A model generated the notes under the pieces. The model had not been told where the DNA came from. It saw nothing but the letters and a program-made list of their open reading frames with translations, and made no database searches. DNA of 64,000 bases from a virus. Taxonomy: Duplodnaviria > Heunggongvirae > Uroviricota > Caudoviricetes. Positions 1 through 64,000 of the stretch are shown here, one piece after another. Made by a program: the position numbers and the translations under genes. Within the stretch, counting starts at the first letter, position 1; each line of letters opens with the position of its first letter. Where the stretch lies: IMG/VR virus record IMGVR_UViG_2671180139_000002, positions 39,803 to 103,802 of that record, one strand, 5' to 3'.

Positions 1-324
1 CCCATGCCATTTGGCGCCCTTCTTCGGCAACCGCAATGAGAGGCGACCGGGCGCGTCCATGCAGACTCTCACGGTCGGTCGCGTGGTGCCCGCCGAGTCC
101 GGTCCTGCCGTTCCTGGTCGAGCTTCCGACGCTGGGCTGCCAGCTCCTCCAGCTCCCGCAGGTGGGGCCGCCGGCTTCTTCCGTTTTCGATCACTACGCC
201 GTCGTGCGTCACCGTTTTCATGATCCATCTCCGGTCCAATCAAAATAGACTTCTAAAAGGCGATATAGCGAAATCGCGAAAACGTTGCAGACGGTTCCCC
301 GGAAGAGGAACCGCCCTGCCCTAC

Positions 325-600
325 TCAGCTCGACAGCTTGGTATCCACCACCTTTTCGCCGACGATGTCGGGATCGGCCGCCATCTGCAGCAGAATGTCC
401 ATGACCTGTGGATGCGCCAGGGCGACAGAGAGCGCCATGAGCCGCTTGCCCTGCTCCTGCTGAGCCGTGGTCAGATTGGCGCCATCAATGAGACCCGTCG
501 AGAAGACCTTGAAGGTCCCATCGGGCTTGAGGATGATGCCGGCATCACCCTCCTCGATAGGGGTCGCGGTGACATTTTCGTGATTGAGCAGTGCGGTCAA
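325..600 (-). CDS. hypothetical protein
   Basis: 91-aa ORF with balanced composition; no recognisable motif. The competing plus-frame ORF 220..621 is Arg-rich and antisense-like. Confidence 0.3.
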   Translation of the reverse strand: MTALLNHENVTATPIEEGDAGIILKPDGTFKVFSTGLIDGANLTTAQQEQGKRLMALSVALAHPQVMDILLQMAADPDIVGEKVVDTKLSS

Positions 601-1064
601 ATGCAGGTCCCTCGAGATTGATCTGGATCAATTATTGCGAAATGTTGCTGAAGATCAGGCGGCCGTGTCGAACCCGCTCGTCCCGTCGTAAGTCAGAAGC
701 CCCAGAACGGGCGTTCCGGGGCTTCCTCTGATAAACACGTTTTGACTTCACGACGCGGGGAGCAAACCTTTTGCTCTCCAGCGAATGAGCTGCCGAATTG
801 CGCCTGACGGGCTTTCTGACCTTCATTGCGAGTCCTCTTTACTCTGTCGTGCCTCCAGTAAAACTTCTGCGTCACATAGTAGTCAAAGCTACAGCGCGTG
901 ATCTCGGAACGCAAAAGGGAATAGATTATAGCAAAAGAATCCTATTCGGTGAATCTTATAGCTGCTCTAATGCGTTAGCGAAATAGCGACATCTATAGGA
1001 GTTTGGGCCAATGACAGCGGGCAGCTAGCTCGCGACGTCCCTCCTCTGACTCTCATGAGACGTA

Positions 1065-1472
1065 ATGCCGGAACTTCCTACATCGACCGAGAACCTTGAG
1101 GAGCTCGCAACTGCGCGGGTGCTCTTCAAGCTCCTGAACCTTGCCTCTTCCGCTGAGAATATCGAGCTCGCCTTCATCATCCTGACCATACAGATCGGAA
1201 TTCTCGAAGGGCGTCCGATGGATATCTCCGCGCTGGCGGCGATGACCGGGCTGCCGCGTACCACGGTGCTCCGCAAGTTGCGGGACTTTGAGCAGCGAAC
1301 CGGGCGCTTGCGCTGGCAGTCTAAGGGGTCGAGGCGCATTCCGCTGATCGACCCCGACTTCAGTCTCTGGGGAAAGCATTTGAAGACGGCAGCTCGCCTC
1401 ATGCGTCAGTACGTCGACCTGCTATCCATTTTGGACAAGTCCGCGTTTGACCCGGCGGAAACTGTTTCTTAA
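1065..1472 (+). CDS. winged-helix (MarR-like) HTH transcriptional regulator
   Basis: Segment ISALAAMTGLPRTTVLRKLRDFEQ resembles an HTH recognition helix plus wing; plus-strand gene diverging from the 601-1064 non-coding region. Confidence 0.4.
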   Translation: MPELPTSTENLEELATARVLFKLLNLASSAENIELAFIILTIQIGILEGRPMDISALAAMTGLPRTTVLRKLRDFEQRTGRLRWQSKGSRRIPLIDPDFSLWGKHLKTAARLMRQYVDLLSILDKSAFDPAETVS

Positions 1473-1522
1473 TTGTTCCTCACTCGGCTCGATAGGGAAA
1501 GCCGTGGAACACAGAGGTCCGA

Positions 1523-1774
1523 ATGTCGGTGGAATTTGCGCGTCGGAAAGAAGAACTGGCTCAAAGACTGATTGAAGCAGCGCGCCAATACATGATGGAA
1601 GCGGGACAGCCCGAGTTTAGCCGCTCTGGACTCTCGCAGATGTCTATGGACCTGCAGGAAGTTGCCGGCGAAATGCTTTGCTTTGGCGGCGACATTTGGC
1701 CGGTCGAGGTTGCTCGCGAGGCTCTCATGGAAGAGAGTCCGATCGCTCCCAAGTTGATTCTCGTCGCCGCCTGA
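1523..1774 (+). CDS. hypothetical protein
   Basis: 83-aa ORF co-oriented with and directly downstream of the regulator gene. Confidence 0.3.
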   Translation: MSVEFARRKEELAQRLIEAARQYMMEAGQPEFSRSGLSQMSMDLQEVAGEMLCFGGDIWPVEVAREALMEESPIAPKLILVAA

Positions 1775-1783
1775 GCCGGCGAC

Positions 1784-1978
1784 CTACAGTTTCGAGGTAT
1801 CGAGCCCGATCTTCGGTTCCGGGCTCTTCTCTTCCTCCTCGGAGATGAAGGCGACCCCCTCCCCTTCCGCGTAGTCGCGGGCCACCCTGATCGCGTCAGC
1901 CAGGGCGACGGGGTCGACCTCTTTCCCCTCAGCGTGGTGTATGAGCGTGGCGATCGCGTCGAGGAGGTTCTGATCCAT
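1784..1978 (-). CDS. hypothetical small acidic protein
   Basis: Internal Met (MDQNLL...) begins 1 nt inside the stop of the upstream gene (ATGA-type overlap). Confidence 0.3.
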   Translation of the reverse strand: MDQNLLDAIATLIHHAEGKEVDPVALADAIRVARDYAEGEGVAFISEEEEKSPEPKIGLDTSKL

Positions 1979-2214
1979 CACGGCTGCATCGACTCCATCA
2001 TGCCCTTCATGTCCCACTGATCGATGGGCTCGCAGTGAGCATATACCCGGTCGTACATCTTGTTGATCCCGTTGCCGGCGACAGTGCCCTGCCAGGACTC
2101 CCACATCTTCGCCTTACGTTCGCACTCCTGCTGATCCATGAGCCGAAACTCCTTGTGGAAGACAGGTGCGTTGGCGCCGCTATAGAAGATGGCGACGATC
2201 AGAAAGGCTTTCAT
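1978..2214 (-). CDS. small secreted protein (signal peptide)
   Basis: MKAFLIVAIFYSGANAP is a signal-peptide-like N-terminus; start placed at the internal Met of ORF 1978..2253. Confidence 0.4.
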   Translation of the reverse strand: MKAFLIVAIFYSGANAPVFHKEFRLMDQQECERKAKMWESWQGTVAGNGINKMYDRVYAHCEPIDQWDMKGMMESMQP

Positions 2215-2338
2215 CAGGTTCCCTCGTTCGGTCGTCTCCGCTTCCTTCAACAAAGGCGTGGAGTCAACCGCGGTATCGCGAATTAGCGATGTACCGTCAT
2301 AGCGAGAGAACGAAGGCGCGCTTTCGGGATACCGCGAA

Positions 2339-2632
2339 CTAGCGTTCGCCGTTCACCTCCTGGTCAAAGATGCGGGCCGTCTCCGCGTCGCGGGCGAAAA
2401 CGGTGCCGGCGAGCGCGTAGACATTGCTTTCACGCCCGAGACGTCCGAACAGCTCCTGGCACGTTTCGGCGATCGCGCGTTCCTGGGACGAAGCGGCGCG
2501 GAACCACCAGCGCCGATCGTTCTGCCCCCAACCGGTGCGGCGGAGATCGAGGTTGGTCTTCGGATACAAGAGAGTGTCTGCCACCATAGCGAAAGCGTCC
2601 TTGCGCGAATTAGCGATTAGAAGATGCCCCAC
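2339..2632 (-). CDS. hypothetical protein
   Basis: 97-aa ORF with a GTG start; a TTAGCGA element lies immediately upstream. Confidence 0.3.
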   Translation of the reverse strand: MGHLLIANSRKDAFAMVADTLLYPKTNLDLRRTGWGQNDRRWWFRAASSQERAIAETCQELFGRLGRESNVYALAGTVFARDAETARIFDQEVNGER

Positions 2633-3033
2633 GCCGCTGCGCGGGTGTCTTGAGCAGGCTGGAACGAAGACCCACCCTCCCCGGTTCGGTCCGCGATCTC
2701 GCTATTTCGCGAAATCGGGCCTTCGTCAACTGCCTTCCCACCCTCCGCCATGATGCCGAGGAGTTGCTGGACGTAGTTCGGCAGGATGCGTCGAGCGCGC
2801 GCAAGCTGCCGCGGCGTCATGTGATCCCTGTATCGGGGTAGCGCCTGGGCAACCGATGTCAGGAAGTCGGCGTCGGCCTTGTCCACGAACGTGGCGCCTC
2901 GGGCGCACAGTTGCCCGATGGCGCGAGCCACCGCCTTATCGCTGCGTTGCAGGAGATCGAGGATATCCTGCGCGGTCCAGACCTTGCTCTCGGTCATGTC
3001 AGTCGCTCTCGTGCGTTGCGTTGCATCGAACAT
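2617..3033 (-). CDS. hypothetical protein with C-terminal WGIF tail
   Basis: Ends ...AAAWGIF-COOH, the same C-terminal motif seen in five other small proteins of this window. Confidence 0.45.
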   Translation of the reverse strand: MFDATQRTRATDMTESKVWTAQDILDLLQRSDKAVARAIGQLCARGATFVDKADADFLTSVAQALPRYRDHMTPRQLARARRILPNYVQQLLGIMAEGGKAVDEGPISRNSEIADRTGEGGSSFQPAQDTRAAAWGIF

Positions 3034-3208
3034 CGCAGAATGACCGGTGGGAGTCGGCTGGAAATCGCGTCAAAGCGAATGGGCGTTTTCGCGAAATCGG
3101 GCAGGGCGCGCTCCTCGCTTTTAGAAGCTCGTAGAGCGTCGGGGAGTTCTGTGCGCTGTCGTCTATCGTCTCGCGCTAGAAACGCTGTCAGTGAGCGCGT
3201 GAGCGCGT

Positions 3209-3502
3209 TTAATGATCGCTGGGGAACGAGTTCTTCAAAAGCTCGTCGAGCTTCTTCATTTCGTCTTCGACCGATCGTGGAGGCTCCGTAGGGTTTGACG
3301 AGCGAGGATGGTCGACGTCGTCCTGCTGCAGCTCCAAAAGCGCCGCGGCCTCGCGCTTGTGGCAATTTACCTGCAGCTCGAAGCTATCCGGGAAGCGGTC
3401 AGCGCAACGCAGTTCGATGCGTCGGCGAAGCGATGGATCATTCACGCCCGGCATGGTATCCGCGAGAGCCGGAGTCGCCAGAAGAGCCGCGAAAATGGCC
3501 AT
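3209..3502 (-). CDS. secreted protein (signal peptide)
   Basis: MAIFAALLATPALA is a signal peptide with an AxA cleavage site; start placed at the internal Met. Confidence 0.4.
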   Translation of the reverse strand: MAIFAALLATPALADTMPGVNDPSLRRRIELRCADRFPDSFELQVNCHKREAAALLELQQDDVDHPRSSNPTEPPRSVEDEMKKLDELLKNSFPSDH

Positions 3503-3572
3503 TGTGATCCGTGGTGACATGCCTTGCGCCCGTGTGCTCGCTGGTTCTCTACCACGGAGGCGACTTCTTGGG

Positions 3573-4322
3573 CTATTCCGCGGCCTCGGGTAGCGCAGCA
3601 GGCTTTTTCGCGCGCATCAGAGCGGCCGGAGTGGGCGTCGCGAGCCAGGTTTCCAGTGTCAGCGTGTTGCCGTGGTAGACAACGGCGCTGGATCCGGTGA
3701 GTGCGAGCTGGATGTAGCAGCCGCACATCGCGTCAAAGTCCACGTCGATCGCGTGCCAATAAGCATCGCGACCGATATCCAGGCCCTGTTCGGTGAGAAC
3801 CCGATTGCTGGCAAGGATCATTCCGCCAACCCCGCACGCCGGCTCCTGCAGCAGGAGATGATCGCGGCCTTCTGCTCTCGCCTCTGCAAGGATCACAGGA
3901 ACATTGGACAGGCTCAGTCGGGCGATCAGCTCGGACACGCTGTCTGGGGTGAAGAACTGACCGATCTGCGTGTTCGCCTCGACCTCCATGAAGATCGGGC
4001 CCAGGAAATCATACGGTGCTTCGGCGAGCGCCCTGCCCGCAATCCCTAGCAGTCTCGCGAAATCGCCCATTGTCGCTTTAGCGATCTGACAACGCGCCAC
4101 GATCTTCATGTACTCGGCTTCGTTGTGGCGCCAGGCGTCGCCGTCGGGCTTCAGCACCGAACCGCGGAGGCTGTAGAAAGCCGCGTGAAGCCAGGTCCGG
4201 AAAGCTTCACGTTCGCGCCAGCCTTCGCGATTGGTGACGTCCGCGAGCAGACCAAGGAATGTCTTGGTCGCTTCTTTGTGGCGCGGATCCGCGACCACGC
4301 GCCGAGCAGTCGGCTGCGCCAT
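3573..4322 (-). CDS. N6-adenine-methyltransferase-like protein (HsdM-type motifs X and I; motif IV absent)
   Basis: GQFFTPDSV matches motif X and EPACGVGGMIL matches motif I (FxGxG); a helical region follows, but the protein ends before any NPPY/NPPF catalytic motif. Confidence 0.4.
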   Translation of the reverse strand: MAQPTARRVVADPRHKEATKTFLGLLADVTNREGWREREAFRTWLHAAFYSLRGSVLKPDGDAWRHNEAEYMKIVARCQIAKATMGDFARLLGIAGRALAEAPYDFLGPIFMEVEANTQIGQFFTPDSVSELIARLSLSNVPVILAEARAEGRDHLLLQEPACGVGGMILASNRVLTEQGLDIGRDAYWHAIDVDFDAMCGCYIQLALTGSSAVVYHGNTLTLETWLATPTPAALMRAKKPAALPEAAE

Positions 4323-4529
4323 AAATCGCTCCTTCGTGATTTAGCGAGTTCGTGAAAACCGTGGATTAGCGAACCAGGCCGACGCTGAATTTGCGGCGCC
4401 CGATCCAGCGCCCAAGCGACCAATGCCGTCCGAAGTAGACCCATCCGGCGGAGCGATGACGCTCTAGGCCGCGCAAGGAGTTCGGCGCTCCATGCGCGTT
4501 CAGCAGGAAAGGGCCGAGATTTACCGCAA

Positions 4530-4757
4530 TCACGATTTCGCCTCTTCGCTATTCCGCGAAGAAGCCTTTTCGACAATCACCAGCTCGTCGGGCGGAATGA
4601 TGCAGGCAAGTGACCGCGGAATGTCCCAGTCGATCCAGACCTGCGTGTTCCTTCCCATCGGGCGCAGATCGCGGATCGTGCCGCGGGTGCCAGGCGGAAT
4701 AGGGCAGGGGTCGTCGTCCATCTTCACCAGCTCGATGCGGTCACCACGATTGAACAT
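4530..4757 (-). CDS. DUF4314-domain protein
   Basis: MFNRGDRIELVKMDDDPCPIPPGTRGTI...WIDWDIPRSLACIIPPDE matches the DUF4314 pattern (GDRV.L..M.DDP.PIP.GT.GTV ... W.NGRSL.LI). Confidence 0.55.
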   Translation of the reverse strand: MFNRGDRIELVKMDDDPCPIPPGTRGTIRDLRPMGRNTQVWIDWDIPRSLACIIPPDELVIVEKASSRNSEEAKS

Positions 4758-4966
4758 CAGTGGGTCCTCTGGTGGTGGCGGTGGTCGAAGTTGTCAGAGG
4801 CGCGATCGAGTTCGTGGCTCTCCAGCACCCGGGTGTTCACCAGCAGACCGGCGGCAAGGTCGAGCTTCGACTCCTCGATCCAGCTTTGGTCGTGGAGGTC
4901 ATAGTGCTGGCGCTTGAGCAGCTTTATGTGCCGCTCACCGCCCCAGATATCGACGCGGAGGATCAT
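4757..4966 (-). CDS. hypothetical protein
   Basis: 69-aa ORF, translationally coupled (ATGA overlap) to the DUF4314 gene. Confidence 0.3.
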   Translation of the reverse strand: MILRVDIWGGERHIKLLKRQHYDLHDQSWIEESKLDLAAGLLVNTRVLESHELDRASDNFDHRHHQRTH

Positions 4967-5040
4967 AGCGAGTTCCCTATTCAGCGAAGAAGCGGTTTAG
5001 CGATGCAGCCGGACACGCCGGCTGCACTGGCAAAGCCGCC

Positions 5041-5982
5041 TTACGCCGCCTCCTCCTCGTCTTCCTCGGCGTAGCCCTTGCCGCCGTCGAGCAGGAGCTT
5101 GAGCGCCTGTCCGTACAGGGAGTCCGGATTGAGCTTGAGAACCTTGCCGGCCCGCGTGGCGATCTTGGTCACGTCGAACAGCGCCATGATCTGACCCACC
5201 TGCGAGCGGGCAGTGCCCTCGTTGTAGGTGGTGCCGCGATTGCTGGACATCGTGCGCAGCGCAGCGACCAGGTCAGAGGAGGTGACCTCGCCCTTCGCGT
5301 CCAGAACGCTGTAGCAGCTCATGATGAAGGTCGACGGTTCGCGGTCAGCCGCGAGCGACAGGATCAGGTTGTCGAACTTCTCGGCGACCTTCTTCTGAAG
5401 GGGCCGCTTGGCGAGGACCTCCTTCTTGTTGGCTTCGAGGTCTTCGGGCACGTCGGCGGTCAGGATGAAGGCTTCCGGCGGCAGGCTGTTCAGGTCACGA
5501 GTCGGGCGAGGAGTCTTCGGGGTGCTGGGCGCACGAGCAGCGCGGGCAGGGGGCACGGCGGCGGCGATGCTCGCCTCGGCAGCCTCGACCTCGACGGCAG
5601 CGTCGCTCTGCTGCTCCTCGTAGATCTCCGCTCGGGTAATGCTCGCCTCGAGTTCGCCCAGGGCGTCGTCATCCAGAACTTCGTCGCCGGCAGCAACGGG
5701 GGTGGTCTCCTCGACCGCTTCCTCAGTGGTCGCGGTCAGCTCGGGCTCGCCGAGATCCTCGATCTCCTCGATGATTTCGCCATCGTTCTGGTCTTCGACC
5801 TCAAGGTCGGACAGGATCGCATCGATGCTGTCGAACTCGCTCGGGTCGATTTGCTCATGCGCACCGGTATTCATCGGGTCCATTGTGTCTATTTCCTCTT
5901 GCAGTGTGTCGAACTCAGAAAGCAACGCGCTCTCTATGTCGTCGTCTATACTGCGCAGAGTTTCGGATAGCGGCTGGGACAT
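5041..5982 (-). CDS. highly acidic protein (D/E-rich N-terminal two thirds, folded C-terminal domain)
   Basis: 313 aa; N-terminal 200 residues are dominated by D/E/A/T; the C-terminal ~110 aa look globular. No family recognised. Confidence 0.45.
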   Translation of the reverse strand: MSQPLSETLRSIDDDIESALLSEFDTLQEEIDTMDPMNTGAHEQIDPSEFDSIDAILSDLEVEDQNDGEIIEEIEDLGEPELTATTEEAVEETTPVAAGDEVLDDDALGELEASITRAEIYEEQQSDAAVEVEAAEASIAAAVPPARAARAPSTPKTPRPTRDLNSLPPEAFILTADVPEDLEANKKEVLAKRPLQKKVAEKFDNLILSLAADREPSTFIMSCYSVLDAKGEVTSSDLVAALRTMSSNRGTTYNEGTARSQVGQIMALFDVTKIATRAGKVLKLNPDSLYGQALKLLLDGGKGYAEEDEEEAA

Positions 5983-6029
5983 GCTTTCGATCCTGCGGAA
6001 AAGCGCGAACTAGCGAATAGGCGAAGGCG

Positions 6030-6284
6030 CTAATTCACGACCGAGAGATGGCTCGGTCGCTTCTTCGGAGAGGGGAGGGGAGGCGTCAGACGGCTGTTCA
6101 CGGCCTGCGCGTAAGGATGCGGGACGCCGGCGATCATCTGCCCATATCGCTCGGCCGTGTCGTGTCGGCCCAGAAGCCACTCCTTCGGCTCGCGACCGGT
6201 GGTGATCATCATGAGCACGGGCGGCTTCCGGAAGCGCGGGTAACACCCTGTCACGCCGGCGCCGTTCTCGTTTGCAGCCTTCAT
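6030..6284 (-). CDS. hypothetical protein
   Basis: 84-aa ORF, preferred over the overlapping Arg-rich frame 6010..6480. Confidence 0.25.
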   Translation of the reverse strand: MKAANENGAGVTGCYPRFRKPPVLMMITTGREPKEWLLGRHDTAERYGQMIAGVPHPYAQAVNSRLTPPLPSPKKRPSHLSVVN

Positions 6285-6287
6285 AAG

Positions 6288-6545
6288 TCAATCCTGACTG
6301 TTGTCGGTGAGCGCGACAAAACCCAAGAGCGCGCACACGAGATGGAAGAGGCGGGCGCCGAGCCAGAAGACAGGCGCCAGGGCGAGGGTGACGAGCGCGA
6401 GAAGGAGCGCCAGGACGCACATGGTCACCGCCCTGAGCGGCCAGTAGAGAGCGATTACCAAGCTCTCCGGCGCGCGCCACAGATCCTGCAATGCTAGCTT
6501 GAGGGCATCCAGGCGACGCTCCGGCCGAATGATCCTAAGCCGCAC
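6288..6545 (-). CDS. small membrane protein (2 TM)
   Basis: Two hydrophobic helices (VTMCVLALLLALVTLALAPVFWLGARLFHLVCALLGFVAL). Confidence 0.35.
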   Translation of the reverse strand: MRLRIIRPERRLDALKLALQDLWRAPESLVIALYWPLRAVTMCVLALLLALVTLALAPVFWLGARLFHLVCALLGFVALTDNSQD

Positions 6546-7098
6546 GAGCCAGCTCCTCGATCTCCGGTAGCGTGTAGAAGCCCCAGTCCAGGCCCGCGAA
6601 GAAGCAGTCCATCATGACGCCAACGTCGTAGTCTGCTGCGTGCGCTTTGCTGGCGTCGTAGGGCATGTCGCAGGCGAAGCAGAGTTCACCGAGGTTCGGG
6701 CTTTTGCCAATGGGCGTTGCCCAGCGCCCCTGTAGCATCGTGTCGACGGTGGGCTTCTCGATCGGCGGCAAGCCGACCCGCTTGAACTCGTAGTTCAGGA
6801 ACGGCAGGTCGAAGCCGTCACCGTTGTGGGCCACGATCATATCGGCGCGCGAAAGCACGGCATGAGCCTTCGGCGCGACCATGTCCCAGGTCGGGCAGCC
6901 GACGAGATCGCCCAGACTGATCTTGTGGACACGCTGCGCTTCAATGCCGATGGAGCGCTGGGGATCGATGCGCTGGTTCAGCTCGAACACCCGCTTGCGC
7001 GAGCGGAGGTCCCACAGTCCCGCATAGAACTCGACCAGACGATGGTCGCCGGGCTCAAGGCCGGTGGTTTCAATATCGGTGCCGGCGAGAAGGGTCAT
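6535..7098 (-). CDS. DnaQ-like 3'-5' exonuclease (DEDDh)
   Basis: Exo I-like LAGTDIETTGL near the N-terminus, then HNGDGFDLPFL (Exo II/III-like). Confidence 0.7.
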   Translation of the reverse strand: MTLLAGTDIETTGLEPGDHRLVEFYAGLWDLRSRKRVFELNQRIDPQRSIGIEAQRVHKISLGDLVGCPTWDMVAPKAHAVLSRADMIVAHNGDGFDLPFLNYEFKRVGLPPIEKPTVDTMLQGRWATPIGKSPNLGELCFACDMPYDASKAHAADYDVGVMMDCFFAGLDWGFYTLPEIEELARAA

Positions 7099-7307
7099 TT
7101 GTTAGCCTTTGCTTCACAGGCCCGTCGGGCACTGGAGAGAGTAGGGTGCAGCCCGGTGTAGATGATGATCCCGTTCCGGATGACACTCGCGAGGTACGGA
7201 TCGATGGTGCGATCGACGTGATTGACTGCCAGTGTCACGTTGTCTGATCCGCGCTCCATAGCTTGACCTTTGTTCAAGGTTGGAGACTTCCAACTCACTT
7301 CCATCAT
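7095..7307 (-). CDS. hypothetical protein
   Basis: 70-aa ORF between the exonuclease and HNH genes; weak. Confidence 0.2.
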   Translation of the reverse strand: MMEVSWKSPTLNKGQAMERGSDNVTLAVNHVDRTIDPYLASVIRNGIIIYTGLHPTLSSARRACEAKANK

Positions 7308-7852
7308 ACGTGACGCCAGGTCCTTTCTTCACGAATGTCGCTGATGGTTCCGCGACTGACCCCGTGTTTCATAGCGAGATCGGTCACGGTTGCGTCCGAT
7401 TGGCGGATGGCGATGACGTCATCCGGGGTGAGCTTGGAGTTGCCGTTTGCAGTACCGCGGGTGGCTTTCAAACCGTGGGCGAAGGCGTGCTTCTCCTGGT
7501 CGCTGCGGCTCGCCCATTCCAGGTTACCGACGGAGTTGTCGGTCTTGTCGCCGCTCTTGTGGTTGACCTCGGGCAGGTTGTCCGGGTTCGGGATCAGGGC
7601 CAGACCGATCACCCGGTTCACCAGGACCGACTTGCTGATGCCGTCGAACGTCATGGTGAAGTACAGACGCTCCGTCTTGCGGTGGAGCGACGGCTTCACC
7701 CGGCGATAGACCCACTTCTTGCCTTCCATGAGGACGGTGCGGATCGCGCTCTTCGGTGCCGGCGCTCTGTACCAAACGGAGCCGTCTTCTCGGGCAACGT
7801 AGACCCGGTAGCGAAGCGCCCGGAGGATCCAGGCGTCCTTAGACCAAGTCAT
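7304..7852 (-). CDS. HNH homing endonuclease
   Basis: NHKSGDKTDNSVGNLEWASRSDQEKHAFAHG matches the HNH_3 pattern (NH.dGdKtNN...NLEw.t..eN..H); C-terminal HTH-like tail. Confidence 0.65.
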   Translation of the reverse strand: MTWSKDAWILRALRYRVYVAREDGSVWYRAPAPKSAIRTVLMEGKKWVYRRVKPSLHRKTERLYFTMTFDGISKSVLVNRVIGLALIPNPDNLPEVNHKSGDKTDNSVGNLEWASRSDQEKHAFAHGLKATRGTANGNSKLTPDDVIAIRQSDATVTDLAMKHGVSRGTISDIREERTWRHV

Positions 7853-8415
7853 GCGGCTCTCCCGAATTCACCGAAGGCGCGCTTCGCCGCGTGCTCGTAG
7901 GCGTCGCGCGCCTCAGCCGCTGTCGCGAAGCTGCCAAGAAATTTAGCTGTTCCCTTGATGGTGATTTGGGCGAGCCAACGACCGTTTCGTTCGCGAACTC
8001 CTTTAATGCCGCTGGTGTTGTTCGACGGCGCGTTCTTGTTTGCGGCGCTCTCGCCCCCGTCAGCGAGACGGAGATTCTCAAATCGGTTGTTCCTGGGGTT
8101 TGTGTCGATGTGATCGACAATTCGGTCGGGCCAAGTGCCGGTGACTAGAGCCCAGATGACGCGTTGTCCGAGAAGAGGAGCGCCGTCGACTGTCAGCTTG
8201 AGATATCCATCAGGGCGGAAGCCGCCAGCAAGCGCACCAGCCAAGCAGCCACGACCAGGCCGCGTGACGCGCCAGCGCAGTTCTCCCGTGCTGGGCTCAT
8301 AGCTGAGAACTTCGCGTAGGCGTTCAATCGTAGGCAGCGGACGAACCCTTTTAGGCCCAATCTGAGTGATGCCCTCCAGCAACTCAGATCTCCCGAGTTT
8401 TGGCGGAACCGACAC
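7849..8415 (-). CDS. HNH-AP2 homing endonuclease
   Basis: VDHIDTNPRNNRFENLRLA is the HNH_3 core; GIKGVRERNGRWLAQITIKGTAKFLGSFATAEEAARAYEHAA is AP2-like. Confidence 0.7.
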   Translation of the reverse strand: MSVPPKLGRSELLEGITQIGPKRVRPLPTIERLREVLSYEPSTGELRWRVTRPGRGCLAGALAGGFRPDGYLKLTVDGAPLLGQRVIWALVTGTWPDRIVDHIDTNPRNNRFENLRLADGGESAANKNAPSNNTSGIKGVRERNGRWLAQITIKGTAKFLGSFATAAEARDAYEHAAKRAFGEFGRAA

Positions 8416-8728
8416 GGCCCTTGCCCTCGATCGACACAGAGCGGGCGCGCGCTTGCACTTCGACCCGATGTCCGCTCTTCTGATCGACGTTGCCGAGCCA
8501 ACCGAACCAGCGATTGATCCAATCGACGACCCGCATCATGCGGGCGGCTGCGTTGTAGTCCTCGCGCGTCAGCAGATCGGAACCGCACTCGGGGCAGGGC
8601 GTGCCGATCAGGTGCGGGCCGAACTTCTGGTGCGGAGCGACGTAGCCGCATCCCGAATTGTCACAGACGAGGCGACCAGCGTCATCGGGATCGAAGTGAA
8701 TGAGCTTCTTTGCGGGCTTTGCGCGCAT
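8384..8728 (-). CDS. zinc-ribbon protein
   Basis: CDNSGCGY ... CPECGSD gives paired CxxC motifs; 114 aa. Confidence 0.4.
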   Translation of the reverse strand: MRAKPAKKLIHFDPDDAGRLVCDNSGCGYVAPHQKFGPHLIGTPCPECGSDLLTREDYNAAARMMRVVDWINRWFGWLGNVDQKSGHRVEVQARARSVSIEGKGRVGSAKTREI

Positions 8729-8930
8729 TGAGGAGTTCTTTCCTGACGTTGTAGATGGTGTCGGTGAGGTCCCAGGGAACGAGCCCGGAGACCGTGTCGA
8801 ACAGCGAGTTGACCACCAGGTAGAGCTCGCGATCGGTGATCTTGCCTTGTTCGTGCTGGTGAACCCGCTCGGCGAGGGCTTCCACGACCTTGCGTGAAAG
8901 CTCGCCCTGGATGTCCTCCCAGGAGGGCAT
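8682..8930 (-). CDS. hypothetical protein
   Basis: 82-aa ORF in the gene-strand series; no recognisable motif. Confidence 0.3.
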   Translation of the reverse strand: MPSWEDIQGELSRKVVEALAERVHQHEQGKITDRELYLVVNSLFDTVSGLVPWDLTDTIYNVRKELLNARKARKEAHSLRSR

Positions 8931-8933
8931 GGC

Positions 8934-9563
8934 TCAGGGATTGCCGGGGTTCATGGCGCGCGCCTGGCGCTCCGGGGTCCACAGCTCGTAGAAGCGGGCG
9001 AGGAAGCGCTGCTTGGCTTCGTAGGGCAGCCAGCACTCGATGGTCACCGGGGCGACGACGCTGTCGTCATGGAGCTTCCCGCTTTCCCAGTCTTCGCCGG
9101 CGCGCTTGGGAACGACCTGGTTGACCTCGGCCGCGGCAAGCGCTTCGTCGGCCGCCTTGACCGACGGCGGATAGGGGAACTGCAGACCGAAGCGCCGGGC
9201 GATGGCGTGCTCGTTGGCGTCCTCGACCTTCTTGAAGGGTGCTCGGAACAGCGGGTCGTACTTGAGCGGGCGGATCAGGTCGCCGTTGTAGGCTTCGGAG
9301 CCGTCGTGCAGCAGACGCTCCAGCGCTTCTTCCTCGGGCCCGAGATAGGAGGCGAGAACCGAATGCTCCGCGACCGAATAGAAGATCCGCTCCTTGTGCG
9401 CCGGATGCTGGATCGCGCCGTTGTAGCGGCAGCGGGTGGCTAGGTGATGCGCAAGCGTCTCGATCTCGACCTCCAGCGGGCGCGGGTCGAGCGGCCAGAA
9501 CTTGCTGCCGGCGGCGGTGTGCATGTACTTCCCGATGCGATCGGGCTGAACGATGGCGTTCAT
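8934..9563 (-). CDS. HD-domain phosphohydrolase (YfbR-like 5'-nucleotidase family)
   Basis: HH...D pattern: TLAHHLATRCRYNG ... YSVAEHS ... LLHDGSEAYNGDLIRP. Start placed at the ATG at 9563; the track's TTG start is at 9638. Confidence 0.6.
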   Translation of the reverse strand: MNAIVQPDRIGKYMHTAAGSKFWPLDPRPLEVEIETLAHHLATRCRYNGAIQHPAHKERIFYSVAEHSVLASYLGPEEEALERLLHDGSEAYNGDLIRPLKYDPLFRAPFKKVEDANEHAIARRFGLQFPYPPSVKAADEALAAAEVNQVVPKRAGEDWESGKLHDDSVVAPVTIECWLPYEAKQRFLARFYELWTPERQARAMNPGNP

Positions 9564-9587
9564 CAGTCTGTCCTGTGCGTGTGTGTT

Positions 9588-9621
9588 GCGCTCTGTCAGT
9601 AAGTTATAGCTGACAGAGCGC
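9588..9621 (-). other. perfect 12-bp stem-loop in the leader of the HD gene
   Basis: GCGCTCTGTCAG-taagttatag-CTGACAGAGCGC, between the palindromic motif at 9633..9651 and the ATG at 9563. Confidence 0.5.
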
Positions 9622-9632
9622 GGGTTGCGATA

Positions 9633-9651
9633 GGTCAATATTGACTTATCA
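9633..9651. promoter_or_regulatory. conserved palindromic motif instance (GGTCAATATTGACTTATCA)
   Basis: Member of the GATAAGTCA-N4-TGACTTATC family; overlaps the rIIB stop codon. Confidence 0.5.
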
Positions 9652-10986
9652 AACGGAACGCGAAGATGCCTTCAGGTTCTTCGAGAGGGACTCCCGATCC
9701 ATTTTTAGCGCTTTCGCGATAGTGCGAATGGACTCGCCAGCTTCGTGGCGACGCTTGGCCTCGGCGAACTTCTCCTCGTAGGTAGCGAAGGTCTGCGGGG
9801 CGGCGGGAGCTTCGATGTCGGGCTTACCCTTCGCTTCAACGAAGTCCTGGGCGAGCGCCTTCGGAGCCGACTTCCCGGAATGCACACGCGGGGCCTGCTT
9901 GACCGGCGGTGCCTTCTGCCGCTCGTTCTTGGCAGCCTCGGTGATCGCCGCGCTCATGTCGCCGGACACCGCGGCCGCGACCGCCGCCTTGACGTCCTTG
10001 GGTTCGATGCGGGCAGCAGTCTCGACGAAGCCCCGGCGGAAGTTCGACTTCTTGGGCTTCGAGGCTGTCGCCTTAACGGGCGTAGTCTGGACTTCGATGC
10101 CTTTCTGGGTCGTGCTGCCGCCGACGACAACTTCCTCCAGGACGCCGATGTGATTGCCGGCGAGCACCGCCGCTACGATGGCGCGACCTTCTTCGTCCTC
10201 GATCGCGGAGATCTTACCCGCCACCTTCTGGTAGACGCCCTTCGGCAGCTCGGCCACGAGGTGATAGGCGCAGGCCCGCATCTTGCCGGTCTCGATCGAA
10301 GGAACCGCGATCACGTCTGCCGGGCGAACCTTCGCCAGGAACACGGCTGTGCCGTAGCTGCCGTAGTTCTTGTTGCAAACGTGCAGTCCCGTCGAGCACA
10401 GGGTCCGGCGATTGTCGTCGACCTTCTCGGTGGGCATCGACACGCGAGAGCCGAGACGCTGCTCGACCTTGCCGGTATGCGTGTCCACGAAGACGCCGGG
10501 CTTGTCGCGGTGGGGCGTCAGGAACTTGTAGACGACGATGGAGCCGTCATCGGCGATCGGCAGATCACCGTTGCGCATGAACTGCAGGAGCTCGTCCGCG
10601 CTGTGTTTGTGCGGGATGCGGGCGAAGTCGTCCATGAAGGCGGCGAGAGCCTCGGCGCCGAACCCGTGCGCGGCTTCTTCCACGTACTTCGTCAGCGGAG
10701 CTGCGTCCGGGATGACGGCCGCCGAGGTCTTCAGGGCAACCGTGCCGTTGGGCTGCGCTTCCATCGTAATGGCGCCCTGGGTCATCTCCGCCAGCTTCTG
10801 AGCCAGGGAGAATTCATCAAGGTCGATCTCCGCGCGATGGCGCGTGGCGAGTGGGATTGCGATGCGTTCCATGATTGACTGGGTGCGCCAGTTCTCCTGG
10901 GGCAACACCTCCGACGTTCCGTCTTCCAGGAACAGCGTGATGCCGTTCCGGCTGACGATGACGCCAACTGCTGTGACCATCTTCAT
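9649..10986 (-). CDS. rIIB: rIIB lysis-inhibition protein
   Basis: C-terminal LCSTGLHVCNKNY...AKVRPADVIAVPSIETGKMRACAYHLV aligns with T4 rIIB (TCSRGLHVCSKSY...VKVHPRDVVSIPIDYNDAKMRTCQYEVV); immediately downstream of rIIA as in T4. Confidence 0.8.
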   Translation of the reverse strand: MKMVTAVGVIVSRNGITLFLEDGTSEVLPQENWRTQSIMERIAIPLATRHRAEIDLDEFSLAQKLAEMTQGAITMEAQPNGTVALKTSAAVIPDAAPLTKYVEEAAHGFGAEALAAFMDDFARIPHKHSADELLQFMRNGDLPIADDGSIVVYKFLTPHRDKPGVFVDTHTGKVEQRLGSRVSMPTEKVDDNRRTLCSTGLHVCNKNYGSYGTAVFLAKVRPADVIAVPSIETGKMRACAYHLVAELPKGVYQKVAGKISAIEDEEGRAIVAAVLAGNHIGVLEEVVVGGSTTQKGIEVQTTPVKATASKPKKSNFRRGFVETAARIEPKDVKAAVAAAVSGDMSAAITEAAKNERQKAPPVKQAPRVHSGKSAPKALAQDFVEAKGKPDIEAPAAPQTFATYEEKFAEAKRRHEAGESIRTIAKALKMDRESLSKNLKASSRSV

Positions 10987-13343
10987 TCTGCGTTCGTCTC
11001 CGTCTTGGGCTGGTTTGTGGTCGCTTTGGCCGCTTTCTCGACCAGGGGAAGGATGATCTCGAGGCTCTCGGTCGTGGTCTCGAAGGATGGGGTTTTGAGC
11101 ACTGCCGCCAGCGGTCTGAGGTGAGCCAGACGCACCGTCAGCTTCGCTCGCTCTTTAAGATCGCGAATTCGCGGTTCCGCTTTTTCAAGAACAGCGTCCA
11201 CGAGCTTCTTGAACCGTTCCTGACGCTCGCACTCCTCGTTGTAGTTTCCGGCCATCGAGTAGGAGCCGCCGGGCTTTACCCGGAACAACAAGCTGGCGCA
11301 GAGGATCAAATCCCAGCACGCATCTGCACCTTTGCTGGCGCGATAAGGCTCGGCGAAGGCCGCGTACGCCGCGCGCCGAGAATGCAACATGAGTTCGGAT
11401 GCGAGCACGCTCTCCGGGTCTCGATGCATTATGGCTTCGTGACACTGCGCCGCCATCAGCATGAAGACGTCCTCGGGACGCGGCTTCTTCAGCCGTTTCT
11501 CCAGGCGCTCAAGGATGATGTCCTCGATAGCTCTCGCGCCTGAATCCAGGAGCTTCTTCTGCTCCCGGATCCCGGTAATCAGTGCCGTCGCCGGAACCAG
11601 CTTGTTCAACAGGCGAATGCAGAACTGTGGCTGGCTTGTCGCACCGAACGAGACGGCAGGCACATCGTGGTGCGAGTATTTGGACATTGCCAGGAATGCC
11701 GCTGGCTCGGCGAGCGTCTTTGGCCGGTCCACATAGGCTCGTTTCTCATACGCACTGACCGCCAGGTCCGCGAGCGCGAGGTACTTGGGCTTGTTATCGA
11801 TCACCGTCGCTGGATCAGGCTTCGGCTTCTTCTCCCGCTTGATGCGATCGAGGAGCTCGGTGGTCATACCGTGCTTGGCCGCCCGCTCCCGGATATCCTT
11901 CAGTTCGGCTTCGCCGAGCTTGGGATCGATCAGAAAGTAGCCAACTCCGCCCCTCTTGAGCGCCGTTTCGCGGTTTGGCGCGATAACCAAATGCAGTTGC
12001 GTCATCGCCTGTTGATCAGACGGGGACTGGTGGCCGTAGCTGTCGTCCGACTTGCGAATTGGAAGCAGCCGCCCGGTCTTCTTCTCCCGGTAGAAGAGCC
12101 GCCCCATGTGGTTCGCGCCCGTCACTCGCAGCGTCCGGCGGCGGACCTGTTCGATGGCCTCGTCACGGAAGGTGCCAGGATAGGGCCATTTCTTGTAGCG
12201 GCGCGCGAACTCACGGCGATGATCGGGAAATCGGCTAACCGCGTAGCGCCCAAAATCCGCTGACTTGATCGTTCTCGTCTTAGCTATGGCGATGGCGATC
12301 TCGTCGGCGCCGGCGTGGACCCGCCGATCGATTTTCTCACCGGTAAAGTCGAAGTCCGCCAGAGTCAGTCGAGTGACGTTCTTGAGCCGCGCTTCGATGA
12401 CCCTGTTCGTCTCGCGCTTCCCGATCGCCTGAACCTCATGCACGAGCTTCCGCAGAACTCTCTTGAGAGTAGCGATTGTGAGATCGTCCATCTGCAGGTC
12501 TTCGCGAGAGGGCGTGACCGAGATCGTGTCCGGTTCAGCGCAGACCACCAGACCCATCCAATCGATGCAGAGCGCCTCCGCTTGACGCTGGAGCGTCCTG
12601 AGCTCCGTCGAGTCACGAAGCGGATACAGGACGTTCCCATAAAGGACGTGAATGCCCTGAAGGTTGGGAACCAGGCCGTAGCCTTGCTTCCGCAATTCCG
12701 CGTAATCGTAGTGATTAAGCAGCTCGCCGTTCAGCTCCACCTTGATGCCACTGTTCCTTGCGTCGGCTTTAATGATGCGCTCGAACTCCAAGCGGTGATC
12801 CAGCAGCCGCTCGACTGTCAGCGGGATCGTGACCGTCAGACCACTCTCGTCCGTCGGCGTGGACACCATCGGCCGCACCGCGGGCAAGCCGCCCGTGCTT
12901 TCGTCGCCGATGTGCATGGCGTAGATGGTCTTGACGCCTTCATGGCAGCTCGCGACCGTGAAGTGATCGGTATAGGCAAAGGGTGACTTCGACCCGAGGC
13001 CGAAGCCGCCGGTTTGGGTAGAGTCAGCGGTCTTGGTGGAGCCGAAATAGGTGGCGTAGATCTCCTCGATCCGGTCGTCAGCGATGCCGGGGCCGAAATC
13101 CTGGATCGTAAGCGCGGTTTCCGTCAGCGTGACCTTCACCGGCAGGTCCGGTTGACCCACCATGATGTGCGCATCGATCGCGTTCCGGACGACCTCGCGC
13201 ACGACGGCGAGCTTCTTGTCGCGGTAGAGCGCGTCGGACAGGATCTTGAAGGCATGTGCGGAAGCAGCGATTTGAAAGTTGCGGGCTGCACCGCCTCCGA
13301 CAATCGCGTAGTTGTTGTTCTCCGCAAGCGCATTTACTTGCAT
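10983..13343 (-). CDS. rIIA: rIIA lysis-inhibition protein (GHKL/HATPase-like N-terminus)
   Basis: N-terminal VREVVRNAIDAH...IQDFGPGI...GGFGLGSKS are histidine-kinase-like ATPase motifs typical of rIIA; 786 aa; rIIB adjacent. Confidence 0.8.
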   Translation of the reverse strand: MQVNALAENNNYAIVGGGAARNFQIAASAHAFKILSDALYRDKKLAVVREVVRNAIDAHIMVGQPDLPVKVTLTETALTIQDFGPGIADDRIEEIYATYFGSTKTADSTQTGGFGLGSKSPFAYTDHFTVASCHEGVKTIYAMHIGDESTGGLPAVRPMVSTPTDESGLTVTIPLTVERLLDHRLEFERIIKADARNSGIKVELNGELLNHYDYAELRKQGYGLVPNLQGIHVLYGNVLYPLRDSTELRTLQRQAEALCIDWMGLVVCAEPDTISVTPSREDLQMDDLTIATLKRVLRKLVHEVQAIGKRETNRVIEARLKNVTRLTLADFDFTGEKIDRRVHAGADEIAIAIAKTRTIKSADFGRYAVSRFPDHRREFARRYKKWPYPGTFRDEAIEQVRRRTLRVTGANHMGRLFYREKKTGRLLPIRKSDDSYGHQSPSDQQAMTQLHLVIAPNRETALKRGGVGYFLIDPKLGEAELKDIRERAAKHGMTTELLDRIKREKKPKPDPATVIDNKPKYLALADLAVSAYEKRAYVDRPKTLAEPAAFLAMSKYSHHDVPAVSFGATSQPQFCIRLLNKLVPATALITGIREQKKLLDSGARAIEDIILERLEKRLKKPRPEDVFMLMAAQCHEAIMHRDPESVLASELMLHSRRAAYAAFAEPYRASKGADACWDLILCASLLFRVKPGGSYSMAGNYNEECERQERFKKLVDAVLEKAEPRIRDLKERAKLTVRLAHLRPLAAVLKTPSFETTTESLEIILPLVEKAAKATTNQPKTETNAE

Positions 13344-13408
13344 TGATCTTCCTCGTGTGTGTGATCGCGTCTGAATTACATTAGCAACTCAGACGCGGGA
13401 TGCAGTAG

Positions 13409-13427
13409 GTAAGTATTTACTTACTAG
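13409..13427. promoter_or_regulatory. palindromic motif variant (GTAAGTATTTACTTACTAG)
   Basis: Between the kinase stop (13424) and the rIIA start; shares GTATTTACTTACTAGT with the copy at 19151. Confidence 0.45.
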
Positions 13428-14035
13428 TGAAGCCAAATTTCGGAGTGCTCACGGGCGATCTCCTGCATCCGATCCGTGAGAACCTGCTTGCACGCCTCTG
13501 TCCGCTCGCCGAGGTCCAGAGTGTTGATCAGGCAACTCGTGCCCTCGATATCGCGCCCTACCTGGTCAACTCCGCCTTCGATGAGGAGCTGGATAAGGGT
13601 CTGATAGGCGCGGTTCGCCGGCGGCTTCGTCGGATCTTCCTCGTATGTCGGCAGCGGCCTCAGAAGAACCAGGGTGTCGTAATAGAGCCTGGTCGTTTCG
13701 AGGCAGCGATCGGCATAGGCGGCGTACCGCTTTGCGAGCTCCGAGTCCGCGTTGTGCATGGTCAGCTCGCCCAATGCGTAGGCCAGCATGTCGAGCGGCG
13801 TGCGATCGGTGATGCAGGGCCTGGGCAGCTTCTGCAGATCCTTGATGTGCCGGTCGAGGAGCTTCTCCTGCGCCGTGATGCGTTCAGCCATGGGGAGATC
13901 AGCTACAGCGTCGTAGCCGAGCTCCTTCATCACCTTGGTTGTGGACGTTTCGTGGAAGTGGATGCCGAGATCCTCGGCAACCTTCTTCGCCAAAGTCGTC
14001 TTCCCGGTGCGATGTGCGCCGATCAAGCCGAACAT
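13424..14035 (-). CDS. P-loop NTPase, putative (d)NMP kinase
   Basis: Walker A GAHRTGKTTLAKK at the N-terminus; ~200 aa; lies in the nucleotide-metabolism cluster. Confidence 0.5.
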   Translation of the reverse strand: MFGLIGAHRTGKTTLAKKVAEDLGIHFHETSTTKVMKELGYDAVADLPMAERITAQEKLLDRHIKDLQKLPRPCITDRTPLDMLAYALGELTMHNADSELAKRYAAYADRCLETTRLYYDTLVLLRPLPTYEEDPTKPPANRAYQTLIQLLIEGGVDQVGRDIEGTSCLINTLDLGERTEACKQVLTDRMQEIAREHSEIWLH

Positions 14036-14511
14036 TACCGGGCGCCCGTCGATCCGAAGCCGCCTGCGCCGCGCGCCGTCTCGTCGAGATCCTCGACTTC
14101 GTGCAGAATAGCGCGGGCGACGTAGGTGAACATGATCTGGGCGATGCGATCGCCGGGCTCGACGACGAAGGGCTTGTCGCCGGTGTTCTGGAGAATGATG
14201 CCAACCTCGCCGCGGTAGTCGCTGTCGATGATGCCCGGAGCGTTCACGATGGTGATGCCAGCCTTGAGAGCGAGACCGGAGCGCGGGCAGGCGAGGAGGG
14301 CCAGGTGCGGCGGCAGTGCGAAGGCCAAGCCGGTGCCGATCAGGGAGCGTTCGCCCGGATTGATGGTGATGGGCTCCATGATGTCCGCCTTCACGTCCAT
14401 GCCGGCAGATCCGTCGGTCTGGTAAGCGGGGATGGCGGCTGAGGAGCGCAGGCGCTTCACCTTCACGTCCTCGAGGTAGAACTGGTCCTTGCGGCTATTC
14501 ATGCTTGTCAT
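14035..14511 (-). CDS. dut: dUTP diphosphatase (dUTPase)
   Basis: Trimeric dUTPase motifs AIPAYQTDGSAGMD, RSGLALK, GIIDSDYRGEVGIIL, GDRIAQ and the C-terminal GGFGSTG. Confidence 0.85.
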   Translation of the reverse strand: MTSMNSRKDQFYLEDVKVKRLRSSAAIPAYQTDGSAGMDVKADIMEPITINPGERSLIGTGLAFALPPHLALLACPRSGLALKAGITIVNAPGIIDSDYRGEVGIILQNTGDKPFVVEPGDRIAQIMFTYVARAILHEVEDLDETARGAGGFGSTGAR

Positions 14512-14785
14512 CCTTGATGTGCGTCACGGTGACGTCGTCGTCCGTGATTTCGTGGCCGAACTCGCCGGCCTTCGCGATGAAGGTCTCGACCAGAAAGGCG
14601 CTGGCGGCTTCGATTGCCGCTTCATTGGTGGGGAAGGGACCAACCATCGGCGGGGCAGGATTGCCCTCCAGCAGCTCCTCCTCCGCGAAGGTGTAGTAGA
14701 AGCCCGGCTCGACCGTCGTGGACTGCGTAAAGTCCAGGACGCTGACCGGGAAGCTCATTTCCGCCAAAGCAATGTCTCCAGTCAT
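14495..14785 (-). CDS. hypothetical protein
   Basis: 96-aa acidic ORF between the dut and ThyX-like genes. Confidence 0.35.
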   Translation of the reverse strand: MTGDIALAEMSFPVSVLDFTQSTTVEPGFYYTFAEEELLEGNPAPPMVGPFPTNEAAIEAASAFLVETFIAKAGEFGHEITDDDVTVTHIKDDKHE

Positions 14786-14890
14786 TACTGATTGATGATG
14801 TTGGGCGCGGCTAGACGATGATGCGGATGATCTCGTAGACGCCCCAGAGGATCAGAAGGCCGCAGACCCAGTCGGAGATGAGCAGGCGGC

Positions 14891-15844
14891 TCATCCCGGC
14901 ACGAACTCGTAGGGGAGGGTCTTCCGGTTCTGGATGTAACCGGTGAAGTTGGCGTGCAGAGCTGGCTGCTGCCAGACGATGTCGGAGCCCGGAGTGTCCA
15001 CGATCGCAACATCAGGCGTGGCCTGGTGCTCGGCCGGAGAGGCGTGAACCGGACGCGAGACCACGAGGCCCTCGTAGCGAGCGAGCTCCTTCTCCAGCGA
15101 GCCGTCACCGTCAAACGGCTTGATGGTCAGACGCGCGCAGCGGGCGACAGACAGCTTGCGAAGGGTGCCGCTGGGGTCGCGAAGACCGCCGTACTGCTCG
15201 ATCTCAGCCTGGTCGTCCACGTAGGGCAGGTGCCATTCGCCGGGCTGCAGAAGCGTCTGCTCGGAATGATCGAGAGCCGCCTTCACCGCGCGGGCGAGAT
15301 GCTGCACCTCGGGCTGGGCCGCCTCGTGGTCGCGAAGCGCGAAGAAGTTCTCCCAGTCGGTCGCCGTAATCAGCACGTCGATGTAGCCGAACCACTCCAG
15401 CGGACGATTGGCCCACTGCTTGTGAACGCCAAGCTCCGTGAGCTGGCGCACGGTGTCCTTGGTGGCTTCGGCGAGTTCGATCCAGAGACGCTCGGCAGTG
15501 ACCATCTCCTCCGGCGTGAGCTCCTCGGTTGCCTGCATTCCCCGCTTGTTCTTCATGAAGTGAGGAACGTAGGGTGCCTCTTCCAGGAGCCGGGCGACGG
15601 GCACGGCGCGCGAGGAGCGGCCGTTGCGGGAAAGCTTCTCGTCGGCGAGCAGGCTGATATCCTGCATGACGATTTCCGAGAGCTCGCCCTCAAAGCCGGT
15701 GAGAATGCGATGGGTCTTGGCGTCGGCGTGAACCATGCGCGGATAGCGGGCCTGCACGGTGGGAAGTCGAATGCCCTGGGGCGAAACGCTGTCCTTGACG
15801 ACGCGCGCCTGGGCGGACTCGACGGCGAAAAAGTGGTCGCTCAT
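14891..15844 (-). CDS. hypothetical protein, tentatively ThyX-like (flavin-dependent thymidylate synthase fold)
   Basis: Segment WFGYIDVLITATDWENFFALRDHEAAQPEVQHLARAV parallels the ThyX region ([28 protein letters not shown]); a canonical RHRxxSxxxxSxR motif is not clear. Start placed at an internal Met; lies in the nucleotide-metabolism cluster. Confidence 0.3.
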   Translation of the reverse strand: MSDHFFAVESAQARVVKDSVSPQGIRLPTVQARYPRMVHADAKTHRILTGFEGELSEIVMQDISLLADEKLSRNGRSSRAVPVARLLEEAPYVPHFMKNKRGMQATEELTPEEMVTAERLWIELAEATKDTVRQLTELGVHKQWANRPLEWFGYIDVLITATDWENFFALRDHEAAQPEVQHLARAVKAALDHSEQTLLQPGEWHLPYVDDQAEIEQYGGLRDPSGTLRKLSVARCARLTIKPFDGDGSLEKELARYEGLVVSRPVHASPAEHQATPDVAIVDTPGSDIVWQQPALHANFTGYIQNRKTLPYEFVPG

Positions 15845-15855
15845 GCTGTCACCGA

Positions 15856-16107
15856 TCAATAGAAGCGAATGGTGCCGCCCTTGCCCCAGTACGAGGAGCA
15901 GAAGACGCCTTCGACGTTGATGCCGGCGGGTGATTTCGCGCGAAAGCCGGTGCTGTAGTCGTCGCTGTTGCTGCAGCCGAACCATTCATGACCGGTGATG
16001 ACGATGTCGCTGTAGCCCTGCTGGCGCAGCACGCGCTGAGCCGTCTCCGGATCGGTGCAGGCGCTGAGACCCAGTGCGAGAGCGGCAAGGAGAATGAACT
16101 TGCGCAT
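15856..16107 (-). CDS. small lipoprotein
   Basis: MRKFILLAALALGLSAC carries a lipobox (LSAC); 84 aa from the internal Met. Confidence 0.5.
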   Translation of the reverse strand: MRKFILLAALALGLSACTDPETAQRVLRQQGYSDIVITGHEWFGCSNSDDYSTGFRAKSPAGINVEGVFCSSYWGKGGTIRFY

Positions 16108-16152
16108 ATGTTCCTCGTGTGTGCGAGGAGCCCTAAGGCCCCTCGCGTGTGT

Positions 16153-16171
16153 AGTCAATGCTGACTTATCA
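16153..16171. promoter_or_regulatory. palindromic motif instance (AGTCAATGCTGACTTATCA) followed on the plus strand by TTTATAGC (gene-strand GCTATAAAT)
   Basis: Between the grx stop and the lipoprotein start; the gene-strand TATAAAT is T4-late-like. Confidence 0.5.
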
Positions 16172-16205
16172 TTTATAGCAAGTCAAAGACGGCTTGCGAC
16201 TGGAT

Positions 16206-16487
16206 TCAGGCGGCGATCTGCTCGTCAATCGCGCGCTGGGTGTGCAGGTAGAGCTCCAGGGCGTCAGAGCCGCCGATCAGCACTTCCTGCTCCTTGTCGA
16301 CCAGATAGACCTTGGGGAAGGTCCGATCGCCGTCGACGAAGCCACGCTCATCCATCCAGGCCGTGCGCTCTTCCAGGGTCGGAAGCTTCACGTAGTCGAT
16401 GGTCGCTCCGTCGAGCAGGAGCATGTTCAAGGCCCGCTTGCAGAACGGGCAGGTCTCGAAACCGTAGACGCGAAAGTTTGCCATCAT
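16206..16487 (-). CDS. glutaredoxin / NrdH-like redoxin
   Basis: CPFC active site in a thioredoxin-fold context (VYGFETCPFCKRA); immediately downstream of the nrd genes. Confidence 0.75.
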   Translation of the reverse strand: MMANFRVYGFETCPFCKRALNMLLLDGATIDYVKLPTLEERTAWMDERGFVDGDRTFPKVYLVDKEQEVLIGGSDALELYLHTQRAIDEQIAA

Positions 16488-18235
16488 GCCTCACATGCAG
16501 CGCAGGAGAGAAGCGAGCGGACGAACTCCTGCGCGGGGTTAGTCGACCGCTGATAGTAGAAGCTCTTCACGCCCATGCGCCAACCGGCGATCATGAGCTC
16601 GTTCACGTCCTTGAGGGGCGTGTCAGGATGGATCATCAGGTTGATGGACTGGGCCTGGTCGATGAACTTCTGACGGTGCGCAGCCTGGGCCACGATCTCG
16701 CTCTGGTCGATCTCGCCGAACGTCTTGAAGACGTTGCGCTCGTGATCGGTCAGGAAGTCGAGGTGCTGCACCGAGCCGCCGGCGACCAGAATGGAGCGCC
16801 AGGTCTCCGCGTCGTCGCGGCCATATTCCGCCAGGAGCGTCTGCAGGTAGGGGTTCTTGTAGGTGAACTTGCCCTTCGCCAGATCCTTAGTGAAATAGTT
16901 GGAGTTCAGCGGCTCGATCGACGGCGACACCTGGCCCAGGATGAACGAGGACGAGGTCGTGGGCGCGATCGCCATCCGCGTCGTGTTGCGCAGGCCATAG
17001 CCTTCCAGCAGCGGCGGCTCGCCATATTCGAGTGCCATCTGCTTCGACGCTGCCAGCGAGCGCTCATCGATGGTCTTGTGGATCTCGATGTTGAGCAGCT
17101 TGGCCTCGAAGCTGTCGAAGACGAGCATCTTGGACTGCAGGTAGGAATGCCAGCCGAGCGTGCCAATGCCGATCGCGCGCTGGTCCACGGCGAAGCGGTG
17201 CGCTGCCGCCATCAGCTTCTCGTCGGCCGTCTTTTCGATGTACTCGCTCATGACGGCGTCGAGAAAGTAGGTGACGGTCTCGACCAGATCGCTGTCTTTC
17301 CACTCGTCGTAGTGGAGGAGGTTCAGCGAAAGCAGGCAGCAGACGAAGCTCCAAAGCTCGTTGGAGGCCAGCGCGATCTCGGTGCAGAGATTGGAGGCGT
17401 GGATCCGGATGCCCTTGTCGCGATAGACCTGGGGCGCGTTCTGGTTCACCGTGTCGGTGAAGAAGAGGTACGGATAGCCGGTCTCGAAGCGCTTACGCAG
17501 GACCCGCAGCCAGACGCGCCGCTTCTCCTTGTCGCCGGCGATCATCTCCTCCATCCAGGCGTCCGAAATACAGACGCCCAGGCTGACGTGCTGGATCGGG
17601 TGACCCTCTTCGCGGCATTCCAGATACTCGTCGATGTCGGGGTGATCGATATCGAGGTAGATGGCGCAGTTGCCGCGACGAACGTTCGCCTGACTGATGA
17701 CGCTGGTATGGGTCTGCACCAGCTCCATGAAGTGAACCGGGCCGTTGGAAATGCCGCCGCCGGAGATCGGGGCGCCGCGGCCGCGCAGCGCGCCAAAGTA
17801 GGCGCTGGTGCCGGCGCCGTGCTTCGTCATCATCCCGATCTCGGCCGTCTTGAGCAGGATGCTCTCGGTCGTGTCCTCGAGATAGGAGCCGTTGCAGGAG
17901 ATCGGCAGACCGCGATCGGTGCCGAAGTTGGACCAGACGGGCGAGGCCAGCGAGATCCAGCCGTTGAGCATGTAGCGCTCGAACTTGTCCGCGAACCCTG
18001 GCTTGTCCAGGATGCGCTCCGCCGTTTCCGCGATGACGCGAATACGACCTTCCGCAGTCTGTCCCTCAGCCAGGTAACCCCGGCTCAGGAATGTGCGCGA
18101 GTCTTCATTGAGCCAATAAGCGACCATCAGAACAGCTCTTCTTCCTTGTAGACCTTGTGGTTCTTTGAATATTCGACGGGCTTCTTGAAGAAGAAGTCTG
18201 TCATGTTGTTGCCGAGAGTTTCCTCTTCCATCCAC
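16484..18235 (-). CDS. nrdA: ribonucleotide reductase class I large subunit
   Basis: C-terminal catalytic-region motifs (ASNLCTEI, GIGTLGWH, PTTSSSF); C-terminal CAACEA tail typical of R1. The true start probably lies downstream of 18235 because this ORF overlaps the nrdB end. Confidence 0.8.
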   Translation of the reverse strand: MDGRGNSRQQHDRLLLQEARRIFKEPQGLQGRRAVLMVAYWLNEDSRTFLSRGYLAEGQTAEGRIRVIAETAERILDKPGFADKFERYMLNGWISLASPVWSNFGTDRGLPISCNGSYLEDTTESILLKTAEIGMMTKHGAGTSAYFGALRGRGAPISGGGISNGPVHFMELVQTHTSVISQANVRRGNCAIYLDIDHPDIDEYLECREEGHPIQHVSLGVCISDAWMEEMIAGDKEKRRVWLRVLRKRFETGYPYLFFTDTVNQNAPQVYRDKGIRIHASNLCTEIALASNELWSFVCCLLSLNLLHYDEWKDSDLVETVTYFLDAVMSEYIEKTADEKLMAAAHRFAVDQRAIGIGTLGWHSYLQSKMLVFDSFEAKLLNIEIHKTIDERSLAASKQMALEYGEPPLLEGYGLRNTTRMAIAPTTSSSFILGQVSPSIEPLNSNYFTKDLAKGKFTYKNPYLQTLLAEYGRDDAETWRSILVAGGSVQHLDFLTDHERNVFKTFGEIDQSEIVAQAAHRQKFIDQAQSINLMIHPDTPLKDVNELMIAGWRMGVKSFYYQRSTNPAQEFVRSLLSCAACEA

Positions 18236-19107
18236 AGGGTCTGCGCGAGGGCTTCCTGGTCGATCTCGGCACCGAAGACCGGCGCAAAGCCGATGCTCTT
18301 GAGGGAGTCGTCCAGGCGGCCCTGGATGTACGTCTTGAGGATGTGCGCATTGAGCTTGGGCTGGTCGAAGTTGCCGACGATCCAGTCGATGATCTTGGCT
18401 TCAGCGTTGAAGGCGACCCGCGTTTCTTCCAGGATGCGCGCCTCGAGCTCGGCGTCGAACAGCTCCGGGTATTCCTCGCGCATGGTGTTGATCAGCTTGA
18501 TGCCGATCTGCGCGTGGAGCATCTCCTCGTTGCGGGTGTACTGGACCTGCTGAGCCGTATCCTTCAGCACGTTCCGGAAGCGGTTGAACCAGAGGACGAT
18601 GTAGAACTGGCTGAAAAGGGAGGCGTTCTCCACGAAGAGCGTGAAGAGGGTGATGGCGTAGATGTACTGCTTGCGCCGATCGTCGCCGTAGACGCCCTTC
18701 AGGTACTTCCGCAGATAGTCGACCCGCCCTTTGACCACCGGCTCCTTCAGGTTCTCCTCGAAGACATCGCCCAGGCGCAGCGTGTCGAGCAGCTTCTCGT
18801 AAGCCTGGTTGTGAATGACCTCGGTATTCGCCATCGCGAAGCCCAGGTCGGACATGGAGGGATGCGGCAGGTTCTCACCGAGCTGCGCCCAGAAGCGCTT
18901 CACGGCGATCTCGATCTGGCCGATGGCGGACAACGTGCGAACGACGATCTGGCGCTCGTCGTCGACCATCTCCGTCTTGAACTGGGCGTAGTCCGCCTTG
19001 AAGTCGAACTCGTTGGGCGTCCAGAAGCCGGCCCAAATCTTGTCGATGAATTCCTGGGTCCACGGATAGAGGTTGGGCTTCCGTGCGACCTGTTCCTGAA
19101 ACAGCAT
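18127..19107 (-). CDS. nrdB: ribonucleotide reductase class I small subunit
   Basis: Di-iron/tyrosyl-radical R2 signature (EVIHNQAYEKLL, FSQFYIVLW) and a C-terminal tail; 326 aa. Confidence 0.85.
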   Translation of the reverse strand: MLFQEQVARKPNLYPWTQEFIDKIWAGFWTPNEFDFKADYAQFKTEMVDDERQIVVRTLSAIGQIEIAVKRFWAQLGENLPHPSMSDLGFAMANTEVIHNQAYEKLLDTLRLGDVFEENLKEPVVKGRVDYLRKYLKGVYGDDRRKQYIYAITLFTLFVENASLFSQFYIVLWFNRFRNVLKDTAQQVQYTRNEEMLHAQIGIKLINTMREEYPELFDAELEARILEETRVAFNAEAKIIDWIVGNFDQPKLNAHILKTYIQGRLDDSLKSIGFAPVFGAEIDQEALAQTLWMEEETLGNNMTDFFFKKPVEYSKNHKVYKEEELF

Positions 19108-19150
19108 GATTGCCTGCGGAGAGGAGAGTGAAAGGGTGCCTATCCTAGTT

Positions 19151-19169
19151 AAGTCAGTATTTACTTACT
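19151..19169. promoter_or_regulatory. palindromic motif instance (AAGTCAGTATTTACTTACT)
   Basis: Intergenic between the RuvC-like gene and nrdB. Confidence 0.5.
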
Positions 19170-19192
19170 AGTCTTGACGTCGGAAAAATCGG

Positions 19193-19762
19193 TCAGGCGG
19201 CGGCGCGATAAAGAGCCATCACCGCCTTGAACTCGTCGGTGCGGATGCCGGCGTGAACAACAGCAAGAGCATCGGCCATATGCTCGTTGTCCTCGTGCAG
19301 ATCGCCCTTCGCGTGGTTCTTGGTCGCTTTCGTGTAGCGGAGCCAGGGAAGGTGAGGGTAGGTCTCCTCGGCCCACTCGATCATCTCCTCCTTGGAGGCG
19401 GTCTTGGTGCCGACGGTCGCGAGCTTCGTCTCGAAAGGCTGCACCTGAATGAGCGGGATGGGGCAGGAGGCCAGCAGACCCACGGCGATGCCAAAGCCGT
19501 AGACCGCGCGGGCCGACTGACCGCCGGAGGGAATTTCTGCGAAGGCGTACTTGCAGCCGGTCGTTCCTAGATAGAGCTCGCCGTAGAGCTCACGGGCCCG
19601 ACGCAGATCATCCGAGTTCTGCCGCACGACCTTGTTGGCGCGCTTGTCGGTATGAGCGGACTTGATGCTCTCAGCCGTCAAATTGAAGGTGTCGAGATCG
19701 AGCGACATGCGCGCGATCCCCATATTGGCGAGTGCCGGATCGAATCCGACAACCTTGATCAT
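19193..19762 (-). CDS. RuvC-like Holliday-junction resolvase
   Basis: MIKVVGFDPALANMGIA (RuvC-like N-terminus with catalytic D), internal E, and C-terminal HEDNEHMADALAV (RuvC-like DAADALA region). Confidence 0.6.
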   Translation of the reverse strand: MIKVVGFDPALANMGIARMSLDLDTFNLTAESIKSAHTDKRANKVVRQNSDDLRRARELYGELYLGTTGCKYAFAEIPSGGQSARAVYGFGIAVGLLASCPIPLIQVQPFETKLATVGTKTASKEEMIEWAEETYPHLPWLRYTKATKNHAKGDLHEDNEHMADALAVVHAGIRTDEFKAVMALYRAAA

Positions 19763-19767
19763 GTTCA

Positions 19768-20199
19768 TCAGAAAATTCCCCACAGTGGGTTGGAATGGTT
19801 GCGCCGCTTCAGTTCGGCGGCTTGCTGGGCAGCCTGCTGCGCGCGCTCTTCGGCAATTTCACGGGTGGTAGCGGCGAGCGCCTTGTGACCGTCGATGCCG
19901 ATTTTCCAGACGACGCTGCCGTCGCCAGTGTTGCAGAACTGGAGACCGTGAAAGACGCCGAACTCGTGGGTCACCTTCGGCACCACGGTCATCGGCGGAA
20001 CAAGCGTCAGTCTACCTTCGGCGCCCGGTCTCGCCACCTTGATGCTGTGGCGCTTCCGCTGAACACCGGTGCTACTGACACGGAGCGTGGTGACTAGCTC
20101 GAACGTCTTGCCGTTGACGCAGAAAACGTCATCCCCGATCCCGGCAAGTTCGACTTTTCGAGCGCAGAGCTCCATCAGTTCGCGGCAGATGATCATCAA
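19768..20199 (-). CDS. WGxF-tail family protein (paralog A)
   Basis: Ends NPLWGIF-COOH; VELAGIGDDVFCVNGKTFELV is paralogous to VPLYGVDGMKFRLRDATFELV in 20196..20789. Confidence 0.5.
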   Translation of the reverse strand: MMIICRELMELCARKVELAGIGDDVFCVNGKTFELVTTLRVSSTGVQRKRHSIKVARPGAEGRLTLVPPMTVVPKVTHEFGVFHGLQFCNTGDGSVVWKIGIDGHKALAATTREIAEERAQQAAQQAAELKRRNHSNPLWGIF

Positions 20200-20789
20200 A
20201 AAAGCCCCCAGTCCGGGTTCTCGGCCTGCCTGGCCTTGCGTTCCTTCTCCTCCCGGATCGCGATGCGCTTGCGTTGCACGCGGCCCTTGGCGAGTGCCTG
20301 ATCGAGAACGGATTGAGGAATGACGTCCCAGTGGCTCATGTGCTCGGCCGTGAATTGGACGAGGCCGCCGAGCTCCTCAAAGGTGATGGTGCCGACCTCG
20401 TCGCGCAGGTCGAAGATCGCCGGAACGTCGAGAACTTCGTAGTGGACTTGCGAACTCACCCTACGAGAGAGACGCCCCGTTGGCTTGCTTCGCGACTTGC
20501 CGCCGAACACCGCCCAGGTGTGCGTGGTAAAGACGTCTTCCAGCAGAAGACCCTGAAAGTGCGTTCCGTCAGGCAGCTCAGTTCCGAAGGCGGATGTTGG
20601 ACGAACGATCGCCACCGGCTTCGAGGCAAAACCACCCTTCTGCTCTAAGGCGGGGCGGATAGCACGCGCGTGCTTGCCATCCGGCACCAGCTCGAAGGTG
20701 GCATCTCGCAGACGAAACTTCATGCCGTCGACGCCGTAAAGCGGCACCGTCTTCCCGAGGATTGCGCGAAGCTCGTCGTGGAGCTGCAT
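20196..20789 (-). CDS. WGxF-tail family protein (paralog B)
   Basis: Ends NPDWGLF-COOH; the N-terminal domain is paralogous to 19768..20199. Confidence 0.5.
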   Translation of the reverse strand: MQLHDELRAILGKTVPLYGVDGMKFRLRDATFELVPDGKHARAIRPALEQKGGFASKPVAIVRPTSAFGTELPDGTHFQGLLLEDVFTTHTWAVFGGKSRSKPTGRLSRRVSSQVHYEVLDVPAIFDLRDEVGTITFEELGGLVQFTAEHMSHWDVIPQSVLDQALAKGRVQRKRIAIREEKERKARQAENPDWGLF

Positions 20790-21238
20790 CAGAACATGCC
20801 CCAGGATCGGTTCTGCTCGTACTTGCCGACTTCTTCGACCTGGTGAGCGTCTTCGCGGGCCTGCTTATGCTCCTTGAGGAACTTCGAGCGCGCCTTCGAC
20901 CAGCCGAGCTTCGCATCCTGGCCGAGGATCTCGATCAAGACATCCTCCAGGCCCTTGCAAACCTCGAACGCCTGCTTGTCGCCGAGCTCCATCTGCACAA
21001 AGCCCTGCGCGTCGAAGGGCTCGAACTCGATGATGTACTGGGCGCGCTTACCGGGACGAATACCCTTCAGAAGGAAGTCCTCGCCGCCGACGAACTTCTG
21101 GCTCTTGTAGGTGCCGCCTTCCTTCAGGATCGAGGCCGTGACCGGGCCGCTGAGGCTCGCGCCGAACTTGTCGCTGCGCTTTGCGAGCGCCTGATTGATC
21201 TCCTCGACGATCGGGTCGACGGTGGTGCTTGTCGTCAT
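20789..21238 (-). CDS. WGxF-tail family protein
   Basis: Ends NRSWGMF-COOH; a palindromic motif sits 10 nt upstream of its ATG. Confidence 0.5.
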   Translation of the reverse strand: MTTSTTVDPIVEEINQALAKRSDKFGASLSGPVTASILKEGGTYKSQKFVGGEDFLLKGIRPGKRAQYIIEFEPFDAQGFVQMELGDKQAFEVCKGLEDVLIEILGQDAKLGWSKARSKFLKEHKQAREDAHQVEEVGKYEQNRSWGMF

Positions 21239-21247
21239 TGCGTTTCC

Positions 21248-21263
21248 AGTCAGTATTGACTTA
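21248..21263. promoter_or_regulatory. palindromic motif instance (AGTCAGTATTGACTTA) with gene-strand GCTATAAT 8 nt upstream
   Basis: Gene strand reads cgcTATAATtgattttgTAAGTCAATACTGACTggaaacgcaATG. Confidence 0.55.
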
Positions 21264-21268
21264 CAAAA

Positions 21269-21466
21269 TCAATTATAGCGAAGCGGTGTCGGCTGCGCAT
21301 TCATTCGGCGCAGAAGCGATCGGGTATTCAGCACCGATCGGTGATCCGACGGCGTGCATGAGGCGAAGACCGGTTTGCCACCGCCGGGCGGCACCAGCTT
21401 CCAGTGCTTGCTCGCCCGGCTGACCAACCAACCTTTGCCCCCATACTCGCGGATCAGGTCCTGCAT
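21269..21466 (-). CDS. hypothetical protein, weak HicA-like pattern
   Basis: GKGWLVSRASKHWKL loosely resembles the HicA G[FW]xxxRxxGSHxx[FW] motif; 65 aa; the region has competing frames. Confidence 0.2.
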   Translation of the reverse strand: MQDLIREYGGKGWLVSRASKHWKLVPPGGGKPVFASCTPSDHRSVLNTRSLLRRMNAQPTPLRYN

Positions 21467-21480
21467 CTCGGATTTGTGGG

Positions 21481-21750
21481 TCACCACATCTCCTCCGAGA
21501 AGAGGAGATCTTGGCTGCCGTGCTTCTCGCGGATCTGTCCTGCAGCCTGGGCGATCTTCAGCCCTTCGACGCGATCCACGAACCGGTTGTTGCTGGTGAG
21601 GAAGCCTTGTGGCGAATTCCCACCAACAGGCAGAGTTTCCGGAGCGCGCTCGGCGATCCGTGCGATGATGTGATGGTGCCGGCATGGCCGTGGCAGATGC
21701 CATCGCTTGCCTGCATGAACGATGGCTGCACGGGTGATAGTCTCAGGCAA
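21481..21750 (-). CDS. hypothetical protein
   Basis: 89-aa ORF; no recognisable motif. Confidence 0.25.
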   Translation of the reverse strand: MPETITRAAIVHAGKRWHLPRPCRHHHIIARIAERAPETLPVGGNSPQGFLTSNNRFVDRVEGLKIAQAAGQIREKHGSQDLLFSEEMW

Positions 21751-21756
21751 GAGTGA

Positions 21757-21993
21757 TCAACCCTCCTGCACGGCGCGAAGCAGGCTGCTGACAGCATCTT
21801 CCGGTGTTGAACCTCGCCCTTCAAATTCGGCAGGACTTTCGCCAATCAAGACATGCGGGCAGGTATTCCCGATCAGTGCGAGCCATTCAGACGATCCCGG
21901 TTTGTCACCTGGGAGAAAGAAGAGGCCGAACTCCACGTCGCCGGTCTTCAGCGTGATGACCTGATCGATGAGAGTGGTCAGGCTGACACTCAT
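21757..21993 (-). CDS. hypothetical protein
   Basis: 78-aa ORF in the gene-strand series. Confidence 0.35.
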   Translation of the reverse strand: MSVSLTTLIDQVITLKTGDVEFGLFFLPGDKPGSSEWLALIGNTCPHVLIGESPAEFEGRGSTPEDAVSSLLRAVQEG

Positions 21994-22223
21994 TCCTGCG
22001 CACTCTTTTCGTCTGCGGCGGCCTCAGTCACACGAGAAGCAAACCGCTCTACAAGCCAATAGCGTTTGGGGCCGGGCGTACATTTGTAGCCCGGTTCTGA
22101 TCTACCAATGACTTCGCGCGTTCCAACAATCTCCCAAGCGGAGTGATCAGGCTCGCTCCGAGGATGGATATTCTCCGGGCCGCCTATCGCCTCGAAAAAG
22201 GCTTTGCTGCTTACCTCGATCAT
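21990..22223 (-). CDS. hypothetical protein
   Basis: 77-aa ORF, 4-nt overlap with neighbouring genes. Confidence 0.35.
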   Translation of the reverse strand: MIEVSSKAFFEAIGGPENIHPRSEPDHSAWEIVGTREVIGRSEPGYKCTPGPKRYWLVERFASRVTEAAADEKSAQE

Positions 22224-22843
22224 CGCGGCTGCTCCTTCTCGTCTGCGGCGGCTTCGGGCTTGACGGCGAGCGCATCCCTTGGAAGCCAGCCGATAACGGC
22301 ACCGTCACCGAAAGCTTCCGGAGCATCGGGACCGAACTCTTCGACTTCCTCCTGTCCGATATCGTCACCGAGGACCCAAGTGGCTCCACTGTACTCACGA
22401 GGGGATACCGGGGTTTCTTCCGACCACTCGCCGGGGAAGAACCTCCCTTCGATTACTCCATGCGCTCGGTGGAGAAGTAGCACCTCTGTCCCGTCCCGAG
22501 GTGCATCGCGCATACTGCGCCAGCCGGCCCGCAGCCCTGCGTCTGCAGCGGGTGGAGTGGTGAGCTTAGCGATCCACCCCGCCGCATACCGCTGATCTTC
22601 AGGAGTTGCCTTACCCGACGCCAGCAGTCGCCAGAGTGCATCCTCCGACACAGCAGCGGTGTTGGTTGCCTCGCCAACAAAAAGCGGCTCAGCCTTCGGT
22701 GCATTCTCCGCTGCGGCGGTGATGGCGTTCTCGCGAGCAGCCCAGCCGCAGCGAAAAGCAAACTCGTGACCTTCGCCGATCCCTGGACTGCTTCGGAATT
22801 CCCGCCAGGCATCATCGATCGCAGGGATCATTTTCTCGGTCAT
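22220..22843 (-). CDS. hypothetical protein (DUF551-like WRSMRDAPRDGTEVLLL segment)
   Basis: 207 aa; GWRSMRDAPRDGTEVLLL resembles the DUF551 phage motif; 4-nt overlap with sbcC. Confidence 0.35.
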   Translation of the reverse strand: MTEKMIPAIDDAWREFRSSPGIGEGHEFAFRCGWAARENAITAAAENAPKAEPLFVGEATNTAAVSEDALWRLLASGKATPEDQRYAAGWIAKLTTPPAADAGLRAGWRSMRDAPRDGTEVLLLHRAHGVIEGRFFPGEWSEETPVSPREYSGATWVLGDDIGQEEVEEFGPDAPEAFGDGAVIGWLPRDALAVKPEAAADEKEQPR

Positions 22844-24777
22844 GCCACCGTCTCCTCAATGGTCGACTGACCGCCCGCCTTGCGCACGGTCACGATCTGC
22901 GAGATCCAGTCCTTGAGATCGGCGTGCGAGATCACCATCACGGAGCCGCGCTCACGCGCCTTCTCGTGCAGAATCGTCGTGAGGCGCTCCAGGCCCGCCG
23001 GATCGAGGGCATCATCAATCTCGTCGCCGATGAAGAGGTCGATCGGCTTGGAAGCGCGCCGCGCAACCAGGTCCTGCAGCGCCAGCGCGGCCGCGATACG
23101 CACCTTTCGCTTCTCGCCGCCGGAGATTGACTTGAAGGTCTCCCCGCCGCAGTCGTTCTCGACCTCGATGGAGAACTTCTCCCGCAGCTCGCCCTTGGCG
23201 TTCTTGACCAGCGTCGACCAGGTGGCCCGGATGTTGCCGTCGGACAGGGCGCCCAGATACTTCGCCGTCTGGTCGTTCAGGAACGGCGTCACCTCGTCGA
23301 GAATGTGGGCGCGCACGCCGGCGGGTGAGAACACCTTGGCGACCGACTTCGCGATTTCCAGAGCGGCTTCAGCCTCCTTCACCTTCTTCTCCGCACCTTC
23401 GATGCGGGAGGTGACCTCCTTGGCCTGATCCATGAGCCGATTGATGATGGCAGCGAACGGGTTGTCCTCTGCCCTGACAGCCTTCGCCTGCTTGGCCCGA
23501 TCGCGCGCCTGATTGATCAGGTTCTCGCGCTTACGTTCCAGGGCAGCGATGTTGCTCATCTTCGTGTTCAGAGACGCGCTAAGTGCGCTCGCTTCGCTGA
23601 CATCAGTCAGACTAGCGCGATGCGTCGAAAGCGCGTCACGCGCGCTCTGAGCGCGTTTCTGAGCGCTTTCCACCTGCGAGCGCGTCGTCGCAAACTGCTT
23701 CTTGACGTCAGCGAGCTTGGCGCGGGCGCGCGTCGTCGCTTCTTCCAGGTCGTGCTCGCAATATGCCTTGCCGCACTCGCCGCAGGGCTGACCGACGCGC
23801 TCGCTGATGCCGTCAAGATCGACCTTCGCGCGGTCGAAAGCGACCTTGAGCGAGCGAAGATCCGCAGTGCCGGAAGCAACCTCGCGTTCGATCTTCGCAA
23901 GTTCGTCGGCGAGACGGCGTTCTTCCGCCTGTTCGCCCTTCACGCCGGCGAGCTTGTCCTGCGCTTCCTTAAGGGCAGTCTCGACGCCGCTCTTGCCTGC
24001 GGCCGTGATCTCGGATCCCAGCTCGCCAGCCTGGCGTGCCAGTTCCCGCGCTTCCTCGGCAAGAGAACGCAGACGATCGCGGCGGCGCTTCTCGAAGCCG
24101 GCGTGATCGGTGTTGGCCTGCTCCTGCTGCGCGATGATCGAGGTCTGAGCCACGATCTCAGCCTTGAGGCTCGCCTCCGCGTAGGTCTTGTCGCTCTCCT
24201 TCTGCAGGAGGCGCTTGCGGGCGACCTCGTATGCCTGTTCGAGCACCGTAGTGCCGGAGGCTTCCTCGACCAGGAGCTTGAGTTTCTTGTCGGTCATGCC
24301 GGGCAGGTCGGGCATCTTCTCCTGACCTGCATAGACGGAGCCGCAGAAGACCTCGAAGGACGAGCCGATGACCTTCAGCACCTCTTCCTGGGTCAGCTTG
24401 TCGGTGCCCTTGGTGAGATCGGTCCAGTCGCCGGTGGCGTCCTGCTTGAAGAGGTGCAGGGCATTCTTCCCCTGCTTGTGTTTGCGATGGCGAACGATCT
24501 TGTAGACGTCGTCGCCGTCGACCGCCGTTGTCGCCACGCGGCAGTTCTTACCCGCCTTGCGATTAACGACGGCATCGCCGCTTTCATCACGCGCCGTGGT
24601 CCCGTACAGGCACCAGCACAGCGCGTCGGCAATGGAGGACTTGCCGGCGCCGTTGGAATGGGCCGAGGAATCGTCCTCGTTGATACCTTGGAAGAGAACG
24701 AGGCCGCGATCGGCCAAGCTGAGCTTGGCCTGGCCGATCGTCAGAAAGTTCTCGATTTCGAGCTGGGGGAAATTCAC
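22840..24777 (-). CDS. SbcC/Rad50-like recombination ATPase (T4 gp46-like)
   Basis: N-terminal Walker A (SNGAGKSSIADAL), long coiled coil with a CxxC zinc hook (CGECGKAYC), C-terminal ABC signature SGGEKRKV and Walker B DLFIGDEID. Confidence 0.85.
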   Translation of the reverse strand: MNFPQLEIENFLTIGQAKLSLADRGLVLFQGINEDDSSAHSNGAGKSSIADALCWCLYGTTARDESGDAVVNRKAGKNCRVATTAVDGDDVYKIVRHRKHKQGKNALHLFKQDATGDWTDLTKGTDKLTQEEVLKVIGSSFEVFCGSVYAGQEKMPDLPGMTDKKLKLLVEEASGTTVLEQAYEVARKRLLQKESDKTYAEASLKAEIVAQTSIIAQQEQANTDHAGFEKRRRDRLRSLAEEARELARQAGELGSEITAAGKSGVETALKEAQDKLAGVKGEQAEERRLADELAKIEREVASGTADLRSLKVAFDRAKVDLDGISERVGQPCGECGKAYCEHDLEEATTRARAKLADVKKQFATTRSQVESAQKRAQSARDALSTHRASLTDVSEASALSASLNTKMSNIAALERKRENLINQARDRAKQAKAVRAEDNPFAAIINRLMDQAKEVTSRIEGAEKKVKEAEAALEIAKSVAKVFSPAGVRAHILDEVTPFLNDQTAKYLGALSDGNIRATWSTLVKNAKGELREKFSIEVENDCGGETFKSISGGEKRKVRIAAALALQDLVARRASKPIDLFIGDEIDDALDPAGLERLTTILHEKARERGSVMVISHADLKDWISQIVTVRKAGGQSTIEETVA

Positions 24778-25139
24778 GAAGCTTCCCTGGTCATGGTGTT
24801 GACGAGCTCGGCATAGTCGCCGTGCCGGATAGTGGTGCTCGGCTTACTGGCGGCTGCGTGCTGCGAGGCGGGCTTGCGGGCGTTGCCCGGATATTCGGTG
24901 CGCCGGCGCTCGGTCTTCTCGCTGGCGAGACGAACGCTGCTGCGACGGCTGTCTTCGGCGTACTCGCGGACGATCTGCACGTTGGCGTCCGGAAAGAGTT
25001 CCCGATAGCGTTGTGCCGTGAGCAGCGGCAGCCCGGTGTACTTCTCCTCGATCAGCTCCTCGCGGGTGGTCTTCGTCTTGCCCTGGCAAGAGGTAATGAT
25101 CTTCTTGCGGCTGAGGGTGACAGTATAAAGATCGGACAT
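24774..25139 (-). CDS. hypothetical protein
   Basis: 121 aa from the internal Met MSDLYTV...; lies between sbcD and sbcC. Confidence 0.4.
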   Translation of the reverse strand: MSDLYTVTLSRKKIITSCQGKTKTTREELIEEKYTGLPLLTAQRYRELFPDANVQIVREYAEDSRRSSVRLASEKTERRRTEYPGNARKPASQHAAASKPSTTIRHGDYAELVNTMTREAS

Positions 25140-25157
25140 AGCAAAACCTCTTGCGTC

Positions 25158-25180
25158 TTTACTTTTTAAGTATAGATCGC
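25158..25180. promoter_or_regulatory. TATA-containing motif variant (gene-strand TATACTTAAAAAGTAAAG)
   Basis: Between the sbcD stop and the start of gene 24774..25139. Confidence 0.35.
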
Positions 25181-25203
25181 TGTTGCTCGGATTGATCTTG
25201 GAT

Positions 25204-26268
25204 CTAGACGGTAATGCTCTGCACTTCCGCGAGGATGTCAGCGCACTGCGACTTGATGATCGCCGCTTCATCAGCGCCGAGATCATCGACATACTTGGCG
25301 ACGGAGGCTTCCAGCGAGATCGCGGATGGTGCGGAAGAAGCTGCGCGAGCCGAAACCACCTCGCGAGCGACCTGGATGGATACGCCGCGGGCACCCAGGG
25401 TCTGCAGCTCCTCGCGAAGCTCCTTTACCTCGGAATCCGCGAGCTTCATGCCGCGAACCCGGGCGTAGTTGCCGTCGACGATCAGCGGGATATCATCCGG
25501 ATCGGTGTCGCCGGTGATGTCCACGAAGTTCGGGGCGTGGCTCGCGCGGTAGTCGATGCGATCGGGATGCACGATGAGGAAGCCGGCTTTCGTGCCCACA
25601 TCGCTCCAGGTCTGGTGCGTGGCCGCGCCGATAGAGGTGACCTTCCCGCCGGCCATGACCTTGTGATTGTGGTAGTGTCCGGCGAAGATCCGCTTGAAGC
25701 CGTACTTGGCGAGTTCGTCGGCCGTCAGCCCGTGTTCCGGAACGCCCGTCAGCACACCGTCGATGCCGGCGTGAATGACCACGTCGAGTTCGTCGGCGTC
25801 GGAGACGCTGTCACGGAGCTCAGCCAGATCGACCCGAAGTTGATCGAGGGATGCGCGCCAGGGAACGAGAGCGATCGACACGTCCTGCAGGAGCGTTGTC
25901 TTGGTCGCTACCCCGAAGTTCGGCAGGGCGCCGATCGTTTGGATGGCGTTGCCGAGTTCGGTGGTATCCTTGCTCTTGTTGTCGTGGTTGCCGGGGATCG
26001 CGACGATTTCCACACCCGAAGCCAGGATGCGCTTGAGGCACTGGTGGGTCGGATTGAATACCTCGGGGTTCAGCGACCCGCGTTGGTGGAAGAGATCGCC
26101 GCCGAAGACGAGCAGGTTGCCGCCGGCGGCCTTAACCTCGGCCGCGGCTCGCTCCATCTCGTTCAGGATGATGCGCAGGCGGGAATTGACCCCATCAGCA
26201 TCGACCGTGGAGAACGCGCTCCAGTCGTGGCAGTGCTGATCGGACATGAGACCGTAGGGCTGGTCCAT
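25204..26268 (-). CDS. SbcD/Mre11-like nuclease (T4 gp47-like)
   Basis: Calcineurin-like phosphoesterase motifs LLVFGGDLFH, VAIPGNHD, GHYHNHK; adjacent to sbcC. Confidence 0.85.
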   Translation of the reverse strand: MDQPYGLMSDQHCHDWSAFSTVDADGVNSRLRIILNEMERAAAEVKAAGGNLLVFGGDLFHQRGSLNPEVFNPTHQCLKRILASGVEIVAIPGNHDNKSKDTTELGNAIQTIGALPNFGVATKTTLLQDVSIALVPWRASLDQLRVDLAELRDSVSDADELDVVIHAGIDGVLTGVPEHGLTADELAKYGFKRIFAGHYHNHKVMAGGKVTSIGAATHQTWSDVGTKAGFLIVHPDRIDYRASHAPNFVDITGDTDPDDIPLIVDGNYARVRGMKLADSEVKELREELQTLGARGVSIQVAREVVSARAASSAPSAISLEASVAKYVDDLGADEAAIIKSQCADILAEVQSITV

Positions 26269-26322
26269 CGCTTACCTCGAAGAGAAGGGGCGCGACCCGA
26301 AGGCCGCGCCGTTGTTGTCAGA

Positions 26323-26874
26323 TCAGAGGACGCCGACGTTGATGACCTTGATTTCGCCCGCGTCCGGGAAGCGCTTGATGACCTTTGCGGCCATATCCGC
26401 CGTGACCTCGGCGGGTACGCCGGCTGCTGCGAAGGTTGCTGCCAGTTCCTGGGTCTTGTCGCTCACACTGACCGGCTCGCCGCAGGTGCAGCCTTCGCCG
26501 CAAGTGTCAGCGGTGTCGCTCGACGCCTGGGCCGCATCGACCTTAGGTTCGTCGCCGGCTGCCTGCTCGCCTTCGTCCTGCTCGACACTGGCGTTGTAGA
26601 TGTCGAAAGCACGGGCCTTCAGGATGTCGAACACGAGACGACGATGCTTGGCGGAGTTGGCGATCTTCTCGAGATTGGCGAGGTTCGCACGGGCCTGGTC
26701 GATCAGGACCAATGTGCGGCCAAGCGGCAGCACCACTTCATTGTCCACGTTCTCGAATTTATGGAGCTGGAGATCATCGGCCGCCTGCGCAAAGCTGCCG
26801 AGCACCTCGGCCAGCAATTCGAGCTGCGGCAGCTCGAAGGAAAATTCACCGCTGATTTTGCTCTGTGCGTTCAT
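26323..26874 (-). CDS. hypothetical protein
   Basis: 183 aa from the internal Met; contains a CGEGCTCGE cluster. Confidence 0.4.
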   Translation of the reverse strand: MNAQSKISGEFSFELPQLELLAEVLGSFAQAADDLQLHKFENVDNEVVLPLGRTLVLIDQARANLANLEKIANSAKHRRLVFDILKARAFDIYNASVEQDEGEQAAGDEPKVDAAQASSDTADTCGEGCTCGEPVSVSDKTQELAATFAAAGVPAEVTADMAAKVIKRFPDAGEIKVINVGVL

Positions 26875-26964
26875 TGCGCTTCCCGTTCTGTGTGCGTGTG
26901 TCGTGTCGTCAATCAACACTTACTTATCTATAGCGACGCGCGAGAGGCTTGCGATGGGAAAGTC

Positions 26965-27336
26965 TCAGAGGCGAATGGAGCCTGCGATCATGCGGAAATG
27001 CGAGAGTGGAAGGCATCGGCCCCAGCGATTGACCGTGGCGTGCTCATAGAACCGATCGATGACCGTCAGCCACTTGTCGCCGGTGTCCTTGCAGAGCACG
27101 CCCACGTAGCGGATGCCCTGAGCGCGGATCGTGAGCAGGGTGTCGTCGTCAATGGCCCAGGCCGCGGTGCCTTTGCGAACCGCCGAGGAGATATCCCGCT
27201 CGCCGGCCCGCTGAATGTCGGAGGTTTTGCGATAGGCGAGGAAGCAGCGCTTCCCGTCAGACAACGTATAGATGCCGCCCCGTGACCGTCCTCTTCGGAA
27301 GGGTGTGCAGGGGATTTTCGGCTTGCGCTTCGCCAT
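26965..27336 (-). CDS. hypothetical basic protein
   Basis: Start placed at MAKRKPK...; overlaps the end of the ASCH ORF by ~80 nt, so boundaries are uncertain. Confidence 0.3.
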   Translation of the reverse strand: MAKRKPKIPCTPFRRGRSRGGIYTLSDGKRCFLAYRKTSDIQRAGERDISSAVRKGTAAWAIDDDTLLTIRAQGIRYVGVLCKDTGDKWLTVIDRFYEHATVNRWGRCLPLSHFRMIAGSIRL

Positions 27337-27772
27337 CAGGGTGACTCCAGTCCCAGACGCCCTGCTTGCCCATTGCCGGGATCGGCCGCGCGAAGGGCTT
27401 GGGCTGACGCAGGCGCCAGGCATAGCGCCCGGGCGTGTACCAGCCGAAGGCAAGCTCCTCGTCGGTCAGATCCTCCAGATCCTCGTCCGTTATCGGATCA
27501 GATGAGTGGAGCAGCACGGTGCCGAGAACGCAGCCGTGGGGTAGGCTGTCCAGGTCCGGCATTTCGGTCTCGCGATAGAAACGGGCGAAATCCGGATCGC
27601 TCATGGCAGCGCGCTGCTCGTGCTTGATCTGCTTGGTCGCGGCGATGCCGATCGTCTGTCCGATCAGCGACTTGGGCGCGGGCCATCCGCGTGTTTCGAT
27701 AAATTTGTGGCCCTGGACGATCAGAGACGCCCAGGGCTGCCAGATGGAAATAACCTTCATCGCGCGACCCAA
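27257..27772 (-). CDS. ASCH-domain protein
   Basis: MKVISIWQPWASLIVQGHKFIETRGW is the ASCH N-terminal signature. Confidence 0.6.
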   Translation of the reverse strand: MGRAMKVISIWQPWASLIVQGHKFIETRGWPAPKSLIGQTIGIAATKQIKHEQRAAMSDPDFARFYRETEMPDLDSLPHGCVLGTVLLHSSDPITDEDLEDLTDEELAFGWYTPGRYAWRLRQPKPFARPIPAMGKQGVWDWSHPDGEAQAENPLHTLPKRTVTGRHLYVV

Positions 27773-27831
27773 ATCAGTGACGAATAACGAATAAGGGATA
27801 GCGCGATTTAGCGAAAGGGAGGTTCGGCGGG

Positions 27832-28938
27832 TTATGCTGCTTCCGGCGTTTCCTCAGCTTCCGTCTCGCCGCTGAGCTCGGCAGAGCCAACAATTTCCGG
27901 CTCGTAAGCCTTGGGCAGGAGAGCCTTCAGCTCGTTCATCGCGTTGTTCTTCTCGATCTCGCGAGCGAGCGCCTCACGATGAATGGACTTGCCGCCCCAG
28001 TCGACGCGACCCTGACCGACATCCTTGAGGAGCTTTTCCTTGATCAGGAATTCCACCATCGAGCGCTCGACGTCGAACTTGCCGAAGCCGGACTCGTCAA
28101 ACACGAACCGCCAGCTCGCGGTCAGGAACGGGCGGACGATCTTGTTTTTGGCGACGACGGCCGATACTTCCACGCCGACGATCTCAGCGTTCTCGCCAGT
28201 ACCCTTCTTGATCTTCGACGCCGAGCCCAGCATCAGCTTCTGGCTGTCGTAGAAGTAGGGCGCTTCACCGCCGGGCGTCTTGCGCGGATCGCCATACATC
28301 ACGCCGATCTTCATGCGGATCTGGTTGGTGAAGATGCCGAGGACGCCGAGCTCTTCCAGGTAAAGATTAAAGGCCGGAAGATGCGCCGACGTGGCGCGAG
28401 CGAGCGCCGTGTTGTCGTTCATGTTCCGATCCGTCATCTCCTTATCCTTCTTGGTCTTCACGTCGATCAAGGCCGACATAGGGACCATCGAGGCGAGAGA
28501 GTCGAAGACCCACACGATCGGCGCCTCAGGGTCGATCAGCTTCTTGCCACGGATGAGCTCAGCCGCCTTCACGCAGGTCGACAGGCTTTCCTCGAACGTG
28601 CGCGGCTTCTTGTAGATGAAGCGACCGGGGGTGACGTCCAGGCCCATGCGCTCGGCAAGGAAGCTGGAGAAGGAACGCTCATGGTCACAGAAACCGGCGA
28701 CGCCGCCGAGCTTCTGCGCCGCGATCATCGCACGGGTGGCGATCGCCGTCTTGCCCGAGGTCGAAGGACCCGCGATCTCGACCTGGCGACCGACGGGAAA
28801 GCCGCCGTCCCAGTCATAGGAGAGGGCGTAGTTCAGGGGCGGAAAGCCGGTGTCCAGGAAGTGCTTGACGGTCGCCTCGTCGTCGTTGGCGCCGATCACG
28901 CCGGCAAGGGATTTGGCGATATCTGCTGCTGAAGCCAT
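27832..28938 (-). CDS. RecA/UvsX-like recombinase
   Basis: Walker A GPSTSGKT in a RecA-fold context; 368 aa; lies in the recombination/replication cluster. Confidence 0.8.
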   Translation of the reverse strand: MASAADIAKSLAGVIGANDDEATVKHFLDTGFPPLNYALSYDWDGGFPVGRQVEIAGPSTSGKTAIATRAMIAAQKLGGVAGFCDHERSFSSFLAERMGLDVTPGRFIYKKPRTFEESLSTCVKAAELIRGKKLIDPEAPIVWVFDSLASMVPMSALIDVKTKKDKEMTDRNMNDNTALARATSAHLPAFNLYLEELGVLGIFTNQIRMKIGVMYGDPRKTPGGEAPYFYDSQKLMLGSASKIKKGTGENAEIVGVEVSAVVAKNKIVRPFLTASWRFVFDESGFGKFDVERSMVEFLIKEKLLKDVGQGRVDWGGKSIHREALAREIEKNNAMNELKALLPKAYEPEIVGSAELSGETEAEETPEAA

Positions 28939-28959
28939 GTGTGAATGTCCTAGGCTAAG

Positions 28960-29352
28960 TTATTCGGTATCAATGAAAGCGACCTCGTCATCATCTTCCA
29001 GGACCCGAGGTTTGGGCTTCCCGGTGCCGACGAGACGAGGCTGAGGACCCGCGGTCGCGGCGGGTCGCGCAGGAGAGGGGGCCAGCGAAGGAGGGGTCGC
29101 CGGCAAATCCATATCGAAAGAGAACCGGGTGGCCGCGCCAGGGTGCTTGTCCATCAGCAGCTTGGCGTTGCGCAGAAGGTTGTCGACCTGGGAATGGAGG
29201 TAGGTGCCGATCTTCGTCAGCTTCTCCGCGGTCATGTTCTCCAGATCCGCCTCGATGGCGCTCAAGGCGACATTCATGTGCGTGTTGACGTCCGTCACGG
29301 CGTCTTCGACGCTCGGCCGCCGGCGCGCGGGATCAATACGCCGCTCGTTCAT
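28960..29352 (-). CDS. hypothetical protein
   Basis: 130 aa; preceded by a palindromic motif embedded in the FEN gene's 3' end. Confidence 0.4.
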   Translation of the reverse strand: MNERRIDPARRRPSVEDAVTDVNTHMNVALSAIEADLENMTAEKLTKIGTYLHSQVDNLLRNAKLLMDKHPGAATRFSFDMDLPATPPSLAPSPARPAATAGPQPRLVGTGKPKPRVLEDDDEVAFIDTE

Positions 29353-30407
29353 GCCGCCCTCGCGAAGGGTTCACACCAGCCGTCGATATCAGTCAAAATT
29401 GACTTGAAAGACAGCTCGGAGCAAAAGCTGGCGAAGTCGTCGCGTTCCAGGCTCCCGGCAGTGAGCTTGAGACGGGCGGGCGCGGGAATGTCGGGCGAAT
29501 TTAGATCCATCAGGGTCATGTTGCGGGTGAAGATGAAGTGCTTCTCCTCCTGCTCGGCGAAGTCGCGCAGCTTCTTGGGCAGCTTGGCAGCATCGATCGT
29601 GCGATCGAGGACCTGGTTGCGGAAGGAGACGACCGAACCGTAGGTGCGCAGGAGCTCGATTGCGCCCTTCTCGCCGATACCACCGACGCCGGGAATCTCG
29701 TCGGACGCATCGCCCATCAGAGCCTTAATCTCCAACCAGGCGCGAGGGGAGGGGACGCCCATCCAGCCGTCGATCTCGTCCTTGCCGTTACAGACGACAA
29801 TCCGCTTCTTCGCCGGATCGTAGCCGAGCTTCTTCTCCAGCGTATTCAGGGTGAGGAGCTCGCCGCGCTGCGGATCGAACCAGCTCACATTAGGCTGGAT
29901 AAGCTGGATCCAGTCCTTGTCGCCGGAGAGCATCAGAACCTTCTTGCCCTGCGCTGCATAGCGGCGAGCCAGGATGGCGGCGAGATCGTCGGCCTCGAGG
30001 TTCATGGCCGCGAGCTGGCTGACGCCAAGATGCTTGAGGCCCTTCAGAATGAGCGGCCGCTGCACCTTGTAGCCCTTTCGCAGGGCAAGCTGTGCCTTCG
30101 CGGCTGGCGTGTCGGCCGGAGCGTCTCGCCCAGCCTTGTATTCCTCGTAGAAGTGCTTGCGCCAGGACACGCCGTCCCAGAGCACCACGGGTTTGAGAAG
30201 AGGGTAGCGGGCGACAGCCATGCGGATGGCGCGCATGAAGCCGAAGACCGCCTGGACCTCCATTTCGCCGACGGTCAGCTTCTTGGTCGCTGCTGCAGCG
30301 AAGCCGATGTTGTTGCCGTCGATCAGCAGATAGCCGTTGGTCATGAATTCCTCGAGCGAGACATGAAAACGGCGGCGCCCACGAGATACAGGAGAGCGCC
30401 GCCGCAA
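29349..30407 (-). CDS. 5'-3' exonuclease / flap endonuclease (T4 RNase H-like)
   Basis: N-terminal LLIDGNNIGFAAA (PIN-like 5'-nuclease), an acidic metal-binding cluster, and a central H3TH-like region. Confidence 0.8.
   Translation of the reverse strand: MRRRSPVSRGRRRFHVSLEEFMTNGYLLIDGNNIGFAAAATKKLTVGEMEVQAVFGFMRAIRMAVARYPLLKPVVLWDGVSWRKHFYEEYKAGRDAPADTPAAKAQLALRKGYKVQRPLILKGLKHLGVSQLAAMNLEADDLAAILARRYAAQGKKVLMLSGDKDWIQLIQPNVSWFDPQRGELLTLNTLEKKLGYDPAKKRIVVCNGKDEIDGWMGVPSPRAWLEIKALMGDASDEIPGVGGIGEKGAIELLRTYGSVVSFRNQVLDRTIDAAKLPKKLRDFAEQEEKHFIFTRNMTLMDLNSPDIPAPARLKLTAGSLERDDFASFCSELSFKSILTDIDGWCEPFARAA
29391..29405. promoter_or_regulatory. palindromic motif instance (AGTCAAAATTGACTT) embedded in the FEN C-terminal coding sequence
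   Basis: Lies ~40 nt upstream of the start of 28960..29352. Confidence 0.4.
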
Positions 30408-30455
30408 GATCGAGACCCGCAGAGGCGGGGAGGGGATGCGGGTCTCGAAGCCCGA

Positions 30456-31436
30456 TTAGAGCCCTTCGAGCTCGCTGAGGATGGAGTCCATGTCCTCCTC
30501 GTCGATCACGGCGCCGAAGTCGTCACCCTTGGAGGCGGGCTTGGCTTCCTCGACCGGAGCAGGCTTCGGCTTCGTGACGGTGGCCTTGGCGGTCGCCGGC
30601 GTCGCGACGACTTCCGGGGTCTCCTCGACCTCCTCGGCAACCGAAGCCGCCGCCGACGTGAGCAGGGCAGAGGTCGAGCGGCCGATCGCGGGCACCGAAA
30701 TGCCGGTCATCTGGGTGATCGCGTTCAGGGCCTTCGTCTCGTCACCGCGGAAGAATTCCTTCTCGATGAACTCGTCGAGGTCGACGCACTTCTCCAGGGC
30801 GCTCGCCGGAACCGGATTGGGCTTGAGCGACGGCATGACCGTGTACTCGGTGTCCAGGCCCTTGCCCTTGCGCTCGATGACGAAATCGATGCCGGTCTTG
30901 GCGTCGAAGATGTTGGTTTCGTCGCCGTACTGCTCAGCCATCGAGAGGATGGTGCCGAAGGTCGTCGGCGTCATTTCCAGGACCACCGGATCTTCCGAAG
31001 CGTCGGAGCCGGAACGGATGAGCGCGTTCACGAGGACGCTCTTCTTGGCCTTCCATTCCTTGATGATGGCGAGGGAGTCGTCGTCGGTCGCTGCATGAGC
31101 GGCCTTCTCGATCGCCTGGCAGATGGGGCAGGGCTCGTCGTTGACGACGTCGCGGCAGCCGACGACGGCGACGGGCTTGCCGTTCTTCTCCATCTTGATC
31201 CAGTGGACGCCGAGATCAGCCCAGAACTTCTCGTCGGGCTTGGGCTGAAGGATGCGGACGGTGGTCTTGCCTTCCTTCAGCTTCACGGAACGGCTGTTGT
31301 TCCGGGAATACTTGTTCTTCGCGCCTTTGACGAGCGCGGCGAGAGCGGGAGAGAGAGCCATAAAATGCCTTTCGTACTTCGTGCTTTGATGCTGCGAGAC
31401 TTGCCTATCGCCCTTTAGCGATTTAGCGAATTGCAT
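30456..31436 (-). CDS. gp32-like single-stranded DNA-binding protein
   Basis: Zn-binding H...C...CPIC cluster in a gp32-like core (HWIKMEKNGKPVAVVGCRDVVNDEPCPIC) and an acidic C-terminal tail. Confidence 0.7.
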   Translation of the reverse strand: MQFAKSLKGDRQVSQHQSTKYERHFMALSPALAALVKGAKNKYSRNNSRSVKLKEGKTTVRILQPKPDEKFWADLGVHWIKMEKNGKPVAVVGCRDVVNDEPCPICQAIEKAAHAATDDDSLAIIKEWKAKKSVLVNALIRSGSDASEDPVVLEMTPTTFGTILSMAEQYGDETNIFDAKTGIDFVIERKGKGLDTEYTVMPSLKPNPVPASALEKCVDLDEFIEKEFFRGDETKALNAITQMTGISVPAIGRSTSALLTSAAASVAEEVEETPEVVATPATAKATVTKPKPAPVEEAKPASKGDDFGAVIDEEDMDSILSELEGL

Positions 31437-31510
31437 AGCTGTTTATAGCGTTTTCGCTGAGGCTATGCAGTGGAAAGTCGCGCGGATGTCGATCTTTCGT
31501 TGGTGCCGGC

Positions 31511-32359
31511 TTACTTCCCGATGCTGATCATCGGGGTGGAGCCTCCGGGAACCATCGTGGAGGGGAGCTTGCCGTCCCAGCGTTCCGCCTGGGTCAGAGC
31601 TACGAGGTTGGGGTTGTCGCGCAGGGCATCGCCGCGAGCCTTGATGGCGGCCGCTTCGGCTTCGCCGCGCTTCTGCGTGGCATAGGCGTCAGCGTCGGCC
31701 GCGGCGCGCACCGAGTCTGCCTTGGCCTGGGCCTGCGTGACGGTGATCTGGGCCTGGACCTTCTCGCGCTGGGCGTTCTGCTGGAGCTTCTCGACTTCGA
31801 TCTGCGCCTGCATCCGCTGCTCGATCGAGGCGACGTACTGCGGGCTGAACGTGATCTCCTCGATCTGCACGCCCTCGACCACGACCGGGCCGTCGACCGA
31901 CTTCGCGATCGCGTCGAACACCTGCTGGTTCAGCTTGGCCCGGTCCTGGATGGCCTGCTGCGCGGTGAAGCGGCCGAACACGTTCTTGAACTGCTGCTGG
32001 ATGCGCGGCTGAATGAGACGGCTCTCGACGTTCTCAGCGTTGCGGAACTCCGCGTAGATCGCCTGCACCTTGCCGGGATCCAGGTGGTAGTTCACCGACA
32101 CGCGGATGTTCGCCGGCTGCTGATCGGAACTGTAGGCTTCCATCTGATCGATGGTCACGACCTGCATCTGCACCGGAAGCCGGGCGATGCTCTCGATGAT
32201 CGGCACGTTGAAATGAAGGCCGGGCTGCGCTTCACCGACGATGGCACCGTTGCGCAGGATCACGCCGCGTTCGCCGGCGTCGATTGAGCTGGCGCTGGAG
32301 AAGGCCAAAATACCGACGAAGAGAGCGGCGCCGGCGAGCAGAATTGCCTTGGGTTTCAT
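31511..32359 (-). CDS. SPFH/band-7 (prohibitin/HflC-like) membrane protein
   Basis: N-terminal TM anchor followed by an SPFH core (VVTIDQMEAYSSDQ..., coiled-coil tail). Confidence 0.75.
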   Translation of the reverse strand: MKPKAILLAGAALFVGILAFSSASSIDAGERGVILRNGAIVGEAQPGLHFNVPIIESIARLPVQMQVVTIDQMEAYSSDQQPANIRVSVNYHLDPGKVQAIYAEFRNAENVESRLIQPRIQQQFKNVFGRFTAQQAIQDRAKLNQQVFDAIAKSVDGPVVVEGVQIEEITFSPQYVASIEQRMQAQIEVEKLQQNAQREKVQAQITVTQAQAKADSVRAAADADAYATQKRGEAEAAAIKARGDALRDNPNLVALTQAERWDGKLPSTMVPGGSTPMISIGK

Positions 32360-32417
32360 ACAGGTCCTCTGGGTGTTGAAGAAAAGCCTCGTGCGGGTTG
32401 ATCCGCACGAGTGAAGA

Positions 32418-32747
32418 TCAGGCGGCGCTGGAAGCCGTCGCCGGCGCGCTGTCGTTGTCGGCCGCGGGCGTCTCGACCGGAACCGCGATCAGCTTCTGGA
32501 TGTTCTGGGCCGCTGCCTGGGCCTGCGCCGCCTCGGTCGTTGCTTCCCGAGCCGCTACCTTGTGAGCGACGGAGCGTTCCTGGTGGAAGTCGGCGAGGCT
32601 CAGCTTGTCCTCGGCGTGCTCCTTCAGCTCCTCGATGATGTTGCCGAGCGGAGCGACAATGTGAGCGACGGAGCGCTCCACGAACTCCTCAGCTTCCTCG
32701 GCCGCGCCGAAGATCTTCGCAAAAATGCTCTTGATACCCATGCCCAT
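32418..32747 (-). CDS. hypothetical protein
   Basis: 109-aa Ala/Glu-rich ORF. Confidence 0.35.
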   Translation of the reverse strand: MGMGIKSIFAKIFGAAEEAEEFVERSVAHIVAPLGNIIEELKEHAEDKLSLADFHQERSVAHKVAAREATTEAAQAQAAAQNIQKLIAVPVETPAADNDSAPATASSAA

Positions 32748-32787
32748 GTCCTTCGGGGTTTGCGCCGGCTTGTTGAGCAGCCGGAAT

Positions 32788-33318
32788 TCAGTGCGTGGCG
32801 TTCTCGCCGGTGATCCGCTTGAGGGTGCGTTCCTTCACGGCTTCGAGGGCGTTCTCCGCCTCGTTACGCCGGCTGATGGAGATCTCGCCCTTCATCTCCT
32901 CGCGGGAGATCAGGCCCTGCTGGATCAGCATGTCGCGGCGATGCCGAAAGCCTTCGACTGCGATCTTGGCAATCGCCTCGATCTGCTTGGCTTCGTTCAG
33001 GCAGCGCTTGAGCGAGACGACCTGGGAATGAACCGCGACCTTCTTCTCCAGCGCGGCTTCCGTGATCTTCTCACCGGTCTTGAGCGCGGCGTCGCGGAGC
33101 GCGCGGTAAACCTGCGCCTCGGCGTTCTCCAAGAGCATCTTGAGGGAGTCGACCTGGCGCGAAGCCTTCGACGCGAGGATCCCGTAGTGAACCAGGAGCG
33201 CGCCCTGGTTCATCATGGCGCTGGAGAGATCCGCGAGCGAATAGCTCATGTCCGCCTTGAGCTGCCCGGCGTCGATGTAGTTGCGCACCTTGAACTTGGT
33301 GGGCTCACTTTCCGACAT
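32788..33318 (-). CDS. hypothetical coiled-coil protein, tentatively UvsY-like recombination mediator
   Basis: 176 aa; weak pattern similarity to T4 UvsY (C-terminal AIAKIAVEGFRHRRDMLIQ vs AIKSRGFAIKHIQDMR); a UvsX-like gene is nearby. Confidence 0.3.
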   Translation of the reverse strand: MSESEPTKFKVRNYIDAGQLKADMSYSLADLSSAMMNQGALLVHYGILASKASRQVDSLKMLLENAEAQVYRALRDAALKTGEKITEAALEKKVAVHSQVVSLKRCLNEAKQIEAIAKIAVEGFRHRRDMLIQQGLISREEMKGEISISRRNEAENALEAVKERTLKRITGENATH

Positions 33319-33342
33319 GCGTTCCTCGTTCCGTCCGGTGTT

Positions 33343-33362
33343 AAATCAGTATTTATTGATCA
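33343..33362. promoter_or_regulatory. motif variant (AAATCAGTATTTATTGATCA) followed by TAGCGA
   Basis: Between the dnaE stop and the start of gene 32788..33318. Confidence 0.4.
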
Positions 33363-33398
33363 TAGCGAATGCGACACGGGTCGCAGCAGATTCTTCGC

Positions 33399-36300
33399 TT
33401 AGGCGATGAGATCCGCGACCTTGGCGAAGACCTCGTTCAGGGCGAGCTGTTTGTCGCGATCGTGGTAGATTTCGCCAGGGTTGAAGCCGATGACGACGTT
33501 GGCGTCGAACTGCTCGCTGTAGACGATCTTGCCCGCCGCATCCGACGCCTTGCCCTTGAAGTCAGGGAAGAACTGGCGAACGACGGTGGAGCCGAGCAGG
33601 ACGATCACCGGAGGCTTCAGGAGATCCAGCTCGCGCTGCAGATAGGGCGCGTAGGTCGCGATCTCCTCGGGCGAGACCTGCTTGCCTTCCTTCGGCCGCT
33701 TGATCAGCGCGGTCCAATAGCCATCGGCACGGGCGAGACCCGCCTCCGACAGGGCTTCCGCCGTGTAGCCGAAGCTTTCTGCGAACGCCATGACGCCAAG
33801 ACGCTCCTCGCCGTTGGTGGGCGCGTCGGTGATCGCCACGAACTTCGCCTGTTTGCCGAAAGTGATCTTCACCGGCATCCCGTCGGTTTCCCCGGGCGAC
33901 GGCGCTGCTGGTCCATGCGCGCTCCGGTATTCTGCCATGAGCTCCGCGATCTTCACCTTGGTGGGTCTGTCCGTGTGCATGTCGCGGTGGACAGGCACGA
34001 CGGCGTCGATCAGCCCTGGAATGAACTCGATCTGATCCTTGATGCGGCTCGGGTCGCGAGCGGACAGAGAGCCTGGCACAATGCGCGCGAAGACGCCCAC
34101 CTTGTCCATCACCTCCATCTTGCCCTTATGGACCAGGCGCTTGTTCACGGCCGCGGTGAACTCCTCCAGCGACGCGAACTTGCCGCCGACGCTCTTGCGC
34201 GCCTCCACGATCGCCTTTGCTGCGTTTTCCGAGAGACCCTTGATGCGCGTGAAGGGGATGCAGAGCTTGGTGTCGGTCAGGATCTCGAACTGCTCGGTCG
34301 ACAAGTTGAGGTCCGGGAGCACGATTTCGATGCCGAGCCGCTCCGCGTCCTTCAGGAGACCGGGGAGCTTCTCCTCGTTCATCAGAGACAGCGCCGCAGC
34401 GAAGAACTCGACGGGGTAGTTCGTCTTCAGCCACATCGACTGATAGGAGATCAGCGTGTACTCGACCGAGTGGCTCTTGTTGAAGCCGTAGCCCGCGAAA
34501 GCGGAAATCTTCTCGAAAATGTCGCCCGCCTGGCTCTCTCCCAGCCCGTGCGTCGCCTTGCAGCCTTCGACGAACTTGTCCTTCTGCTTCGCCATCTCCT
34601 CGGGCAGCTTCTTGCCCATGATCTTGCGCAGCTTGTCGGCTTCAGCCATCGAGTAGCCGGCGAGATCGCGAGCCACCTGCATGACCTCTTCCTGGTAGAC
34701 CATGACGCCGTAGGTGTCCTTCAGCGCGTCGGTTATACTGGGATGGTCGAATTCGACCGTCTCCAGGCCCTGCTTGCGCAGGTAGTAGGAGTCCATCATC
34801 CCGGAATCCATCGGGCCCGGACGATAGAGTGCGGTCGCGGCCGTGATGTCGTCGAAGGTGATGGTGCCGTCCTTGCCGAGCTCACGCAGCAGGCGCCGCA
34901 TTCCGCCGGACTCGAACTGGAAAATGCCGGTCGTGATGCCCTTCGCGAAGTTGTCCAGCACCGCTTCGTCATCAAGCGGGATGCGCATGAGGTCGACCCG
35001 CTTGCCGTGACGCTCGCGGATGTATTTCAGGGTCAGATTGATGAGGTCCAGGGTGCTGAGACCCAGGATGTCCATCTTGACCAAGCCCTGATCCTCCACG
35101 ACGCGCTTGTCCCAGCAGACCACGCTTTCACCCTTGCGCCGCTCGATGACGGCGCGCTCCACCAGATCGCAGCCACCCACGACGATGCCGGCGGCGTGCT
35201 GACCAAGAGTGCGCGTGACACCCTCGACGCTGAGGCAGATGTCCCAGATCTCCGGGTTTCGATCCCGGAACTGGCCGATCTCGGCGACCTGATCGGCGGA
35301 ATCCTTCAGCTTCACGGACTGCCCGTGTTCCTTGGGTGCCAACTTGGAGCAGCGATAATCGTTCTCGCTGAGCCCGCAGACGCGCGAGACGTCGCGGATG
35401 GCCGCTGCCGGCCCAAGCGCGATGAAGTTGGCGACGCCGGCGACGCGCTTGCTGCCGTACTTCTCGACCAGGTATTCCACGACCTCATGCCGGCGCTCGG
35501 ACATGAAGTCGAGGTCGGCGTCGGGAAGGTCGATACGATCAGGGTTGATGAAGCGCTCGAACAGCAGACCGAAGCGGATCGGGTCGCAGTCGGTGATCCC
35601 CATCAGATAAGCCACGAGCGAGCCGCCGACGGAGCCGCGCCCTGGACCAACCAGAATGCCGTTGGATTTGGCGAACTGCACCACGTCCTGCACCAGCAGG
35701 AAGTAGCCGGAGAAGGAGAGCTTCTTGAGAACCTCCAGCTCGTAGGCGAGGCGGGGCCGATAGACGTCCCTCAGCTCCTCAGCCGTGGGTTTGTGGCCGA
35801 AGACCGACGAACCGAACCGCTTGGCCCAGCCCCCCTTGCACTCATTCACCACCGCCAGGAACTCGTTCGGCGCCATCGTGGGCAGTGAGACCGGCGCCTT
35901 GGCCCAGGAATAGGTCACCATGTCGGCAAGCCGGGCCGTGTTCTTGAGACCCTGGGTGAAGCAGGCGCCTGGGTCGGTCACGCCGCGGGCTTTCAGCCGG
36001 GTGATCGCGCCCTTGCACTCACCGGCGAGTTCCGACATCGAGAGCGGATGAAGATCGCGGGAGAAGGGTGAATTGTGCCAGCCGTCCGTGATCTTCACGT
36101 TGCGGGTGACCGCGTTCATGATCTCGGCCGCGTCGGCGCCCTCCTTCAGATAGGAGGCGGGGCGCGTGGTCAGAAACTCGCAGCCGAGCGCCTCCGCCGC
36201 GGCGATCGCGCGCTTGTTCAGCGTGTCCCAATACGGCGCGTTGATCGGCGTCAGCGTCAAGAACACGTTGCGAGCGCTCAGAGCGTCAACGCACTTGCGC

Positions 36301-36776
36301 AGTATGTCGAGCGCGTCAGCATGATGGAGCACGCTGTAAGCGTCGCTAGACGCGATTGCGACGTCATCCGACGTGACGTCTTCAAGCGCTGCGAACAAGT
36401 CAGCGAAGCTCAGCTTCGGGTTGTTGTAGAAGCGCTCCTCGGAGTTGGCGAGGGTGAGCAGCCGGAAGAGAGCGTGAAGCCCCTTCTCCGACAGCACGTA
36501 CCAGGTCAGATAGAACTCCGGCGGGGCCTTCTTGTCCTCCTTGGTCTTGCGCCAGGAGGGATCGTTGACCAGGCGCAGGCGGCAACCGATGATCGGCTTG
36601 ATTTCCGCCGCCTTGGCCTTGTTGGTGAAGTCGATCAGCCCGGTCACGGACATGGTGTCGGTGATCGCAACGGCCTTGGCACCCAGGGCCTTGGCACCGT
36701 CGACCAGCTTCTCGACCGTCAGAATGGATTCGCCGATCGAGAAATTCGTCCGCGCCGCCAGAATGGAATGCATCAT
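33399..36776 (-). CDS. dnaE: DnaE-type DNA polymerase III alpha subunit with C-terminal UDG-family-4-like domain
   Basis: N-terminal PHP domain; polymerase-core motifs (FERFINPDR, GYGFNKSHS); the C-terminal ~190 aa match family-4 uracil-DNA-glycosylase architecture. Confidence 0.85.
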   Translation of the reverse strand: MMHSILAARTNFSIGESILTVEKLVDGAKALGAKAVAITDTMSVTGLIDFTNKAKAAEIKPIIGCRLRLVNDPSWRKTKEDKKAPPEFYLTWYVLSEKGLHALFRLLTLANSEERFYNNPKLSFADLFAALEDVTSDDVAIASSDAYSVLHHADALDILRKCVDALSARNVFLTLTPINAPYWDTLNKRAIAAAEALGCEFLTTRPASYLKEGADAAEIMNAVTRNVKITDGWHNSPFSRDLHPLSMSELAGECKGAITRLKARGVTDPGACFTQGLKNTARLADMVTYSWAKAPVSLPTMAPNEFLAVVNECKGGWAKRFGSSVFGHKPTAEELRDVYRPRLAYELEVLKKLSFSGYFLLVQDVVQFAKSNGILVGPGRGSVGGSLVAYLMGITDCDPIRFGLLFERFINPDRIDLPDADLDFMSERRHEVVEYLVEKYGSKRVAGVANFIALGPAAAIRDVSRVCGLSENDYRCSKLAPKEHGQSVKLKDSADQVAEIGQFRDRNPEIWDICLSVEGVTRTLGQHAAGIVVGGCDLVERAVIERRKGESVVCWDKRVVEDQGLVKMDILGLSTLDLINLTLKYIRERHGKRVDLMRIPLDDEAVLDNFAKGITTGIFQFESGGMRRLLRELGKDGTITFDDITAATALYRPGPMDSGMMDSYYLRKQGLETVEFDHPSITDALKDTYGVMVYQEEVMQVARDLAGYSMAEADKLRKIMGKKLPEEMAKQKDKFVEGCKATHGLGESQAGDIFEKISAFAGYGFNKSHSVEYTLISYQSMWLKTNYPVEFFAAALSLMNEEKLPGLLKDAERLGIEIVLPDLNLSTEQFEILTDTKLCIPFTRIKGLSENAAKAIVEARKSVGGKFASLEEFTAAVNKRLVHKGKMEVMDKVGVFARIVPGSLSARDPSRIKDQIEFIPGLIDAVVPVHRDMHTDRPTKVKIAELMAEYRSAHGPAAPSPGETDGMPVKITFGKQAKFVAITDAPTNGEERLGVMAFAESFGYTAEALSEAGLARADGYWTALIKRPKEGKQVSPEEIATYAPYLQRELDLLKPPVIVLLGSTVVRQFFPDFKGKASDAAGKIVYSEQFDANVVIGFNPGEIYHDRDKQLALNEVFAKVADLIA

Positions 36777-37321
36777 CCCCTCTTGAGTGTCAGGCGCCCG
36801 TTCATCTCCTCCGCCGCGCCTAGCGCGACGAGAGCCTGACAGGCTTGAATTGCGTGAGAGGCCGCGGTCGCGGAGCTCCAGCCGAGCTTGGACTGGAGAG
36901 CCTGGCGCAGCATGTTGCGGTCAAAGCCCGAGGGCAGACGGAGCAGCAGGTGACAGGCGACCCGCATGAAGACGGGGGTCTTCTCAAACGGGTTCTCGCC
37001 GGCCGACAGACGTTCCGTCACCTTGATGCCGGCGCGCTCGAAGCGAGCGAGCAGCTCCTCTACCTTCTTCGGCAGGTTGCTCGTCAGTTGGATCGCCGGC
37101 GCGGGGTCGAGCTTCTTGGGCCGTTCCGCGCGCATTGCGGTCTTGGTCTTGCGCTCCACGATGCCGAGCTTGGCGCGGACATAGGCCATGTTGGCGGCGC
37201 TCAGCGGCCCGCAATTGGCCGCGAAGACGCACGTTTTGCATTCCGCCGCTTCAGCCTTGAAGGTCAGGGCCGAGCCGTAGCAGCCCGGCGCGCCCAGCGG
37301 CCTTTCCTTGCCACAAGTCAT
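36773..37321 (-). CDS. Cys-rich hypothetical protein
   Basis: 182 aa; N-terminal C...C...C..C cluster; ATGA overlap with dnaE. Confidence 0.4.
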   Translation of the reverse strand: MTCGKERPLGAPGCYGSALTFKAEAAECKTCVFAANCGPLSAANMAYVRAKLGIVERKTKTAMRAERPKKLDPAPAIQLTSNLPKKVEELLARFERAGIKVTERLSAGENPFEKTPVFMRVACHLLLRLPSGFDRNMLRQALQSKLGWSSATAASHAIQACQALVALGAAEEMNGRLTLKRG

Positions 37322-37950
37322 TATTGACTGACGACTCCCGTGATGGATCGGACCTCGTGATAGATTGCTTGGCGCTCCACGCGGTTGGCGCCCATGAGGT
37401 CGAAGATCAGCCCCGCCGTGAGTTGGTTGGGGGCATAGGTGTTGATGCCGCGCGAACGGGCATATTCGGACTTGGCCTTGATCGCCTGGATCTCAGCGAA
37501 GAGCTCCGGTGGCGGGTTTTCCAGGAGCTCGACGAATTGGCGAGCCCGTGGCGAAAGCCGCCTGAGGACCCGAGCCAGGCTATCTCGCTCGATGGCGCTT
37601 TGCTCCGGCAACGGCGCTGCATCCGGGAAGACGGAATGCAGACTGGCTCCTTCGCCATCCTCGCCCAGGTTCTTGTCGAGGGAGATCGCGGTCATGTGAG
37701 AGTCACCGATCGCGTCAGCGAGGAAGCGATTGATGTGGTTCTTCATGCCGCGCGTGAGGAAGGCGCCAAAGGGGACGTTGTACTCCGCCTTCCAAGCATC
37801 GCGCGCGAGGCACCAGGCGATCGAGAGCTCCTGAACGATGTCCTCGAACTCCACTCCGCGGGCTCCTGCAGCATGAACACGCTGCAGGACCTTGCGGGCG
37901 AAGCCGCGGATCAGCGGCTGACTGCTCTCATAGGTGATCTCCGGCTGCAT
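37321..37950 (-). CDS. RNA polymerase sigma factor (sigma-70 family region-2-like; possibly gp55-type late sigma)
   Basis: DIVQELSIAWCLARDAWKAEYNVPFGAFLTRGMKNHINRFL resembles sigma region 2; LSPRARQFVELL resembles region 4. Confidence 0.5.
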   Translation of the reverse strand: MQPEITYESSQPLIRGFARKVLQRVHAAGARGVEFEDIVQELSIAWCLARDAWKAEYNVPFGAFLTRGMKNHINRFLADAIGDSHMTAISLDKNLGEDGEGASLHSVFPDAAPLPEQSAIERDSLARVLRRLSPRARQFVELLENPPPELFAEIQAIKAKSEYARSRGINTYAPNQLTAGLIFDLMGANRVERQAIYHEVRSITGVVSQ

Positions 37951-39143
37951 CAGCCGAAGATCCGCTGCGCGAACTGCTCCACGACTTCCTTGTCGGTGCG
38001 CGAGAGACGGTTCGTGTAGCCAAGCCGGAGACCGCCGCGCCAGTCAGAGCCGCGCACGAGACCCAGGCGGGCCGCCGCGATCAGCTCGCGGGGCGAGACG
38101 GTGGAGCCGATACGGTTTGCGCGGAAGGCGTCGCGGATCTCCTTCGCGAAGTCCACGATCTTCTCGGCGTCGCGCTTGTCGATGCCGGTCTTGCCGACGA
38201 TCACCGCGACCTCGACCTTCTTCTCCATGTAGAGGACTTCCTCCACGATCGCAAAGCGGCTGTAGTTTGCGGCGTTCTGGATCTGGACGCCCTGATAGAG
38301 GCCCGTCTCGTCGCCGCCGCCGTTGGTATTGCCGGTCGCGACAAAGCGGAAGTCGGGATGCGGGCGGATAACGCGGAACTCCGGCGGAGCTTCCTTGATG
38401 ACCAGCGGCTTGCCCTCAAGCACCGGCTGGTAGACGGACAGCACGGAGGGCATGGCGAAGTCGTACTCGTCAGCGGCGTAGACGTGCCCGTTGAGCATCG
38501 CGAGCGTCAGCGGGCCGGGCTGGAACTCGGTCGCGCCATTCTTCACGACGTACTGGCCGACGATGTGCGCCTCTTCCGTATTGACGGTGTGTTGGACACG
38601 CATGAAAGGCCGCCCGGTGCGGGCGCAGACCTGCTCGAACACAGTGGTCTTGCCGCTGCCGTGCATTCCCCAGAGATACGTCGGGAGATTGAGCTCCAGG
38701 CCGATGATCACCGTCTTCGTGAGGTCGATGTTGAACACGTAGGACTTGTCGATATCCGGCACGATCGCCGCGGCCTCCGGATCGAGACCGCTGAAAATTG
38801 AGATCGGGATCGGCTCGCCGCGGGCGTTCAGAGCAGCGGCTGCCTTGCCGAGCTCGAAAATTTCGTGAAGAGGCTTTTTCGCGATAGAGCGATCTCGCGA
38901 AGCCGCAGCACCGGTCTCCAGCTTCTGCGAGACGGGGATCTTTTCGCCTTCGCGTTCCTTGGTGCGCTTCTCGATCTGCGCCTTCGCCATGTCGGAGAGG
39001 AGCGGCGCGTGCGGAAACTCCTGCTTGTATCGCTCCAGCGTCCATTCCGGATGCTGCGCCTTGATGTGAAGCTGCACGGAATGGACCCGGGCGCCGTCGA
39101 TCTGGCAGGTGATCTTGCCGTCGTCGATCGTTTCCGTCGTCAT
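37950..39143 (-). CDS. CobS-like AAA+ ATPase (MoxR/CbbQ class)
   Basis: Walker A GMHGSGKTT and an AAA_5-like core; N-terminal region typical of phage CobS; paired with the downstream CobT-like gene. Confidence 0.7.
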   Translation of the reverse strand: MTTETIDDGKITCQIDGARVHSVQLHIKAQHPEWTLERYKQEFPHAPLLSDMAKAQIEKRTKEREGEKIPVSQKLETGAAASRDRSIAKKPLHEIFELGKAAAALNARGEPIPISIFSGLDPEAAAIVPDIDKSYVFNIDLTKTVIIGLELNLPTYLWGMHGSGKTTVFEQVCARTGRPFMRVQHTVNTEEAHIVGQYVVKNGATEFQPGPLTLAMLNGHVYAADEYDFAMPSVLSVYQPVLEGKPLVIKEAPPEFRVIRPHPDFRFVATGNTNGGGDETGLYQGVQIQNAANYSRFAIVEEVLYMEKKVEVAVIVGKTGIDKRDAEKIVDFAKEIRDAFRANRIGSTVSPRELIAAARLGLVRGSDWRGGLRLGYTNRLSRTDKEVVEQFAQRIFG

Positions 39144-39206
39144 GAATTCTCACCTCGTGTGTGTGCTGTGATGCTTTGACTTTATCGATTTCGACGCGGA
39201 AGACAA

Positions 39207-39222
39207 GTAAGTAATGACTTAC
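39207..39222. promoter_or_regulatory. palindromic motif variant (GTAAGTAATGACTTAC)
   Basis: Between the cobT-like stop and the cobS-like start. Confidence 0.4.
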
Positions 39223-39284
39223 CATTTAAGTCCCGCGTCGACGTTTTTCGCCTGCTTTCGCGCTCTTGCGCGGAAAGTGGCAGC

Positions 39285-41516
39285 TCATGCCGTGAGGATA
39301 CGCTTGAGCTCACCCATGACGGTCCCCGGCAGGCTCTCCAGGTCGTGAAGCACCATGTGCTTGGGGTAGAAGGTCTTCACCGCGTCGTTCATGATGCCGA
39401 TACCGATGACCTCGATTCCGGCTTTGGTTGCGCCCGCCACACTGGCGTGCAGGTGTGAGTACAGAGCTTTCCGATCGCCATCAGCCGCGGGGTAGCCGTC
39501 GCTCAGCACCAACAGCACCTTGCGATGTTCACGCCTGGGCATGAGCCGCAGCGACGCCGTCTCTACAGCTTCGCCGTCGACGTTATTGGCGAGGAAGCGC
39601 TGGTTCATAGCCGCGTCCGCAAAGCGTCTCTTGACCGCCGGGGTAAGACGCTCCTCGAAGCCCTTGTAGATCGGCATCAGGATCGGCTCGGTTCGTGCGA
39701 ATTTCGTGCCGATCCGACGCGCCTCATTCCGAATAACTTCCGCAGACCAACCTGCCGGCTTGGTCGCCCACATCGTTGTGAAGCCGATGCACTCGTGAGC
39801 GATACCGACGCGCTCCAATGTCTGCGACAAGGCATAGCCCGCAGACATCGCGACACGCATCGGAGCTCCGCCCATCGAGCCCGAATTGTCGATCAGCAGG
39901 GAGACGGCGGTGTCTTTGGAGTTGTTCTCCTGGGTGCGGCGAAACACCCGGTCGTCGCCGGCGCTGATGCGGTGAAGGCTGGCGGAATGAAGACGACCGG
40001 AGCGGAAGCCCGGCACTCTGAGGACCTGACTGCGCGACGCCATCATCCGCTCGATGTCCTTCTGCATGACCCCGATCATGTGCCGGGTTTCGTCATCCAG
40101 CTTGGTGAGCTGCTCGTCCTTGAAGGACGCGGACACCTCGTGGCGCTCGATCCGATCGAAGTCCTTCGTGAACAGGACGTACTCGGCGTTGCGCGTTTCG
40201 CGGGTGGTGGCGTCGGTGATGCGCTTCTCCAGGGCGCCATCAAAGTCCGCATCAGTGAGATCCGGCGAGTTATCCATGAAGGGCGAGCCACGCGGGGAGG
40301 CTTCCGCTTCCGTATCGCGTCCACGCTCGGCCTTTCCGCCCTCGTCGGCATCGCCATCACCCTCGGCGCCAACCTCTCCGTCGTCGCCGTCTTCGTCGTC
40401 ACCCGAGGAGTCACCCTTGCCGCCGCTGTTCTCGTCGCCGTCTTCCTGCTCACCGTCGCCGGTGCGCAGATCACCTTCCTCGTCCTCTTCGTTTTCGTCA
40501 GCGCCGTCGCCGTCCTTCTCGTCGGAGCCGGCACCATCGTCCTCGTCGCCTTCGTCGGCGTCCGTGGACTCGTCTTCCTCGGACTTGTCACCCCTGCCTG
40601 ACTTTTCGTCGTCGGCGCCGCTCTTCTCCTTGGTTTCGTCATCCTCGGCCGCGGGTTTCGGCTTCTTGGGGGCAGGGGCCTTGCTCTTACCCTCTTCCTC
40701 ACCGCCGGCGTCATCATCGGACGGCTTGCTCTTGCTGGAGGACGGCTTGCCCTTCTGCTCGCCCGAACCCTTCTTCTTGCCCGAGCCCTTGCCGCCGGAC
40801 GACATGCTCTCGGAAGGATCACCCTCGTCTTCCCCTTCGTCTTCAGCACCCGAGGGCTTCGGCGGGTAGAGAACAGCGTGGAGCGTTTCCGCGATATCCA
40901 GTGCCTCGGCCGAGTTCTTGATCTTGGGGAAGCGCTTGATCACCTCCTCGGGCACGTTCTCCACGAACGCCTTGACCAGCGAATGATCCCAGTGACCTTC
41001 GCTCTTGAGGAAGTGCTGGAACTTCTCCTGCCCGGACCAGGCTCGGCAGATCGGCACGAGCAGCACCTGGAACTCGCGCATTGGGTCGCCCTTGACCTTC
41101 GGGTCCTTGAGAGCGGTTTTCGTGATGTTGGCGATGAAAAAGTCGTGAAGGCGCTTCACGTTGAAGACGGAGCCGGGGAACTTGCCGCCGATCGCGCGTT
41201 CGATGAAGGTGTCCTCCACGATGTTGTGGAGCTGATCCATCTGCTTGCCGTGCTTTGCAGCCTTCTTCACGACAGACCAGTCGGTGAAGAGGACGTGCGC
41301 GACTTCGTGGTCGATGAAGCCCTGGATCGCGAGAATCAAATCCTCGGTCGCGGTGTCCGGAATAAAGGGAATGTTGACGCGAACGGGCTTCAAGGTCACC
41401 GGATCGCTCTCGACGTAAGCCTGCGCGCCCTGCTGAGTGACGCGCAGCCCCTTGCCCGTGAGCATCTGCGTGAGCTTGACGATGGCGTCGCGCAGCGTCG
41501 CAATGTCTCTGTTCAT
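39285..41516 (-). CDS. CobT-like protein with C-terminal vWA domain and a long acidic low-complexity linker
   Basis: vWA MIDAS motif VLLIDNSGSMGG; ~170-aa D/E/G/K/S-rich linker; N-terminal CobT-like region. Confidence 0.7.
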   Translation of the reverse strand: MNRDIATLRDAIVKLTQMLTGKGLRVTQQGAQAYVESDPVTLKPVRVNIPFIPDTATEDLILAIQGFIDHEVAHVLFTDWSVVKKAAKHGKQMDQLHNIVEDTFIERAIGGKFPGSVFNVKRLHDFFIANITKTALKDPKVKGDPMREFQVLLVPICRAWSGQEKFQHFLKSEGHWDHSLVKAFVENVPEEVIKRFPKIKNSAEALDIAETLHAVLYPPKPSGAEDEGEDEGDPSESMSSGGKGSGKKKGSGEQKGKPSSSKSKPSDDDAGGEEEGKSKAPAPKKPKPAAEDDETKEKSGADDEKSGRGDKSEEDESTDADEGDEDDGAGSDEKDGDGADENEEDEEGDLRTGDGEQEDGDENSGGKGDSSGDDEDGDDGEVGAEGDGDADEGGKAERGRDTEAEASPRGSPFMDNSPDLTDADFDGALEKRITDATTRETRNAEYVLFTKDFDRIERHEVSASFKDEQLTKLDDETRHMIGVMQKDIERMMASRSQVLRVPGFRSGRLHSASLHRISAGDDRVFRRTQENNSKDTAVSLLIDNSGSMGGAPMRVAMSAGYALSQTLERVGIAHECIGFTTMWATKPAGWSAEVIRNEARRIGTKFARTEPILMPIYKGFEERLTPAVKRRFADAAMNQRFLANNVDGEAVETASLRLMPRREHRKVLLVLSDGYPAADGDRKALYSHLHASVAGATKAGIEVIGIGIMNDAVKTFYPKHMVLHDLESLPGTVMGELKRILTA

Positions 41517-41567
41517 GTGGTGTGATGTCCTCTCGTAAGTCGCTGCTGACTCACAAGCAAAAAGTTA

Positions 41568-41777
41568 CTACTGAGCGTTGAGGACTGCGAGCGGCTTCAT
41601 AAGGAGACTTTCACCCAGAGGTGGAATGACAATAATCACGTTTCCATACTCAGGATGATTTCCGCGAAAAACCGTTGACGCGGTCTTGTCTTCGCGGGTC
41701 TGATCTTCGAGGCGCGCTGCTTCTTCGTAAGCCTCCTCATGAGTGAGGTCGATGATCTGGATACGAGAGCAGGGCAT
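41568..41777 (-). CDS. hypothetical protein
   Basis: 69-aa ORF downstream of a motif and terminator. Confidence 0.3.
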   Translation of the reverse strand: MPCSRIQIIDLTHEEAYEEAARLEDQTREDKTASTVFRGNHPEYGNVIIVIPPLGESLLMKPLAVLNAQ

Positions 41778-41894
41778 AGGTACGGGTACTCCGAGTCTGC
41801 GCGTTAAGGCGTTCTATACGGACACTGTGTCCCAAGAACAAGATGAGAACAAGACGGGAACGAAAGAGAACATTACCGGTCTGTGAATCGAATG

Positions 41895-41917
41895 GATAAG
41901 TCAGTATTTACTGAACA
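41895..41917. promoter_or_regulatory. motif instance (GATAAGTCAGTATTTACTGAACA)
   Basis: Just downstream (gene strand) of the XRE-gene terminator; near-identical to the copy at 47997..48017. Confidence 0.45.
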
Positions 41918-41925
41918 CAACTGGC

Positions 41926-41953
41926 ACAAGAAAAGCGCCCTCGCAAGGGCGCT
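41926..41953 (-). terminator. intrinsic terminator downstream of the XRE regulator gene
   Basis: Minus strand reads GCGCCCttgcgaGGGCGC followed by TTTTCTTGTG. Confidence 0.55.
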
Positions 41954-41994
41954 CAGTTACGAAGGCTGTTGAAACAGCCTCCGCAGTTCAAAGG

Positions 41995-42399
41995 TCAGGT
42001 CGTGGGCGAGCCGAAGACCGTTTCGAGCTTCTGCTCTAGGTCCGGCGTGAGCGACGGGTCCTGGTTATCCGTCAGCTCGCGGATCTTGGCGAGAACCTTG
42101 GACTCGTTCTTGGAGCAGATGGTGCCGAAGACGGTCCCGATCACATCGATGGACCAGCCATGCTGTTCCATTGCGAGACGGAAGAGAAAGGCGGGGTCGA
42201 CGTTCAGAGACTTCGCCAGCAGCGGAATCTTGTCCATCGGAACTCGAGCTTCGCCGCGCTTGATCATGGAGATCATGTTCGGCTTGTCATAGCCGACTTC
42301 GTCGGCGATCTGACGCTGGGTCTTCATACCCTGGATCGCGTCGATCTGCTTGCTCAGGTAGCTTGCAAGCCTAGTATGCTCGAACGGCCGTGCCGGCAT
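41995..42399 (-). CDS. XRE-family (Cro/CI-like) HTH transcriptional regulator
   Basis: MKTQRQIADEVGYDKPNMISMIKRGEARVP is a typical HTH_XRE; it diverges from the plus-strand membrane-protein island. Confidence 0.7.
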   Translation of the reverse strand: MPARPFEHTRLASYLSKQIDAIQGMKTQRQIADEVGYDKPNMISMIKRGEARVPMDKIPLLAKSLNVDPAFLFRLAMEQHGWSIDVIGTVFGTICSKNESKVLAKIRELTDNQDPSLTPDLEQKLETVFGSPTT

Positions 42400-42595
42400 T
42401 TAACTTCTCCAAATCGTCGTTTCCACTGTTTCTAGCCCTCTGTGATGTTGTCGTCCGTTTTTGATTTATTGTTGATCGACTACATAGCAGGACAGGTAGT
42501 GGCAAGTCAGTCAGTAGATGTGTTTTCTTGTGGGGCCGTTAATCGTCCTTGTTGATTTCGGTTCCCGGATTTCGTCAATTAGACGAGACGAAGGC

Positions 42596-42618
42596 GATAA
42601 GTCAAAACATATTGATCA
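42596..42618. promoter_or_regulatory. motif variant (GATAAGTCAAAACATATTGATCA) in the divergent intergenic region
   Basis: Lies in the 42400..42876 non-coding region. Confidence 0.35.
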
Positions 42619-42686
42619 TCCGGCGTAACGAAACGGTGAGTTCGGGTGCTCGGCTGATCAATAGGTCAGGACGCGCCGTTCGGTTC

Positions 42687-42702
42687 CATAATGCATATTA
42701 TG
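42687..42702. promoter_or_regulatory. perfect palindrome CATAATGCATATTATG (candidate operator)
   Basis: 6-4-6 inverted repeat in the divergent region between the XRE regulator and the DUF805 gene. Confidence 0.45.
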
Positions 42703-42876
42703 CGAATGGAGCTGGAGCACCCCCAAGGCGCTGGGAGGCCCGTCAGCGGCAAGATTCAGAAAGCTTGGGCAGATTAGTCACAAGCGGCGGAATGTTCAAC
42801 CACGAGCTCCTGAGAGGCTTGTAGCTCCGTTGCGTCTAAGTAGTGTCTCCAGCGACAAACAAGACGGCGGGTAAGA

Positions 42877-43467
42877 ATGAACTGGTATTTGAAGGCGATG
42901 CGCCGCTACTTCGAGTGGCGTGGTCGATCGGCGCGGGCCGAGTTTTGGTACTTCACGCTCTTTTATCTGATAATCTCCTTCCTCAGCGGTGTGGTCGATT
43001 ACCTCCTTGGCTACACCGATGTCGATCAGCTTACCCCGGTAAACACCCTGGTGATCCTGGTCCACATCATCCCGACGATCACCGTCTCCATCCGCCGCTT
43101 TCATGATAGAGATCAGAGCGGCTGGCGGACACTCGGTCTCATCGTTCCGATCGCCAATCTGGTGCTGCTCGCTGACCTCGCCCGAAGGGGAACAGACGGG
43201 CCCAATCGATTTGGCGACGATCCGCTCGACCCCATTGCCGATCCTCACGTCCATTCTCGTCTTCTTCAAGCTGGCGCCCCTAGAAGCGTACCTGTTGTCA
43301 ACCCGAGAAGACCCACATTCACTTCTCACAACGCCGCCGTACCCAGCTCCAGCAACAGCTTGATTGAAGAGATCGAGCGTTTGGATCAGCTTCGGCGAAA
43401 CGGCGTCATCTCCGAGCAGGAGTTCGATCGTCTGAAAGCCAACACCATGAAGCGAGCTGACGCATAA
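42877..43467 (+). CDS. DUF805-family inner-membrane protein with C-terminal SHOCT domain
   Basis: MNWYLKAMRRYFEWRGRSARAEFWYF...IRRFHDRDQSGW is the DUF805 signature; C-terminal LIEEIERLDQLRRNGVISEQEFDRLKAN is SHOCT-like. Confidence 0.7.
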   Translation: MNWYLKAMRRYFEWRGRSARAEFWYFTLFYLIISFLSGVVDYLLGYTDVDQLTPVNTLVILVHIIPTITVSIRRFHDRDQSGWRTLGLIVPIANLVLLADLARRGTDGPNRFGDDPLDPIADPHVHSRLLQAGAPRSVPVVNPRRPTFTSHNAAVPSSSNSLIEEIERLDQLRRNGVISEQEFDRLKANTMKRADA

Positions 43468-43898
43468 TGAACCCCGACGTTTCTACGGGCCTTCTGCTCA
43501 TCGTCATCCTGATTGCGCTCTATCTGTTGCCCGCGATCATCGCCTTCTCACGAGGGCACCATAACCGGGTCGCCATCCTCGTTCTCAACTTGCTGCTGGG
43601 ATGGTCAGTTCTCGGTTGGATCGCCGCGCTGGTTTGGTCGTTCACGGCGGTCGAGCGTGCGCCAGGCGTCATTTATACCGATCAGCGAGCCCGTGAGCCA
43701 CGAACCGTTCGTATTGAGCCCGTTTCGCCCGTTCGGCAGATCGAACCTGTGGTGTCGGCCGAACCGCCGGCGAGCTTAGACGGGGCCGATATCGAAGAGC
43801 ATTTGCGCCATCTTGAGGCGTTAAGAGGTCGCGGCGTGATCACCGAGGAAGAACTGCGCGAACTCAGGCTGAAGGCGATCAGCCACTCCGTCCGATAG
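43467..43898 (+). CDS. superinfection immunity (Imm-family) membrane protein with C-terminal SHOCT domain
   Basis: LYLLPAIIAFSRGHHNRVAILVLNLLLGWSVLGWIAALVWSF matches the Imm_superinfect signature; C-terminal LRHLEALRGRGVITEEELRELRLKA is SHOCT-like. Confidence 0.65.
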   Translation: MNPDVSTGLLLIVILIALYLLPAIIAFSRGHHNRVAILVLNLLLGWSVLGWIAALVWSFTAVERAPGVIYTDQRAREPRTVRIEPVSPVRQIEPVVSAEPPASLDGADIEEHLRHLEALRGRGVITEEELRELRLKAISHSVR

Positions 43899-43993
43899 GC
43901 GATCTCGACACCACCGGAAGTAGCATGGTGGGACGCACCCGGACCATGCTCCTCTCAACTCGTTCTTCGTTCTCGAAGAGCGGGAGAGAGATA

Positions 43994-44434
43994 ATGAGAA
44001 GCATCATTCAGGTGGCAGAGGTGTTGTCGGTGATCAGCTTCGTCGCGTTCTGTTTGATGGGCGCGGTGACCCTCTGGATCCAACAAAAGGCAGCAGCGGC
44101 CGCCGGCGCAGCCACAACCAGTGCGGCTGGTGCCGCCGCGAGCGCCGCGGCACAGCCTACAGCCGATCAGCACGGCTTCGCAGCCGATGCGTTGCAGACT
44201 GCAGTCGACCTGGTGAAAGCAATTCCTGCAGCAATGGAGGCCGTCGTAAAGGCAGGACCCGCCATGGCGGCACTTCTTGCTTCCATACTCTTTCTGGCGA
44301 TCGCGGCCACGGTCGCGATCGAGCGCCAGCCGAAACTCTCATGCTCGATCCCCGCGCAGACGGGCCTGACCCTTGACCAAAACAAGTTGAAAGATGCGGT
44401 GACGGTGATCTGCGTGGGCGTCAAGAAGAGCTAG
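43994..44434 (+). CDS. membrane protein (Ala-rich, 2-3 TM)
   Basis: Hydrophobic helices at both ends and a poly-Ala central segment; third gene of the plus-strand island. Confidence 0.4.
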   Translation: MRSIIQVAEVLSVISFVAFCLMGAVTLWIQQKAAAAAGAATTSAAGAAASAAAQPTADQHGFAADALQTAVDLVKAIPAAMEAVVKAGPAMAALLASILFLAIAATVAIERQPKLSCSIPAQTGLTLDQNKLKDAVTVICVGVKKS

Positions 44435-44534
44435 CTTCTCCGCCATCGACGATTTCACCGGCCCGCCGGCGTCAATCCCCTACCCTGCTCCTGTCCTGTG
44501 AATAACGGGACTCGCCACCTCATCCCGAATCGCG

Positions 44535-44548
44535 CATCACTTGTGATG
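44535..44548. promoter_or_regulatory. perfect inverted repeat CATCACttGTGATG upstream of the RHH gene
   Basis: ~25 nt upstream of the 44573 start; operator-like. Confidence 0.4.
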
Positions 44549-44572
44549 CTTCCGTGGTGAACGAGGCGTTTT

Positions 44573-44791
44573 ATGGATCGAGCAGTGGATCAGAGCAGCC
44601 ACCGGCGCCGCATGGCGCAGCACAGAGAGCAGCGCAAGGCCGAAGGGTTTCGCGAGGCTAATGTGTGGTTGCGCCAGGATACGCTCGCCGAAATCGACGA
44701 GCTGGTCGCGTCTGGACAGTTCCGCAATCGATCCGAAGCCATCGCTGCCGCCGCGCAAGCCTTCTTCAAGGAGAAGACTTTGAACACGTAA
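44573..44791 (+). CDS. ribbon-helix-helix (CopG/ParD-like) DNA-binding protein
   Basis: WLRQDTLAEIDELVASGQFRNRSEAIAAAAQAFF has the RHH beta-alpha-alpha pattern. Confidence 0.55.
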   Translation: MDRAVDQSSHRRRMAQHREQRKAEGFREANVWLRQDTLAEIDELVASGQFRNRSEAIAAAAQAFFKEKTLNT

Positions 44792-44929
44792 CCGCAAAAG
44801 CAAAAGGGCCTACGAGGTTGGCGCCTCGTAAGCCCTTGATGTTGATCACCGCCTGGTAAGGCAGACAACCGCGCTTCAGCAACGCGAATCTGCCCCTCCA
44901 GTCCGAAGAAGTCAAGTGACACCTTCGCG

Positions 44930-46102
44930 GTGAACGGCATCGCTTTGCCTGAAAACGGGGAATTGATGCAGACCGTCCCATCGGGCGGCCGACGGCTCAC
45001 GCCTGCCGTTTTGGCCGGGAGAGAACTCGCGTTCGAGAAAGAGCGCACCGTCTCTCGTAAGGAATTGGCGCAAACCGCTCGTGAAGCTGAGAAAGCTCTC
45101 TCGCTGCGGCCCGGGCTGCGTCTGGTCCTCCATGAGCTTGTTGGCTCTTGGGGCGAACAGGACTTCGAGGGCAAGCTTCTGGTCTGGCCGTCGAATGATT
45201 ACCTGGTCGCGCGCACCGGCTTGTCGGAACGCACCGTGCGGTATGCGGTCAGCCAGCTTGTGGAGCTGCAGCTCGTCTCCTCGAAGGACTCCGCGAATGG
45301 GAAGCGCTTCGCTATTCGCGATCGCGCCGGCGAGATCGTGGACGCCTTCGGCTTCGACCTGACGCCTCTCTATGCGCGCCGGGGAGAGTTCACTGCCGAG
45401 ATCGAGCGCCAGAAGCTCGCGCGTGACGCCCAGGGGCGCTTGTTCGACCAGATTACGATCTGTCGCCGGGCGACGGAGGAAGCGCTCAGCGCGCTCGCGG
45501 AGCATTTCCCGGGTGTCGTCACTGCTGATCTGATCGAAGCGCTGGATGAGCTTCGCGAGCGTACTCCGCGACGTGGTTCCATGCGGCCAATCGAACGGCT
45601 TGTCGGTGAGTGGTTAGAGATCCGAAGGCTTGCCGAGAAGCGCTATTATGAGTCCGCCAATGGCGGCAATTCTTGCCGCCACAAAGAAACAAACAACGAC
45701 TCCCCTAGTGAGTCTTGTACAAAGGTCGATGAGGGAGTTGGTTCAGCGGAACGGCCCGTTTCCCTCACACTCGGCCTCGTATTGGATGCCTGCCCTGCCC
45801 TTTCGATGTATCCGCGGCCGATCCGCAGCGAAAATGACCTGATCGACGCTGGAAAGCATCTTCGATCCATGCTGAGCGCACATCCGAGCGCCTGGCGAGA
45901 GGCCGTTGAGGCGATCGGACCCGTGCGAGCTGCCGGCGCCGTTGCTCTCGTGCTCCAGCTCTATGAAGACGATCAGGCCGCGGGCACGAACCGGATCCGA
46001 AATCCTGGCGGCTACTTCCGAGCCATGGTGCGCATGGTCGCCGAGGGCCGGGTCGACCTGCAGACGGAGATCATCGCGCTTCGGAAACGTCGGCTCTGCT
46101 GA
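44930..46102 (+). CDS. repC: RepC-like plasmid replication initiator (repABC family)
   Basis: LLVWPSNDYLVARTGLSERTVRYAVSQLVELQLVSSKDSANGKRFAIRDRAGEIVDAFGFDLTPLYARRGEF...ICRR aligns closely with RepC proteins; an internal AT-rich stretch lies at ~45640-45730. The true start may be the second Met at 44966. Confidence 0.7.
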   Translation: MNGIALPENGELMQTVPSGGRRLTPAVLAGRELAFEKERTVSRKELAQTAREAEKALSLRPGLRLVLHELVGSWGEQDFEGKLLVWPSNDYLVARTGLSERTVRYAVSQLVELQLVSSKDSANGKRFAIRDRAGEIVDAFGFDLTPLYARRGEFTAEIERQKLARDAQGRLFDQITICRRATEEALSALAEHFPGVVTADLIEALDELRERTPRRGSMRPIERLVGEWLEIRRLAEKRYYESANGGNSCRHKETNNDSPSESCTKVDEGVGSAERPVSLTLGLVLDACPALSMYPRPIRSENDLIDAGKHLRSMLSAHPSAWREAVEAIGPVRAAGAVALVLQLYEDDQAAGTNRIRNPGGYFRAMVRMVAEGRVDLQTEIIALRKRRLC

Positions 46103-47509
46103 TCAGAAGAGCTTAAAGTGGGTCACCGGCTTGAAGATATCTCCTACGGCCTTCTCAACCTTGTAGATATCGTTTCCGGGACCTGGACCGTGTTGAAGAT
46201 CGTGAAGACCATTGTTGAGAGCCTCTACGGTTTTCCCTCGAAGCCCGAAAGGATCCTCTATCGTCTTCAGAGCCTGATAAGCTACGCTATTCTCCCCGAG
46301 AGCGTGTTTAATCATGTCATCCCGTTGGTGCAGTAGTTTGACAAAGTCATTATTTGGACCAAAGCACCCGTCGTCTGTGCCAATACCATGTTCGAGACAC
46401 TTTCCAAGCTCGCGCTCAAGAAGCTTACCGCCTGTGCAGACGACATACGCATGGGGCTCCATCTTGGTGTCGATCGCGCAACCTAGAGCGATCTGTTGCT
46501 CCGGAGTAGCATTACGGGCAATCGCGCAGACCATAGCAGCCGAGAGACTATCTTTGTTTTGGGTGAGACATGCGAGGTAGTACCGCTGATCCTCGTTCAT
46601 AAATGGGTCAGCCACGCAAACTGCCCGGTCGGTGTTGCTATGCGCCTTGTCCACGCACTTTTTGAGATTGGTCACCTTGTCGTATATTTCGGTGAATCGC
46701 TTCCCACCGGTGGAACAAGCTAGAGCTCTGACGCGATCCTCGTCGTTATCCTCAAGGCACTTTTCCGTGGTTCGGTATGAGCGCGGAAGCGCGCGCTCGA
46801 CAACACAGGACTGAAACTCATCCTCGGTATTTGAACCTTCCTGACATTCCCGCAGACCATCCAAGCTGGGTATCGGAGGCGCTGCCAGCATCGTCTCGGA
46901 CTGAGCCGTCCCCGAGTTGGTGATCAGCCCCTCGCCATTCATGCCTTCGGTCGGCACAGAGACGGATAATCCCGCGGGAGTTATGCTGCCGAAGCCATTC
47001 GGGTTGATGAAAATCGGGCCAGGATCGGAAGGCGGAGGCGGTGCGCAGATTAGCGCTCCAGGAAGCCCACAAGGCAATGCTGACAGGCAGGTAGGAAAAG
47101 GTGGAGTCCCGCAAGCTGGTGCGACCGGGAATGGTGGAAACGGGAATCCGGGCGGTGGAGGGCACGCGATCGTGCCCGGTAAGCCACACGCGCGCGGCAT
47201 CGGGCAAGGAGACAGGCCCATTGCACCGCAGAACGGCTCACCTGATGAACCTACAATCGGCTGGACCACCGACCCAGTGGGAGAGCCGAAACAGGGACCG
47301 TTGTTGATGCAAGACTCGAAAGTCGGAGTATCGACAAAGAGCCCGCTACAAGCTTGCATCAACTGCGTGTTGACCGCTCCAACGTGCCAGCAGTCGATTA
47401 TCTTAGATCTCGGAGAGGCTTGTGAGTGGACAGCGTTCGTGACGCTGACGATAAGTATGACGCTTATGCAAAACCGCAGTAAAGCCGAACGTGAAAGTGT
47501 TGCGCCCAT
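46103..47509 (-). CDS. secreted Cys- and Pro-rich protein (signal peptide)
   Basis: N-terminal signal peptide (LLRFCISVILIVSVTNAVHSQA); about 40 Cys; repeated CGxPG...PPPP segments; the DNA is lower in GC than its surroundings. Confidence 0.55.
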   Translation of the reverse strand: MGATLSRSALLRFCISVILIVSVTNAVHSQASPRSKIIDCWHVGAVNTQLMQACSGLFVDTPTFESCINNGPCFGSPTGSVVQPIVGSSGEPFCGAMGLSPCPMPRACGLPGTIACPPPPGFPFPPFPVAPACGTPPFPTCLSALPCGLPGALICAPPPPSDPGPIFINPNGFGSITPAGLSVSVPTEGMNGEGLITNSGTAQSETMLAAPPIPSLDGLRECQEGSNTEDEFQSCVVERALPRSYRTTEKCLEDNDEDRVRALACSTGGKRFTEIYDKVTNLKKCVDKAHSNTDRAVCVADPFMNEDQRYYLACLTQNKDSLSAAMVCAIARNATPEQQIALGCAIDTKMEPHAYVVCTGGKLLERELGKCLEHGIGTDDGCFGPNNDFVKLLHQRDDMIKHALGENSVAYQALKTIEDPFGLRGKTVEALNNGLHDLQHGPGPGNDIYKVEKAVGDIFKPVTHFKLF

Positions 47510-47540
47510 GGAAGTATAGCCTCATGTTGAGACAAGGACG

Positions 47541-47789
47541 TCAATGATAGTTAGCTTTGCATACGTCGTAGCAGTTACTCCATTTCTGCCGGCATATTGT
47601 CTGCTCTTGAAAGCCGGTACACGCTCTGTACTCGATCTCGCACTGCTGACTACACACCTCGAAACCAGAGATAACCAAGATCAGAGGTTCTGACCGCTTG
47701 GGCTCCGGTTCGTTGAGTGATTCAGTCGCATAGGTGAGCGATGTGGAGCTTAGAGTGATTGTTATGAGAGCGACGACAACACGAAACAT
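47541..47789 (-). CDS. small secreted Cys-rich protein
   Basis: Signal peptide MFRVVVALITITLSSTSLTYA followed by 8 Cys in a ~50-aa mature peptide; lower-GC DNA. Confidence 0.45.
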   Translation of the reverse strand: MFRVVVALITITLSSTSLTYATESLNEPEPKRSEPLILVISGFEVCSQQCEIEYRACTGFQEQTICRQKWSNCYDVCKANYH

Positions 47790-47900
47790 GGCGACCTCCA
47801 GAAAGGATACTAGCTCCCATTTTTTGGAGACAGGGGGCTCTACCTGAAGCCGCGATCGTAGTTGCCCTTGAAATGCCGGATCAACACAGCCGAAAGACTT

Positions 47901-47936
47901 AAAAAAAAAAGGAGCGGCGCCTTTCGGGACCGCTCC
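47901..47936 (-). terminator. intrinsic terminator (hairpin plus T10) on the minus strand
   Basis: Minus strand reads GGAGCGGtcccgaaaggcgCCGCTCC followed by TTTTTTTTTT. Confidence 0.65.
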
Positions 47937-47956
47937 TCACACCACACAAGAGGAAA

Positions 47957-47975
47957 CACGACTTTTGAAGTCGTG
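47957..47975 (-). other. second perfect hairpin CACGACTTttgaAGTCGTG
   Basis: Lies between the motif at 47997..48017 and the terminator. Confidence 0.4.
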
Positions 47976-47996
47976 CCTATTCTACGAAGCGCCAGA

Positions 47997-48017
47997 TGAT
48001 AAGTAAATACTGAACAC
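47997..48017. promoter_or_regulatory. motif instance (GATAAGTAAATACTGAACAC) directly downstream of the ligase stop
   Basis: Near-identical to the copy at 41895. Confidence 0.45.
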
Positions 48018-48041
48018 TCCGCGAATTCACGAAATCGCGAT

Positions 48042-49391
48042 TTATGCCGCCTCTTTCAGCCTATCGTCCTTGTCATCGCGGAAGCGAACGAACCGCGGAT
48101 GACGGAGCGACCCGTCGGGCGTCACTTCATGGTACTCGACCTCGATCAGGCGCCCGATCAGCTCATTCTCCACGCCGCGATTATAGGCGTCCCAGAACTC
48201 GATGCGCTGCTGATCGGAGAAGCCGCCGCCGACACGGACCTGAACCCCTTCCCGATCGACGATGATGCCGCCGAGCTGGCCCTCGTACTTGCCCGAGCCC
48301 TCGAAAGCACCGACGATCCGAAGGTCCTCCGTTTCCTCGCCCTTGATCTTGAGCCACTGGTGCGAGCGCTTCTTGTGATAGGCGCCGGCGAGCGGCTTCA
48401 CCATCGCACCCTCGAGACCTGCAGCCTGGAAGTTCTCGTAAAACTGCATGATCTCGGAATGCGAATTGGCGAAATAGCGATTTGACGTCCGGATAGGGGC
48501 GCCCTTCGGAGCCTGCTTCACCACCCAGTCGAGGAATGCGCGCCGCGCCGCGTAGTTGATGGGGATCTCGTTCAGATCGTTGTTGAGGAACGCCTCGTAA
48601 GGCAGGGCCTCGAACACCATCAGTTCCGCATCCGTTGCCGATTCGGACTTGCGGCGCACGTCGCCGACGGTCTTGTTGAAGGAGCCGGAGACCACCTCGC
48701 TATCAAGCGCCAGGCGTGCCTCGTCACCGCCGAGCCACTCGCGGTAGAGCGCCCGCTTCTCCTCGTCCTCGATCGTGCCGAGAGCCGCGCGAGCATTGTC
48801 GAGCATCGCCACCACATGCGGGCCGAGGTGCTCGACCGCGGGAAACGGCTTACCAGTCCTGGAGAAGAACTGCGCCGCGCCGTCGCGGGCCAGGGCGATA
48901 TTGCGAACGCCGTCGTACTTGGGCTCGACCGCAACGGGCCATGCCTTGATGCGCTTCTCCTCGAACTTGTGCGCGAGCATCACGTCGAAGGTGGGAATGG
49001 TGCCGGGAAGAACCTTGTTCACGGTCTTGGCAGTGATGCCGCAGCGCAGGTCCTTGGAGAGGATGCGCCAGAGGAGCTCGGCCGCGTCGGGCGCCAGGCC
49101 CAAAAGCGTGTCCAGAACGTGCTGCTGAGCCGAGCCGCCGGTGATCGCGCGATCCTTCAGCGCGTCGAGAAGGCCCCAGACGACGCGATTGTCGGCATCG
49201 AATTGAAGCGTACCCTCGGTCTCGACCTTCGGCGGCGTAAGGCCAAAGGTGACAAAGGGATCGTAGGCATACTTCACAACCTGCTTCATCATCGGATCAC
49301 CGATGACACGTTCCAGGATCTCCTCCTTTTCCGTCCGCGAGTTGGTGTCAGCGATCTGATTGAGGACCGCGAGGGCGTCATAGGAATTCAT
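48042..49391 (-). CDS. ATP-dependent DNA ligase
   Basis: Adenylation motif I KYDGVR (EPKYDGVRNIA), further nucleotidyltransferase motifs and an OB domain; 449 aa. Confidence 0.85.
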   Translation of the reverse strand: MNSYDALAVLNQIADTNSRTEKEEILERVIGDPMMKQVVKYAYDPFVTFGLTPPKVETEGTLQFDADNRVVWGLLDALKDRAITGGSAQQHVLDTLLGLAPDAAELLWRILSKDLRCGITAKTVNKVLPGTIPTFDVMLAHKFEEKRIKAWPVAVEPKYDGVRNIALARDGAAQFFSRTGKPFPAVEHLGPHVVAMLDNARAALGTIEDEEKRALYREWLGGDEARLALDSEVVSGSFNKTVGDVRRKSESATDAELMVFEALPYEAFLNNDLNEIPINYAARRAFLDWVVKQAPKGAPIRTSNRYFANSHSEIMQFYENFQAAGLEGAMVKPLAGAYHKKRSHQWLKIKGEETEDLRIVGAFEGSGKYEGQLGGIIVDREGVQVRVGGGFSDQQRIEFWDAYNRGVENELIGRLIEVEYHEVTPDGSLRHPRFVRFRDDKDDRLKEAA

Positions 49392-49594
49392 GCGTGGTGA
49401 TCCTTCTCTCCCATGTAGGATTTGACCGTCATTTCCGGTGTCGTCTTGCCGGGGACTGCGCGCAGCCGGACGCCGTTGAAGCTGACGACGGTATGCAGCC
49501 CGGTGAGGTTGGCGATCCGGTGCATCTCCTCGGCGACATCTCCAAGCTCGGAGCCTGGGAACGGACGAAGCTCAAGTTCGAGCACGGGCCTCAT
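49388..49594 (-). CDS. hypothetical protein
   Basis: 68-aa ORF coupled to the ligase gene (4-nt overlap). Confidence 0.3.
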   Translation of the reverse strand: MRPVLELELRPFPGSELGDVAEEMHRIANLTGLHTVVSFNGVRLRAVPGKTTPEMTVKSYMGEKDHHA

Positions 49595-50289
49595 GCGGCT
49601 CTCCCGGCGGCCGCTCGGGCCCGCTCCAGGAGCGACATGCGCGCCTTGGGCTTCGGGGTCGACGTCGCCGCCGATGCAGCGGGCTCTGCGGACGTCGTCA
49701 TCGCCATGTTGATGGCGGCGGACATATCCCCGCTCTCGGCGGCAAGAACGGCGTCAGCGGGCTCCGGAGCGCGTTCCTTGACGCTCTCGGCCGGAGGCTT
49801 GCGACTGCGACGAGAAACGGGTGCCGTCTCCCGCTGCACATCCTCCAGTTCGACTGACGTTTTGCGGGTCGAGCGCTTGGACTGCTTGCCGCTCACCCAG
49901 GCGCCGGCGGCTTCGTTCGCTGCCAGGATCAGCTCGCGCTCCTTGGGTGTGACGGCATATTCGTCGAGGAGCTTGGGCGAGACCAGGACCGGCATGATCC
50001 GCTCGATGTGACGATCCTTCAGAGAGCCGACGCGCTTCTCGTCAGCATGATACGGATCGTCGGGCAGACGGCCAAAGTCCTGGATGATGTTGTTGATCGG
50101 GCATTTGCTGGCGCTCATGCACGCCTGGCAGCCCTTTCGCTGCTCGGGGCGCCGGCCCTTCCAGACCAGATCGCGCAAGGAGACGCAGGTGGCGAACCGG
50201 GTCTCCACGTTGAAGATCGGACAGACGAAGTGAAAGAGGTTCGCCGGCGACAGCGACTTGCGCCGCATGAGAGCGTATTGAATTCCCAT
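49591..50289 (-). CDS. Cys-rich hypothetical protein
   Basis: CPIF...C...C..C..C cluster in the N-terminal third; acidic/Ala-rich C-terminus. Confidence 0.4.
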   Translation of the reverse strand: MGIQYALMRRKSLSPANLFHFVCPIFNVETRFATCVSLRDLVWKGRRPEQRKGCQACMSASKCPINNIIQDFGRLPDDPYHADEKRVGSLKDRHIERIMPVLVSPKLLDEYAVTPKERELILAANEAAGAWVSGKQSKRSTRKTSVELEDVQRETAPVSRRSRKPPAESVKERAPEPADAVLAAESGDMSAAINMAMTTSAEPAASAATSTPKPKARMSLLERARAAAGRAA

Positions 50290-50585
50290 CAGAACATTCC
50301 CCAGGCTGAAGAGGTGACGACCTCAAGGGCGTCGGCGATCGCATCGAGCTCCGCGGCACTGGCGGCCGCGGCCTCAAGCTTCTCCACGCGGCGTTGGATC
50401 AGGTTGGCGATCTGCTGACCTGGCGCCTTCAGCGCGGTCACGATCTCGGTTTCGGCGGCGAGTTCGGCCATCCGCAGGCCGAAGGCGATCACGTCGCTTG
50501 TTGTCGGAATGAACTCGCCCGGAATGACCGAGCAGAAATCACTCAGCTCCAGTGTCGACGGCGCTATTCCCGCAATACCACCCAT
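50289..50585 (-). CDS. WGxF-tail family protein
   Basis: 98 aa ending SSAWGMF-COOH. Confidence 0.45.
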   Translation of the reverse strand: MGGIAGIAPSTLELSDFCSVIPGEFIPTTSDVIAFGLRMAELAAETEIVTALKAPGQQIANLIQRRVEKLEAAAASAAELDAIADALEVVTSSAWGMF

Positions 50586-51022
50586 CAGAACAGACCCCAG
50601 TCAGGGTTCGCAGCCACGCGATCGGCAACCGTGACTTCGGGCTCGGGCTCTGCTGCGAATGCGTCGTCACTGACCTTGCTGATGCCGCCCCCGAGCATGT
50701 CGACCAGGGTCTTGCCCATCACGGTCCACCAAGCGCCGAGCGCCCCCTTGAGCGCATCGAGATCGACAACCGTCGTATTGAGCTTCGTGAGCTCCCGCTC
50801 GTAGCCGCCGTTCTCCTTCTGCCGGAGCTTGCTGTTGTAGTTGCGCTCGGCGTCCAGGCTGTTCGCGTAACGATCAACCTTGGTCTGGCCCCATGCCTCG
50901 GCCTTGCCCCAGCGGTTCACGACCACCGAGGTGCCGTCGGCCGCGGTCAGTCTGAGCAGGTGATAGTCCTTCGTGCCCTGACGGTGTCTCAACGACACCC
51001 GGCTGACGATTACCGGAAACAT
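50585..51022 (-). CDS. WGxF-tail family protein
   Basis: Ends NPDWGLF-COOH (same heptapeptide as 20196..20789). Start placed at the internal ATG (MFPVIV...), which sits ~22 nt downstream of the motif copy; the track start is 51085. Confidence 0.45.
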   Translation of the reverse strand: MFPVIVSRVSLRHRQGTKDYHLLRLTAADGTSVVVNRWGKAEAWGQTKVDRYANSLDAERNYNSKLRQKENGGYERELTKLNTTVVDLDALKGALGAWWTVMGKTLVDMLGGGISKVSDDAFAAEPEPEVTVADRVAANPDWGLF

Positions 51023-51040
51023 CGCTTGCGTCTCTTGTGT

Positions 51041-51067
51041 GTCAGTGTGTGCTGACTTTCTTATAGC
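51041..51067. promoter_or_regulatory. motif instance GTCAGTGTGTGCTGACTTTCTTATAGC (gene-strand GCTATAAGAAAGTCAGC...)
   Basis: Upstream of the WGLF gene and downstream of the primase stop. Confidence 0.45.
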
Positions 51068-51081
51068 AGCGTGAACACGGA

Positions 51082-52197
51082 TCAACAGTCAAAACTGACT
51101 GATTGTTTTTGATCCGCGTAGTGATTGCGAAGACGCCACTTCACGTCGAGCGTGGCGCTGTAGACTGTCGCCTTGTAGAAGGCGTCCTGGACCACCTCGG
51201 GCAGGACCTCGTTCGGATCGCAGTTCGAGGGCAGCAGCGCGATACGCACCCGCAGTCCGATGCGGCGAAGCTGCTTGGCCGCGTCCAGGGCGGAGACGAG
51301 CGCACGCCATTCGCCGTCCCACATGATCGTGACCTCTTCCAGACCCGCACGCTTGAGCTGCAGGAAGCAGCCGAGCTGATCCTTGCCGTCGACCGAACCG
51401 AAGGATAGGTGCTTGCCGAAGGAACCGATCGGCACGACGTCGCGAAGGTCGATCTTCTCGTCGAAGGCTTTCTTGATCGCCATGACGTCAAAGGCGCCCT
51501 CACCCATCACGACGCGCTTTGCCCGCAAGGCATTCTGCCCGTTGAAGAGGAAGCGCCCGGTGCCAGGAAGCCCCTTGGGAAACAGGTACTTCTCGCTCTG
51601 ATCTCCGATCACATCACGGCCCTGAAACGTCACCAGCTTGCCGTCGAGATCGAACACCGGGATGATCAGGCGATTGACGAACTTCTGACCGCCTTGGGAG
51701 CCATCCTCCTTCAGGAAGTTCCACCATCCGTCCGTGCAAAAGCGGAGATGGAAGAATTTCGCCAGATCGCCGCTGATGCCGCGTTTCTCCAGATAAAGCA
51801 GGTTCTGCCCCTCACCCGTGGGTAGCGGGAACGAAACCGGCAGCTTCACCTCGCCAAACTCGACCGCAGCGGTCGTCGTTCGTTTGGGCTTCCAGCCCTG
51901 CTCCTTCAGAACCTCCCGGACGTGATTGAAGGTCTCCGCCCAGCTCAGGCCCAGGTTCGCGTTCACGAATTTGAGCTTGTTGAAGCCGGCGTTGCAGACG
52001 AAGCAATTGCCGAGCCCGGTCTCCGCGTTGAGATAGACCCGGTAACGACGATCGCCGCACTCCGGGCACTCGCGCATGTTGAGCTGCATACCGGAGGAGC
52101 CGCGCCCCTTTCGGTACGCCAGCCCCTCTCGCTCGCACCAATATTCCAGGTCGAGTTCGTCGGAGAGTTCCTGAGCGTCGCCGCCCCGCTCCGACAT
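51082..52197 (-). CDS. DNA primase (zinc-binding CHC2 plus TOPRIM)
   Basis: CPECGDRRYRVYLNAETGLGNCFVCNAGF is a CHC2 zinc ribbon; a TOPRIM-like acidic core follows. Confidence 0.8.
   Translation of the reverse strand: MSERGGDAQELSDELDLEYWCEREGLAYRKGRGSSGMQLNMRECPECGDRRYRVYLNAETGLGNCFVCNAGFNKLKFVNANLGLSWAETFNHVREVLKEQGWKPKRTTTAAVEFGEVKLPVSFPLPTGEGQNLLYLEKRGISGDLAKFFHLRFCTDGWWNFLKEDGSQGGQKFVNRLIIPVFDLDGKLVTFQGRDVIGDQSEKYLFPKGLPGTGRFLFNGQNALRAKRVVMGEGAFDVMAIKKAFDEKIDLRDVVPIGSFGKHLSFGSVDGKDQLGCFLQLKRAGLEEVTIMWDGEWRALVSALDAAKQLRRIGLRVRIALLPSNCDPNEVLPEVVQDAFYKATVYSATLDVKWRLRNHYADQKQSVSFDC
51086..51101. promoter_or_regulatory. palindrome CAGTCAAAACTGACTG embedded in the primase 3' coding end
   Basis: Encodes QSVSFDC; nested in the larger inverted repeat GGATCAACA...TGTTTTTGATCC. 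Confidence 0.4.
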
Positions 52198-52340
52198 CAG
52201 TTAACGCCCCAGTCGTCCGGGTTGCGGAGGAAATAGTCACCGCGGCGCCGGCGCAGATAGGCCCAGAGCAGAGTGCCGATCGCGCTGCCGCCGATGATGG
52301 CGGCGAGCAACGTTGCCATGAGAGCGTCGAGCATCGTCAT
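52197..52340 (-). CDS. micro-ORF: 47-aa single-TM peptide ending NPDDWGVN
   Basis: Not in the supplied track (under 60 aa). ATG overlaps the helicase stop (ATGA) and its TGA overlaps the primase ATG (TGATG); translation is MTMLDALMATLLAAIIGGSAIGTLLWAYLRRRRGDYFLRNPDDWGVN. Confidence 0.35.
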   Translation of the reverse strand: MTMLDALMATLLAAIIGGSAIGTLLWAYLRRRRGDYFLRNPDDWGVN

Positions 52341-53713
52341 TCCTTTCCGAGAACCTTGGTGAGGAACTTCATCTTCTCCCGGTCCTGCTTGATGCGGAGG
52401 GTGAAGTTGGATTCGCCGTTACGGTGCGCTGCGAAGTAGAGCCTGGCCTCGCCGGACTTGCGCTCCTCCTCCACCGCGTTGATGGAGATGACGATGTCGG
52501 CCGTCCGGATCTTGTTGAAGTCCTCGGCCACGTCCGTCATCTTCGCGACCGTTGCCTTGGCGCCTTCGCGATTGGTCTGGGTCGCGGTCAGAACGGCTGC
52601 GTTGTAGGTAAAGGCAATTGCGCGGAGATCGATGTAGATCTGGCGCATGTCGTCCTTCAGATCGCCCGTGAAGCGCTCCGCGGCCATGATGTCCGCGTAA
52701 TCCACGATGATCAGATCGAAGCTGATGCCCTTGCGACGGAACTGCTCCAGCCGCCGGCGCAGCGCTGAAACCTTGAGAGTGCCGGAAGGGAAGTCCTCGA
52801 TGAAGAACTTGCCGGCCTTCTTACCCGCAGCGTCGATCTTGCCTTTGACGGTATGCGGTGAGTCCTTGAGCAGGCGGATCGCGGTGTCGGCGACGTTCGC
52901 ATCGACGCGATCGGCGATGATCTTCCGGCTGACTTCGAGACTGGCGTAATAGACGTTGTAGCCGAGCAGCGATGCGTTCTTGCCGAACTCGCCCAGCGAC
53001 ATGGACTTGCCCGCTTTCGCGGCGCCCATGAGCACCGAGAGCTCCTTGCGGCCCCAGCCCTGGTGATAGAGGTACTTGTCGAGGTCGGCGATGCCGGTGG
53101 AGATGCCATCGGGCTTGATCAGGCCGGCGGCGAGATCGACGCGCTCAGTGGTGCGGTTCTCAATCTCCGCCCAATAATCGTATGCCTCGCCCTCCTCCGA
53201 AATCCCGACATCCTGGGCCTTCTGGACGATCTTCTCGATCTTGTCGTAGTCGCCCTTGATCAGGAGCTCGGCAGCTTCGAGGATCGCCGTCTCATAAGCC
53301 CGATGACGAGCGAAGCGAGCGACATTGTCGGCCACGAACTCGCGATCGCTGATGTCGGCTGCGAGAACGGTCTTGATGCGCTCCCTGACGTCGTCGACCA
53401 GGTCCTTGCGAATGCGACGATCGAGAACGGCGGATTTCAGGAGCGTGCCGATCGACTTGCGATCCGGCGTGCGCTTGTAGGTGTCGTAATAGTCCAGGGC
53501 GACCTTCGTGATCGCCGCATCAGCCTCGTTTTCAAAATATTCGGGACGGATCAGGCCGTCGGTGCGCTGCGCAAAACCCGCGTCGCGCAGCGCCAGGGCC
53601 ACGATCTTGATCTGGAAGTCCTCGTCGAAGTCGTAGCCGGTGACGGACGCAGAGGTCTCGTCGTCGGCTACGCTCTCCTCGAGCTCCTCATCTTTCACGA
53701 GAGCGAGTGCCAT
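52337..53713 (-). CDS. DnaB-like replicative helicase (T4 gp41-like)
   Basis: N-terminal DnaB-like domain; C-terminal RecA-fold with Walker A GAAKAGKS and arginine finger; 458 aa; adjacent to the primase. Confidence 0.8.
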   Translation of the reverse strand: MALALVKDEELEESVADDETSASVTGYDFDEDFQIKIVALALRDAGFAQRTDGLIRPEYFENEADAAITKVALDYYDTYKRTPDRKSIGTLLKSAVLDRRIRKDLVDDVRERIKTVLAADISDREFVADNVARFARHRAYETAILEAAELLIKGDYDKIEKIVQKAQDVGISEEGEAYDYWAEIENRTTERVDLAAGLIKPDGISTGIADLDKYLYHQGWGRKELSVLMGAAKAGKSMSLGEFGKNASLLGYNVYYASLEVSRKIIADRVDANVADTAIRLLKDSPHTVKGKIDAAGKKAGKFFIEDFPSGTLKVSALRRRLEQFRRKGISFDLIIVDYADIMAAERFTGDLKDDMRQIYIDLRAIAFTYNAAVLTATQTNREGAKATVAKMTDVAEDFNKIRTADIVISINAVEEERKSGEARLYFAAHRNGESNFTLRIKQDREKMKFLTKVLGKE

Positions 53714-53716
53714 CGT

Positions 53717-53983
53717 TTACTCCGCCGGGCGGTAGCCCTGGATGTCGTGCTTAAAGAGAGTCAAAGTCAATACTGACTTATCTTCCCGAATGCGAAGAAG
53801 CAAGGCGTACTGATCGGCTTCGAGGAGCTCGCCTGTCACCTGGGTGCCGTCGCGGAAGAGAACGACGATCTTGCGACCGCGAAGCTCCCGGAGCTGCTGC
53901 TGGTGCGACCAGAGCTTCGGCTTGAACGGCTGACGCTCACCCTTGCGAGCGATCTCGATCGGGCGACGAGTTTCGTTTCTCAT
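53717..53983 (-). CDS. Sm-fold, Hfq-like small protein
   Basis: KIVVLFRDGTQVTGELLEADQYALLLR...VLTLTLFKHDIQ parallels Hfq Sm1/Sm2 ([27 protein letters not shown]...QMVYKHAIS). Confidence 0.4.
   Translation of the reverse strand: MRNETRRPIEIARKGERQPFKPKLWSHQQQLRELRGRKIVVLFRDGTQVTGELLEADQYALLLRIREDKSVLTLTLFKHDIQGYRPAE
53764..53779. promoter_or_regulatory. palindromic motif instance (AAGTCAATACTGACTT) embedded in the 3' end of the Hfq-like gene
   Basis: Encodes EDKSVLTL; ~45 nt upstream of the helicase start. Confidence 0.45.
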
Positions 53984-54039
53984 GTTGCTGTCCTGTGTCG
54001 TGCTAACTTTGATTATAGACGCTACATCAATGGCTTGCG

Positions 54040-54738
54040 TCAGGCGTATGACTGGATCCGCTCGAACATGTCAGAGTCGACGCGAGCCCGGAGCTTGCTC
54101 TCCGGAAGGATGCGTTCCCCGTAAGTGAAGCGAGCATAGAAGGGCGCCGGGTTGTCGCGCAGTTCGGCCTGGCGGAAGAGCCACTCGTGGTGATCGTTCT
54201 GCGGCTGCGTCTCGCGATACAGGTCGATCTGATATTCCTCGTGCTGGCCGAGATAGAGGATCGACGCCTGTCGCTTCTCCCATTCCTCCACGACCTGCTC
54301 CAGGACACGCTCCGAATAGAGCTGCTGCGGCTGCGGCAGGTAGCGCTGGCGCCAATAGCGAAGGGTGTAGCGGTAGGCGAGCGTCAGGTAGACGCCGTAG
54401 GGCATTCCGATCGCGTCAGCGGCCCAGCGACCGCGCCAGCAGCCAATGAGCTTGTTGCGCTTGTCCTTGCCGCCCTCGAAGAAGTCCCGCACGGAGACCA
54501 CGCGAACGTGCTCGGCGGCGTCGCGGTCACGGGTCTCCGCGAAGACATCGCGATAGACCCTCCCCAGTTCCCTGACATACTCGAAGGTGGCTTCGAGCGG
54601 ATGCATGTAGCGGTAGTCGAACCACTTCGATGCATAGAGGGACCGCTCGAACTCCATCCACTCGGGCTTGATCAGCCGGAACGCCATCAGATCCAGTTCG
54701 GATCGACTAAGTTCCGGCTGCTCCCATTCCTCATCCAT
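54040..54738 (-). CDS. hypothetical protein
   Basis: 232 aa, aromatic-rich; 8-nt overlap with phoH. Confidence 0.45.
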   Translation of the reverse strand: MDEEWEQPELSRSELDLMAFRLIKPEWMEFERSLYASKWFDYRYMHPLEATFEYVRELGRVYRDVFAETRDRDAAEHVRVVSVRDFFEGGKDKRNKLIGCWRGRWAADAIGMPYGVYLTLAYRYTLRYWRQRYLPQPQQLYSERVLEQVVEEWEKRQASILYLGQHEEYQIDLYRETQPQNDHHEWLFRQAELRDNPAPFYARFTYGERILPESKLRARVDSDMFERIQSYA

Positions 54739-55555
54739 GAAATCTCAAGACCCTGTGCAGACCGTCTGTGTCGTCAGAGACATAGCGATCAGACTCAGGG
54801 TCAGCAGCGTTTCCCGAATAGGCGTTGACGATGTCCTGGACGATGCCGTGCCGAACGATGTCCTGCACGCCAAAGCGCACGGTCTTGATGCTGCCGACAT
54901 GGCCGAGCCGGAGCACCGCATCCTCCAGACCGGACTTGCTGCGATCCGGAAGATCGCACTGGGAAGGATCGCCGTTGATGATGAACTTGGAGTTCTCGCC
55001 AATACGGGTCAGCAGCAGCTTCATCTGGGTGATGGATGCGTTCTGCATTTCGTCGGCAATCAGCCAGGCATTCTTGATCGTGGCACCGCGCAGGAAGGCC
55101 AGAGGCCACGCCTCGATCGTGCCGGCCTTCAGATGGTACTCCAGAGCTCCGGAACCGAGAGTTTCCTCCAGGGCGTCGCGCACGGGCCGGAAATAGGGCT
55201 CGTATTTCTCGTCCAGTTCGCCGGGCAGAAAGCCAAGAGACTCGCCGGCCTCGACTGCCGGGCGAGTGACGATGATGCGCTCGATCTTGCGGGCCTTCAG
55301 AGCTTCCGCGGCACGCGAGGCGGCCCACCAGGTCTTGCCGGTTCCTGCAGGCCCGATGCCGAAGGTAATGGTGCCGGTCTGGATCGCGGTGTCGTAGGCG
55401 ACCTGGGAAGCGTTGAGCGGCTTCAGTTCGCGATTGCTCGGGCGAACGTGACGAGTGGGGGCCTCATCCTGGACGAGGCGCAACAGCGGCTCGTTGTTGC
55501 GCGTCTTACCCTGGCGCCGGTCCTGACGATTTGCGGCGCGATTCTTGGAGGCCAT
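54731..55555 (-). CDS. phoH: PhoH-like ATPase
   Basis: Walker A GPAGTGKT followed by the conserved VTRPAVEAGESLGFLPG...KYEPYFRPVRD block of PhoH. Confidence 0.85.
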   Translation of the reverse strand: MASKNRAANRQDRRQGKTRNNEPLLRLVQDEAPTRHVRPSNRELKPLNASQVAYDTAIQTGTITFGIGPAGTGKTWWAASRAAEALKARKIERIIVTRPAVEAGESLGFLPGELDEKYEPYFRPVRDALEETLGSGALEYHLKAGTIEAWPLAFLRGATIKNAWLIADEMQNASITQMKLLLTRIGENSKFIINGDPSQCDLPDRSKSGLEDAVLRLGHVGSIKTVRFGVQDIVRHGIVQDIVNAYSGNAADPESDRYVSDDTDGLHRVLRFHG

Positions 55556-55597
55556 TTGGGGTCATACTCCGATCCGAAATATGACCCGTAGCTTAGA

Positions 55598-55621
55598 TGA
55601 TAAGTCAGTATTGATCTATCA
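55598..55621. promoter_or_regulatory. palindromic motif instance (TGATAAGTCAGTATTGATCTATCA)
   Basis: ~45 nt upstream of the phoH start. Confidence 0.5.
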
Positions 55622-55668
55622 AAGATGATGCCGATCAGCCTGCGATCGACATTTTTGGCGCTTGTCGA

Positions 55669-56337
55669 TCACGGCCATCCCGTCGTCACGTCGATCGTGG
55701 CAAGCTTCTCCTGGGTTTCTGCCGCCGCAAGTTCGTCCTTCAGATTGCGGGCATACTGCCGAAGCAGCGCATACTGATTGCCGACAAAGGCGGCGAGCTG
55801 CAGGCCAGATTCCGGAGTCTCCAAAGGGATGCGGATGTTCTCCGTGGAGATCCACCCCTGGGCGTAACTGTCAGGCCACGGGAGTCCGCCGCCCGACGCG
55901 GCGAGCGCGGTGGTTCCCATGGCGGTCAGATCGGCTCGGCTGCTATCGTCAAGCGCAACGTGAAGACCGCCAGTAACCTGCACCCCTGCGCGAAGATACT
56001 GATCCAGAATTGATATGACCTGCGCTATCTTAGCGTTTCGCGCGTTCGCTACCAGGTCAACAACTCGTGGCACGGCTTCCCCACCATCCCATTCGTAGTT
56101 GCTCGCGTCAAAAACGATATTCTCCCAGTCCTCTTCGGTTACCTCGAACGCTTCCGCCGGGATCTTGGGGTTGCGGTGAAGTGAAGTGTCCTGCTTCGGT
56201 TCGCCGTTTTCATCCAGAACGGGTTTCCCATCCTCGTCGAGAACCGGCGTGGTCACCGCGACGAGCGGAAACGAGCTCTCCGGGTAGAACGCCGGATCGC
56301 CATCTTCATCGTTGATCGCCCAGATCTTCATGATCAA
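55669..56337 (-). CDS. hypothetical protein, possibly a tail-fibre assembly/chaperone protein
   Basis: Call rests on position only: directly downstream of, and overlapping, the tail-fibre gene; 222 aa, acidic. Confidence 0.3.
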   Translation of the reverse strand: MIMKIWAINDEDGDPAFYPESSFPLVAVTTPVLDEDGKPVLDENGEPKQDTSLHRNPKIPAEAFEVTEEDWENIVFDASNYEWDGGEAVPRVVDLVANARNAKIAQVISILDQYLRAGVQVTGGLHVALDDSSRADLTAMGTTALAASGGGLPWPDSYAQGWISTENIRIPLETPESGLQLAAFVGNQYALLRQYARNLKDELAAAETQEKLATIDVTTGWP

Positions 56338-59102
56338 TACCCAATGACAAGATAATTGACGCCAACTGAACTATTCTGAACGGGCGTATAGGAATTGGAG
56401 TTGTAGAAGGTCACCACCATCTTGGACGTGCTATACGAGGTGATGCTGTACGACCAGATGTAGCTGTTGTTCATCGCGACGATGGGGATGCACTGCGAGA
56501 AGGTGCGCGGGAATGTGAAGGTGACATTGCCGTTGCTGTCCGTCGTTCCGCCGACATGTACGAAGTAGGCGGTCAGACTTCCAATCGTAAAATAATACTG
56601 GTTGGAGCTGTGAGACGCAGACGGCATATCCGCGTCTGCAGCCGCACCCAAGGTCGACCTCGCTGTGGCGGCCGTCGTGTCATCCAGCAGCGTTTTTATA
56701 AATGACGAAATGCCGAGATTGCTTAGCGCTGAGGCGGCGCTGGTCAGCTCGCTGAGGTTGTTCGACCCCTTCATGAACCCGGATGTGCTCGGGATGTCGC
56801 TTGTGGCAGCCGCACCGATCGCGCTGCGAGCCGCCGCCTGGCTGGCTGCCCCGAACAACGCTTTACCGATGCTGGACGCGCCCAGGTTCGTGAGAGCTGT
56901 CGCAACATCGGTGAGATCAGCGAGGTTCTGATCCTTTGCGAGCTTCTGCCCGACAGTGGTGATCAGCGCGGCGAGTGCGGAATCTTCATCCTGCACCTTC
57001 GCTGCGAGCTCGTTAATCGTGTCCAACGTCTCGGGCGCGATGCCACCCATGATGCCGGCTACGGCCGAAGCGAGCGCCAGCGCGACAAACTCGGTTGTGG
57101 CGAACTGACGGGAGCTGGTGCCAGGTACGGGCGTGTCGCCTTTAGCTACGCCACTGAAATCCGGATCCTGAAGCGGTGCCTTTGCGGCGAGTACGTCGGG
57201 CAGATCCCCGATATCCTCGGCCACCAGGATGATGTCGCCGGTTCTTCCCGCCACTTTCGTGACAGGAGCCACCGGAAGCTGCGCCGCCGGAACCTTTCCA
57301 TCGGCATCCAGACCTGCATAGCCGTTGGCGACGTTCTTCACGGCAGCCAGCTCTCGAGGGCGAATATAGCCGGTGCCCGTGCCGCCGATGATAGCCGAAG
57401 TTCCGGAAAAGGCGTTGCTGTTCAGCTTCCCGGCGAGTGCCTGGTCCACATCATCGCGCGGATAATAGAACTCGTCGTAATCACCCTGCTCAGGTACGAC
57501 ATGCCCGGCGCGATTTGCGAAGGTGAGCACGCCGCCGTCGGCGATCGTCTCAGCCTCCTTGGCGGCCGCCTCTGCGCGATCGGCAAATCCCGACGCGTTC
57601 TGCTCGGACTGTGCGGCGGCTTCGGCCGAAGCGTTAGCGGCATCCTGCGAATTCTTGGCCGCGGCTGCATATCCAGCCCCGCTCTCCTCACTGGCTTTAG
57701 CTTCCGCCGCGGAAGTCGCAGCGGCAGACGCAGAGCCGGAGGCCGCAGTCGCACTAGCGGCCGCAGCTTTCTCGCTGTCATGGGCAGCGCCAGCCGATCC
57801 TGCTGCAGCCTGGGCGCTGTCGTTGGCGGCTGTGGCAGACCCCGATGCCGCGTCGGCGCTGTCATGCGCTGCCGCAGCGGATCCCGATGCGGCTTCCTCG
57901 CTGCCATGCGCCGCGTCAGCGGAGTCGGAGGCCGCTCCCGCACTTACACCGGCGGCATCGGCCGAAGCCCTAGCAGCATCCCGCGCGTTCTCGGCAGCCG
58001 CATCGTGGGCCGCGCTATTTTCCTCACTGGTCTGAGCGGCTGCGGCGGAAGCGGCCGAAGCGTTCTCACTGCCCTTTGCCGCTGCGGCCGAAGACGCGGC
58101 TCCCTTCTCGCTGCTGGCTGCAGCCGAAGCGGAGGCGGCTGAAGCGTCTTCGCTCCCCTTGGAATTAGCCGCAGAGTTCGCGGAAGCATCCGCACTGCCC
58201 TGCGCTGCCGTTGCCGAAGTGGAAGCAGCAGTTTCGCTGTTCTTGGCCGCGACCGCAGACTTCGCGGCTGCGTCTTCGCTGCCATGGGCGGCCGACGCGG
58301 ACGCGGCCGAGGCGTTCTCGCTATCCTTGGCCGCACCCGCCGACGACGCCGAAGCCTCCGCGCTGCCGCGAGCGGAATCTGCAGATGCTGCTGCAGCCTC
58401 TTCGCTGTCGTGCGCCGCCTTCGCCGACGCAGCCACGGCCTCTTCACTGCCGTGCGCAGCATCTGCAGATTCCGCTGAGGCATCCGCGCTCTTCTGCGCG
58501 TCGGTAGCCGATGTCGCTGCGGCAGCGGCACGTTCATCCGCCGCTGCGGCGGAGTCGGCAGCAGCTTCTTTGCTGCCACGAGCCGCGTCGGCTGACGCTG
58601 CCGAAGCAACCTTGTTGTCATTCGCCGCGGACGCGGATTTCGCGGCTGCGTCGCTTGAACTCGCCGCGGCTGTTTCGGACGCCGCGGCGTGCTGTTCGGA
58701 AAGAAGCGCGGCAGAAGCGGCTTTGGTCGAACTATCCGCCAGACCCTGCAATTCAGGCGTGATGTCGCCCGTGTCGCCCTTGTCCCCCTTAGACGCCATC
58801 AGCGTCCATTTGGAAGCGTCAAAGGCAGTACCGGACTTGTGCGCAGTCGCGCACACATAAAGCGACCCGCCGAACGTAACCAGGCTTGCGGGCGGGCCGA
58901 TCACGTAGCTCGTGCTCGCCGCCCACGCCTTCGCTGCAGACCAGGGAACCGGGCCGGTGTTACCGGTGTCACCCTTCTCACCGCGAGGCCCGCCGTCTTC
59001 CATGATGATCTGGAAGCCCGGTTCCTCACTCTGCAGGATCGTGTCGCCGTTGCCCGAGAGCTCGACGTCGTAAAAGGACTCAAGAACAGCAACGCCGCTC
59101 AT
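56334..59102 (-). CDS. tail fibre protein with ~25 tandem 14-aa Ala/Ser-rich repeats
   Basis: N-terminal collagen-like GDKGDTGNTGP; central repeats of the form A.AA.(G/D/N)SE.A(S/A)A(A/S)S; C-terminal beta-rich tip (NVTFTFPRTF...VGVNYLVIGY). Confidence 0.7.
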   Translation of the reverse strand: MSGVAVLESFYDVELSGNGDTILQSEEPGFQIIMEDGGPRGEKGDTGNTGPVPWSAAKAWAASTSYVIGPPASLVTFGGSLYVCATAHKSGTAFDASKWTLMASKGDKGDTGDITPELQGLADSSTKAASAALLSEQHAAASETAAASSSDAAAKSASAANDNKVASAASADAARGSKEAAADSAAAADERAAAAATSATDAQKSADASAESADAAHGSEEAVAASAKAAHDSEEAAAASADSARGSAEASASSAGAAKDSENASAASASAAHGSEDAAAKSAVAAKNSETAASTSATAAQGSADASANSAANSKGSEDASAASASAAASSEKGAASSAAAAKGSENASAASAAAAQTSEENSAAHDAAAENARDAARASADAAGVSAGAASDSADAAHGSEEAASGSAAAAHDSADAASGSATAANDSAQAAAGSAGAAHDSEKAAAASATAASGSASAAATSAAEAKASEESGAGYAAAAKNSQDAANASAEAAAQSEQNASGFADRAEAAAKEAETIADGGVLTFANRAGHVVPEQGDYDEFYYPRDDVDQALAGKLNSNAFSGTSAIIGGTGTGYIRPRELAAVKNVANGYAGLDADGKVPAAQLPVAPVTKVAGRTGDIILVAEDIGDLPDVLAAKAPLQDPDFSGVAKGDTPVPGTSSRQFATTEFVALALASAVAGIMGGIAPETLDTINELAAKVQDEDSALAALITTVGQKLAKDQNLADLTDVATALTNLGASSIGKALFGAASQAAARSAIGAAATSDIPSTSGFMKGSNNLSELTSAASALSNLGISSFIKTLLDDTTAATARSTLGAAADADMPSASHSSNQYYFTIGSLTAYFVHVGGTTDSNGNVTFTFPRTFSQCIPIVAMNNSYIWSYSITSYSTSKMVVTFYNSNSYTPVQNSSVGVNYLVIGY

Positions 59103-59431
59103 CGCGTAACTCCCTGGGCAACATCAACGATGACTTCGGCGACGGCACTCGTGGATCCGTTCACGGTGCGCAGGAGGTCACCCACGTACTTTCCGGCCGT
59201 CAGCTTCCCCTTGCCGATCGCGAGCACGAACTGGTTCGTGCCCTTGGCGATGGTGATGCCCCCGTTTGAGCTTGTCAGATCGAGTGCCACCTCTTTATCG
59301 GAGGCGTTCTTGCGAAGCTGCATCTCCATGGTGGAACCATCGAGCAGCGTCGCATCGCCGTCAGCATTCGTGAGCCGGAAGCTCCGGCTCCAATCAGCAT
59401 TCGTGCGGGTCTTGATCTTTAGTCGAAACAC
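59099..59431 (-). CDS. hypothetical protein (tail-associated by position)
   Basis: 110 aa with a GTG start; overlaps the tail-fibre start (ATGA). Confidence 0.4.
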   Translation of the reverse strand: MFRLKIKTRTNADWSRSFRLTNADGDATLLDGSTMEMQLRKNASDKEVALDLTSSNGGITIAKGTNQFVLAIGKGKLTAGKYVGDLLRTVNGSTSAVAEVIVDVAQGVTR

Positions 59432-59455
59432 CGATCGGCCTCGCTGAGTGTCGTT

Positions 59456-59471
59456 AAGTCAATATTGACTT
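59456..59471. promoter_or_regulatory. perfect 16-bp palindrome AAGTCAATATTGACTT (best instance of the family)
   Basis: Gene strand reads gtgTTATCATAAGTCAATATTGACTTaacgacactcagcGAGGccgatcggGTG. Confidence 0.55.
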
Positions 59472-59505
59472 ATGATAACACTCGGCAGGAGCGATGAAAA
59501 CCGGA

Positions 59506-60633
59506 TTAGGCGTAGCCCATCTGCTTACGCAGCATGTCCAGCACCTGAATTCCCCGGTACATATCCTCGAAGAACATGGTCTCGCCGGTCTCCGGAACGT
59601 GGATCGTCATCGGCGTCAGGAACGGCTGGTTGGCGCGGAAAGCTTCGCGCTTGGCATAGCCATCAATCGTCTTGTAGGCGCCGAGCTGGATGCCATGAAC
59701 GATGCGGCTGCGACCCATCCACTGCTTCTCGATCGAGGTGTGTCCGGCGACGTGGATGTGCCCGCCCCAGACGACATCCTCGCCCTGCCAGTTCTCCAGG
59801 ATCCACACGGTGATCGCGTGAACGGAGTTGAAGCGGGAGTTGCCGCGATACTTGTGCCGAGCGATGTGAGTGAAGGATTCCCCGTTCGGAGAGTTCATGC
59901 GCACGCGGACCTGGTCCGTGTCGTAGATCGGGCCGAGACCGTAATCGTCGAACATCTTCTTGAGGACGTCGACGCCGCCGGCGCTCGTGGTCCAATCCAT
60001 GTGATTGCCGGAGATCGCGGCGATCATCTTCGGAGCCAGGACGGAGATGTAGTGCTCAGCCAGGCGCCAGGCGTCGGAGTGGCTCATGATGTCCTTGCGA
60101 CGCTCGCGCTCCAGGAAGCCGACGATGAAGTTGTCGAGCCAATCGCCGATACCGACAGCGAAGAGATGCGGGTGCTGGTTGATCACATAGGCGTCGTCAA
60201 AGGCGCGACGCACCAGCGTGCCGATGTTGTTGAGGTGATGATCCGGAAGCCCCACGACGCCATACGGCCCGGGGAACTGCACGTTCAGGTCGATGCAGGA
60301 CTTCTGGTGATGGTGGGTGGCGAAGCGTTCGTTGCCGTCGATTACGCGCTTCAGGAGATCCTCAACCGGTTCCTCGTAAGGCTCCGGGAGTGTCTCGATC
60401 GTGCGGAACTTCTCGCCGATCGGCGCGACCGTGGCGGCCTTTGCCTTGCGGGAGATGAGAGCAGGAACCGCTTCGCCGCTTTCATGCAGCCGGCGGACCA
60501 TGACAGCATGGTTCCGGACCGTGCGCGGGGAGATGTCGAGAGCCGCGGCAACATCGCCGATGGTGGGATAGCGCGTCACGTCATTGTAGATCCGGGCGAA
60601 GTTCTCCCAGCGGGTCTCTTCCATAACTGTCAT
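59506..60633 (-). CDS. N-terminal HTH fused to a calcineurin-like metallophosphoesterase
   Basis: HTH TIGDVAAALDISPRTVRNHA; phosphoesterase motifs GDWLDN, GNHMDW, GGHIHVAGH. Confidence 0.55.
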   Translation of the reverse strand: MTVMEETRWENFARIYNDVTRYPTIGDVAAALDISPRTVRNHAVMVRRLHESGEAVPALISRKAKAATVAPIGEKFRTIETLPEPYEEPVEDLLKRVIDGNERFATHHHQKSCIDLNVQFPGPYGVVGLPDHHLNNIGTLVRRAFDDAYVINQHPHLFAVGIGDWLDNFIVGFLERERRKDIMSHSDAWRLAEHYISVLAPKMIAAISGNHMDWTTSAGGVDVLKKMFDDYGLGPIYDTDQVRVRMNSPNGESFTHIARHKYRGNSRFNSVHAITVWILENWQGEDVVWGGHIHVAGHTSIEKQWMGRSRIVHGIQLGAYKTIDGYAKREAFRANQPFLTPMTIHVPETGETMFFEDMYRGIQVLDMLRKQMGYA

Positions 60634-60650
60634 GTGTTTCTCTTCAGGGT

Positions 60651-60671
60651 AAGTCAGTGTTGACTTATAAG
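60651..60671. promoter_or_regulatory. palindromic motif instance (AAGTCAGTGTTGACTTATAAG)
   Basis: 18 nt upstream of the 60633 start codon. Confidence 0.5.
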
Positions 60672-60731
60672 ACTTGGCGAGCAGATGCCCAAAGCCGCGT
60701 CTTCTAAGTATATTATATACGTACTACGTAT

Positions 60732-61052
60732 TTACTTCTTTGCAGGCAGAGGCTCCGGGTCTGCAGTCTGCTTCTCGTAGTAGGTGACGAGACCGTTCAT
60801 CTTGGTCATCCACCGGCCCACGGCGATCTTGTTCTCGACGGACTTCCGGGCGTCGTCCGGCGTCACGCAGACCATCTTGCCGCTTTCGCAGCCCTGCCAC
60901 TTCTCGTCGTAGAGCTTCACCGGGCCGGGGCGCGCCGGATGGACGATCTTCAGGCGCTCAGTCCTGACCGTCACCGTTGTTTCCGGCGCTGGCATCTTCG
61001 AGCATCCGGTTAAGCCGAGCAGAAAGAGCGTTGAGGCGATCAGCCGTTTCAT
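60732..61052 (-). CDS. o-spanin (outer-membrane lipoprotein)
   Basis: Lipobox LLGLTGC; 106 aa; its start overlaps the 3' end of the i-spanin gene. Confidence 0.55.
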   Translation of the reverse strand: MKRLIASTLFLLGLTGCSKMPAPETTVTVRTERLKIVHPARPGPVKLYDEKWQGCESGKMVCVTPDDARKSVENKIAVGRWMTKMNGLVTYYEKQTADPEPLPAKK

Positions 61053-61371
61053 GGGTGTCCGTTCCCGTGTCGATGGTCTGGGTGTCGACGACGACGGACT
61101 GCCATTCGGCTTCAGCCGCCTCGTTGTGCTTGGAGAGGTCTTCCAGGTTCTTCACCTGGGCGTCGTTGTCGGCCTTGAGATCGGTGAGCGACTTCTCAGC
61201 GATCGCGCGCTGGTCCTTCTCCGTCGCCAGAGCGCTCTGGGACGTCACCAGGGCGTTCTGCAGGTGCGAGACGTACAGATAGACTCCGACGATGCTCCCG
61301 ACCGCCAGCAGCGCTGCAAACGCGATTGCGCACGCTTTCAGGGGGAGTTTCGCAAGGATCGCGCTCAGCAT
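60958..61371 (-). CDS. i-spanin (N-terminal TM plus periplasmic coiled coil)
   Basis: TM segment AIAFAALLAVGSIVGVYLYV followed by a charged coiled coil; overlapped gene architecture with the o-spanin. Confidence 0.55.
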   Translation of the reverse strand: MLSAILAKLPLKACAIAFAALLAVGSIVGVYLYVSHLQNALVTSQSALATEKDQRAIAEKSLTDLKADNDAQVKNLEDLSKHNEAAEAEWQSVVVDTQTIDTGTDTHETADRLNALSARLNRMLEDASAGNNGDGQD

Positions 61372-61637
61372 GGGCCAGGTCCGTTCGGAGGAGAGGGAGG
61401 CAGGCTGGCGCGCTTGTTATTGTCGTCCCAAACCGCGCCGAAGATGTAGGCGAAGAGCAGTGCGATGCCGGCGCCCAGCAGCGTCATGAACGCCTGCGCC
61501 TGGAGCGGGCCGGCACCGAGGATCAGAAGATACTCGGCGTTGCCGGCGATCCAGGCGAGCGCCAGGTACAGGAGCCGGCGACGCCTGGGCCAGTTGTCGA
61601 GGTAGAGCGTCTCGACCAGCTCCTGCGGGGATCTCAC
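61365..61637 (-). CDS. small 2-TM membrane protein (holin/antiholin candidate)
   Basis: Two hydrophobic helices; lies between the endolysin and spanin genes. Confidence 0.35.
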   Translation of the reverse strand: MRSPQELVETLYLDNWPRRRRLLYLALAWIAGNAEYLLILGAGPLQAQAFMTLLGAGIALLFAYIFGAVWDDNNKRASLPPSPPNGPGPC

Positions 61638-62182
61638 TGCAGGAAGCTCTTGGCGCGGTTGGTCCAGCCCTTCAGGAACTTCGACTGGGATGCGTCGTGC
61701 GCCACGATGCTCTGATAGAATTCGATACGCTCCGCGACGATCTGGTTGACGACGGTCTTCGCGCCCAGACGGGCAACCGCATTCGCCGCGGCCGCTTCAG
61801 TCTTCGGCCCGGAATAGCCATCGACCTTGAGCCCGGCCTTGGCGCAGGCGTTCAGCGCTTCCTGCAGGCACTTGATCGAGCGGCCGCCGCCGGCATTCAC
61901 CGAGATGTCGAAGAGCTGCGGCTGAAGCACGTCGGGAAAACCGTCGATGCCCGGAGCCTGAAAGAAATCGCGCTTGTAGAGGCGGTGGGCGATCTCCGGC
62001 GTGACCAGCATGATGTCGTGCTTGTCGATGTCGCCGTCGTGATCGAGGTCCATCTCCGGCTTGCCCTTGGCATAGCGCAGCGACACACCAAGGTTGGTGG
62101 CGCCGCCGGCGTCACCACGGACCTCGTTGTAGCCCCCTTCCCGCTTGATGATGTCGTCGATCATCTGGTCAACGGTCTGCAT
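61634..62182 (-). CDS. endolysin: GH108 N-acetylmuramidase with C-terminal peptidoglycan-binding domain
   Basis: N-terminal IIKREGGYNEVRGDAGGATNLGVS is the GH108 signature; C-terminal VDGYSGPKTEAA is PG_binding_3-like. Confidence 0.75.
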   Translation of the reverse strand: MQTVDQMIDDIIKREGGYNEVRGDAGGATNLGVSLRYAKGKPEMDLDHDGDIDKHDIMLVTPEIAHRLYKRDFFQAPGIDGFPDVLQPQLFDISVNAGGGRSIKCLQEALNACAKAGLKVDGYSGPKTEAAAANAVARLGAKTVVNQIVAERIEFYQSIVAHDASQSKFLKGWTNRAKSFLQ

Positions 62183-62202
62183 GGTAAATCAATCCTGACT
62201 GA

Positions 62203-62520
62203 TCAATGAGTGTACGGAAATGCCTTGAAGACCTTGTCGAGGATCCCGAGACCCCAGGTGAGCAAACCGCCGACCGCGATGATCACGAACCAGCCGCCGC
62301 GCGCCTTGTTGACGAGGGTGTTGACGGCACCGATGCCACTGCCAATCGACTGAATCTCCTCGCGGAGCCCCTCGATCTCCTTCATGGACTCCTTACGGTG
62401 CTGGCTCATCTCCTGCTTGGTCTCGCGCCGGTGTTCGGCAAAATCGTCGGACAGGCGAGACAGGCGCTCGATTACGACGGCAAGCGTCGGATCTTTGGTC
62501 TCGAGAGAACTCGGCATCAC
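62203..62520 (-). CDS. membrane protein with C-terminal TM (holin candidate)
   Basis: Charged coiled-coil N-terminus and a C-terminal TM (GGWFVIIAVGGLLTWGLGIL); first gene of the lysis cassette. Confidence 0.35.
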   Translation of the reverse strand: MMPSSLETKDPTLAVVIERLSRLSDDFAEHRRETKQEMSQHRKESMKEIEGLREEIQSIGSGIGAVNTLVNKARGGWFVIIAVGGLLTWGLGILDKVFKAFPYTH

Positions 62521-62568
62521 TCACTCCAGGTCAGAGAAGGACGCCGCGGTCACTCGGGCATCAGAGAT

Positions 62569-62586
62569 AAATAAATACTGATTTAT
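62569..62586. promoter_or_regulatory. palindrome AATAAATACTGATTTATT with gene-strand TATAATAAAT (T4-late-like)
   Basis: ~50 nt upstream of the lysis cassette start (62520). Confidence 0.45.
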
Positions 62587-62619
62587 TATAGAGCCCGTGG
62601 AACCACACGGCAATATAGT

Positions 62620-63033
62620 TCACGCGCCGAGCCCGGCGGAAATTGCCGCCCAGTCCACCTGTACCGCCTCGTCGACCTCTGCTCTCTTCTTGGCAGCATC
62701 GATGGCGACCTTGAGCGTGTAGCGCAGATTCTCCAGCTTGGAGTTTACCAGAGTCCACTGATCGGCCGTATTCTTGGTCACCTGAGCCGTAGCGGCGATC
62801 GTCTGTCTCTTGGCTTCAGCCTCTGCCCTAATTAGCGGGTAGCTGTCGGCGTGAGCTTCGACGTTTGGATCGGCGAGCGCGGTCGTCGCTTCCTGCAACT
62901 TGGTGAGATACGTCAGTTCCTGGCCCGGAATCACGGTCAGATAAACCGAACGAATCTTGCCGATCTGAGTGTTCACCTCAGTGACCTTCTCGGCCTTATA
63001 GGCCGCCAGATCGAACGTCATGGCGAGCTTCAT
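62620..63033 (-). CDS. hypothetical protein (structural region)
   Basis: 137-aa ORF, coupled to the upstream gene. Confidence 0.35.
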   Translation of the reverse strand: MKLAMTFDLAAYKAEKVTEVNTQIGKIRSVYLTVIPGQELTYLTKLQEATTALADPNVEAHADSYPLIRAEAEAKRQTIAATAQVTKNTADQWTLVNSKLENLRYTLKVAIDAAKKRAEVDEAVQVDWAAISAGLGA

Positions 63034-63521
63034 TCCGCAGTCACCTCGAACCTGAAAACCTTATTGAGCTCGGGATAGGCGACCGTGATCGCATATGTGC
63101 AAGGTTCTTCAGCCACAAGCTCAACATCAGTGCCGTCGGACAGATATTCCGCATCGTTGATGGCGATAGAAGCGCCCTGGAGAACTCCCTGAAGAAGGGC
63201 ATAATCCACGCCGTCAGCCGCGACTGTCGCTTTCGACAAAGTCGGCTGAGGAAAGGGAATGGCTTGCAATGAAGCCAGATCGATGATGCTGGCATCGAAG
63301 GGCGTGACCAGTAAATTCACCAGACCAAACCCCTCCGGCGGTGTCGGGAGATGAACGCGCTGAATGCGACCAGCGGAACGAATGATCCCGGTCGTCAGAG
63401 AATAGATGACGAAGGGAACGATATCGAATGGATTAGGCTCGCTGCTAGGCGCGCTAGCGTAATCATCCGAAACGGCTTCCGAGGACGACTGATCTTCTGA
63501 GAAATCCTCTACTTCGCTCAA
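63030..63521 (-). CDS. hypothetical protein (structural region)
   Basis: 163 aa with an acidic N-terminus. Confidence 0.35.
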   Translation of the reverse strand: MSEVEDFSEDQSSSEAVSDDYASAPSSEPNPFDIVPFVIYSLTTGIIRSAGRIQRVHLPTPPEGFGLVNLLVTPFDASIIDLASLQAIPFPQPTLSKATVAADGVDYALLQGVLQGASIAINDAEYLSDGTDVELVAEEPCTYAITVAYPELNKVFRFEVTAE

Positions 63522-63904
63522 CGTTTCATCTCCATCAAAACAATTGAGATTGTATTCTGAACGTTGTCGTTAACACTCGTAGAAAGAGTTGCCACAACGG
63601 TGACGGTCTGGTGTGGGTTGTACATATTTCGATTCAGAACAATGTAGCCGCTGTAAGTAATCGTGCCCTCGATCGAGCCGGTTCCTGCTTTTCCGCCGAC
63701 GGAGCCACTGGCGAACCAGTTGCCATTCACGGTCACAGTTAGCTGCGCGGAATTGTCACCGCTCGTGCCGTTCTTGAAGGTGGAGACCTCGGCCGTTACC
63801 TGAAGCAGAGCGTCACCCTGGCCGCTATCATCAAAGGTATGCTGCAGTGTCTGCTGCCCGGTGCCGTTGACGCCGGCAACGCTGGTGACAGAGTTGTACT
63901 GCAT
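63518..63904 (-). CDS. hypothetical beta-rich protein (possibly tail/baseplate)
   Basis: Ser/Thr/Gly/Asn/Val-rich beta-type composition; the start may lie beyond 63904. Confidence 0.3.
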   Translation of the reverse strand: MQYNSVTSVAGVNGTGQQTLQHTFDDSGQGDALLQVTAEVSTFKNGTSGDNSAQLTVTVNGNWFASGSVGGKAGTGSIEGTITYSGYIVLNRNMYNPHQTVTVVATLSTSVNDNVQNTISIVLMEMKR

Positions 63905-64000
63905 GTTCTTGGTCTGAAGAGTATTGGAGACGATATGGTTTGCCGTAATCGTGTCGGCCTTGATCTTGTCGGACGTGACTGCATTTGCCGAAATACTGTT

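What the first reader, a model, noticed from the sequence alone, without database searches (positions are those of the whole stretch)
19768..21238. Six small proteins share a C-terminal W-G-[ILM]-F tail: candidate beta-clamp-docking family
Six proteins end at the extreme C-terminus with [N][P/R/S]xWG[I/L/M]F. Three are consecutive genes (19768..20199 NPLWGIF; 20196..20789 NPDWGLF; 20789..21238 NRSWGMF), two are consecutive genes next to the primase (50289..50585 SSAWGMF; 50585..51022 NPDWGLF), and one is alone at 2617..3033 (AAAWGIF). Their bodies are largely unrelated; only the first two are clear paralogs. That pattern fits a shared docking peptide rather than a shared fold. Short C-terminal peptides ending in G-L-F are how bacterial clamp partners bind the beta clamp (DnaN): the consensus is QL[SD]LF and E. 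coli Pol II ends QLGLF. This phage encodes a DnaE-type pol III alpha, and no clamp (T4 gp45-like or DnaN) is visible in this window. One reading is that the replisome uses the host beta clamp and these proteins are phage factors recruited to it, or that compete for or inhibit it. I know of no described phage family defined by this tail.
Basis: partly seen in the sequence, partly recalled or inferred. Interest (0 to 1): 0.85.

Follow-up and report, generated by a model that had tools for sequence, protein, structure and literature searches.

The report
Shared C-terminal aromatic docking tail
Many unrelated small proteins of this phage-plasmid and its relatives, plus some resolvases of other mobile elements, end in the same ten-residue tail (Y-x-x-N-P-x-aromatic-G-x-F/W), which looks like an undescribed plug for one shared, still unidentified partner and does not match the usual beta-clamp-binding motif.

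Summary
All six WG[ILMV]F occurrences in window ORFs of 60 aa or more sit at the extreme C-terminus, against 0.003 expected. A seventh lies 6.5 kb outside the window.

The tail is a real peptide motif, consensus Y-x-x-[N/H]-P-x-[F/W/Y]-G-x-[F/W]-COOH. It usually follows an E/A/R/K-rich stretch. About 36 clusters with no BLAST similarity carry it.

It occurs in relatives of Rhizobium phages RHEph10 and B1VFA (7 and 8 proteins). It occurs at the same two gene positions in Salmonella SSU5 and in E. coli and Klebsiella plasmids. 140 of 150 diverse homologues of the window's WGR protein have it, as does one clade of serine resolvases.

Synonymous codons vary, and many tails precede no overlapping gene, so a Shine-Dalgarno or DNA-repeat explanation fails.

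The docking-peptide reading is supported. The beta-clamp assignment is not. The motif has no Gln, its position -1 varies (Arg is commonest), its Gly is invariant, and it is always terminal. The phage DnaE carries its own motif resembling a clamp-binding motif (QIEFI, residues 915-919).

The receptor is unidentified. It is probably a conserved host protein that acts on DNA. The closest chemical analogue is the eukaryotic-virus FGDF motif. I found no description of this motif.

The parts
20789..21238 (-). Tail protein T1 (149 aa), ending ...KYEQNRSWGMF. It is the orthologue of RHEph10 gp068 and B1VFA_154, and the positional counterpart of SSU5_076. It lies between SbcC and the RuvC-like resolvase.
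20196..20789 (-). Tail protein T2 (197 aa), ending ...AENPDWGLF. No Pfam or PHROG family.
19768..20199 (-). Tail protein T3 (142-143 aa), ending ...HSNPLWGIF. Its N-terminus is weakly similar to that of T2. Its stop codon overlaps the start of the RuvC-like gene.
50585..51022 (-). WGR-domain tail protein (145 aa as called; the ORF could start at 51085), ending ...AANPDWGLF. It lies directly downstream of the primase. 140 of 150 family representatives carry the tail.
50289..50585 (-). Tail protein T5 (98 aa), ending ...TSSAWGMF. It is the positional orthologue of RHEph10 gp035 (...ENFGRF).
2617..3033 (-). Tail protein T6 (126-138 aa, phrog_21015), ending ...RAAAWGIF. Its stop codon is TAA and it has no TGATG junction.
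52197..52340 (-). Small ORF (45-47 aa) between the DnaB-like helicase and the primase. It ends in a degenerate tail, ...RNPDDWGVN.
693..914 (-). Doubtful 73-aa ORF ending ...ERPFWGF. It may be a variant tail. Its coding signal is weak.
34020..34034 (-). QIEFI, residues 915-919 of the DnaE-UDG fusion polymerase (gene 33399-36776). This internal motif resembles a clamp-binding motif and is conserved as DQ[IAL]E[FL][ILM] in RHEph10, B1VFA and SSU5. It is context for the finding, not part of the tail family.

Best explanation
The tail is a portable C-terminal docking peptide. The motif is Y-x-x-[N/H]-P-x-[F/W/Y]-G-x-[F/W]-COOH, and it usually follows an E/A/R/K-rich, probably helical, stretch.

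It tethers otherwise unrelated proteins of mobile elements to one common receptor. Several of these proteins have a recognisable link to DNA:
- a WGR protein next to the primase and ligase;
- a protein between SbcCD and a RuvC-like resolvase;
- small serine resolvases.

Inferred binding mode: the two aromatic side chains, spaced i and i+3, insert into a hydrophobic groove. The invariant Gly allows the backbone geometry this needs. The free alpha-carboxylate is also read.

The receptor is not identified. I think it is most likely a conserved host protein that works on DNA at replication or recombination sites. Rough shares:
- beta sliding clamp through a non-canonical contact: about 0.25;
- another host hub: about 0.35;
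- a conserved phage-plasmid core protein: about 0.2.

Shown here: the motif, its portability, its selection at protein level, its distribution, and its mismatch to the canonical clamp motif. Inferred: that it docks at all, the geometry of binding, and the class of receptor.
For: 1. The position is far from chance: 6 of 6 occurrences are terminal against 0.003 expected.

2. The same motif is found in related elements.
- Seven RHEph10 proteins and eight B1VFA proteins carry it.
- It sits on the gene or genes downstream of the primase in most of 80 related viral contigs.
- In SSU5 it sits at the two orthologous positions as WATW.
- An E. coli plasmid orthologue ends ...LLENPIWGTW, and the family matches 759 enterobacterial plasmids.

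3. The consensus comes from 101 distinct tails. Gly is invariant at -2, an aromatic is always at -3, and F or W is always at 0 (both aromatics and the Gly were required by the search pattern). N is at -6 in 70%, P at -5 in 63% and Y at -9 in 50%.

4. About 36 clusters with no BLAST similarity carry the tail. The only Pfam domains found in carriers are WGR and Resolvase.

5. Selection acts on the protein.
- Gly, Pro, Phe and Arg codons vary synonymously.
- 140 of 150 WGR representatives, drawn from clusters at 50% identity, keep the tail while their bodies are 23-45% identical to the query.

6. The tail behaves as an add-on module. Resolvases at 41% identity or more to P0006 all have the linker plus tail. 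More distant resolvases end about 20 residues earlier, without it.

7. An AF2 model of such a resolvase shows a long terminal helix (213-239) followed by a non-helical ten-residue tip.

8. The tail occurs in elements that show none of the phage-plasmid replisome genes in the stretches examined: resolvase islands and a small prophage. In the genome scan, all real ORFs with the extended motif were from Alphaproteobacteria. This points to a host receptor.

9. There is a precedent in chemistry. In the FGDF motif both Phe and the Gly are essential, and the Gly positions the two Phe in a hydrophobic groove of the G3BP NTF2-like domain (PMC4450067).
Against: No binding was tested or modelled.

No receptor candidate was identified.
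- No clamp, PDZ, TPR or NTF2-like domain was found among the element's genes by Pfam or PHROGs.
- The conserved unknown protein next to DnaB (phrog_2500) gave only a poor, all-helical model.

The strict need for a free C-terminus would also suit a degradation tag.

In the resolvase model the last nine residues have pLDDT 86. The tip may therefore be a self-contained helix cap whose role is structural.

Residue choice at -1 tends to be shared within a genome: Arg in RHEph10, Ala in B1VFA, aliphatic here. That is not what a very conserved host pocket predicts. However, mixed flavours do occur within single genomes.
Confidence: 0.6

Rival explanations
1. The tails are beta-clamp (DnaN) binding motifs. 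They would recruit these proteins to the host sliding clamp, or let them compete for it.
For: - In this window the last four residues, W-G-[ILMV]-F, resemble L-G-L-F of the E. coli Pol II tail QLGLF (that sequence is from my own knowledge; window data).
- No clamp gene was detected in the element or in RHEph10, B1VFA or SSU5.
- The DnaE-type polymerase has a conserved internal motif resembling a clamp-binding motif, so the host clamp is probably at these forks.
- Among the carriers with a recognisable domain, the WGR protein and the resolvases act on DNA.
- A phage regulator that uses the host clamp through clamp-binding motifs is known: MuC of phage Mu (PMC12867686).
- Residues -1 and 0 compensate each other in size. 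Terminal W goes with a small residue at -1 in 30 of 32 cases. That fits two neighbouring residues sharing one pocket, as Leu4 and Phe5 do in clamp subsite I (from my own knowledge).
Against: - Across the 101 tails, Gln is not among the common residues at -4; N, L, A and D lead.
- Position -1, equivalent to Leu4, is R35, M19, A17, S9, L8, I5, T4. In MuC, changing that Leu to Ala abolishes clamp binding.
- Gly is invariant, whereas the clamp motif has S, D or any residue there.
- The motif is always at the extreme C-terminus, whereas clamp-binding motifs are often internal.
- The conserved upstream Y-x-x-N-P has no counterpart in the clamp motif.
- The polymerase's own motif, Q[IAL]E[FL][ILM], looks nothing like the tail.
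Confidence: 0.22
2. The receptor is a conserved core protein of the phage-plasmid itself, for example the DnaE-UDG polymerase, the gp32-like SSB, the DnaB-like helicase, the ligase or the CobS/CobT-like pair. In that case the tails assemble a phage-specific replication and recombination complex.
For: - The motif is overwhelmingly concentrated in the SSU5/RHEph10 supergroup. About three-quarters of the 40 viral-contig hits to the extended pattern carry a real tail, and most of those lie on contigs with homologues of the window's proteins.
- Tail genes sit inside the replication and recombination modules.
- Residue preference at -1 tends to be shared within a genome despite different codons, as if the tails follow a receptor that differs between phages of very similar hosts.
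- There is a precedent in T7, where the C-terminal Phe tails of the SSB and the helicase dock on the phage polymerase (from my own knowledge).
Against: - The tail also occurs on serine resolvases in genomic islands and on a protein of a small prophage. None of the phage-plasmid replication genes lie in the 8-20 kb stretches examined there.
- The only family shared between those loci and the phage-plasmids, apart from tail-structure genes, is an ordinary HTH_3 regulator.
- Different flavours of the tail coexist within one genome.
Confidence: 0.18
3. The tail is a C-terminal degradation tag, or a handle for a protease or unfoldase. It would limit the lifetime of early phage proteins and recombinases.
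For: - The tail strictly needs the free C-terminus.
- Its carriers are proteins of mobile elements, including recombinases. From my own knowledge, the activity of such proteins is often limited by proteolysis.
- RHEph10 encodes an HslV-family peptidase, and the group encodes a MoxR-type AAA+ ATPase paired with a VWA protein.
Against: - From my own knowledge, known bacterial C-terminal degrons such as the ssrA-type LAA are small and non-polar. They are not a ten-residue aromatic motif with an invariant Gly.
- The E/A/R/K-rich stretch before the tail looks like a tether.
- No HslV-type peptidase is annotated in SSU5.
- One extra Gly or Ala after the last aromatic is tolerated.
Confidence: 0.1
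4. The tail is a by-product of signals at the nucleotide level. TGGGG would act as a Shine-Dalgarno-like element, with a TGATG stop/start overlap for translational coupling to the next gene. Alternatively it is a repeated DNA cassette.
For: Five of the six window tails, and also the NPDDWGVN variant, end in TGGGGN-NNN-NNN-TGATG, with the next gene's ATG overlapping the stop codon.
Against: - The sixth tail has a TAA stop and no overlap.
- In RHEph10 and B1VFA about half of the tails are followed by a gap or by no coupled gene.
- The common F-type tails (TTY GGN) contain no TGGGG.
- All four Gly codons, three Pro codons, both Phe codons and four Arg codons are used.
- Many other coupled genes in the window end in unrelated residues.
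Confidence: 0.02

Closest known systems
Bacterial beta-clamp-binding motif (QL[SD]LF, or Q-x-x-hydrophobic-x-hydrophobic). Phage use is known, for example MuC and Mor of phage Mu.
   Same: It is a short peptide shared by many otherwise unrelated DNA enzymes, and it plugs hydrophobic residues into one hub. It often ends in Phe and can be C-terminal. Phage proteins are known to exploit it (PMC12867686).
   Different: The tail has no Gln. The Leu4-equivalent position is variable, with Arg commonest. Gly is invariant. An aromatic replaces Leu2. A conserved Y-x-x-N-P lies upstream. The tail is strictly C-terminal. The phage polymerase's own motif is of the canonical type and is unlike the tail.
FGDF / FGxF motif of eukaryotic viral and cellular proteins (alphavirus nsP3, HSV ICP8, USP10), which binds the NTF2-like domain of G3BP.
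   Same: The core chemistry is the same: aromatic-G-x-aromatic. Both aromatics and the Gly are essential and the third position is free. Several unrelated viral proteins carry it to reach one host hub (PMC4450067).
   Different: That system is eukaryotic. The motif there is internal and often duplicated, and its receptor is known. Here the motif is terminal and extended by Y-x-x-N-P. No NTF2-like protein was detected among the element's genes.
C-terminal tips of single-strand DNA-binding proteins (bacterial SSB ...DDDIPF; T7 gp2.5 ...DGDF and T7 gp4 ...DF).
   Same: A C-terminal Phe with a free carboxylate sits at the end of a flexible segment and docks into partner pockets at the replication fork (from my own knowledge).
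   Different: There, one hub protein carries the tip and many partners each have a pocket. Here many clients carry the tip. The acidic run and the Pro at -1 are absent. The phage's own gp32-like SSB ends ...SILSELEGL.
T4/RB69 clamp-binding C-terminal tails (gp43, gp33, gp55) and PIP boxes.
   Same: Several phage proteins share a hydrophobic or aromatic C-terminal tail that binds one ring-shaped hub (from my own knowledge).
   Different: Those tails need a phage gp45-type clamp and its loader. Neither was detected here or in RHEph10, B1VFA or SSU5.

Membership tests
Bacterial beta-clamp-binding motif (QL[SD]LF) | Gln at motif position 1 (here position -4) | tested here: not met
   At -4 the 101 tails have N29, L21, A8, D8, K5, T5, R5. 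Gln is not among the common residues. The window tails have L, D, S, A, D, A there.
Bacterial beta-clamp-binding motif (QL[SD]LF) | Aliphatic Leu or Met at motif position 4 (here -1). This residue is critical for binding. | tested here: not met
   It is met in this element alone: all 7 tails have I, L, M or V. Across the family it is not met. The 101 tails have R35, M19, A17, S9, L8, I5, T4. The WGR representatives have M33, S23, L21, R20, A17. Changing this Leu to Ala abolishes MuC-clamp binding.
Bacterial beta-clamp-binding motif (QL[SD]LF) | Phe (or Leu) as the last motif residue | tested here: met
   F in 92 and W in 9 of 101 tails. Note that the search pattern itself required F or W at this position.
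Bacterial beta-clamp-binding motif (QL[SD]LF) | Physical binding in the hydrophobic cleft of DnaN | not testable with these tools
   Complex prediction was not possible.
FGDF/FGxF ligands of NTF2-like domains | Two aromatic residues and a Gly in the pattern aromatic-G-x-aromatic, with a free third position | tested here: met
   The search pattern fixed the Gly and both aromatics. What the data add is that -1 varies widely and that 140 of 150 unselected WGR-family homologues end in this pattern. The motif definition is from PMC4450067.
FGDF/FGxF ligands of NTF2-like domains | A receptor with an NTF2-like domain | tested here: inconclusive
   No NTF2-like or SnoaL-like Pfam family is recorded for any called gene in about 52 kb of the element or found in my own scans. 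Host proteins were not examined.
SSB-type C-terminal tips (DDDIPF) | An acidic run followed by I-P-F-COOH | tested here: not met
   The terminal Phe is present, but -1 is never Pro among the common residues. The preceding positions are N-P-x-aromatic-G, not D-D-D.
T4-type clamp-binding tails / PIP box | A phage-encoded gp45/PCNA-type clamp and loader in the same genome | tested here: not met
   No clamp or clamp-loader family was found by Pfam or PHROGs, and none is annotated in the relatives. The 232-aa unknown protein next to DnaB is predicted to be all-helical, at low confidence.
ssrA-like C-terminal degrons | Small non-polar last residues (such as LAA-COOH) recognised by ClpX | tested here: not met
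   The last residues are aromatic-G-x-F/W. Proteolysis itself was not testable.

The most novel reading that the evidence does not exclude
The tail defines a previously unrecognised hub-and-client system in Proteobacteria. In this reading, a single conserved host protein has a pocket that reads Y-x-x-N-P-x-aromatic-G-x-aromatic-COOH. Several classes of mobile element exploit that pocket independently:
- SSU5/RHEph10-type phage-plasmids, including relatives of Y. pestis pMT1;
- small prophages;
- island-borne serine resolvases.
They would use it to place their DNA-processing proteins at replication or recombination sites. The pocket could be a new site on the beta clamp or on another replisome or repair protein.
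Probability: 0.35. Interest if true: 0.85.

Novelty: new variant of a known kind. Interest (0 to 1): 0.7.

Why it matters
- **A handle on unknown genes.** Short docking peptides shared by many clients are how replisome hubs (clamps, SSB) organise traffic. A new motif of this kind gives a first experimental handle on dozens of phage genes of unknown function.
- **An easy route to the receptor.** A 12-residue peptide could be used to fish out the receptor. The receptor could turn out to be an unknown pocket on a conserved host protein.
- **Relevance to clinical plasmids.** The motif marks a large group of phage-plasmids, with matches in 759 enterobacterial plasmids from Klebsiella, E. coli, Salmonella and Yersinia. 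Understanding their replication machinery has practical value.
- **Use in annotation.** The motif can be used directly as a search rule: a C-terminal regular expression picks out client proteins.

Tried and rejected
1. Shine-Dalgarno, coupling or DNA-cassette artefact. Rejected on comparative and codon evidence.

2. A hidden phage clamp.
- The 375-aa ORF at 59506-60633 is a DNA-repair exonuclease family member.
- The 232-aa phrog_2500 protein next to DnaB has only 5 homologues found.
- Its AF2 model is poor (pLDDT 53.8) and all-helical, so it does not look like a clamp.
- PDB sequence searches with three conserved unknown proteins found nothing.

3. Modelling a hub-tail chimera with AF2.

4. 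A host protein that carries the same tail.
- The genome scan gave mostly chance hits in short ORFs.
- The one housekeeping hit, GlyQ of Thalassovita mangrovi, is unique. None of the 120 closest GlyQ proteins has the tail.

5. A receptor gene shared by the phage-plasmids and the resolvase islands. The only shared non-structural family is an HTH_3 regulator, judged an ordinary mobile-element repressor.

6. Domain searches of about 40 tail-bearing proteins. Only WGR and Resolvase were found.

7. Literature. No paper on this motif was found. That covered papers mentioning RHEph10, papers combining SSU5 with phage-plasmids, and papers combining WGR domains with phage primases.

8. Residue covariation as a guide to the receptor. 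The signal within the motif is strong but not corrected for phylogeny. Mixed flavours within genomes make it unusable for picking a receptor.
Full report
**What the window is**

The window is part of a roughly 109 kb element from Faunimonas pinastri, order Rhizobiales. In a second assembly the contig ends fall at different positions on the element, which fits a circular molecule.

The genes seen in the window are these.
- A RepC-type plasmid replication protein.
- A DnaE-type polymerase fused to a UDG-like domain.
- A DnaB-like helicase, a primase, an ATP-dependent ligase and a gp32-like SSB.
- A RecA-like protein, a 5'-3' exonuclease, SbcC and a RuvC-like resolvase.
- Ribonucleotide reductase, rIIA and rIIB, a CobS/CobT-like pair, PhoH and a sigma factor.

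By DnaE identity the closest relatives are Rhizobium phages B1VFA, V1VFA-S, RHph_X66 and RHEph10, at about 60%. Pseudomonas phage nickie (43%) and Salmonella phage SSU5 (37%) are more distant. The element is therefore a phage-plasmid of the SSU5/RHEph10 supergroup.

**Checking the observation**

Over six frames, WG[ILMV]F occurs exactly six times in ORFs of 60 aa or more, each time as the last four residues.

From composition, 0.41 occurrences are expected anywhere and 0.003 at a C-terminus. In 200 shuffles the mean number of terminal occurrences was 0.010.

Further points:
- A seventh tail (...NKEWGVF) lies 6.5 kb to the left of the window.
- Two degenerate variants exist, at 52197-52340 (NPDDWGVN) and 693-914 (FWGF).
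- The first two proteins are at best distant paralogues.

**Is it a nucleotide-level artefact?**

Five of the six tails read TGG GGN NTN TTY TGA TG, so the stop codon overlaps the next start and a G-run sits 7 nt upstream. I took seriously the idea that the peptide is a by-product of a coupling signal. The idea fails for four reasons.
- The sixth tail has TAA and no overlap.
- About half of the tails in RHEph10 and B1VFA are not followed by an overlapping gene.
- The commonest tails elsewhere are F-G-x-F (TTY GGN), which have no G-run.
- Gly, Pro, Phe and Arg codons vary synonymously while the amino acids are kept.

**The motif and its spread**

The counts in the complete genomes, the related contigs and the enterobacterial relatives are these.
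- RHEph10 has seven proteins ending NPx[FY]G[RM]F. B1VFA has eight ending [NH]Px[FY]GxF.
- In most of 80 related viral contigs, the gene or genes just downstream of the primase end in the motif. Variants include WGSW, WGTW, FGRF, YGRF, FGAF and WGIWG.
- SSU5 keeps it as ...GWATW and ...PTWATW at the same two gene positions, after the primase and before the RuvC-like gene.
- An E. coli plasmid orthologue ends ...LLENPIWGTW and a Klebsiella one ends ...MECPVWATW.
- That protein family matches 759 enterobacterial plasmids, including Yersinia pestis plasmid NC_004838.1.

From 101 distinct tails the consensus is as follows.

| Position | Residues |
|---|---|
| -9 | Y (50%) |
| -8 | A or E |
| -6 | N (70%) or H (13%) |
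| -5 | P (63%), else E or D |
| -3 | F55, W27, Y19 |
| -2 | G in 101 of 101 |
| -1 | variable: R35, M19, A17, S9, L8, I5, T4 |
| 0 | F92, W9 |

The search pattern itself required the Gly and both aromatics, so those three rows are not independent evidence. One extra Gly or Ala after the last aromatic is sometimes tolerated. The 20 or so residues before the motif are rich in E, A, R and K.

About 36 clusters with no BLAST similarity carry the tail. Apart from WGR and Resolvase, no Pfam domain was found in about 40 carriers.

An exhaustive HMMER search with the window's WGR protein gave 150 representatives of clusters at 50% identity. 140 of them end in the motif, although their bodies are only 23-45% identical to the query.

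**Carriers outside the phage-plasmids**

A scan of one genome per species, about 185,000 species, used the extended pattern. It found real ORFs only in Alphaproteobacteria. The real hits were these.
- Two phage-plasmids.
- A protein of a small integrase-bearing prophage.
- Three small serine recombinases.
- One GlyQ.

Among homologues of one of these resolvases, all those at 41% identity or more carry a charged linker plus the tail. More distant homologues end about 20 residues earlier. The tail is therefore an add-on module.

These resolvases sit in genomic islands and show no phage-plasmid replication genes nearby. The GlyQ case is unique, since none of 120 close homologues has the tail. I treat it as a curiosity.

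**What it most likely does**

The combination of features is what a docking peptide looks like:
- a portable peptide on unrelated bodies;
- a charged stretch in front of it;
- a strict need for the free C-terminus;
- two aromatics at i and i+3 with an invariant Gly between them;
- strong purifying selection.

An AF2 model of a tailed resolvase shows a long final helix (213-239) and then a ten-residue non-helical tip.

The best chemical precedent is the FGDF motif of alphavirus nsP3, HSV ICP8 and USP10. There both Phe and the Gly are essential, and the Gly lets both Phe enter a hydrophobic groove of the G3BP NTF2-like domain (PMC4450067).

Within the motif, a terminal W goes with a small residue at -1 (30 of 32 cases). 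R or K at -1 goes with F or Y at -3. This suggests a pocket, or a packed tip, of fixed size. That analysis is not corrected for phylogeny.

**Is the receptor the beta clamp?**

The logic is attractive.
- No clamp gene is present.
- The polymerase is of DnaE type.
- DnaE has a conserved DQ[IAL]E[FL][ILM] immediately after its helix-hairpin-helix domain. In this window it is at residues 915-919.
- From my own knowledge, E. coli alpha has its internal clamp-binding motif QADMF at residues 920-924.

That motif is canonical in type and quite unlike the tail.

The tail fails two of the three sequence features that define the clamp motif: Gln at position 1 and an aliphatic residue at position 4. In MuC, changing that Leu to Ala abolishes clamp binding. 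I put canonical or non-canonical clamp binding at about 0.2-0.25.

**Host receptor or phage receptor?**

For a host receptor:
- the tail occurs on resolvases and on a prophage protein that lack the phage-plasmid core genes nearby;
- the same motif is used in hosts from both Alpha- and Gammaproteobacteria.

For a phage receptor:
- the motif is heavily concentrated in this supergroup;
- the residue at -1 tends to be shared within a genome and is held by selection.

Mixed flavours within genomes weaken the second phage argument.

A degradation-tag role and a purely structural helix-cap role remain minor alternatives.

**Novelty**

I found no description of this motif in the searchable literature. 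The principle of a shared docking peptide is well known. The motif, its client set and its unknown receptor appear to be new.

Noticed in passing
window 34020-34034 (-), DnaE residues 915-919: The DnaE-UDG fusion polymerase has a conserved DQ[IAL]E[FL][ILM] just after its helix-hairpin-helix domain. It is QIEFI here, QLELL in RHEph10, QIELL in B1VFA and QAELM in SSU5. The position matches that of the internal clamp-binding motif of E. coli alpha. This suggests these phage-plasmids use the host beta clamp for processivity.
   Followed up: partly
L161:5200-6261 (-), Thalassovita mangrovi chromosome: The glycyl-tRNA synthetase alpha subunit of this one species has a 27-residue C-terminal extension ending ...AKAYADNPDFGKF, a perfect copy of the tail. 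None of the 120 closest GlyQ proteins has it. A 435-bp gap follows before glyS. It may be a chance match or a fusion left by a mobile element.
   Followed up: partly
L147:2119-2865 (-), L152:949-1707 (-), L197:6973-7995 (+); proteins P0006-P0013: One clade of small serine recombinases, in genomic islands of Microvirga, Bosea, Mesorhizobium and Rhodobacterales, has gained a charged linker plus the same tail. Variants include H at -3 and one extra Ala. Their more distant relatives lack the extension.
   Followed up: yes
window 19768-21238, 50289-51085, 52197-52340: Five of the six tail genes, and the NPDDWGVN variant, end in TGGGGN NNN NNN TGATG. The Trp-Gly codons therefore also place a G-run about 7 nt before the overlapping start of the next gene. 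This is a possible secondary use in translational coupling. It is not general in the relatives.
   Followed up: yes
window 44930-46102 (+) and 41995-42399 (-): A RepC-type replication protein and an HTH_3 regulator sit together in a region transcribed in the opposite direction, which marks the element as a phage-plasmid. Homologues of the regulator also occur in the resolvase-bearing islands (L197, L207).
   Followed up: partly
window 56334-59102 (-): A 922-aa ORF with no Pfam family was missed by my GC3-based gene call but is called in the public assembly. It lies between a DUF4376 protein and a 110-aa ORF, near the tail and lysis genes.
   Followed up: no
L130:16785-17351 (about window 7849-8415, -): An HNH_3 endonuclease gene is inserted among small early genes next to the DnaQ-like exonuclease. 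It is probably a homing endonuclease.
   Followed up: no
L130:1823-2095 (-), left of the window: The gene next to the seventh tail protein ends ...DEDPEMHFGMR. This looks like a tail that has lost its final aromatic residue.
   Followed up: no
WGR family representatives P0161-P0310: The tails fall into three flavours: W-G-aliphatic-F, W-G-small-W and F/Y-G-R-F. Positions -3, -1 and 0 are strongly associated (chi-square p from 1e-4 to 1e-13). The test is not corrected for phylogeny.
   Followed up: partly

Follow-up and report, generated by a model that had tools for sequence, protein, structure and literature searches.

The DnaE-type gene examined here, in a 64,000-nucleotide stretch of Caudoviricetes DNA that we refer to as the window, encodes a C-family polymerase whose C-terminus has the fold of a family-4 uracil-DNA glycosylase (UDG). 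The residues for uracil recognition and excision have been lost, so the domain very probably no longer acts as a UDG, and we tentatively propose that it now helps to hold the polymerase on DNA. On the best explanation, the gene's carrier is a relative of the Rhizobium phages B1VFA and RHEph10, either a siphophage or a phage-plasmid, and the gene product is its replicative polymerase. Its architecture is already known, and the window copy is a real, ordinary member of that group. The fusion itself is not new, having been published in 2014 and flagged by a GenBank note and by PGAP; for the window, the finding is a correct annotation rather than a discovery.

Domain architecture

The protein is a DnaE-type polymerase of the C family, with PHP, Pol3 core, fingers and (HhH)2 domains in that order (Table 1). 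In NCBIfam profile searches the full protein clears the 434-bit cutoff of the superfamily model TIGR00594 with a score of 700 bits, and matches the DnaE1 equivalog model at 757 bits, below its cutoff of 1002. The PHROGs profile phrog_405 ('DNA polymerase') covers residues 5-1124. The order of PHP, palm/thumb/fingers and (HhH)2 is that of E. coli or T. aquaticus Pol III alpha (DnaE1), and alignment to E. coli alpha shows an intact catalytic Asp triad (D419, D421 and D569). The first two lie in the segment 'lpdadldf', opposite E. coli 'mpdfdvdf' (D401, D403), and the third lies within VKMDILGL, opposite VKFDFLGL, where its partner is D555. The C-terminal family profile that covers (HhH)2 matches E. 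coli alpha residues 733-896. Unlike DnaE1, the window protein has neither an OB fold nor a tau-binding C-terminal domain (CTD), and its PHP metal site is degenerate, with R9 opposite E. coli H12 and an N-terminus (ILAARTNFS) that lacks His-x-His.

Matches to DnaE models end at about residue 899, and beyond that point there are UDG matches alone. The UDG superfamily profile PF03167 scores 34.9 bits with the full protein, against a gathering score of 24.3, and 37.9 bits with the isolated C-terminus. The family-4 UDGa model TIGR00758 scores 48.9 bits, under its subfamily cutoff of 125.3, and the UdgX model TIGR03914 scores a weaker 19.3 bits. In phmmer, canonical family-4 UDGs are matched at an E-value of 1e-7 and UdgX at about 0.1. 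The domain has the alpha/beta UDG fold. UdgX is among its nearest structures in the fold search, and its BFVD structural neighbours include many PolA-UDG proteins. A preliminary description of this DNA had proposed a DnaE with a C-terminal family-4-like UDG fold, to be abandoned should profile or structure searches place the region in a canonical OB or tau-binding domain. Those searches were run, and the proposal holds: no OB or tau-binding match appeared in Pfam, NCBIfam, PDB or fold searches, and every search returned UDG, which rules out a canonical DnaE C-terminus. That the region is OB/tau after all, or resembles UDG by chance, is hardly credible, as no result supports it and the profile and fold searches contradict it.

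Table 1. Positions in the window of the polymerase gene, its domains and motifs, and other replication genes
Feature	Position	Strand	Basis or remark
DnaE-type polymerase gene	33399..36776	(-)	1125 aa + stop codon; ORF listing
PHP domain, residues 9-173	36258..36752	(-)	Pfam PF02811, E 9e-18
Pol III alpha catalytic core, residues 312-572	35061..35843	(-)	Pfam PF07733, E 2e-75
Fingers domain, residues 575-741	34554..35054	(-)	Pfam PF17657, E 1e-55
(HhH)2 duplex-DNA-binding module, residues 815-899	34080..34334	(-)	Pfam PF14579, E 1.8e-14
Conserved linker R911-R931 (RIKDQIEFIPGLIDAVVPVHR)	33984..34046	(-)	Relatives' alignment, AF2 model
QIEFI, residues 915-919, candidate beta-clamp-binding motif	34020..34034	(-)	Family pattern and position
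Family-4-type UDG-fold domain, residues ~935-1125, catalytically degenerate	33402..33974	(-)	Sequence and fold searches
UDG motif A remnant, TDAPT (983-987) vs GE[AG]PG	33816..33830	(-)	Alignment to TM0511 and S. tokodaii UDG
A1023 through basic loop KRPKEGK (1026-1032; vs KCRPPxNR)	33681..33710	(-)	Family-4 alignment
UDG motif B remnant, FNPGE vs F/Y-HPS; N1099 at catalytic His	33471..33485	(-)	Alignment
DnaB-type helicase	52337-53713		Window ORF
Primase	51082-52197		Window ORF
gp32-like SSB	30456-31436		Window ORF
DnaQ-like exonuclease	6535-7098		Window ORF

Residue loss and continued conservation

The roles of the catalytic and pocket residues of family-4 UDGs have been defined in Tth UDGa, where k2/Km drops about 2,500-fold in H155S, about 40-fold in N80A and about 17-fold in F54A (PMC5387724). 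With this enzyme as the numbering reference, residues were counted across 148 aligned sequences of the DnaE-UDG family. The catalytic His (H155) is kept in a single sequence and is N1099 here. The uracil-recognising Asn (N80) is kept in none (A1023 here) and the water-positioning Asn (N89) in six (G1031 here), while the uracil-stacking Phe (F54) occurs at the aligned column in 11, the window copy having A997 with a Phe next door at 998. Motif A has become x-D-[ACGS]-P-x, with both flanking Gly lost and the Glu replaced by Asp (D984) in 138 sequences; in SSU5-type copies it reads LDNAN, with Asn third. Residues 901-1125 contain no Cys, and one Fe-S Cys position is deleted in the KCRPP-equivalent loop, so the domain carries no Fe-S cluster. 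The altered motif A and missing cysteines of the preliminary description are thus both confirmed. Measured against TM0511, Tth UDGa, S. tokodaii UDG and UdgX, the window domain is without GE[AG]PG, the HPS His, N80, N89 and the Fe-S cysteines. Descent from a true Fe-S family-4 enzyme is indicated by the copy in phage nickie, which retains a CxxC opposite T. maritima Fe-S ligands and a third Cys (three of the four ligands).

The domain is nevertheless still under selection, being conserved about as well as the PHP domain. Its identity to the copies in B1VFA, RHEph10, nickie, BUCTxx99 and SSU5 is 60, 52, 32, 36 and 23%, against 51, 51, 28, 23 and 29% for the PHP domain. In terms of the ancestral enzyme, the retained residues lie along motif A and the loop corresponding to KCRPP: besides D984, they include K or R at K1026 (all 148 sequences), an acidic residue at 990 (141) and P1100 (139). 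The domain is net acidic, with a pI of 4.9-6.5 against 7.9 and 8.5 for two solved family-4 segments, and a general DNA-binding surface is therefore not favoured. The invariant motif-A Asp and a pocket that looks enlarged may leave scope for other chemistry.

A C-terminal block with a conserved linker

Some relatives, namely L007 and Acinetobacter plasmids, have a polymerase gene that is interrupted after the fingers domain by an ORF with an HNH-like motif (L007) or NUMOD4 (Acinetobacter). BLASTP against L007 places the split just past the fingers, at window residues 742-749. In these split genes, HhH, linker and UDG fold are kept together as a single protein of 385-421 residues, of which the 421-aa Acinetobacter HhH-UDG protein WP_000695256 is a naturally separate example. 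A first homolog search returned short HhH+UDG proteins alone, which proved to be sampling bias. By tblastn and an exhaustive profile search, fused and split forms are both common, the split form making up about half of the representative clusters. The simplest reading of the split is the insertion of a free-standing homing endonuclease, though it could be an unrecognised intron. An intein was rejected because the C-terminal ORF begins only 18 residues ahead of its similarity to the window protein, a lead judged too short for a split-intein half, and a group I intron was rejected because Rfam gave no match at E <= 0.1 over L007 positions 2500-8000.

The linker between HhH and UDG fold is itself conserved. 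Among 114 fused and split relatives, R911 is kept in 110, Q915 in 108, P920 in 101, V927 in 92 and R931 in 94. The linker is predicted with confidence in a two-domain AF2 model (pTM 0.74; linker pLDDT 85-93). Within it, QIEFI follows a family pattern, Q-x-[ED]-[LFY]-[LIM], that is kept in more than 100 of the 114 sequences. This agrees with QL[SD]LF at positions 1, 4 and 5, and it lies directly after the HhH module, the usual site of the beta-clamp motif in C-family polymerases. We consider QIEFI (peptide RIKDQIEFIPGLI) a candidate beta-clamp-binding motif. The linker could alternatively be an inter-domain strut, as its predicted structure and a conservation reaching well past the pentapeptide would suggest.

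The preliminary description saw no clamp or clamp loader in the window, and this was borne out when 55 of its ORFs were compared with Pfam, PHROGs or both. Among these are all the predicted genes of at least 200 aa bar one, a compositionally odd 262-aa plus-strand ORF (18343-19131). Nor is a clamp or loader present in the PGAP annotation, an incomplete gene table, of the Rhizobium plasmid pRlX6, which is the nearest plasmid match to the C-terminal module. The conserved clamp-motif-like peptide, together with this lack of a phage-encoded clamp, makes it plausible that the polymerase depends on a beta clamp.

Gene content of the window

Beyond the polymerase, Pfam and PHROGs identify rIIA/B-like proteins, a gp32-like SSB, a DnaB-type helicase, a DnaG-type primase, a bacterial-type RecA and SbcCD-like proteins. 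The preliminary description had called this set T4-like; its members belong to generic families, and only the gp32-like SSB and the rIIA/B-like proteins are shared with T4. The T4 replisome combines a family-B polymerase, gp43, with its own clamp (gp45) and loader (gp44/62), whereas the window has a DnaE and no clamp or loader was found among the scanned ORFs. A dUTPase, a ThyX-like thymidylate synthase, a TMP kinase and an RNR are also encoded. With this standard dTTP supply, the idea that the domain serves a phage DNA containing uracil or hmU is unsupported. The two small ORFs flanking dnaE gave nothing informative in Pfam or PHROGs.

Comparison with known systems

The closest precedent is the DnaEX variant PHP-Pol3-(HhH)2-UDG, in which OB fold and CTD are swapped for an archaeal-type PF03167 UDG (Timinskas, Balvociute, Timinskas, Venclovas, NAR 2014, PMC3919608). 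The window protein has this same domain order and is homologous to the copies on Yersinia and Salmonella plasmids, but as a member from an alphaproteobacterial phage it is distant from them, with about 37% identity to SSU5. The 2014 account deals with architecture alone, so that catalytic residues, linker motif and split forms fall outside it.

Fusions of a UDG to a family-A polymerase are an analogy only, since the window polymerase is of family C and carries its UDG fold at the C-terminus. The preliminary description drew this parallel with SPO1-type PolA-UDG. The SPO1-, SP15- and phiLo-type proteins, however, retain both motifs, A and B, and are reported to be active UDGs, whereas the window domain has lost the equivalent residues. 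N4-like family-A polymerases, which have an N-terminal UDG-like domain without catalytic residues (bioRxiv 10.1101/2025.03.26.645540; PMC10201439), are a closer analogue. In these, too, a UDG fold on a phage replicative polymerase has lost its catalytic residues, though the polymerase is of family A, the UDG is N-terminal and the fusion was an independent event. In the vaccinia E9-A20-D4 holoenzyme the UDG is a separate subunit bridged by A20, whereas here it is fused, or joined to HhH. D4 is an active, family-1-type UDG, and the window domain is of family-4 type and catalytically degenerate.

Possible roles of the C-terminal block

On our reading, the OB-fold and tau-binding domains were replaced by a descendant of an Fe-S family-4 UDG, and this domain, stripped of its uracil recognition and excision residues, has been kept by selection as a module that is most likely accessory and non-catalytic. 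UDG fold, (HhH)2 and QIEFI-bearing linker form one unit. We propose that this block keeps the polymerase bound to DNA, a contact that the lost OB domain would otherwise make, and that it probably tethers the enzyme to the host beta clamp; proofreading would then be supplied in trans by the phage DnaQ-like exonuclease. We regard the DNA-holding role as quite possible, stopping short of calling it probable. A rather unlikely alternative is that the dead domain is a protein-docking adaptor that stands in for the lost tau-binding domain and links replisome partners without contacting DNA. The partners considered were the DnaB-type helicase, the primase, the gp32-like SSB and the DnaQ-like exonuclease, all of them encoded in the window. 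Docking is equally compatible with the loss of catalytic residues, and it would suit an acidic domain (pI ~5) that sits where the tau-binding CTD would; vaccinia D4 likewise acts via a protein bridge. However, the best-kept residues lie on remnants lining the ancestral DNA/uracil cleft, including the basic KRPKxGK loop, and the domain always accompanies the HhH DNA-binding module, never a candidate partner.

The preliminary description offered a non-catalytic module and a divergent active UDG as options, and the residue losses favour the former and disfavour the latter. An active glycosylase with new catalytic residues, such as the motif-A Asp, and perhaps a new substrate, performing co-replicative base excision, is improbable. 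It would account for the retention of D984 and of the acidic residue at 990. The N80 column holds small residues (A/S/G/T) and the F54 column G/A/L/M/T, so the pocket would be enlarged, and the SPO1- and SP15-like PolA fusions are reported active. The motif-B His is absent from MUG as well. In family 2 (E. coli MUG N18) and family 5 (Tth UDGb N120) an Asn has been proposed to position the water (PMC5387724), and SSU5-type LDNAN has its Asn at motif-A position 3, yet where MUG has this Asn the window copy has Ala. Further, H155, N80, N89, F54 and the Fe-S cluster are all missing together; dUTPase, ThyX-like synthase and TMP kinase already exclude uracil from phage DNA; and the scanned window ORFs showed neither an AP endonuclease nor a Pol X partner. 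For the broader suggestion that the domain is a glycosylase, or else binds lesions or bases, by chemistry re-invented on the motif-A Asp and an enlarged pocket, our expectation is lower still. If true, it would mean co-replicative base surveillance in a large phage-plasmid family that includes those of Yersinia, Salmonella and Klebsiella. Very improbable, finally, is a non-excising sensor that binds uracil, AP sites or a modified template base and stalls or regulates the polymerase, as modelled on the archaeal PolB read-ahead pocket or on the tight binding of UdgX. A UDG-fold pocket adjoining the replicase DNA path, with conserved residues around the old pocket and UdgX among the nearest structures, would fit such a sensor. 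The uracil-specificity residues N80, H155 and F54 are nonetheless missing, UdgX sequence matches are much weaker than those to canonical family-4 UDGs, and nothing points to unusual bases in this phage, which has a standard dTTP pathway and a dUTPase.

Should a DNA-holding or clamp-tethering role prove correct, this would be a third independent viral replicase to co-opt the UDG fold, after poxvirus D4 and the phage PolA fusions, and it would show a C-family polymerase working without OB and tau-binding domains. No functional work on SSU5-type DnaE and uracil was found in the literature.

Relatives and distribution

A DnaE in this setting had been thought unusual; it is the norm in a siphophage and phage-plasmid lineage comprising RHEph10/B1VFA, nickie, SSU5 and the Acinetobacter AB group. 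An exact-sequence look-up found no record of the window protein itself. The nearest relative is 61% identical to the window protein, and SSU5-type proteins are homologous over the full length, with 36.8% identity over residues 6-1125. The UDG fusion is flagged in the GenBank note for RHEph10 and in PGAP product names. A search for the same fusion in related phage DnaE genes, as had been suggested, found it in hundreds of phage-plasmids and in phage records, with totals of 910 for plasmids and about 31 for phages. The DnaE-UDG family is the replicase of soil rhizobiophages and of a very common group of ~110-kb phage-plasmids, whose hosts are Klebsiella, Escherichia, Acinetobacter, Enterobacter, Yersinia and Salmonella. 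Plasmid records with the C-terminal module include 51 from Yersinia and 49 from Salmonella.

Domain layout and fold of the polymerase

The C-terminal domain of the window's DnaE-type polymerase is best supported as a catalytically inert fold, derived from a family-4 uracil-DNA glycosylase (UDG), that took the place of the OB and tau-binding domains. The protein scores well over the cutoff of the NCBIfam DnaE superfamily model, and matches the NCBIfam family-4 UDG model with an E-value of 5.9e-13, yet under that model's cutoff. The preliminary description of a DnaE with a C-terminal UDG-like domain is upheld: the peptides it quoted all occur in the translation, and Pfam PF03167 exceeds its gathering score. 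It had also named an OB or tau-binding domain as the assignment that would count against it; the fold is of family-4 UDG type and is neither of these.

Features of the polymerase, its genome setting and split relatives
Feature	Position	Strand	Source or remark
dnaE-type polymerase, 1125 aa	33399..36776	minus	ORF listing
PHP N-terminus	36686-36776 (DnaE residues 1-30)	minus	
PHP domain	residues 9-173		Pfam
Pol III alpha core	residues 312-572		Pfam
Fingers	residues 575-741		Pfam
HHH_6 (HhH module)	residues 815-899		Pfam
C-terminal UDG-like span	33399-33974		DnaE residues 935-1125 plus stop codon
UDG superfamily model PF03167	residues 977-1102		Pfam, 34.9 bits vs gathering score 24.3
DnaQ/RNase T-type 3'-5' exonuclease	6535-7098	minus	PF00929, 58.6 bits
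rIIB-like and rIIA-like adjacent pair	9649-13343	minus	phrog_2886, E 1.5e-80 (rIIB-like); HATPase_c (rIIA-like)
SPFH/Band 7 (prohibitin-like) membrane protein	31511-32359	minus	in replication module, between gp32-like SSB and dnaE
Small gene downstream of dnaE, 176 aa	32788-33318	minus	phrog_2058
Small gene upstream of dnaE, 182 aa, Cys-rich N-terminus	36773-37321	minus	phrog_3616
CobS-like AAA+ (AAA_5 + CbbQ_C) and CobT-like VWA gene pair	37950-41516	minus	upstream of sigma factor and dnaE
Island, G+C 0.55-0.56 (lower)	42877-46336	plus	
Superinfection immunity protein	43467-43898	plus	in island
RepC plasmid replication protein	44930-46102	plus	in island
DUF805/SHOCT protein	in 42877-46336	plus	
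Soil-metagenome relative, 812-aa PHP-Pol3-fingers ORF	in L007 2809-7709		matches window residues 2-742
Soil-metagenome relative, 256-aa ORF	between polymerase pieces		HNH-like motif
Soil-metagenome relative, 385-aa HhH+UDG ORF	in L007 2809-7709		matches window residues 749-1124
Acinetobacter phage-plasmids, dnaE 785 aa, NUMOD4 ORF 191 aa, 421-aa 'uracil-DNA glycosylase family protein'	L012 923-5166		

Loss of catalytic residues and retained selection

In Thermus thermophilus UDGa, the uracil pocket comprises E41, G42, E47, F54, N80 and H155, and N89 positions the water. The H155S change cuts k2/Km from 2.4e5 to 9.4e1; N80A and F54A reduce it about 40-fold and about 17-fold, respectively (PMC5387724). 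A first alignment set the window protein and its homologs, five from phages and 30 from metagenomes, against segments of the T. maritima family-4 UDG TM0511 and of the S. tokodaii UDG, and the residue census was widened to 148 sequences from an exhaustive profile search. Histidine occupies the H155 position in a single sequence, with N in 88, S in 40 and T in 12 of the rest. Asparagine is absent at N80 (0/148; replaced by A, S, G or T), while Phe at F54 and Asn at N89 are found in 11 and 6 sequences, respectively. The window copy has N1099, A1023, A997 (F998 adjoining) and G1031 at the H155, N80, F54 and N89 positions. The altered motif A and missing Fe-S cysteines reported earlier were both recovered: the window motif reads TDAPT, both flanking glycines are gone across the census, and residues 901-1125 contain no cysteine, making a 4Fe-4S cluster impossible in this copy. 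Judged from these residues, the domain very probably does not function as a uracil glycosylase.

The Pseudomonas phage nickie DnaE retains, within its last 220 residues, a C-x2-C aligned exactly to the T. maritima Fe-S ligands, together with a third Cys, a sign that the domain arose from a true Fe-S family-4 enzyme and then decayed step by step. The nickie domain represents an intermediate stage of a site wholly gone from the window copy.

The domain is nonetheless under selection. Its identity to the B1VFA, RHEph10, nickie, BUCTxx99 and SSU5 homologs (60, 52, 32, 36 and 23%) is similar to that of the PHP domain (51, 51, 28, 23 and 29%, in the same order). Asp stands at the E41 position in 138 of the 148 sequences, an acidic residue at E47 in 141, K or R at K83 in all 148, and P156 is kept in 139. 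These kept positions group on remnants of the ancestral cleft motifs, and the rhizobial clade carries a basic KRPKxGK loop.

A unit with the HhH module

The UDG-like domain and the HhH module form one unit. In relatives, the gene is split just past the fingers domain, at window residues 742-749, via a homing-endonuclease-type ORF; the break point is roughly shared by two distant lineages, the soil-metagenome relative and the Acinetobacter plasmids. Rfam found no intron in the former. In the exhaustive search, the 150 best representatives contain about as many full-length fusions (1077-1172 aa, plus one of 1528 aa) as proteins of ~380-420 aa, and ordinary ~200-aa UDGs occur only below E ~1e-14. 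An AF2 two-domain model of residues 739-1125 (pLDDT 87.9, pTM 0.74) suggests that the two domains adopt a defined arrangement. In the Rhizobium plasmid pRlX6 (L009 1197-4566), the polymerase is annotated as a 348-aa PHP-domain protein and a 772-aa DnaE, split elsewhere; its repC, DnaB-like and MoxR/CbbQ genes also appear fragmented, and the split may reflect assembly frameshifts rather than biology.

Linker, clamp and proofreading

The HhH module and UDG fold are joined by a linker, RIKDQIEFIPGLIDAVVPVHR (residues 911-931), conserved in a diverse set of 114 relatives, both fused and split (R911 in 110, Q915 in 108, L/F/Y918 in 103, L/M/I919 in 106 and P920 in 101). In C-family polymerases, the beta-clamp motif directly follows (HhH)2, with the consensus QL[S/D]LF, of which positions 1, 4 and 5 are most important (Timinskas et al., PMC3919608). 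The window's QIEFI (915-919), a candidate for this motif, fits it in location and at the three key residues. Another form that it resembles is the Qxx[LI]xP variant known from MutL. The linker may instead be an inter-domain strut, since conservation reaches past the pentapeptide and its structure is predicted confidently (pLDDT 85-93) when the HhH is included.

As first described, no beta clamp or clamp loader is seen among the 55 window ORFs scanned with Pfam and/or PHROGs, a set that includes all predicted genes of at least 200 aa save one compositionally odd 262-aa plus-strand ORF (18343-19131). Neither appears in the PGAP annotation of pRlX6, whose match to the C-terminal module is the closest among plasmids (59.6% identity) and for which the gene table used is incomplete.

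PHP-based proofreading is unlikely on sequence grounds, because the PHP domain has no N-terminal His-x-His to bind metal (its N-terminus reads ILAARTNFS, with R9 aligned to E. coli H12); proofreading is therefore probably supplied in trans. The window's DnaQ/RNase T exonuclease is a candidate trans-acting proofreader for this DnaE with its degenerate-looking PHP metal site. A similarly annotated 3'-5' exonuclease of ~188 aa is carried by pRlX6.

Interpretation and precedents

In the best-supported reading, the UDG-like fold, the HhH and the conserved linker would act as a substrate- and clamp-tethering block, with proofreading from a separate exonuclease and processivity via the host clamp. 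The chief weakness of the tethering reading is the acidic net charge of the UDG-like domain (pI 4.9-6.5), which keeps alive a purely protein-adaptor role. Two further readings, a re-invented glycosylase and a lesion sensor, could each draw on the near-invariant motif-A Asp and an enlarged pocket; both are less likely than an inert fold.

The architecture itself was described in 2014 by Timinskas et al. (PMC3919608), as DnaEX polymerases laid out PHP-Pol3-(HhH)2-UDG in which an archaeal-type PF03167 domain stands where the OB and CTD would be. The UDG domains of SPO1 and T5 PolA have been discussed as factors that might confer intrinsic processivity, in analogy to vaccinia D4 (Kazlauskas and Venclovas 2011). 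A 2025 preprint distinguishes SPO1- and SP15-like PolA, reported to keep the catalytic residues and to be active, from N4-like PolA, which has lost them (bioRxiv 10.1101/2025.03.26.645540). The window domain, without the family-4 determinants, differs in this respect from the former and resembles the latter. The GenBank note for RHEph10 already lists 'uracil-DNA glycosylase-like', and in PGAP the split form is called a UDG family protein; our literature search brought up no functional work on DnaE-UDG proteins. The C-terminal module of the window protein matches 34 phage records (~31 DnaE-linked) and 910 plasmid records (Klebsiella 288, Escherichia 214, Acinetobacter 153, Enterobacter 91, Yersinia 51, Salmonella 49, and others), the majority non-mobilizable and ~110 kb. 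The annotation is correct and well localised. It adds a divergent new member to an architecture that was already known and does not amount to a new kind of system.

Lineage and genome setting

The nearest relatives are the Rhizobium siphophages B1VFA, V1VFA-S and RHph_X66 (61% identity) and RHEph10 (59%), then nickie and Stenotrophomonas phages (43%) and SSU5-type phage-plasmids (36-38%), with all alignments running to the C-terminus. B1VFA and V1VFA-S are described as phage-plasmid-like, carrying parA, parB and repC (PMC12509600); RHEph10, nickie and SSU5 are discussed in or close to phage-plasmid groups (PMC7969092). Other genes in the window code for rIIA-like and rIIB-like proteins, RNR, ThyX-like thymidylate synthase, dUTPase, TMP kinase, SbcC-like and SbcD-like proteins, a bacterial-type RecA, FEN (5'-3' exonuclease), gp32-like SSB, CobS-like and CobT-like proteins, a sigma factor, ATP-dependent ligase, DnaG-type primase, DnaB-type helicase, PhoH and plasmid RepC. 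Given this content and these relatives, the idea that a DnaE is unusual in a T4-like gene set does not hold: the 'T4-like' look consists of generic families of replication and recombination genes, and a DnaE is what this lineage normally has as its polymerase. The plus-strand island with RepC and a superinfection immunity protein suggests that a phage-plasmid lifestyle is open to the element, as in B1VFA and pRlX6.

The 182-aa gene overlaps the dnaE start codon, suggesting translational coupling. Neither it nor the 176-aa gene has an informative Pfam match; both are possible polymerase accessory factors. B1VFA and pRlX6 have genes of comparable size at these two positions. A CobS-like AAA gene again lies near dnaE in pRlX6 and the soil-metagenome relative, and in SSU5 a gene for a 'putative porphyrin biosynthetic protein' lies just upstream of its dnaE. 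The rIIA/rIIB-like pair sits here in a siphophage/phage-plasmid-type genome. An SPFH-domain protein is also present in pRlX6, but away from dnaE.

Follow-up and report, generated by a model that had tools for sequence, protein, structure and literature searches.

Three plus-strand genes for small membrane proteins (ORF1, ORF2 and ORF3, together called the cassette) lie between the gene of an XRE-family regulator and a replication module in a viral stretch of 64,000 nt, which was analysed as a whole and is referred to as the window. The features of the locus are given below by their positions in the window, with the strand where one applies.

41933..41954, minus strand: terminator-like hairpin with a T-run directly 3′ of the XRE stop codon; 9-bp stem with 6 G-C pairs.
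41995..42399, minus strand: XRE-family HTH regulator of 134 aa; Pfam HTH_3 at 24.7 bits (cut-off 23).
42400..42876: left-hand portion of what was ancestrally the XRE/RHH divergent control region; two motifs conserved in four relatives.
42598..42605, plus strand: TAAGTCAA, half-site of a dispersed palindromic 18-mer family, found in the XRE-RHH intergenic region of 5/5 replicons.
42683..42705: dyad block GTTCCATAAT-GCAT-ATTATGCGA, a candidate operator or overlapping divergent -10 elements.
42877..43467, plus strand: ORF1, 196 aa, with a DUF805 three-TM core, a Pro-rich linker and SHOCT (from Pfam and TM segments).
43467..43898, plus strand: ORF2, 143 aa, with an Imm_superinfect core (18-59), a ~45-aa linker and a SHOCT-like helix-turn-helix (107-142) (from Pfam, HMM and AF2).
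43994..44434, plus strand: ORF3, 146 aa, with two TM helices; the frame is open from 43925 and the start is placed at an internal ATG.
44527..44549: RHH-proximal motif GAATCG-N2-CATCACT, aligned in 5/5 replicons directly upstream of RHH.
44573..44791, plus strand: small ribbon-helix-helix (RHH) protein of 72 aa; RHH_1 at a borderline 20.0 bits, 37.5% identity to RHEph10 gp040.
44794..44839, minus strand: ctRNA_p42d-like antisense hairpin with a T-run in the RepC leader; Rfam RF00489 plus a 14-bp stem terminator.
44930..46102, plus strand: RepC-type replication initiator; RP-C at 155 bits and RP-C_C at 74 bits.

The sequence-only reading had described three co-oriented plus-strand genes interrupting a leftward genome. 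The three ORFs exist and nearly all other genes are on the minus strand, but the block in fact comprises five genes, as RHH and RepC continue on the same strand. The element to which the locus belongs appears to be a plasmid-like prophage carried by Faunimonas pinastri, a soil bacterium. Proteins identical to those of the window, ORF1 included, are encoded by this species, on a 109,453-bp contig of an isolate assembly, which fits a plasmid prophage without proving circularity or maintenance. DnaE shares 59-61% identity with its RHEph10 and B1VFA homologues, RepC 39-43% with RepC of RHEph10-type phages, and RHEph10 has counterparts of XRE, RHH, RepC and a 69-aa ORF, arranged in the same order. 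The window is thus part of a siphoviral phage-plasmid of the RHEph10/pLM21S1 type, a group in which pLM21S1 is a known plasmid-prophage (PMC4447125), and the element is probably temperate. A T4-like origin, to which matches to rIIA/B, UvsX, gp46 and gp41/61 had pointed, was ruled out by the DnaE-type polymerase and by the relatives, which are RHEph10-type siphoviruses and SSU5-like phage-plasmids. The phage also encodes a Band_7/SPFH protein, and its tape-measure gene is located outside the 64,000 nt.

The control region was compared among five replicons, namely the window, RHEph10, B1VFA, Pararhizobium p5 and an M. oryzae plasmid. The XRE protein is 38% identical to RHEph10 gp041 (E=1.6e-32) and has homologues in 10 Rhizobium phages and 49 plasmids, so that, judged by this distribution, it is a backbone gene kept across RHEph10-type phage-plasmids; its C-terminal part is specific to the group. 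Its earlier assignment as a regulator facing the cassette stands as far as the HTH domain, which scores above the cut-off, and the divergent orientation are concerned, but the gene faces RHH-RepC in all relatives, and a function dedicated to the cassette is unsupported; no CI-type Peptidase_S24 domain was matched in the protein at E<=1. The gap between XRE and ORF1 measured 477 bp, in agreement with the ~480 bp given before. Within it, the supposedly perfect palindrome CATAATGCATATTATG at 42687-42702 turned out to have arms of only 6 bp (CATAAT/ATTATG), separated by a 4-bp spacer that is not symmetric; two such inverted repeats were seen in the region vs 1.15 expected, and as 32% of shuffles had at least two, their number by itself is not unusual. 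The wider dyad block that includes it occurs once in the window, and its core, CATAAK-N4-MTTATG, is found in the window, RHEph10, B1VFA and the M. oryzae plasmid and in degenerate form in Pararhizobium; because of this conservation, the block is credible as a putative operator. What had been called a motif-family copy does belong to the palindromic 18-mer family, which has 20 copies in the window, one of them at 59455-59472, vs 0.52 expected, but it is only a half-site variant. The dyad and the dispersed 18-mer together offer an entry point into an unstudied regulatory circuit of RHEph10-type phage-plasmids. At the other end, the RHH-proximal motif includes a dyad, GCATCAC-TT-GTGATGC, and represents the right-hand piece of the ancestral intergenic region, now divided in two. 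The RF00489 match downstream of RHH spans the whole model and has the location and strand expected of such a ctRNA, but is weak (21.6 bits vs a gathering score of 50, E=0.34).

In the relatives, XRE faces RHH-RepC across 250-400 bp with no cargo between, and none of 59 XRE-related loci carried an Imm, DUF805, SHOCT or ORF3-family gene. The cassette sits inside this intergenic region, between the dyad block on its left and the RHH-proximal motif on its right, so that motifs common to the relatives flank it on either side, and its GC3 is 0.67-0.71 vs 0.80-0.86 for core genes. Direct repeats flanking the cassette were looked for as insertion scars, and none was found. By this comparison, the three-gene cassette is an insertion, made in this lineage, inside the ancestral XRE/RHH control region; the earlier framing, in which a control region simply separated XRE from the cassette, had missed this insertion into a replication-control region.

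The stop codon of ORF1 and the start codon of ORF2 overlap in TAATG, and as the two genes are translationally coupled, their products are expected to be co-produced. A sigma-70 promoter scan returned no convincing promoter upstream of ORF1, the sole plus-strand sigma-70-like match being inside ORF1, and no plus-strand terminator was found between ORF3 and RHH. The cassette thus belongs to a rightward unit that is needed for RepC and has no terminator before RHH-RepC, and judged by this position it is probably expressed in the plasmid-prophage state, riding on the replication operon.

Profile searches, which the earlier note had named as able to overturn its Imm and DUF805 assignments, were run and upheld both. 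ORF1 matched DUF805 (PF05656) over residues 11-113, with three hydrophobic segments, at 84.5 bits vs a cut-off of 25.7, and SHOCT (PF09851) over residues 164-188 at 28.5 bits vs a cut-off of 27, so that the proposed DUF805 core and SHOCT tail both exceeded the Pfam thresholds; an independent SHOCT HMM, built from outside sequences, also detected the tail (E=3e-9). The closest DUF805 homologues had no Imm neighbour and occupied ordinary chromosomal contexts beside housekeeping genes.

For ORF2, tblastn against 50,697 phage records returned no match, and profile-based searches were therefore needed. Imm_superinfect (PF14373) was matched at 72 bits vs a cut-off of 27.9, over residues 18-59 and the whole 42-position model, T4 Imm itself scoring 58.2 bits, and PHROG 1039, 'immunity to superinfection', at 84.6 bits. 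Direct comparison with T4 Imm gave 41% identity over 46 aa in blastp (E=1e-12) and a probability of 98.4% in hhalign (E=5.9e-15). By these alignments ORF2 and T4 Imm are genuinely homologous, which bears out the Imm-type core proposed for the second gene. The residues R29 (24/24 in the family alignment) and W46 (22/24) of ORF2 align to R33 and W50 of T4 Imm, and the substitutions R33A and W50A in T4 Imm impair exclusion (preprint 10.64898/2026.03.06.709160). Two hydrophobic segments were found at 9-27 and 35-53, and the AF2 model has helices at 3-19, 21-29 and 34-60 with pLDDT ~90 and a confident C-terminal helix-turn-helix at 107-142. A BFVD fold search with this model gave top matches annotated as superinfection-immunity proteins, which were weak (E=0.07). 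The SHOCT tail of this second gene was only partly borne out: it fell short in Pfam (14.8 bits vs a cut-off of 27), but the independent HMM hit residues 113-138 at E=3e-6, the window's remaining ORFs besides ORF1 giving E of at least 0.5, and the helix-turn-helix was confidently modelled. That the two SHOCT tails are duplicates was rejected as far as a recent event is concerned, given 29% protein identity and no DNA similarity between them, and a SHOCT tail on an Imm protein proved not to be unusual, as at least 11 of 81 viral Imm ORFs have one.

The third gene had been described as a small Ala-rich TM protein. Its two TM helices and Ala-rich linker were confirmed, but its start is most likely the ATG at 43994 rather than 43925, as the NCBI call, a GGGAGAGAG ribosome-binding site and the N-termini of homologues agree. 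The protein also shows a VKAGPxLAxLxASILF segment and a C-terminal Cys...Cys motif, and its AF2 model has a mean pLDDT of 64.6. It matched nothing in Pfam, PHROG, PADLOC or NCBIfam and only itself in a word-indexed search, and eight remote full-length homologues were recovered among 1.84 billion representatives. The sole genomic relative has a chromosomal context, and no relative was found in viral contigs. As gauged from these searches, ORF3 belongs to a tiny uncharacterised family.

We next consider where the Imm family occurs. One peptide pattern yielded 229 confirmed Imm matches in viral contigs, and the 142 neighbours of viral Imm genes included HTH_3 (8), Peptidase_S24 (4), Phage_CI_repr (3) and tape-measure (9) proteins; these repressor and tape-measure neighbours make a context typical of prophage exclusion genes. 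An XRE gene also lies divergently upstream of another Imm+SHOCT gene (P0002). Prophages commonly encode Imm-SHOCT fusions, in many cases directly beside the tape-measure gene. Imm-family genes are also found on chromosomes with no evident phage context, such as P0037 on a 4.3-Mb contig, which counts against an exclusion reading. DUF805 adjoined viral Imm in 0/80 loci (custom HMM, and Pfam on the 142 neighbours), and PADLOC defence models gave no match to the cassette. The earlier view of the three genes as one module therefore found no support, since DUF805 and ORF3-family genes never accompanied Imm in the 80 viral Imm loci or the 59 related XRE loci, and a three-part system is unsupported.

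Collectively, these results point, with a probability of roughly 55%, to a phage-plasmid with an inserted cassette, in which ORF2 would exclude superinfecting phages at DNA entry and would be expressed in the plasmid-prophage state; homology and context make the cassette plausible as anti-phage cargo. In the conserved maintenance module, only a short control region separates XRE from the small RHH gene and RepC that it faces, and it is there that a cassette of three small proteins, predicted to reside in the inner membrane, has been inserted in this lineage. T4 Imm binds the tape-measure protein of the incoming phage at the inner membrane and blocks channel formation, and by analogy ORF2 most likely excludes the same or related phages at the DNA-entry step. 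The SHOCT hairpin on ORF2 and ORF1 is probably a cytoplasmic, membrane-proximal adaptor, and ORF1 and ORF3 may act as co-expressed membrane partners of ORF2. A stronger version, in which the three proteins form one DNA-entry-blocking inner-membrane complex via the SHOCT tails, with exclusion strength tied to the replication control of the plasmid-prophage through the integration of the cassette into the RHH-ctRNA-RepC operon, is quite improbable.

The same genes could instead be membrane 'morons' that alter the envelope physiology of the host (stress tolerance, transport or lysogen fitness) and not exclude phages, the Imm-type hairpin being a common membrane module. The wide occurrence of Imm_superinfect and DUF805 proteins in bacterial chromosomes and the housekeeping neighbours of the closest DUF805 homologues speak for this, as do the fusions of both DUF805 and Imm to SHOCT and DUF2510, which suggest a shared general membrane context, and the Band_7/SPFH gene carried by the same phage; comparative genomics moreover ties SHOCT-like domains to membrane-associated complexes and the PSP envelope-stress network (PMC11237479). 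We nevertheless regard it as rather unlikely, as ORF2 retains the residues needed for exclusion by T4 Imm, viral contigs are rich in members of the family and its viral neighbours are those expected of exclusion genes. Plasmid maintenance or lysis control, by membrane toxins for post-segregational killing or by holin/antiholin-like proteins, would suit the location of the cassette inside a replication and maintenance module, the small size and hydrophobicity of all three proteins and the toxicity of over-expressed T4 Imm (10.64898/2026.03.06.709160), but relatives are maintained without the cassette, no lysis gene is adjacent and no similarity to a toxin, holin or antitoxin family was found in Pfam, PHROGs, NCBIfam or PADLOC, so that such a role is very improbable.

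A further alternative accepts exclusion by ORF2 but places it early in the lytic cycle, where it would protect the infected cell in the manner of T4, with the cassette repressed, like the other early genes, in the plasmid state. T4 Imm is made during lytic infection (10.64898/2026.03.06.709160), RHEph10 and B1VFA were isolated as plaque-forming phages, and the conserved operator-like dyads of the control region could shut the rightward unit. Such shut-off is difficult to reconcile with RepC, which is needed for plasmid maintenance and lies downstream on the same strand with no terminator between, and with the assembly of a bacterial isolate having the element as a separate contig; RepC may, on the other hand, be transcribed from a promoter of its own close to the RHH-proximal motif. 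On balance we hold this timing to be unlikely.

If ORF2 does exclude phages, the recently described mechanism of T4 Imm, tape-measure binding, would extend to siphoviral phage-plasmids of Alphaproteobacteria, and the element would exemplify a phage-plasmid that places an exclusion gene inside its replication-control unit. Were the complex real, SHOCT and DUF805, a very widespread family (E. coli YhaH/YhaI), would each gain a first function. The coupling of ORF2 to a DUF805-SHOCT protein offers an inexpensive experimental approach to two large families with no known function; as DUF805 and Imm are not recurrently paired, a function common to both is uncertain.

Compared with the RHEph10/pLM21S1 group, the element shares the order DnaE, sigma factor, CobS, CobT, small ORF and XRE, followed by RHH, RepC and ligase, with backbone protein identities of 38-61%; it alone has three membrane genes in the XRE/RHH slot, and it carries another gene (orf468) after RepC. 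It differs from repABC-type modules in having no repA-repB directly upstream of repC, the 72-aa RHH gene and the three membrane genes being there instead. With T4 Imm, the sole characterised member of the Imm_superinfect family, ORF2 has in common that it is a small phage-encoded protein, predicted for the inner membrane, with the 46-residue membrane core and its Y-x2-P, R, N-L-L, G-W and G-W motifs. It differs in the added ~45-aa linker and SHOCT hairpin, in its gene being coupled to a DUF805 gene within a replication-control region, and in its carrier, T4 being a lytic myovirus of E. coli and the element a siphoviral phage-plasmid of an alphaproteobacterium. No counterpart of the T4 partner Sp (spackle) was found among the cassette ORFs, ORF1 matching only DUF805/'membrane protein' families and ORF3 none in Pfam and PHROGs.

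Exclusion genes expressed from prophages beside the repressor are familiar from P22 (sieA/sieB) and lambda (rexAB). These systems and HK97 gp15 have in common with the cassette a membrane-protein gene located, on a temperate element, beside its immunity or regulatory region, and a proposed block of DNA entry. To our knowledge, ORF2 has no sequence relationship to SieA, SieB, Rex or gp15. HK97 gp15 has also been linked to the tape-measure protein (10.64898/2026.03.06.709160). The Imm-SHOCT proteins of lambda-like prophages (IMG/VR L019, L022, L027, L029, L031, L037, L038 and L043) are similar to ORF2 over its full length (31-36%, residues 1-139) and share the Imm core, the linker and the C-terminal SHOCT; their genes belong to the tail module, where the tape-measure gene follows directly downstream, whereas that of ORF2 lies between XRE and RHH-RepC.

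The sequence-only reading had placed three plus-strand membrane-protein genes (ORF1–3, jointly the cassette) opposite an XRE regulator and proposed them as a superinfection-exclusion module. All three ORFs were found where it had placed them, and profile searches, the refutation test it had named, upheld the DUF805, Imm_superinfect and HTH_3 assignments:

41995–42399, minus strand: XRE ORF; HTH_3 24.7 bits
42877–43467, plus strand: ORF1, 196 aa; DUF805 84.5 bits (cut-off 25.7), SHOCT 28.5 bits (cut-off 27)
43467–43898, plus strand: ORF2, 143 aa; Imm_superinfect 72 bits (cut-off 27.9), all 42 model positions covered

PHROG 1039 ('immunity to superinfection') also matched ORF2, at 84.6 bits. As for the two SHOCT tails it had described, that of ORF1 passed the Pfam cut-off, whereas that of ORF2 scored below threshold (14.8 bits). 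An independent SHOCT profile, built from sequences outside the window and run on the entire window translated in all six frames, found exactly two ORFs, ORF1 (E=3e-9) and ORF2 (E=3e-6, residues 113–138), with all others at E > 0.5, and AlphaFold2 (AF2) gave a confident helix-turn-helix at residues 107–142 of ORF2 preceded by a low-confidence linker. ORF3 matched nothing in Pfam, PHROG, PADLOC or NCBIfam. Eight remote full-length relatives emerged when 1.84 billion representatives were searched exhaustively with HMMER; they have in common a pair of TM helices, the segment VKAGPxLAGLxASILF and a Cys...Cys motif at the C-terminus. This rules out a complete orphan and argues that ORF3 is a genuine gene from a very small, uncharacterised family. 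Its true start is most likely the internal ATG at 43994, giving 146 aa, because the public-record annotation, a good ribosome-binding site and the homologues agree on it.

A T4-like genome, to which matches to rIIA/rIIB, UvsX, gp46-like, primase/helicase, CobS/CobT and PhoH proteins had pointed, was rejected, as the polymerase is DnaE-type and the relatives are siphoviral. The best DnaE matches, full-length and at 59–61% identity, were in the Rhizobium siphoviruses B1VFA, V1VFA-S, RHph_X66 and RHEph10 (~115–122 kb), followed by Pseudomonas phage nickie and the phage-plasmid SSU5 at 37–43%. The RHEph10 order is kept gene for gene through DnaE, a sigma factor, CobS, CobT, a small ORF and the XRE-like gp041, and continues beyond it with the divergent gp040 (RHH) and RepC, then ligase, primase, helicase and PhoH. 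RHEph10 counterparts were identified for XRE (38% identity, E=1.6e-32), RHH (37.5%), RepC (43%) and the 69-aa ORF (48%), and none in that phage for ORF1–3. Its relative pLM21S1 of Sinorhizobium has been described as a plasmid-like prophage that replicates by a RepC system and lacks an integrase (PMC4447125; also PMC7969092). Proteins identical to ORF1, ORF2 and ORF3 occur in a record from Faunimonas pinastri (Hyphomicrobiales), on one 109,453-bp contig, the size of a phage genome. Because of the DnaE relatives, the RHEph10 gene order, the pLM21S1 kinship and this contig, the element is most likely a temperate phage-plasmid. Clear matches to rIIB (272 bits) and rIIA (365 bits) also lie in this siphoviral phage-plasmid backbone (9649–13343, minus strand).

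The cassette occupies a region that is compact in the relatives. In RHEph10, B1VFA and a 115-kb Pararhizobium plasmid, XRE stands opposite a 60–68-aa RHH gene directly followed by RepC, and the XRE–RHH gap is a cargo-free 350–400 bp; in the window the distance is 2,173 bp, filled by ORF1–3. Three short intergenic motifs are conserved across the five replicons compared:

42598: motif 1, TAAGTCAA, left of the cassette
42683–42705: motif 2, a ~23-nt block GTTCCATAAK-N4-MTTATGCRA, left of the cassette
44527–44549: motif 3, GAATCG-N2-3-CATCACT, ~40 nt before RHH, right of the cassette

This distribution of the motifs on both sides argues that the insertion split an ancestral control region. GC3 of the cassette (0.67–0.71) is below that of core phage genes (0.80–0.86) and near that of RHH/RepC (0.70–0.74); direct repeats flanking the cassette were looked for and none was found. 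Among 59 further IMG/VR relatives retrieved with the XRE protein, XRE lay opposite RHH in 21, with a gap of 250–400 bp in 14 and of 758–2,208 bp in seven. The enlarged gaps carried a small second HTH gene (in the RHH-RepC orientation), a tyrosine recombinase, a secreted protein or an MtlR-like protein, and from this varied cargo the XRE–RHH slot is a recurrent cargo site. Genes for Imm, DUF805, SHOCT or ORF3-family proteins were found within 7 kb in 0/59 of these loci. The M. oryzae plasmid NZ_CP090351 (locus L010, 3804–4979) has a second HTH gene in the slot that is unannotated in the record; in several Methylobacterium-type relatives (L010; also L105, L109, L110 and L112) this gene is co-oriented with RHH-RepC and forms a CI/Cro-like divergent pair with XRE, and the recombinase lies within the slot of L105. 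Beside RepC, a 468-aa ORF (46103–47509, minus strand) with an N-terminal signal-like segment, Cys/Pro-rich repeats and unusually low GC3 (0.58) matched nothing in Pfam, PHROG, PADLOC or NCBIfam; it is probably another recent cargo acquisition, since it replaces RHEph10 gp038.

The control region had also been credited with a perfect palindrome, CATAATGCATATTATG, which has 6-bp arms around a non-symmetric 4-bp spacer and so is no perfect 16-mer. Repeats of this type numbered two in the 477-bp region vs 1.15 expected, and 32% of shuffles reached two; by count alone the dyad is unremarkable, and its significance comes from the relatives. Counterparts with the same flanks (GTTC...GCGA) lie in the same region of RHEph10 (CATAAG-CCAC-CTTATG), B1VFA (CATAAG-GCAT-CTTATG) and the M. 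oryzae plasmid (CATAAT-TGAG-CTTATG), and in the first two a T-to-G change in one arm is paired with A-to-C in the other. With half-sites one helical turn apart, the 16-bp dyad would suit an HTH dimer in size and is a candidate operator. It can also be read as two -10-like hexamers set back to back; the only sigma-70-like plus-strand match fell within ORF1. Of the motif family reported alongside it, the control region holds only a half-site variant. The family is a palindromic 18-mer, TAAGTCA-N4-TGACTTA, with 20 copies in the window (≤3 mismatches; 0.52 expected), nearly every one lying where two genes meet and on the upstream side of a minus-strand gene (e.g. 9631, 13406, 19150, 21246, 37314, 39204, 41536, 41897, 53763, 55601, 59455 and 60650); these copies are candidates for dispersed operators or for promoters specific to the phage. 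Full copies also occur in the XRE–RHH intergenic region of B1VFA and a Methylobacterium plasmid. A hairpin with a 14-bp stem and T-run (44794–44839, minus strand) lies opposite the RepC leader in antisense orientation. The full Rfam ctRNA_p42d model aligned to it at 21.6 bits (E=0.34), short of the gathering score of 50; the phage-plasmid may have retained antisense control of repC of the repABC type despite absent repA/repB.

The SHOCT tails had been called duplicated and foreign to the described T4 Imm/Sp system; a recent duplication was not supported, and a SHOCT tail on Imm is not unusual. The ORF1 and ORF2 tails are 29% identical and lack DNA similarity, which excludes recent duplication and suggests independent acquisitions or an old event. 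C-terminal SHOCT was found in at least 11/81 Imm ORFs of viral contigs; Imm-SHOCT recurs in the proteins P0013 and P0028, with SHOCT N-terminal in P0002, and DUF805-SHOCT in P0048. DUF2510 (PF10708) is likewise fused to Imm_superinfect (P0040) and to DUF805 (P0044), which hints at a similar membrane context; the two modules draw on one set of small accessory domains. The commonest SHOCT fusion partner in the literature is Band 7, and the window encodes a Band_7/SPFH-domain protein (127 bits, 31511–32359, minus strand) without a SHOCT tail. For SHOCT, an oligomerisation role was proposed and the one experiment on it gave no support (PMC3581485); comparative prediction places it intracellularly, anchoring proteins at the inner leaflet or assembling membrane-associated complexes (PMC11237479). 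A DUF805-Imm-ORF3 complex held by SHOCT tails is, if true, the one reading that would raise the value of the finding, and comparative sequence data give it little support. DUF805 occurred within 4 kb of 0/80 viral Imm genes (own HMM) and was absent from their 142 flanking ORFs (Pfam). The closest DUF805 homologues have ordinary chromosomal surroundings or belong to small mobile elements, and the single genomic ORF3 relative is chromosomal, with neither Imm nor DUF805 found nearby. ORF1 and ORF2 overlap at TAATG (stop/start) and are therefore co-translated. Since the DUF805-Imm pairing is not recurrent, we regard ORF1 and ORF3 as membrane proteins co-expressed with ORF2 and as no more than putative components of a system. 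The early region of Stx phages includes an unannotated DUF805-like ORF, 30% identical to ORF1 and flanked by an antirepressor gene and hypothetical genes (Shigella phage 75/02 Stx, L095, KF766125.2, 16349–16693; also POCJ13), so DUF805 genes are occasional prophage cargo elsewhere.

Plasmid maintenance needs RepC production. The cassette precedes RHH-RepC and reads in the same direction, a search for terminator-like structures between ORF3 and RHH found none, and the conserved upstream control elements now stand 5′ of the cassette. On these grounds the simplest reading is that ORF1–3 would be transcribed together with RHH-RepC, or from the same control region, and hence made in the plasmid-prophage state, as a prophage exclusion function needs. 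Alternatively, RHH-RepC may have its own promoter near the RHH-proximal motif, the cassette being an early lytic unit.

The neighbours of Imm genes elsewhere fit an exclusion role. The 142 neighbours of viral Imm genes were enriched in XRE/CI repressors (HTH_3 8, Peptidase_S24 4, Phage_CI_repr 3) and in tape-measure or tail-chaperone genes (Tape_meas_lam_C 9, Phage_tail_T 3), and P0002 has a divergent XRE gene upstream. SHOCT was present on 8/9 tape-measure-adjacent Imm genes vs 3/72 others, in a few lineages only. In eight IMG/VR loci (L019, L022, L027, L029, L031, L037, L038 and L043), the Imm-SHOCT ORF (~3900–4350) lies directly upstream of a lambda-type tape-measure gene (from ~4370). Overall, the original observation was largely confirmed with corrections, or on a weaker grading partly confirmed, and its interpretation is partly supported; a simple exclusion assay of the cassette would be sensible, but the finding is not a surprising one.

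ORF2 shares 41% identity with T4 Imm over a 46-residue core (E=1e-12; profile-profile probability 98.4%). AF2 modelled residues 3–60 confidently as a helical membrane core, and the best viral fold matches of the model, though weak (E=0.07), were annotated superinfection-immunity proteins of T4-like phages. A 2026 preprint (10.64898/2026.03.06.709160) reports that T4 Imm and the helical-bundle domain of gp29, the tape-measure protein, co-purify, that this binding hinders the step opening the inner-membrane conduit, and that R33A and W50A weaken exclusion; the Imm-SHOCT/tape-measure adjacency fits the reported binding. By homology to T4 Imm, the only family member with a tested function, ORF2 would most likely bind an incoming tape-measure protein at the inner membrane and thereby block DNA entry; the tape-measure gene of this phage itself falls outside the window. 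Like T4 Imm, ORF2 has the homologous core and equivalents of both exclusion residues, R29 for R33 and W46 for W50; across the family alignment the first is kept in 24/24 sequences and the second in 22/24. The phage-plasmid is of a known type, and with ORF2 it adds a new member to the Imm family, at a new position within the XRE/RHH-RepC control region.
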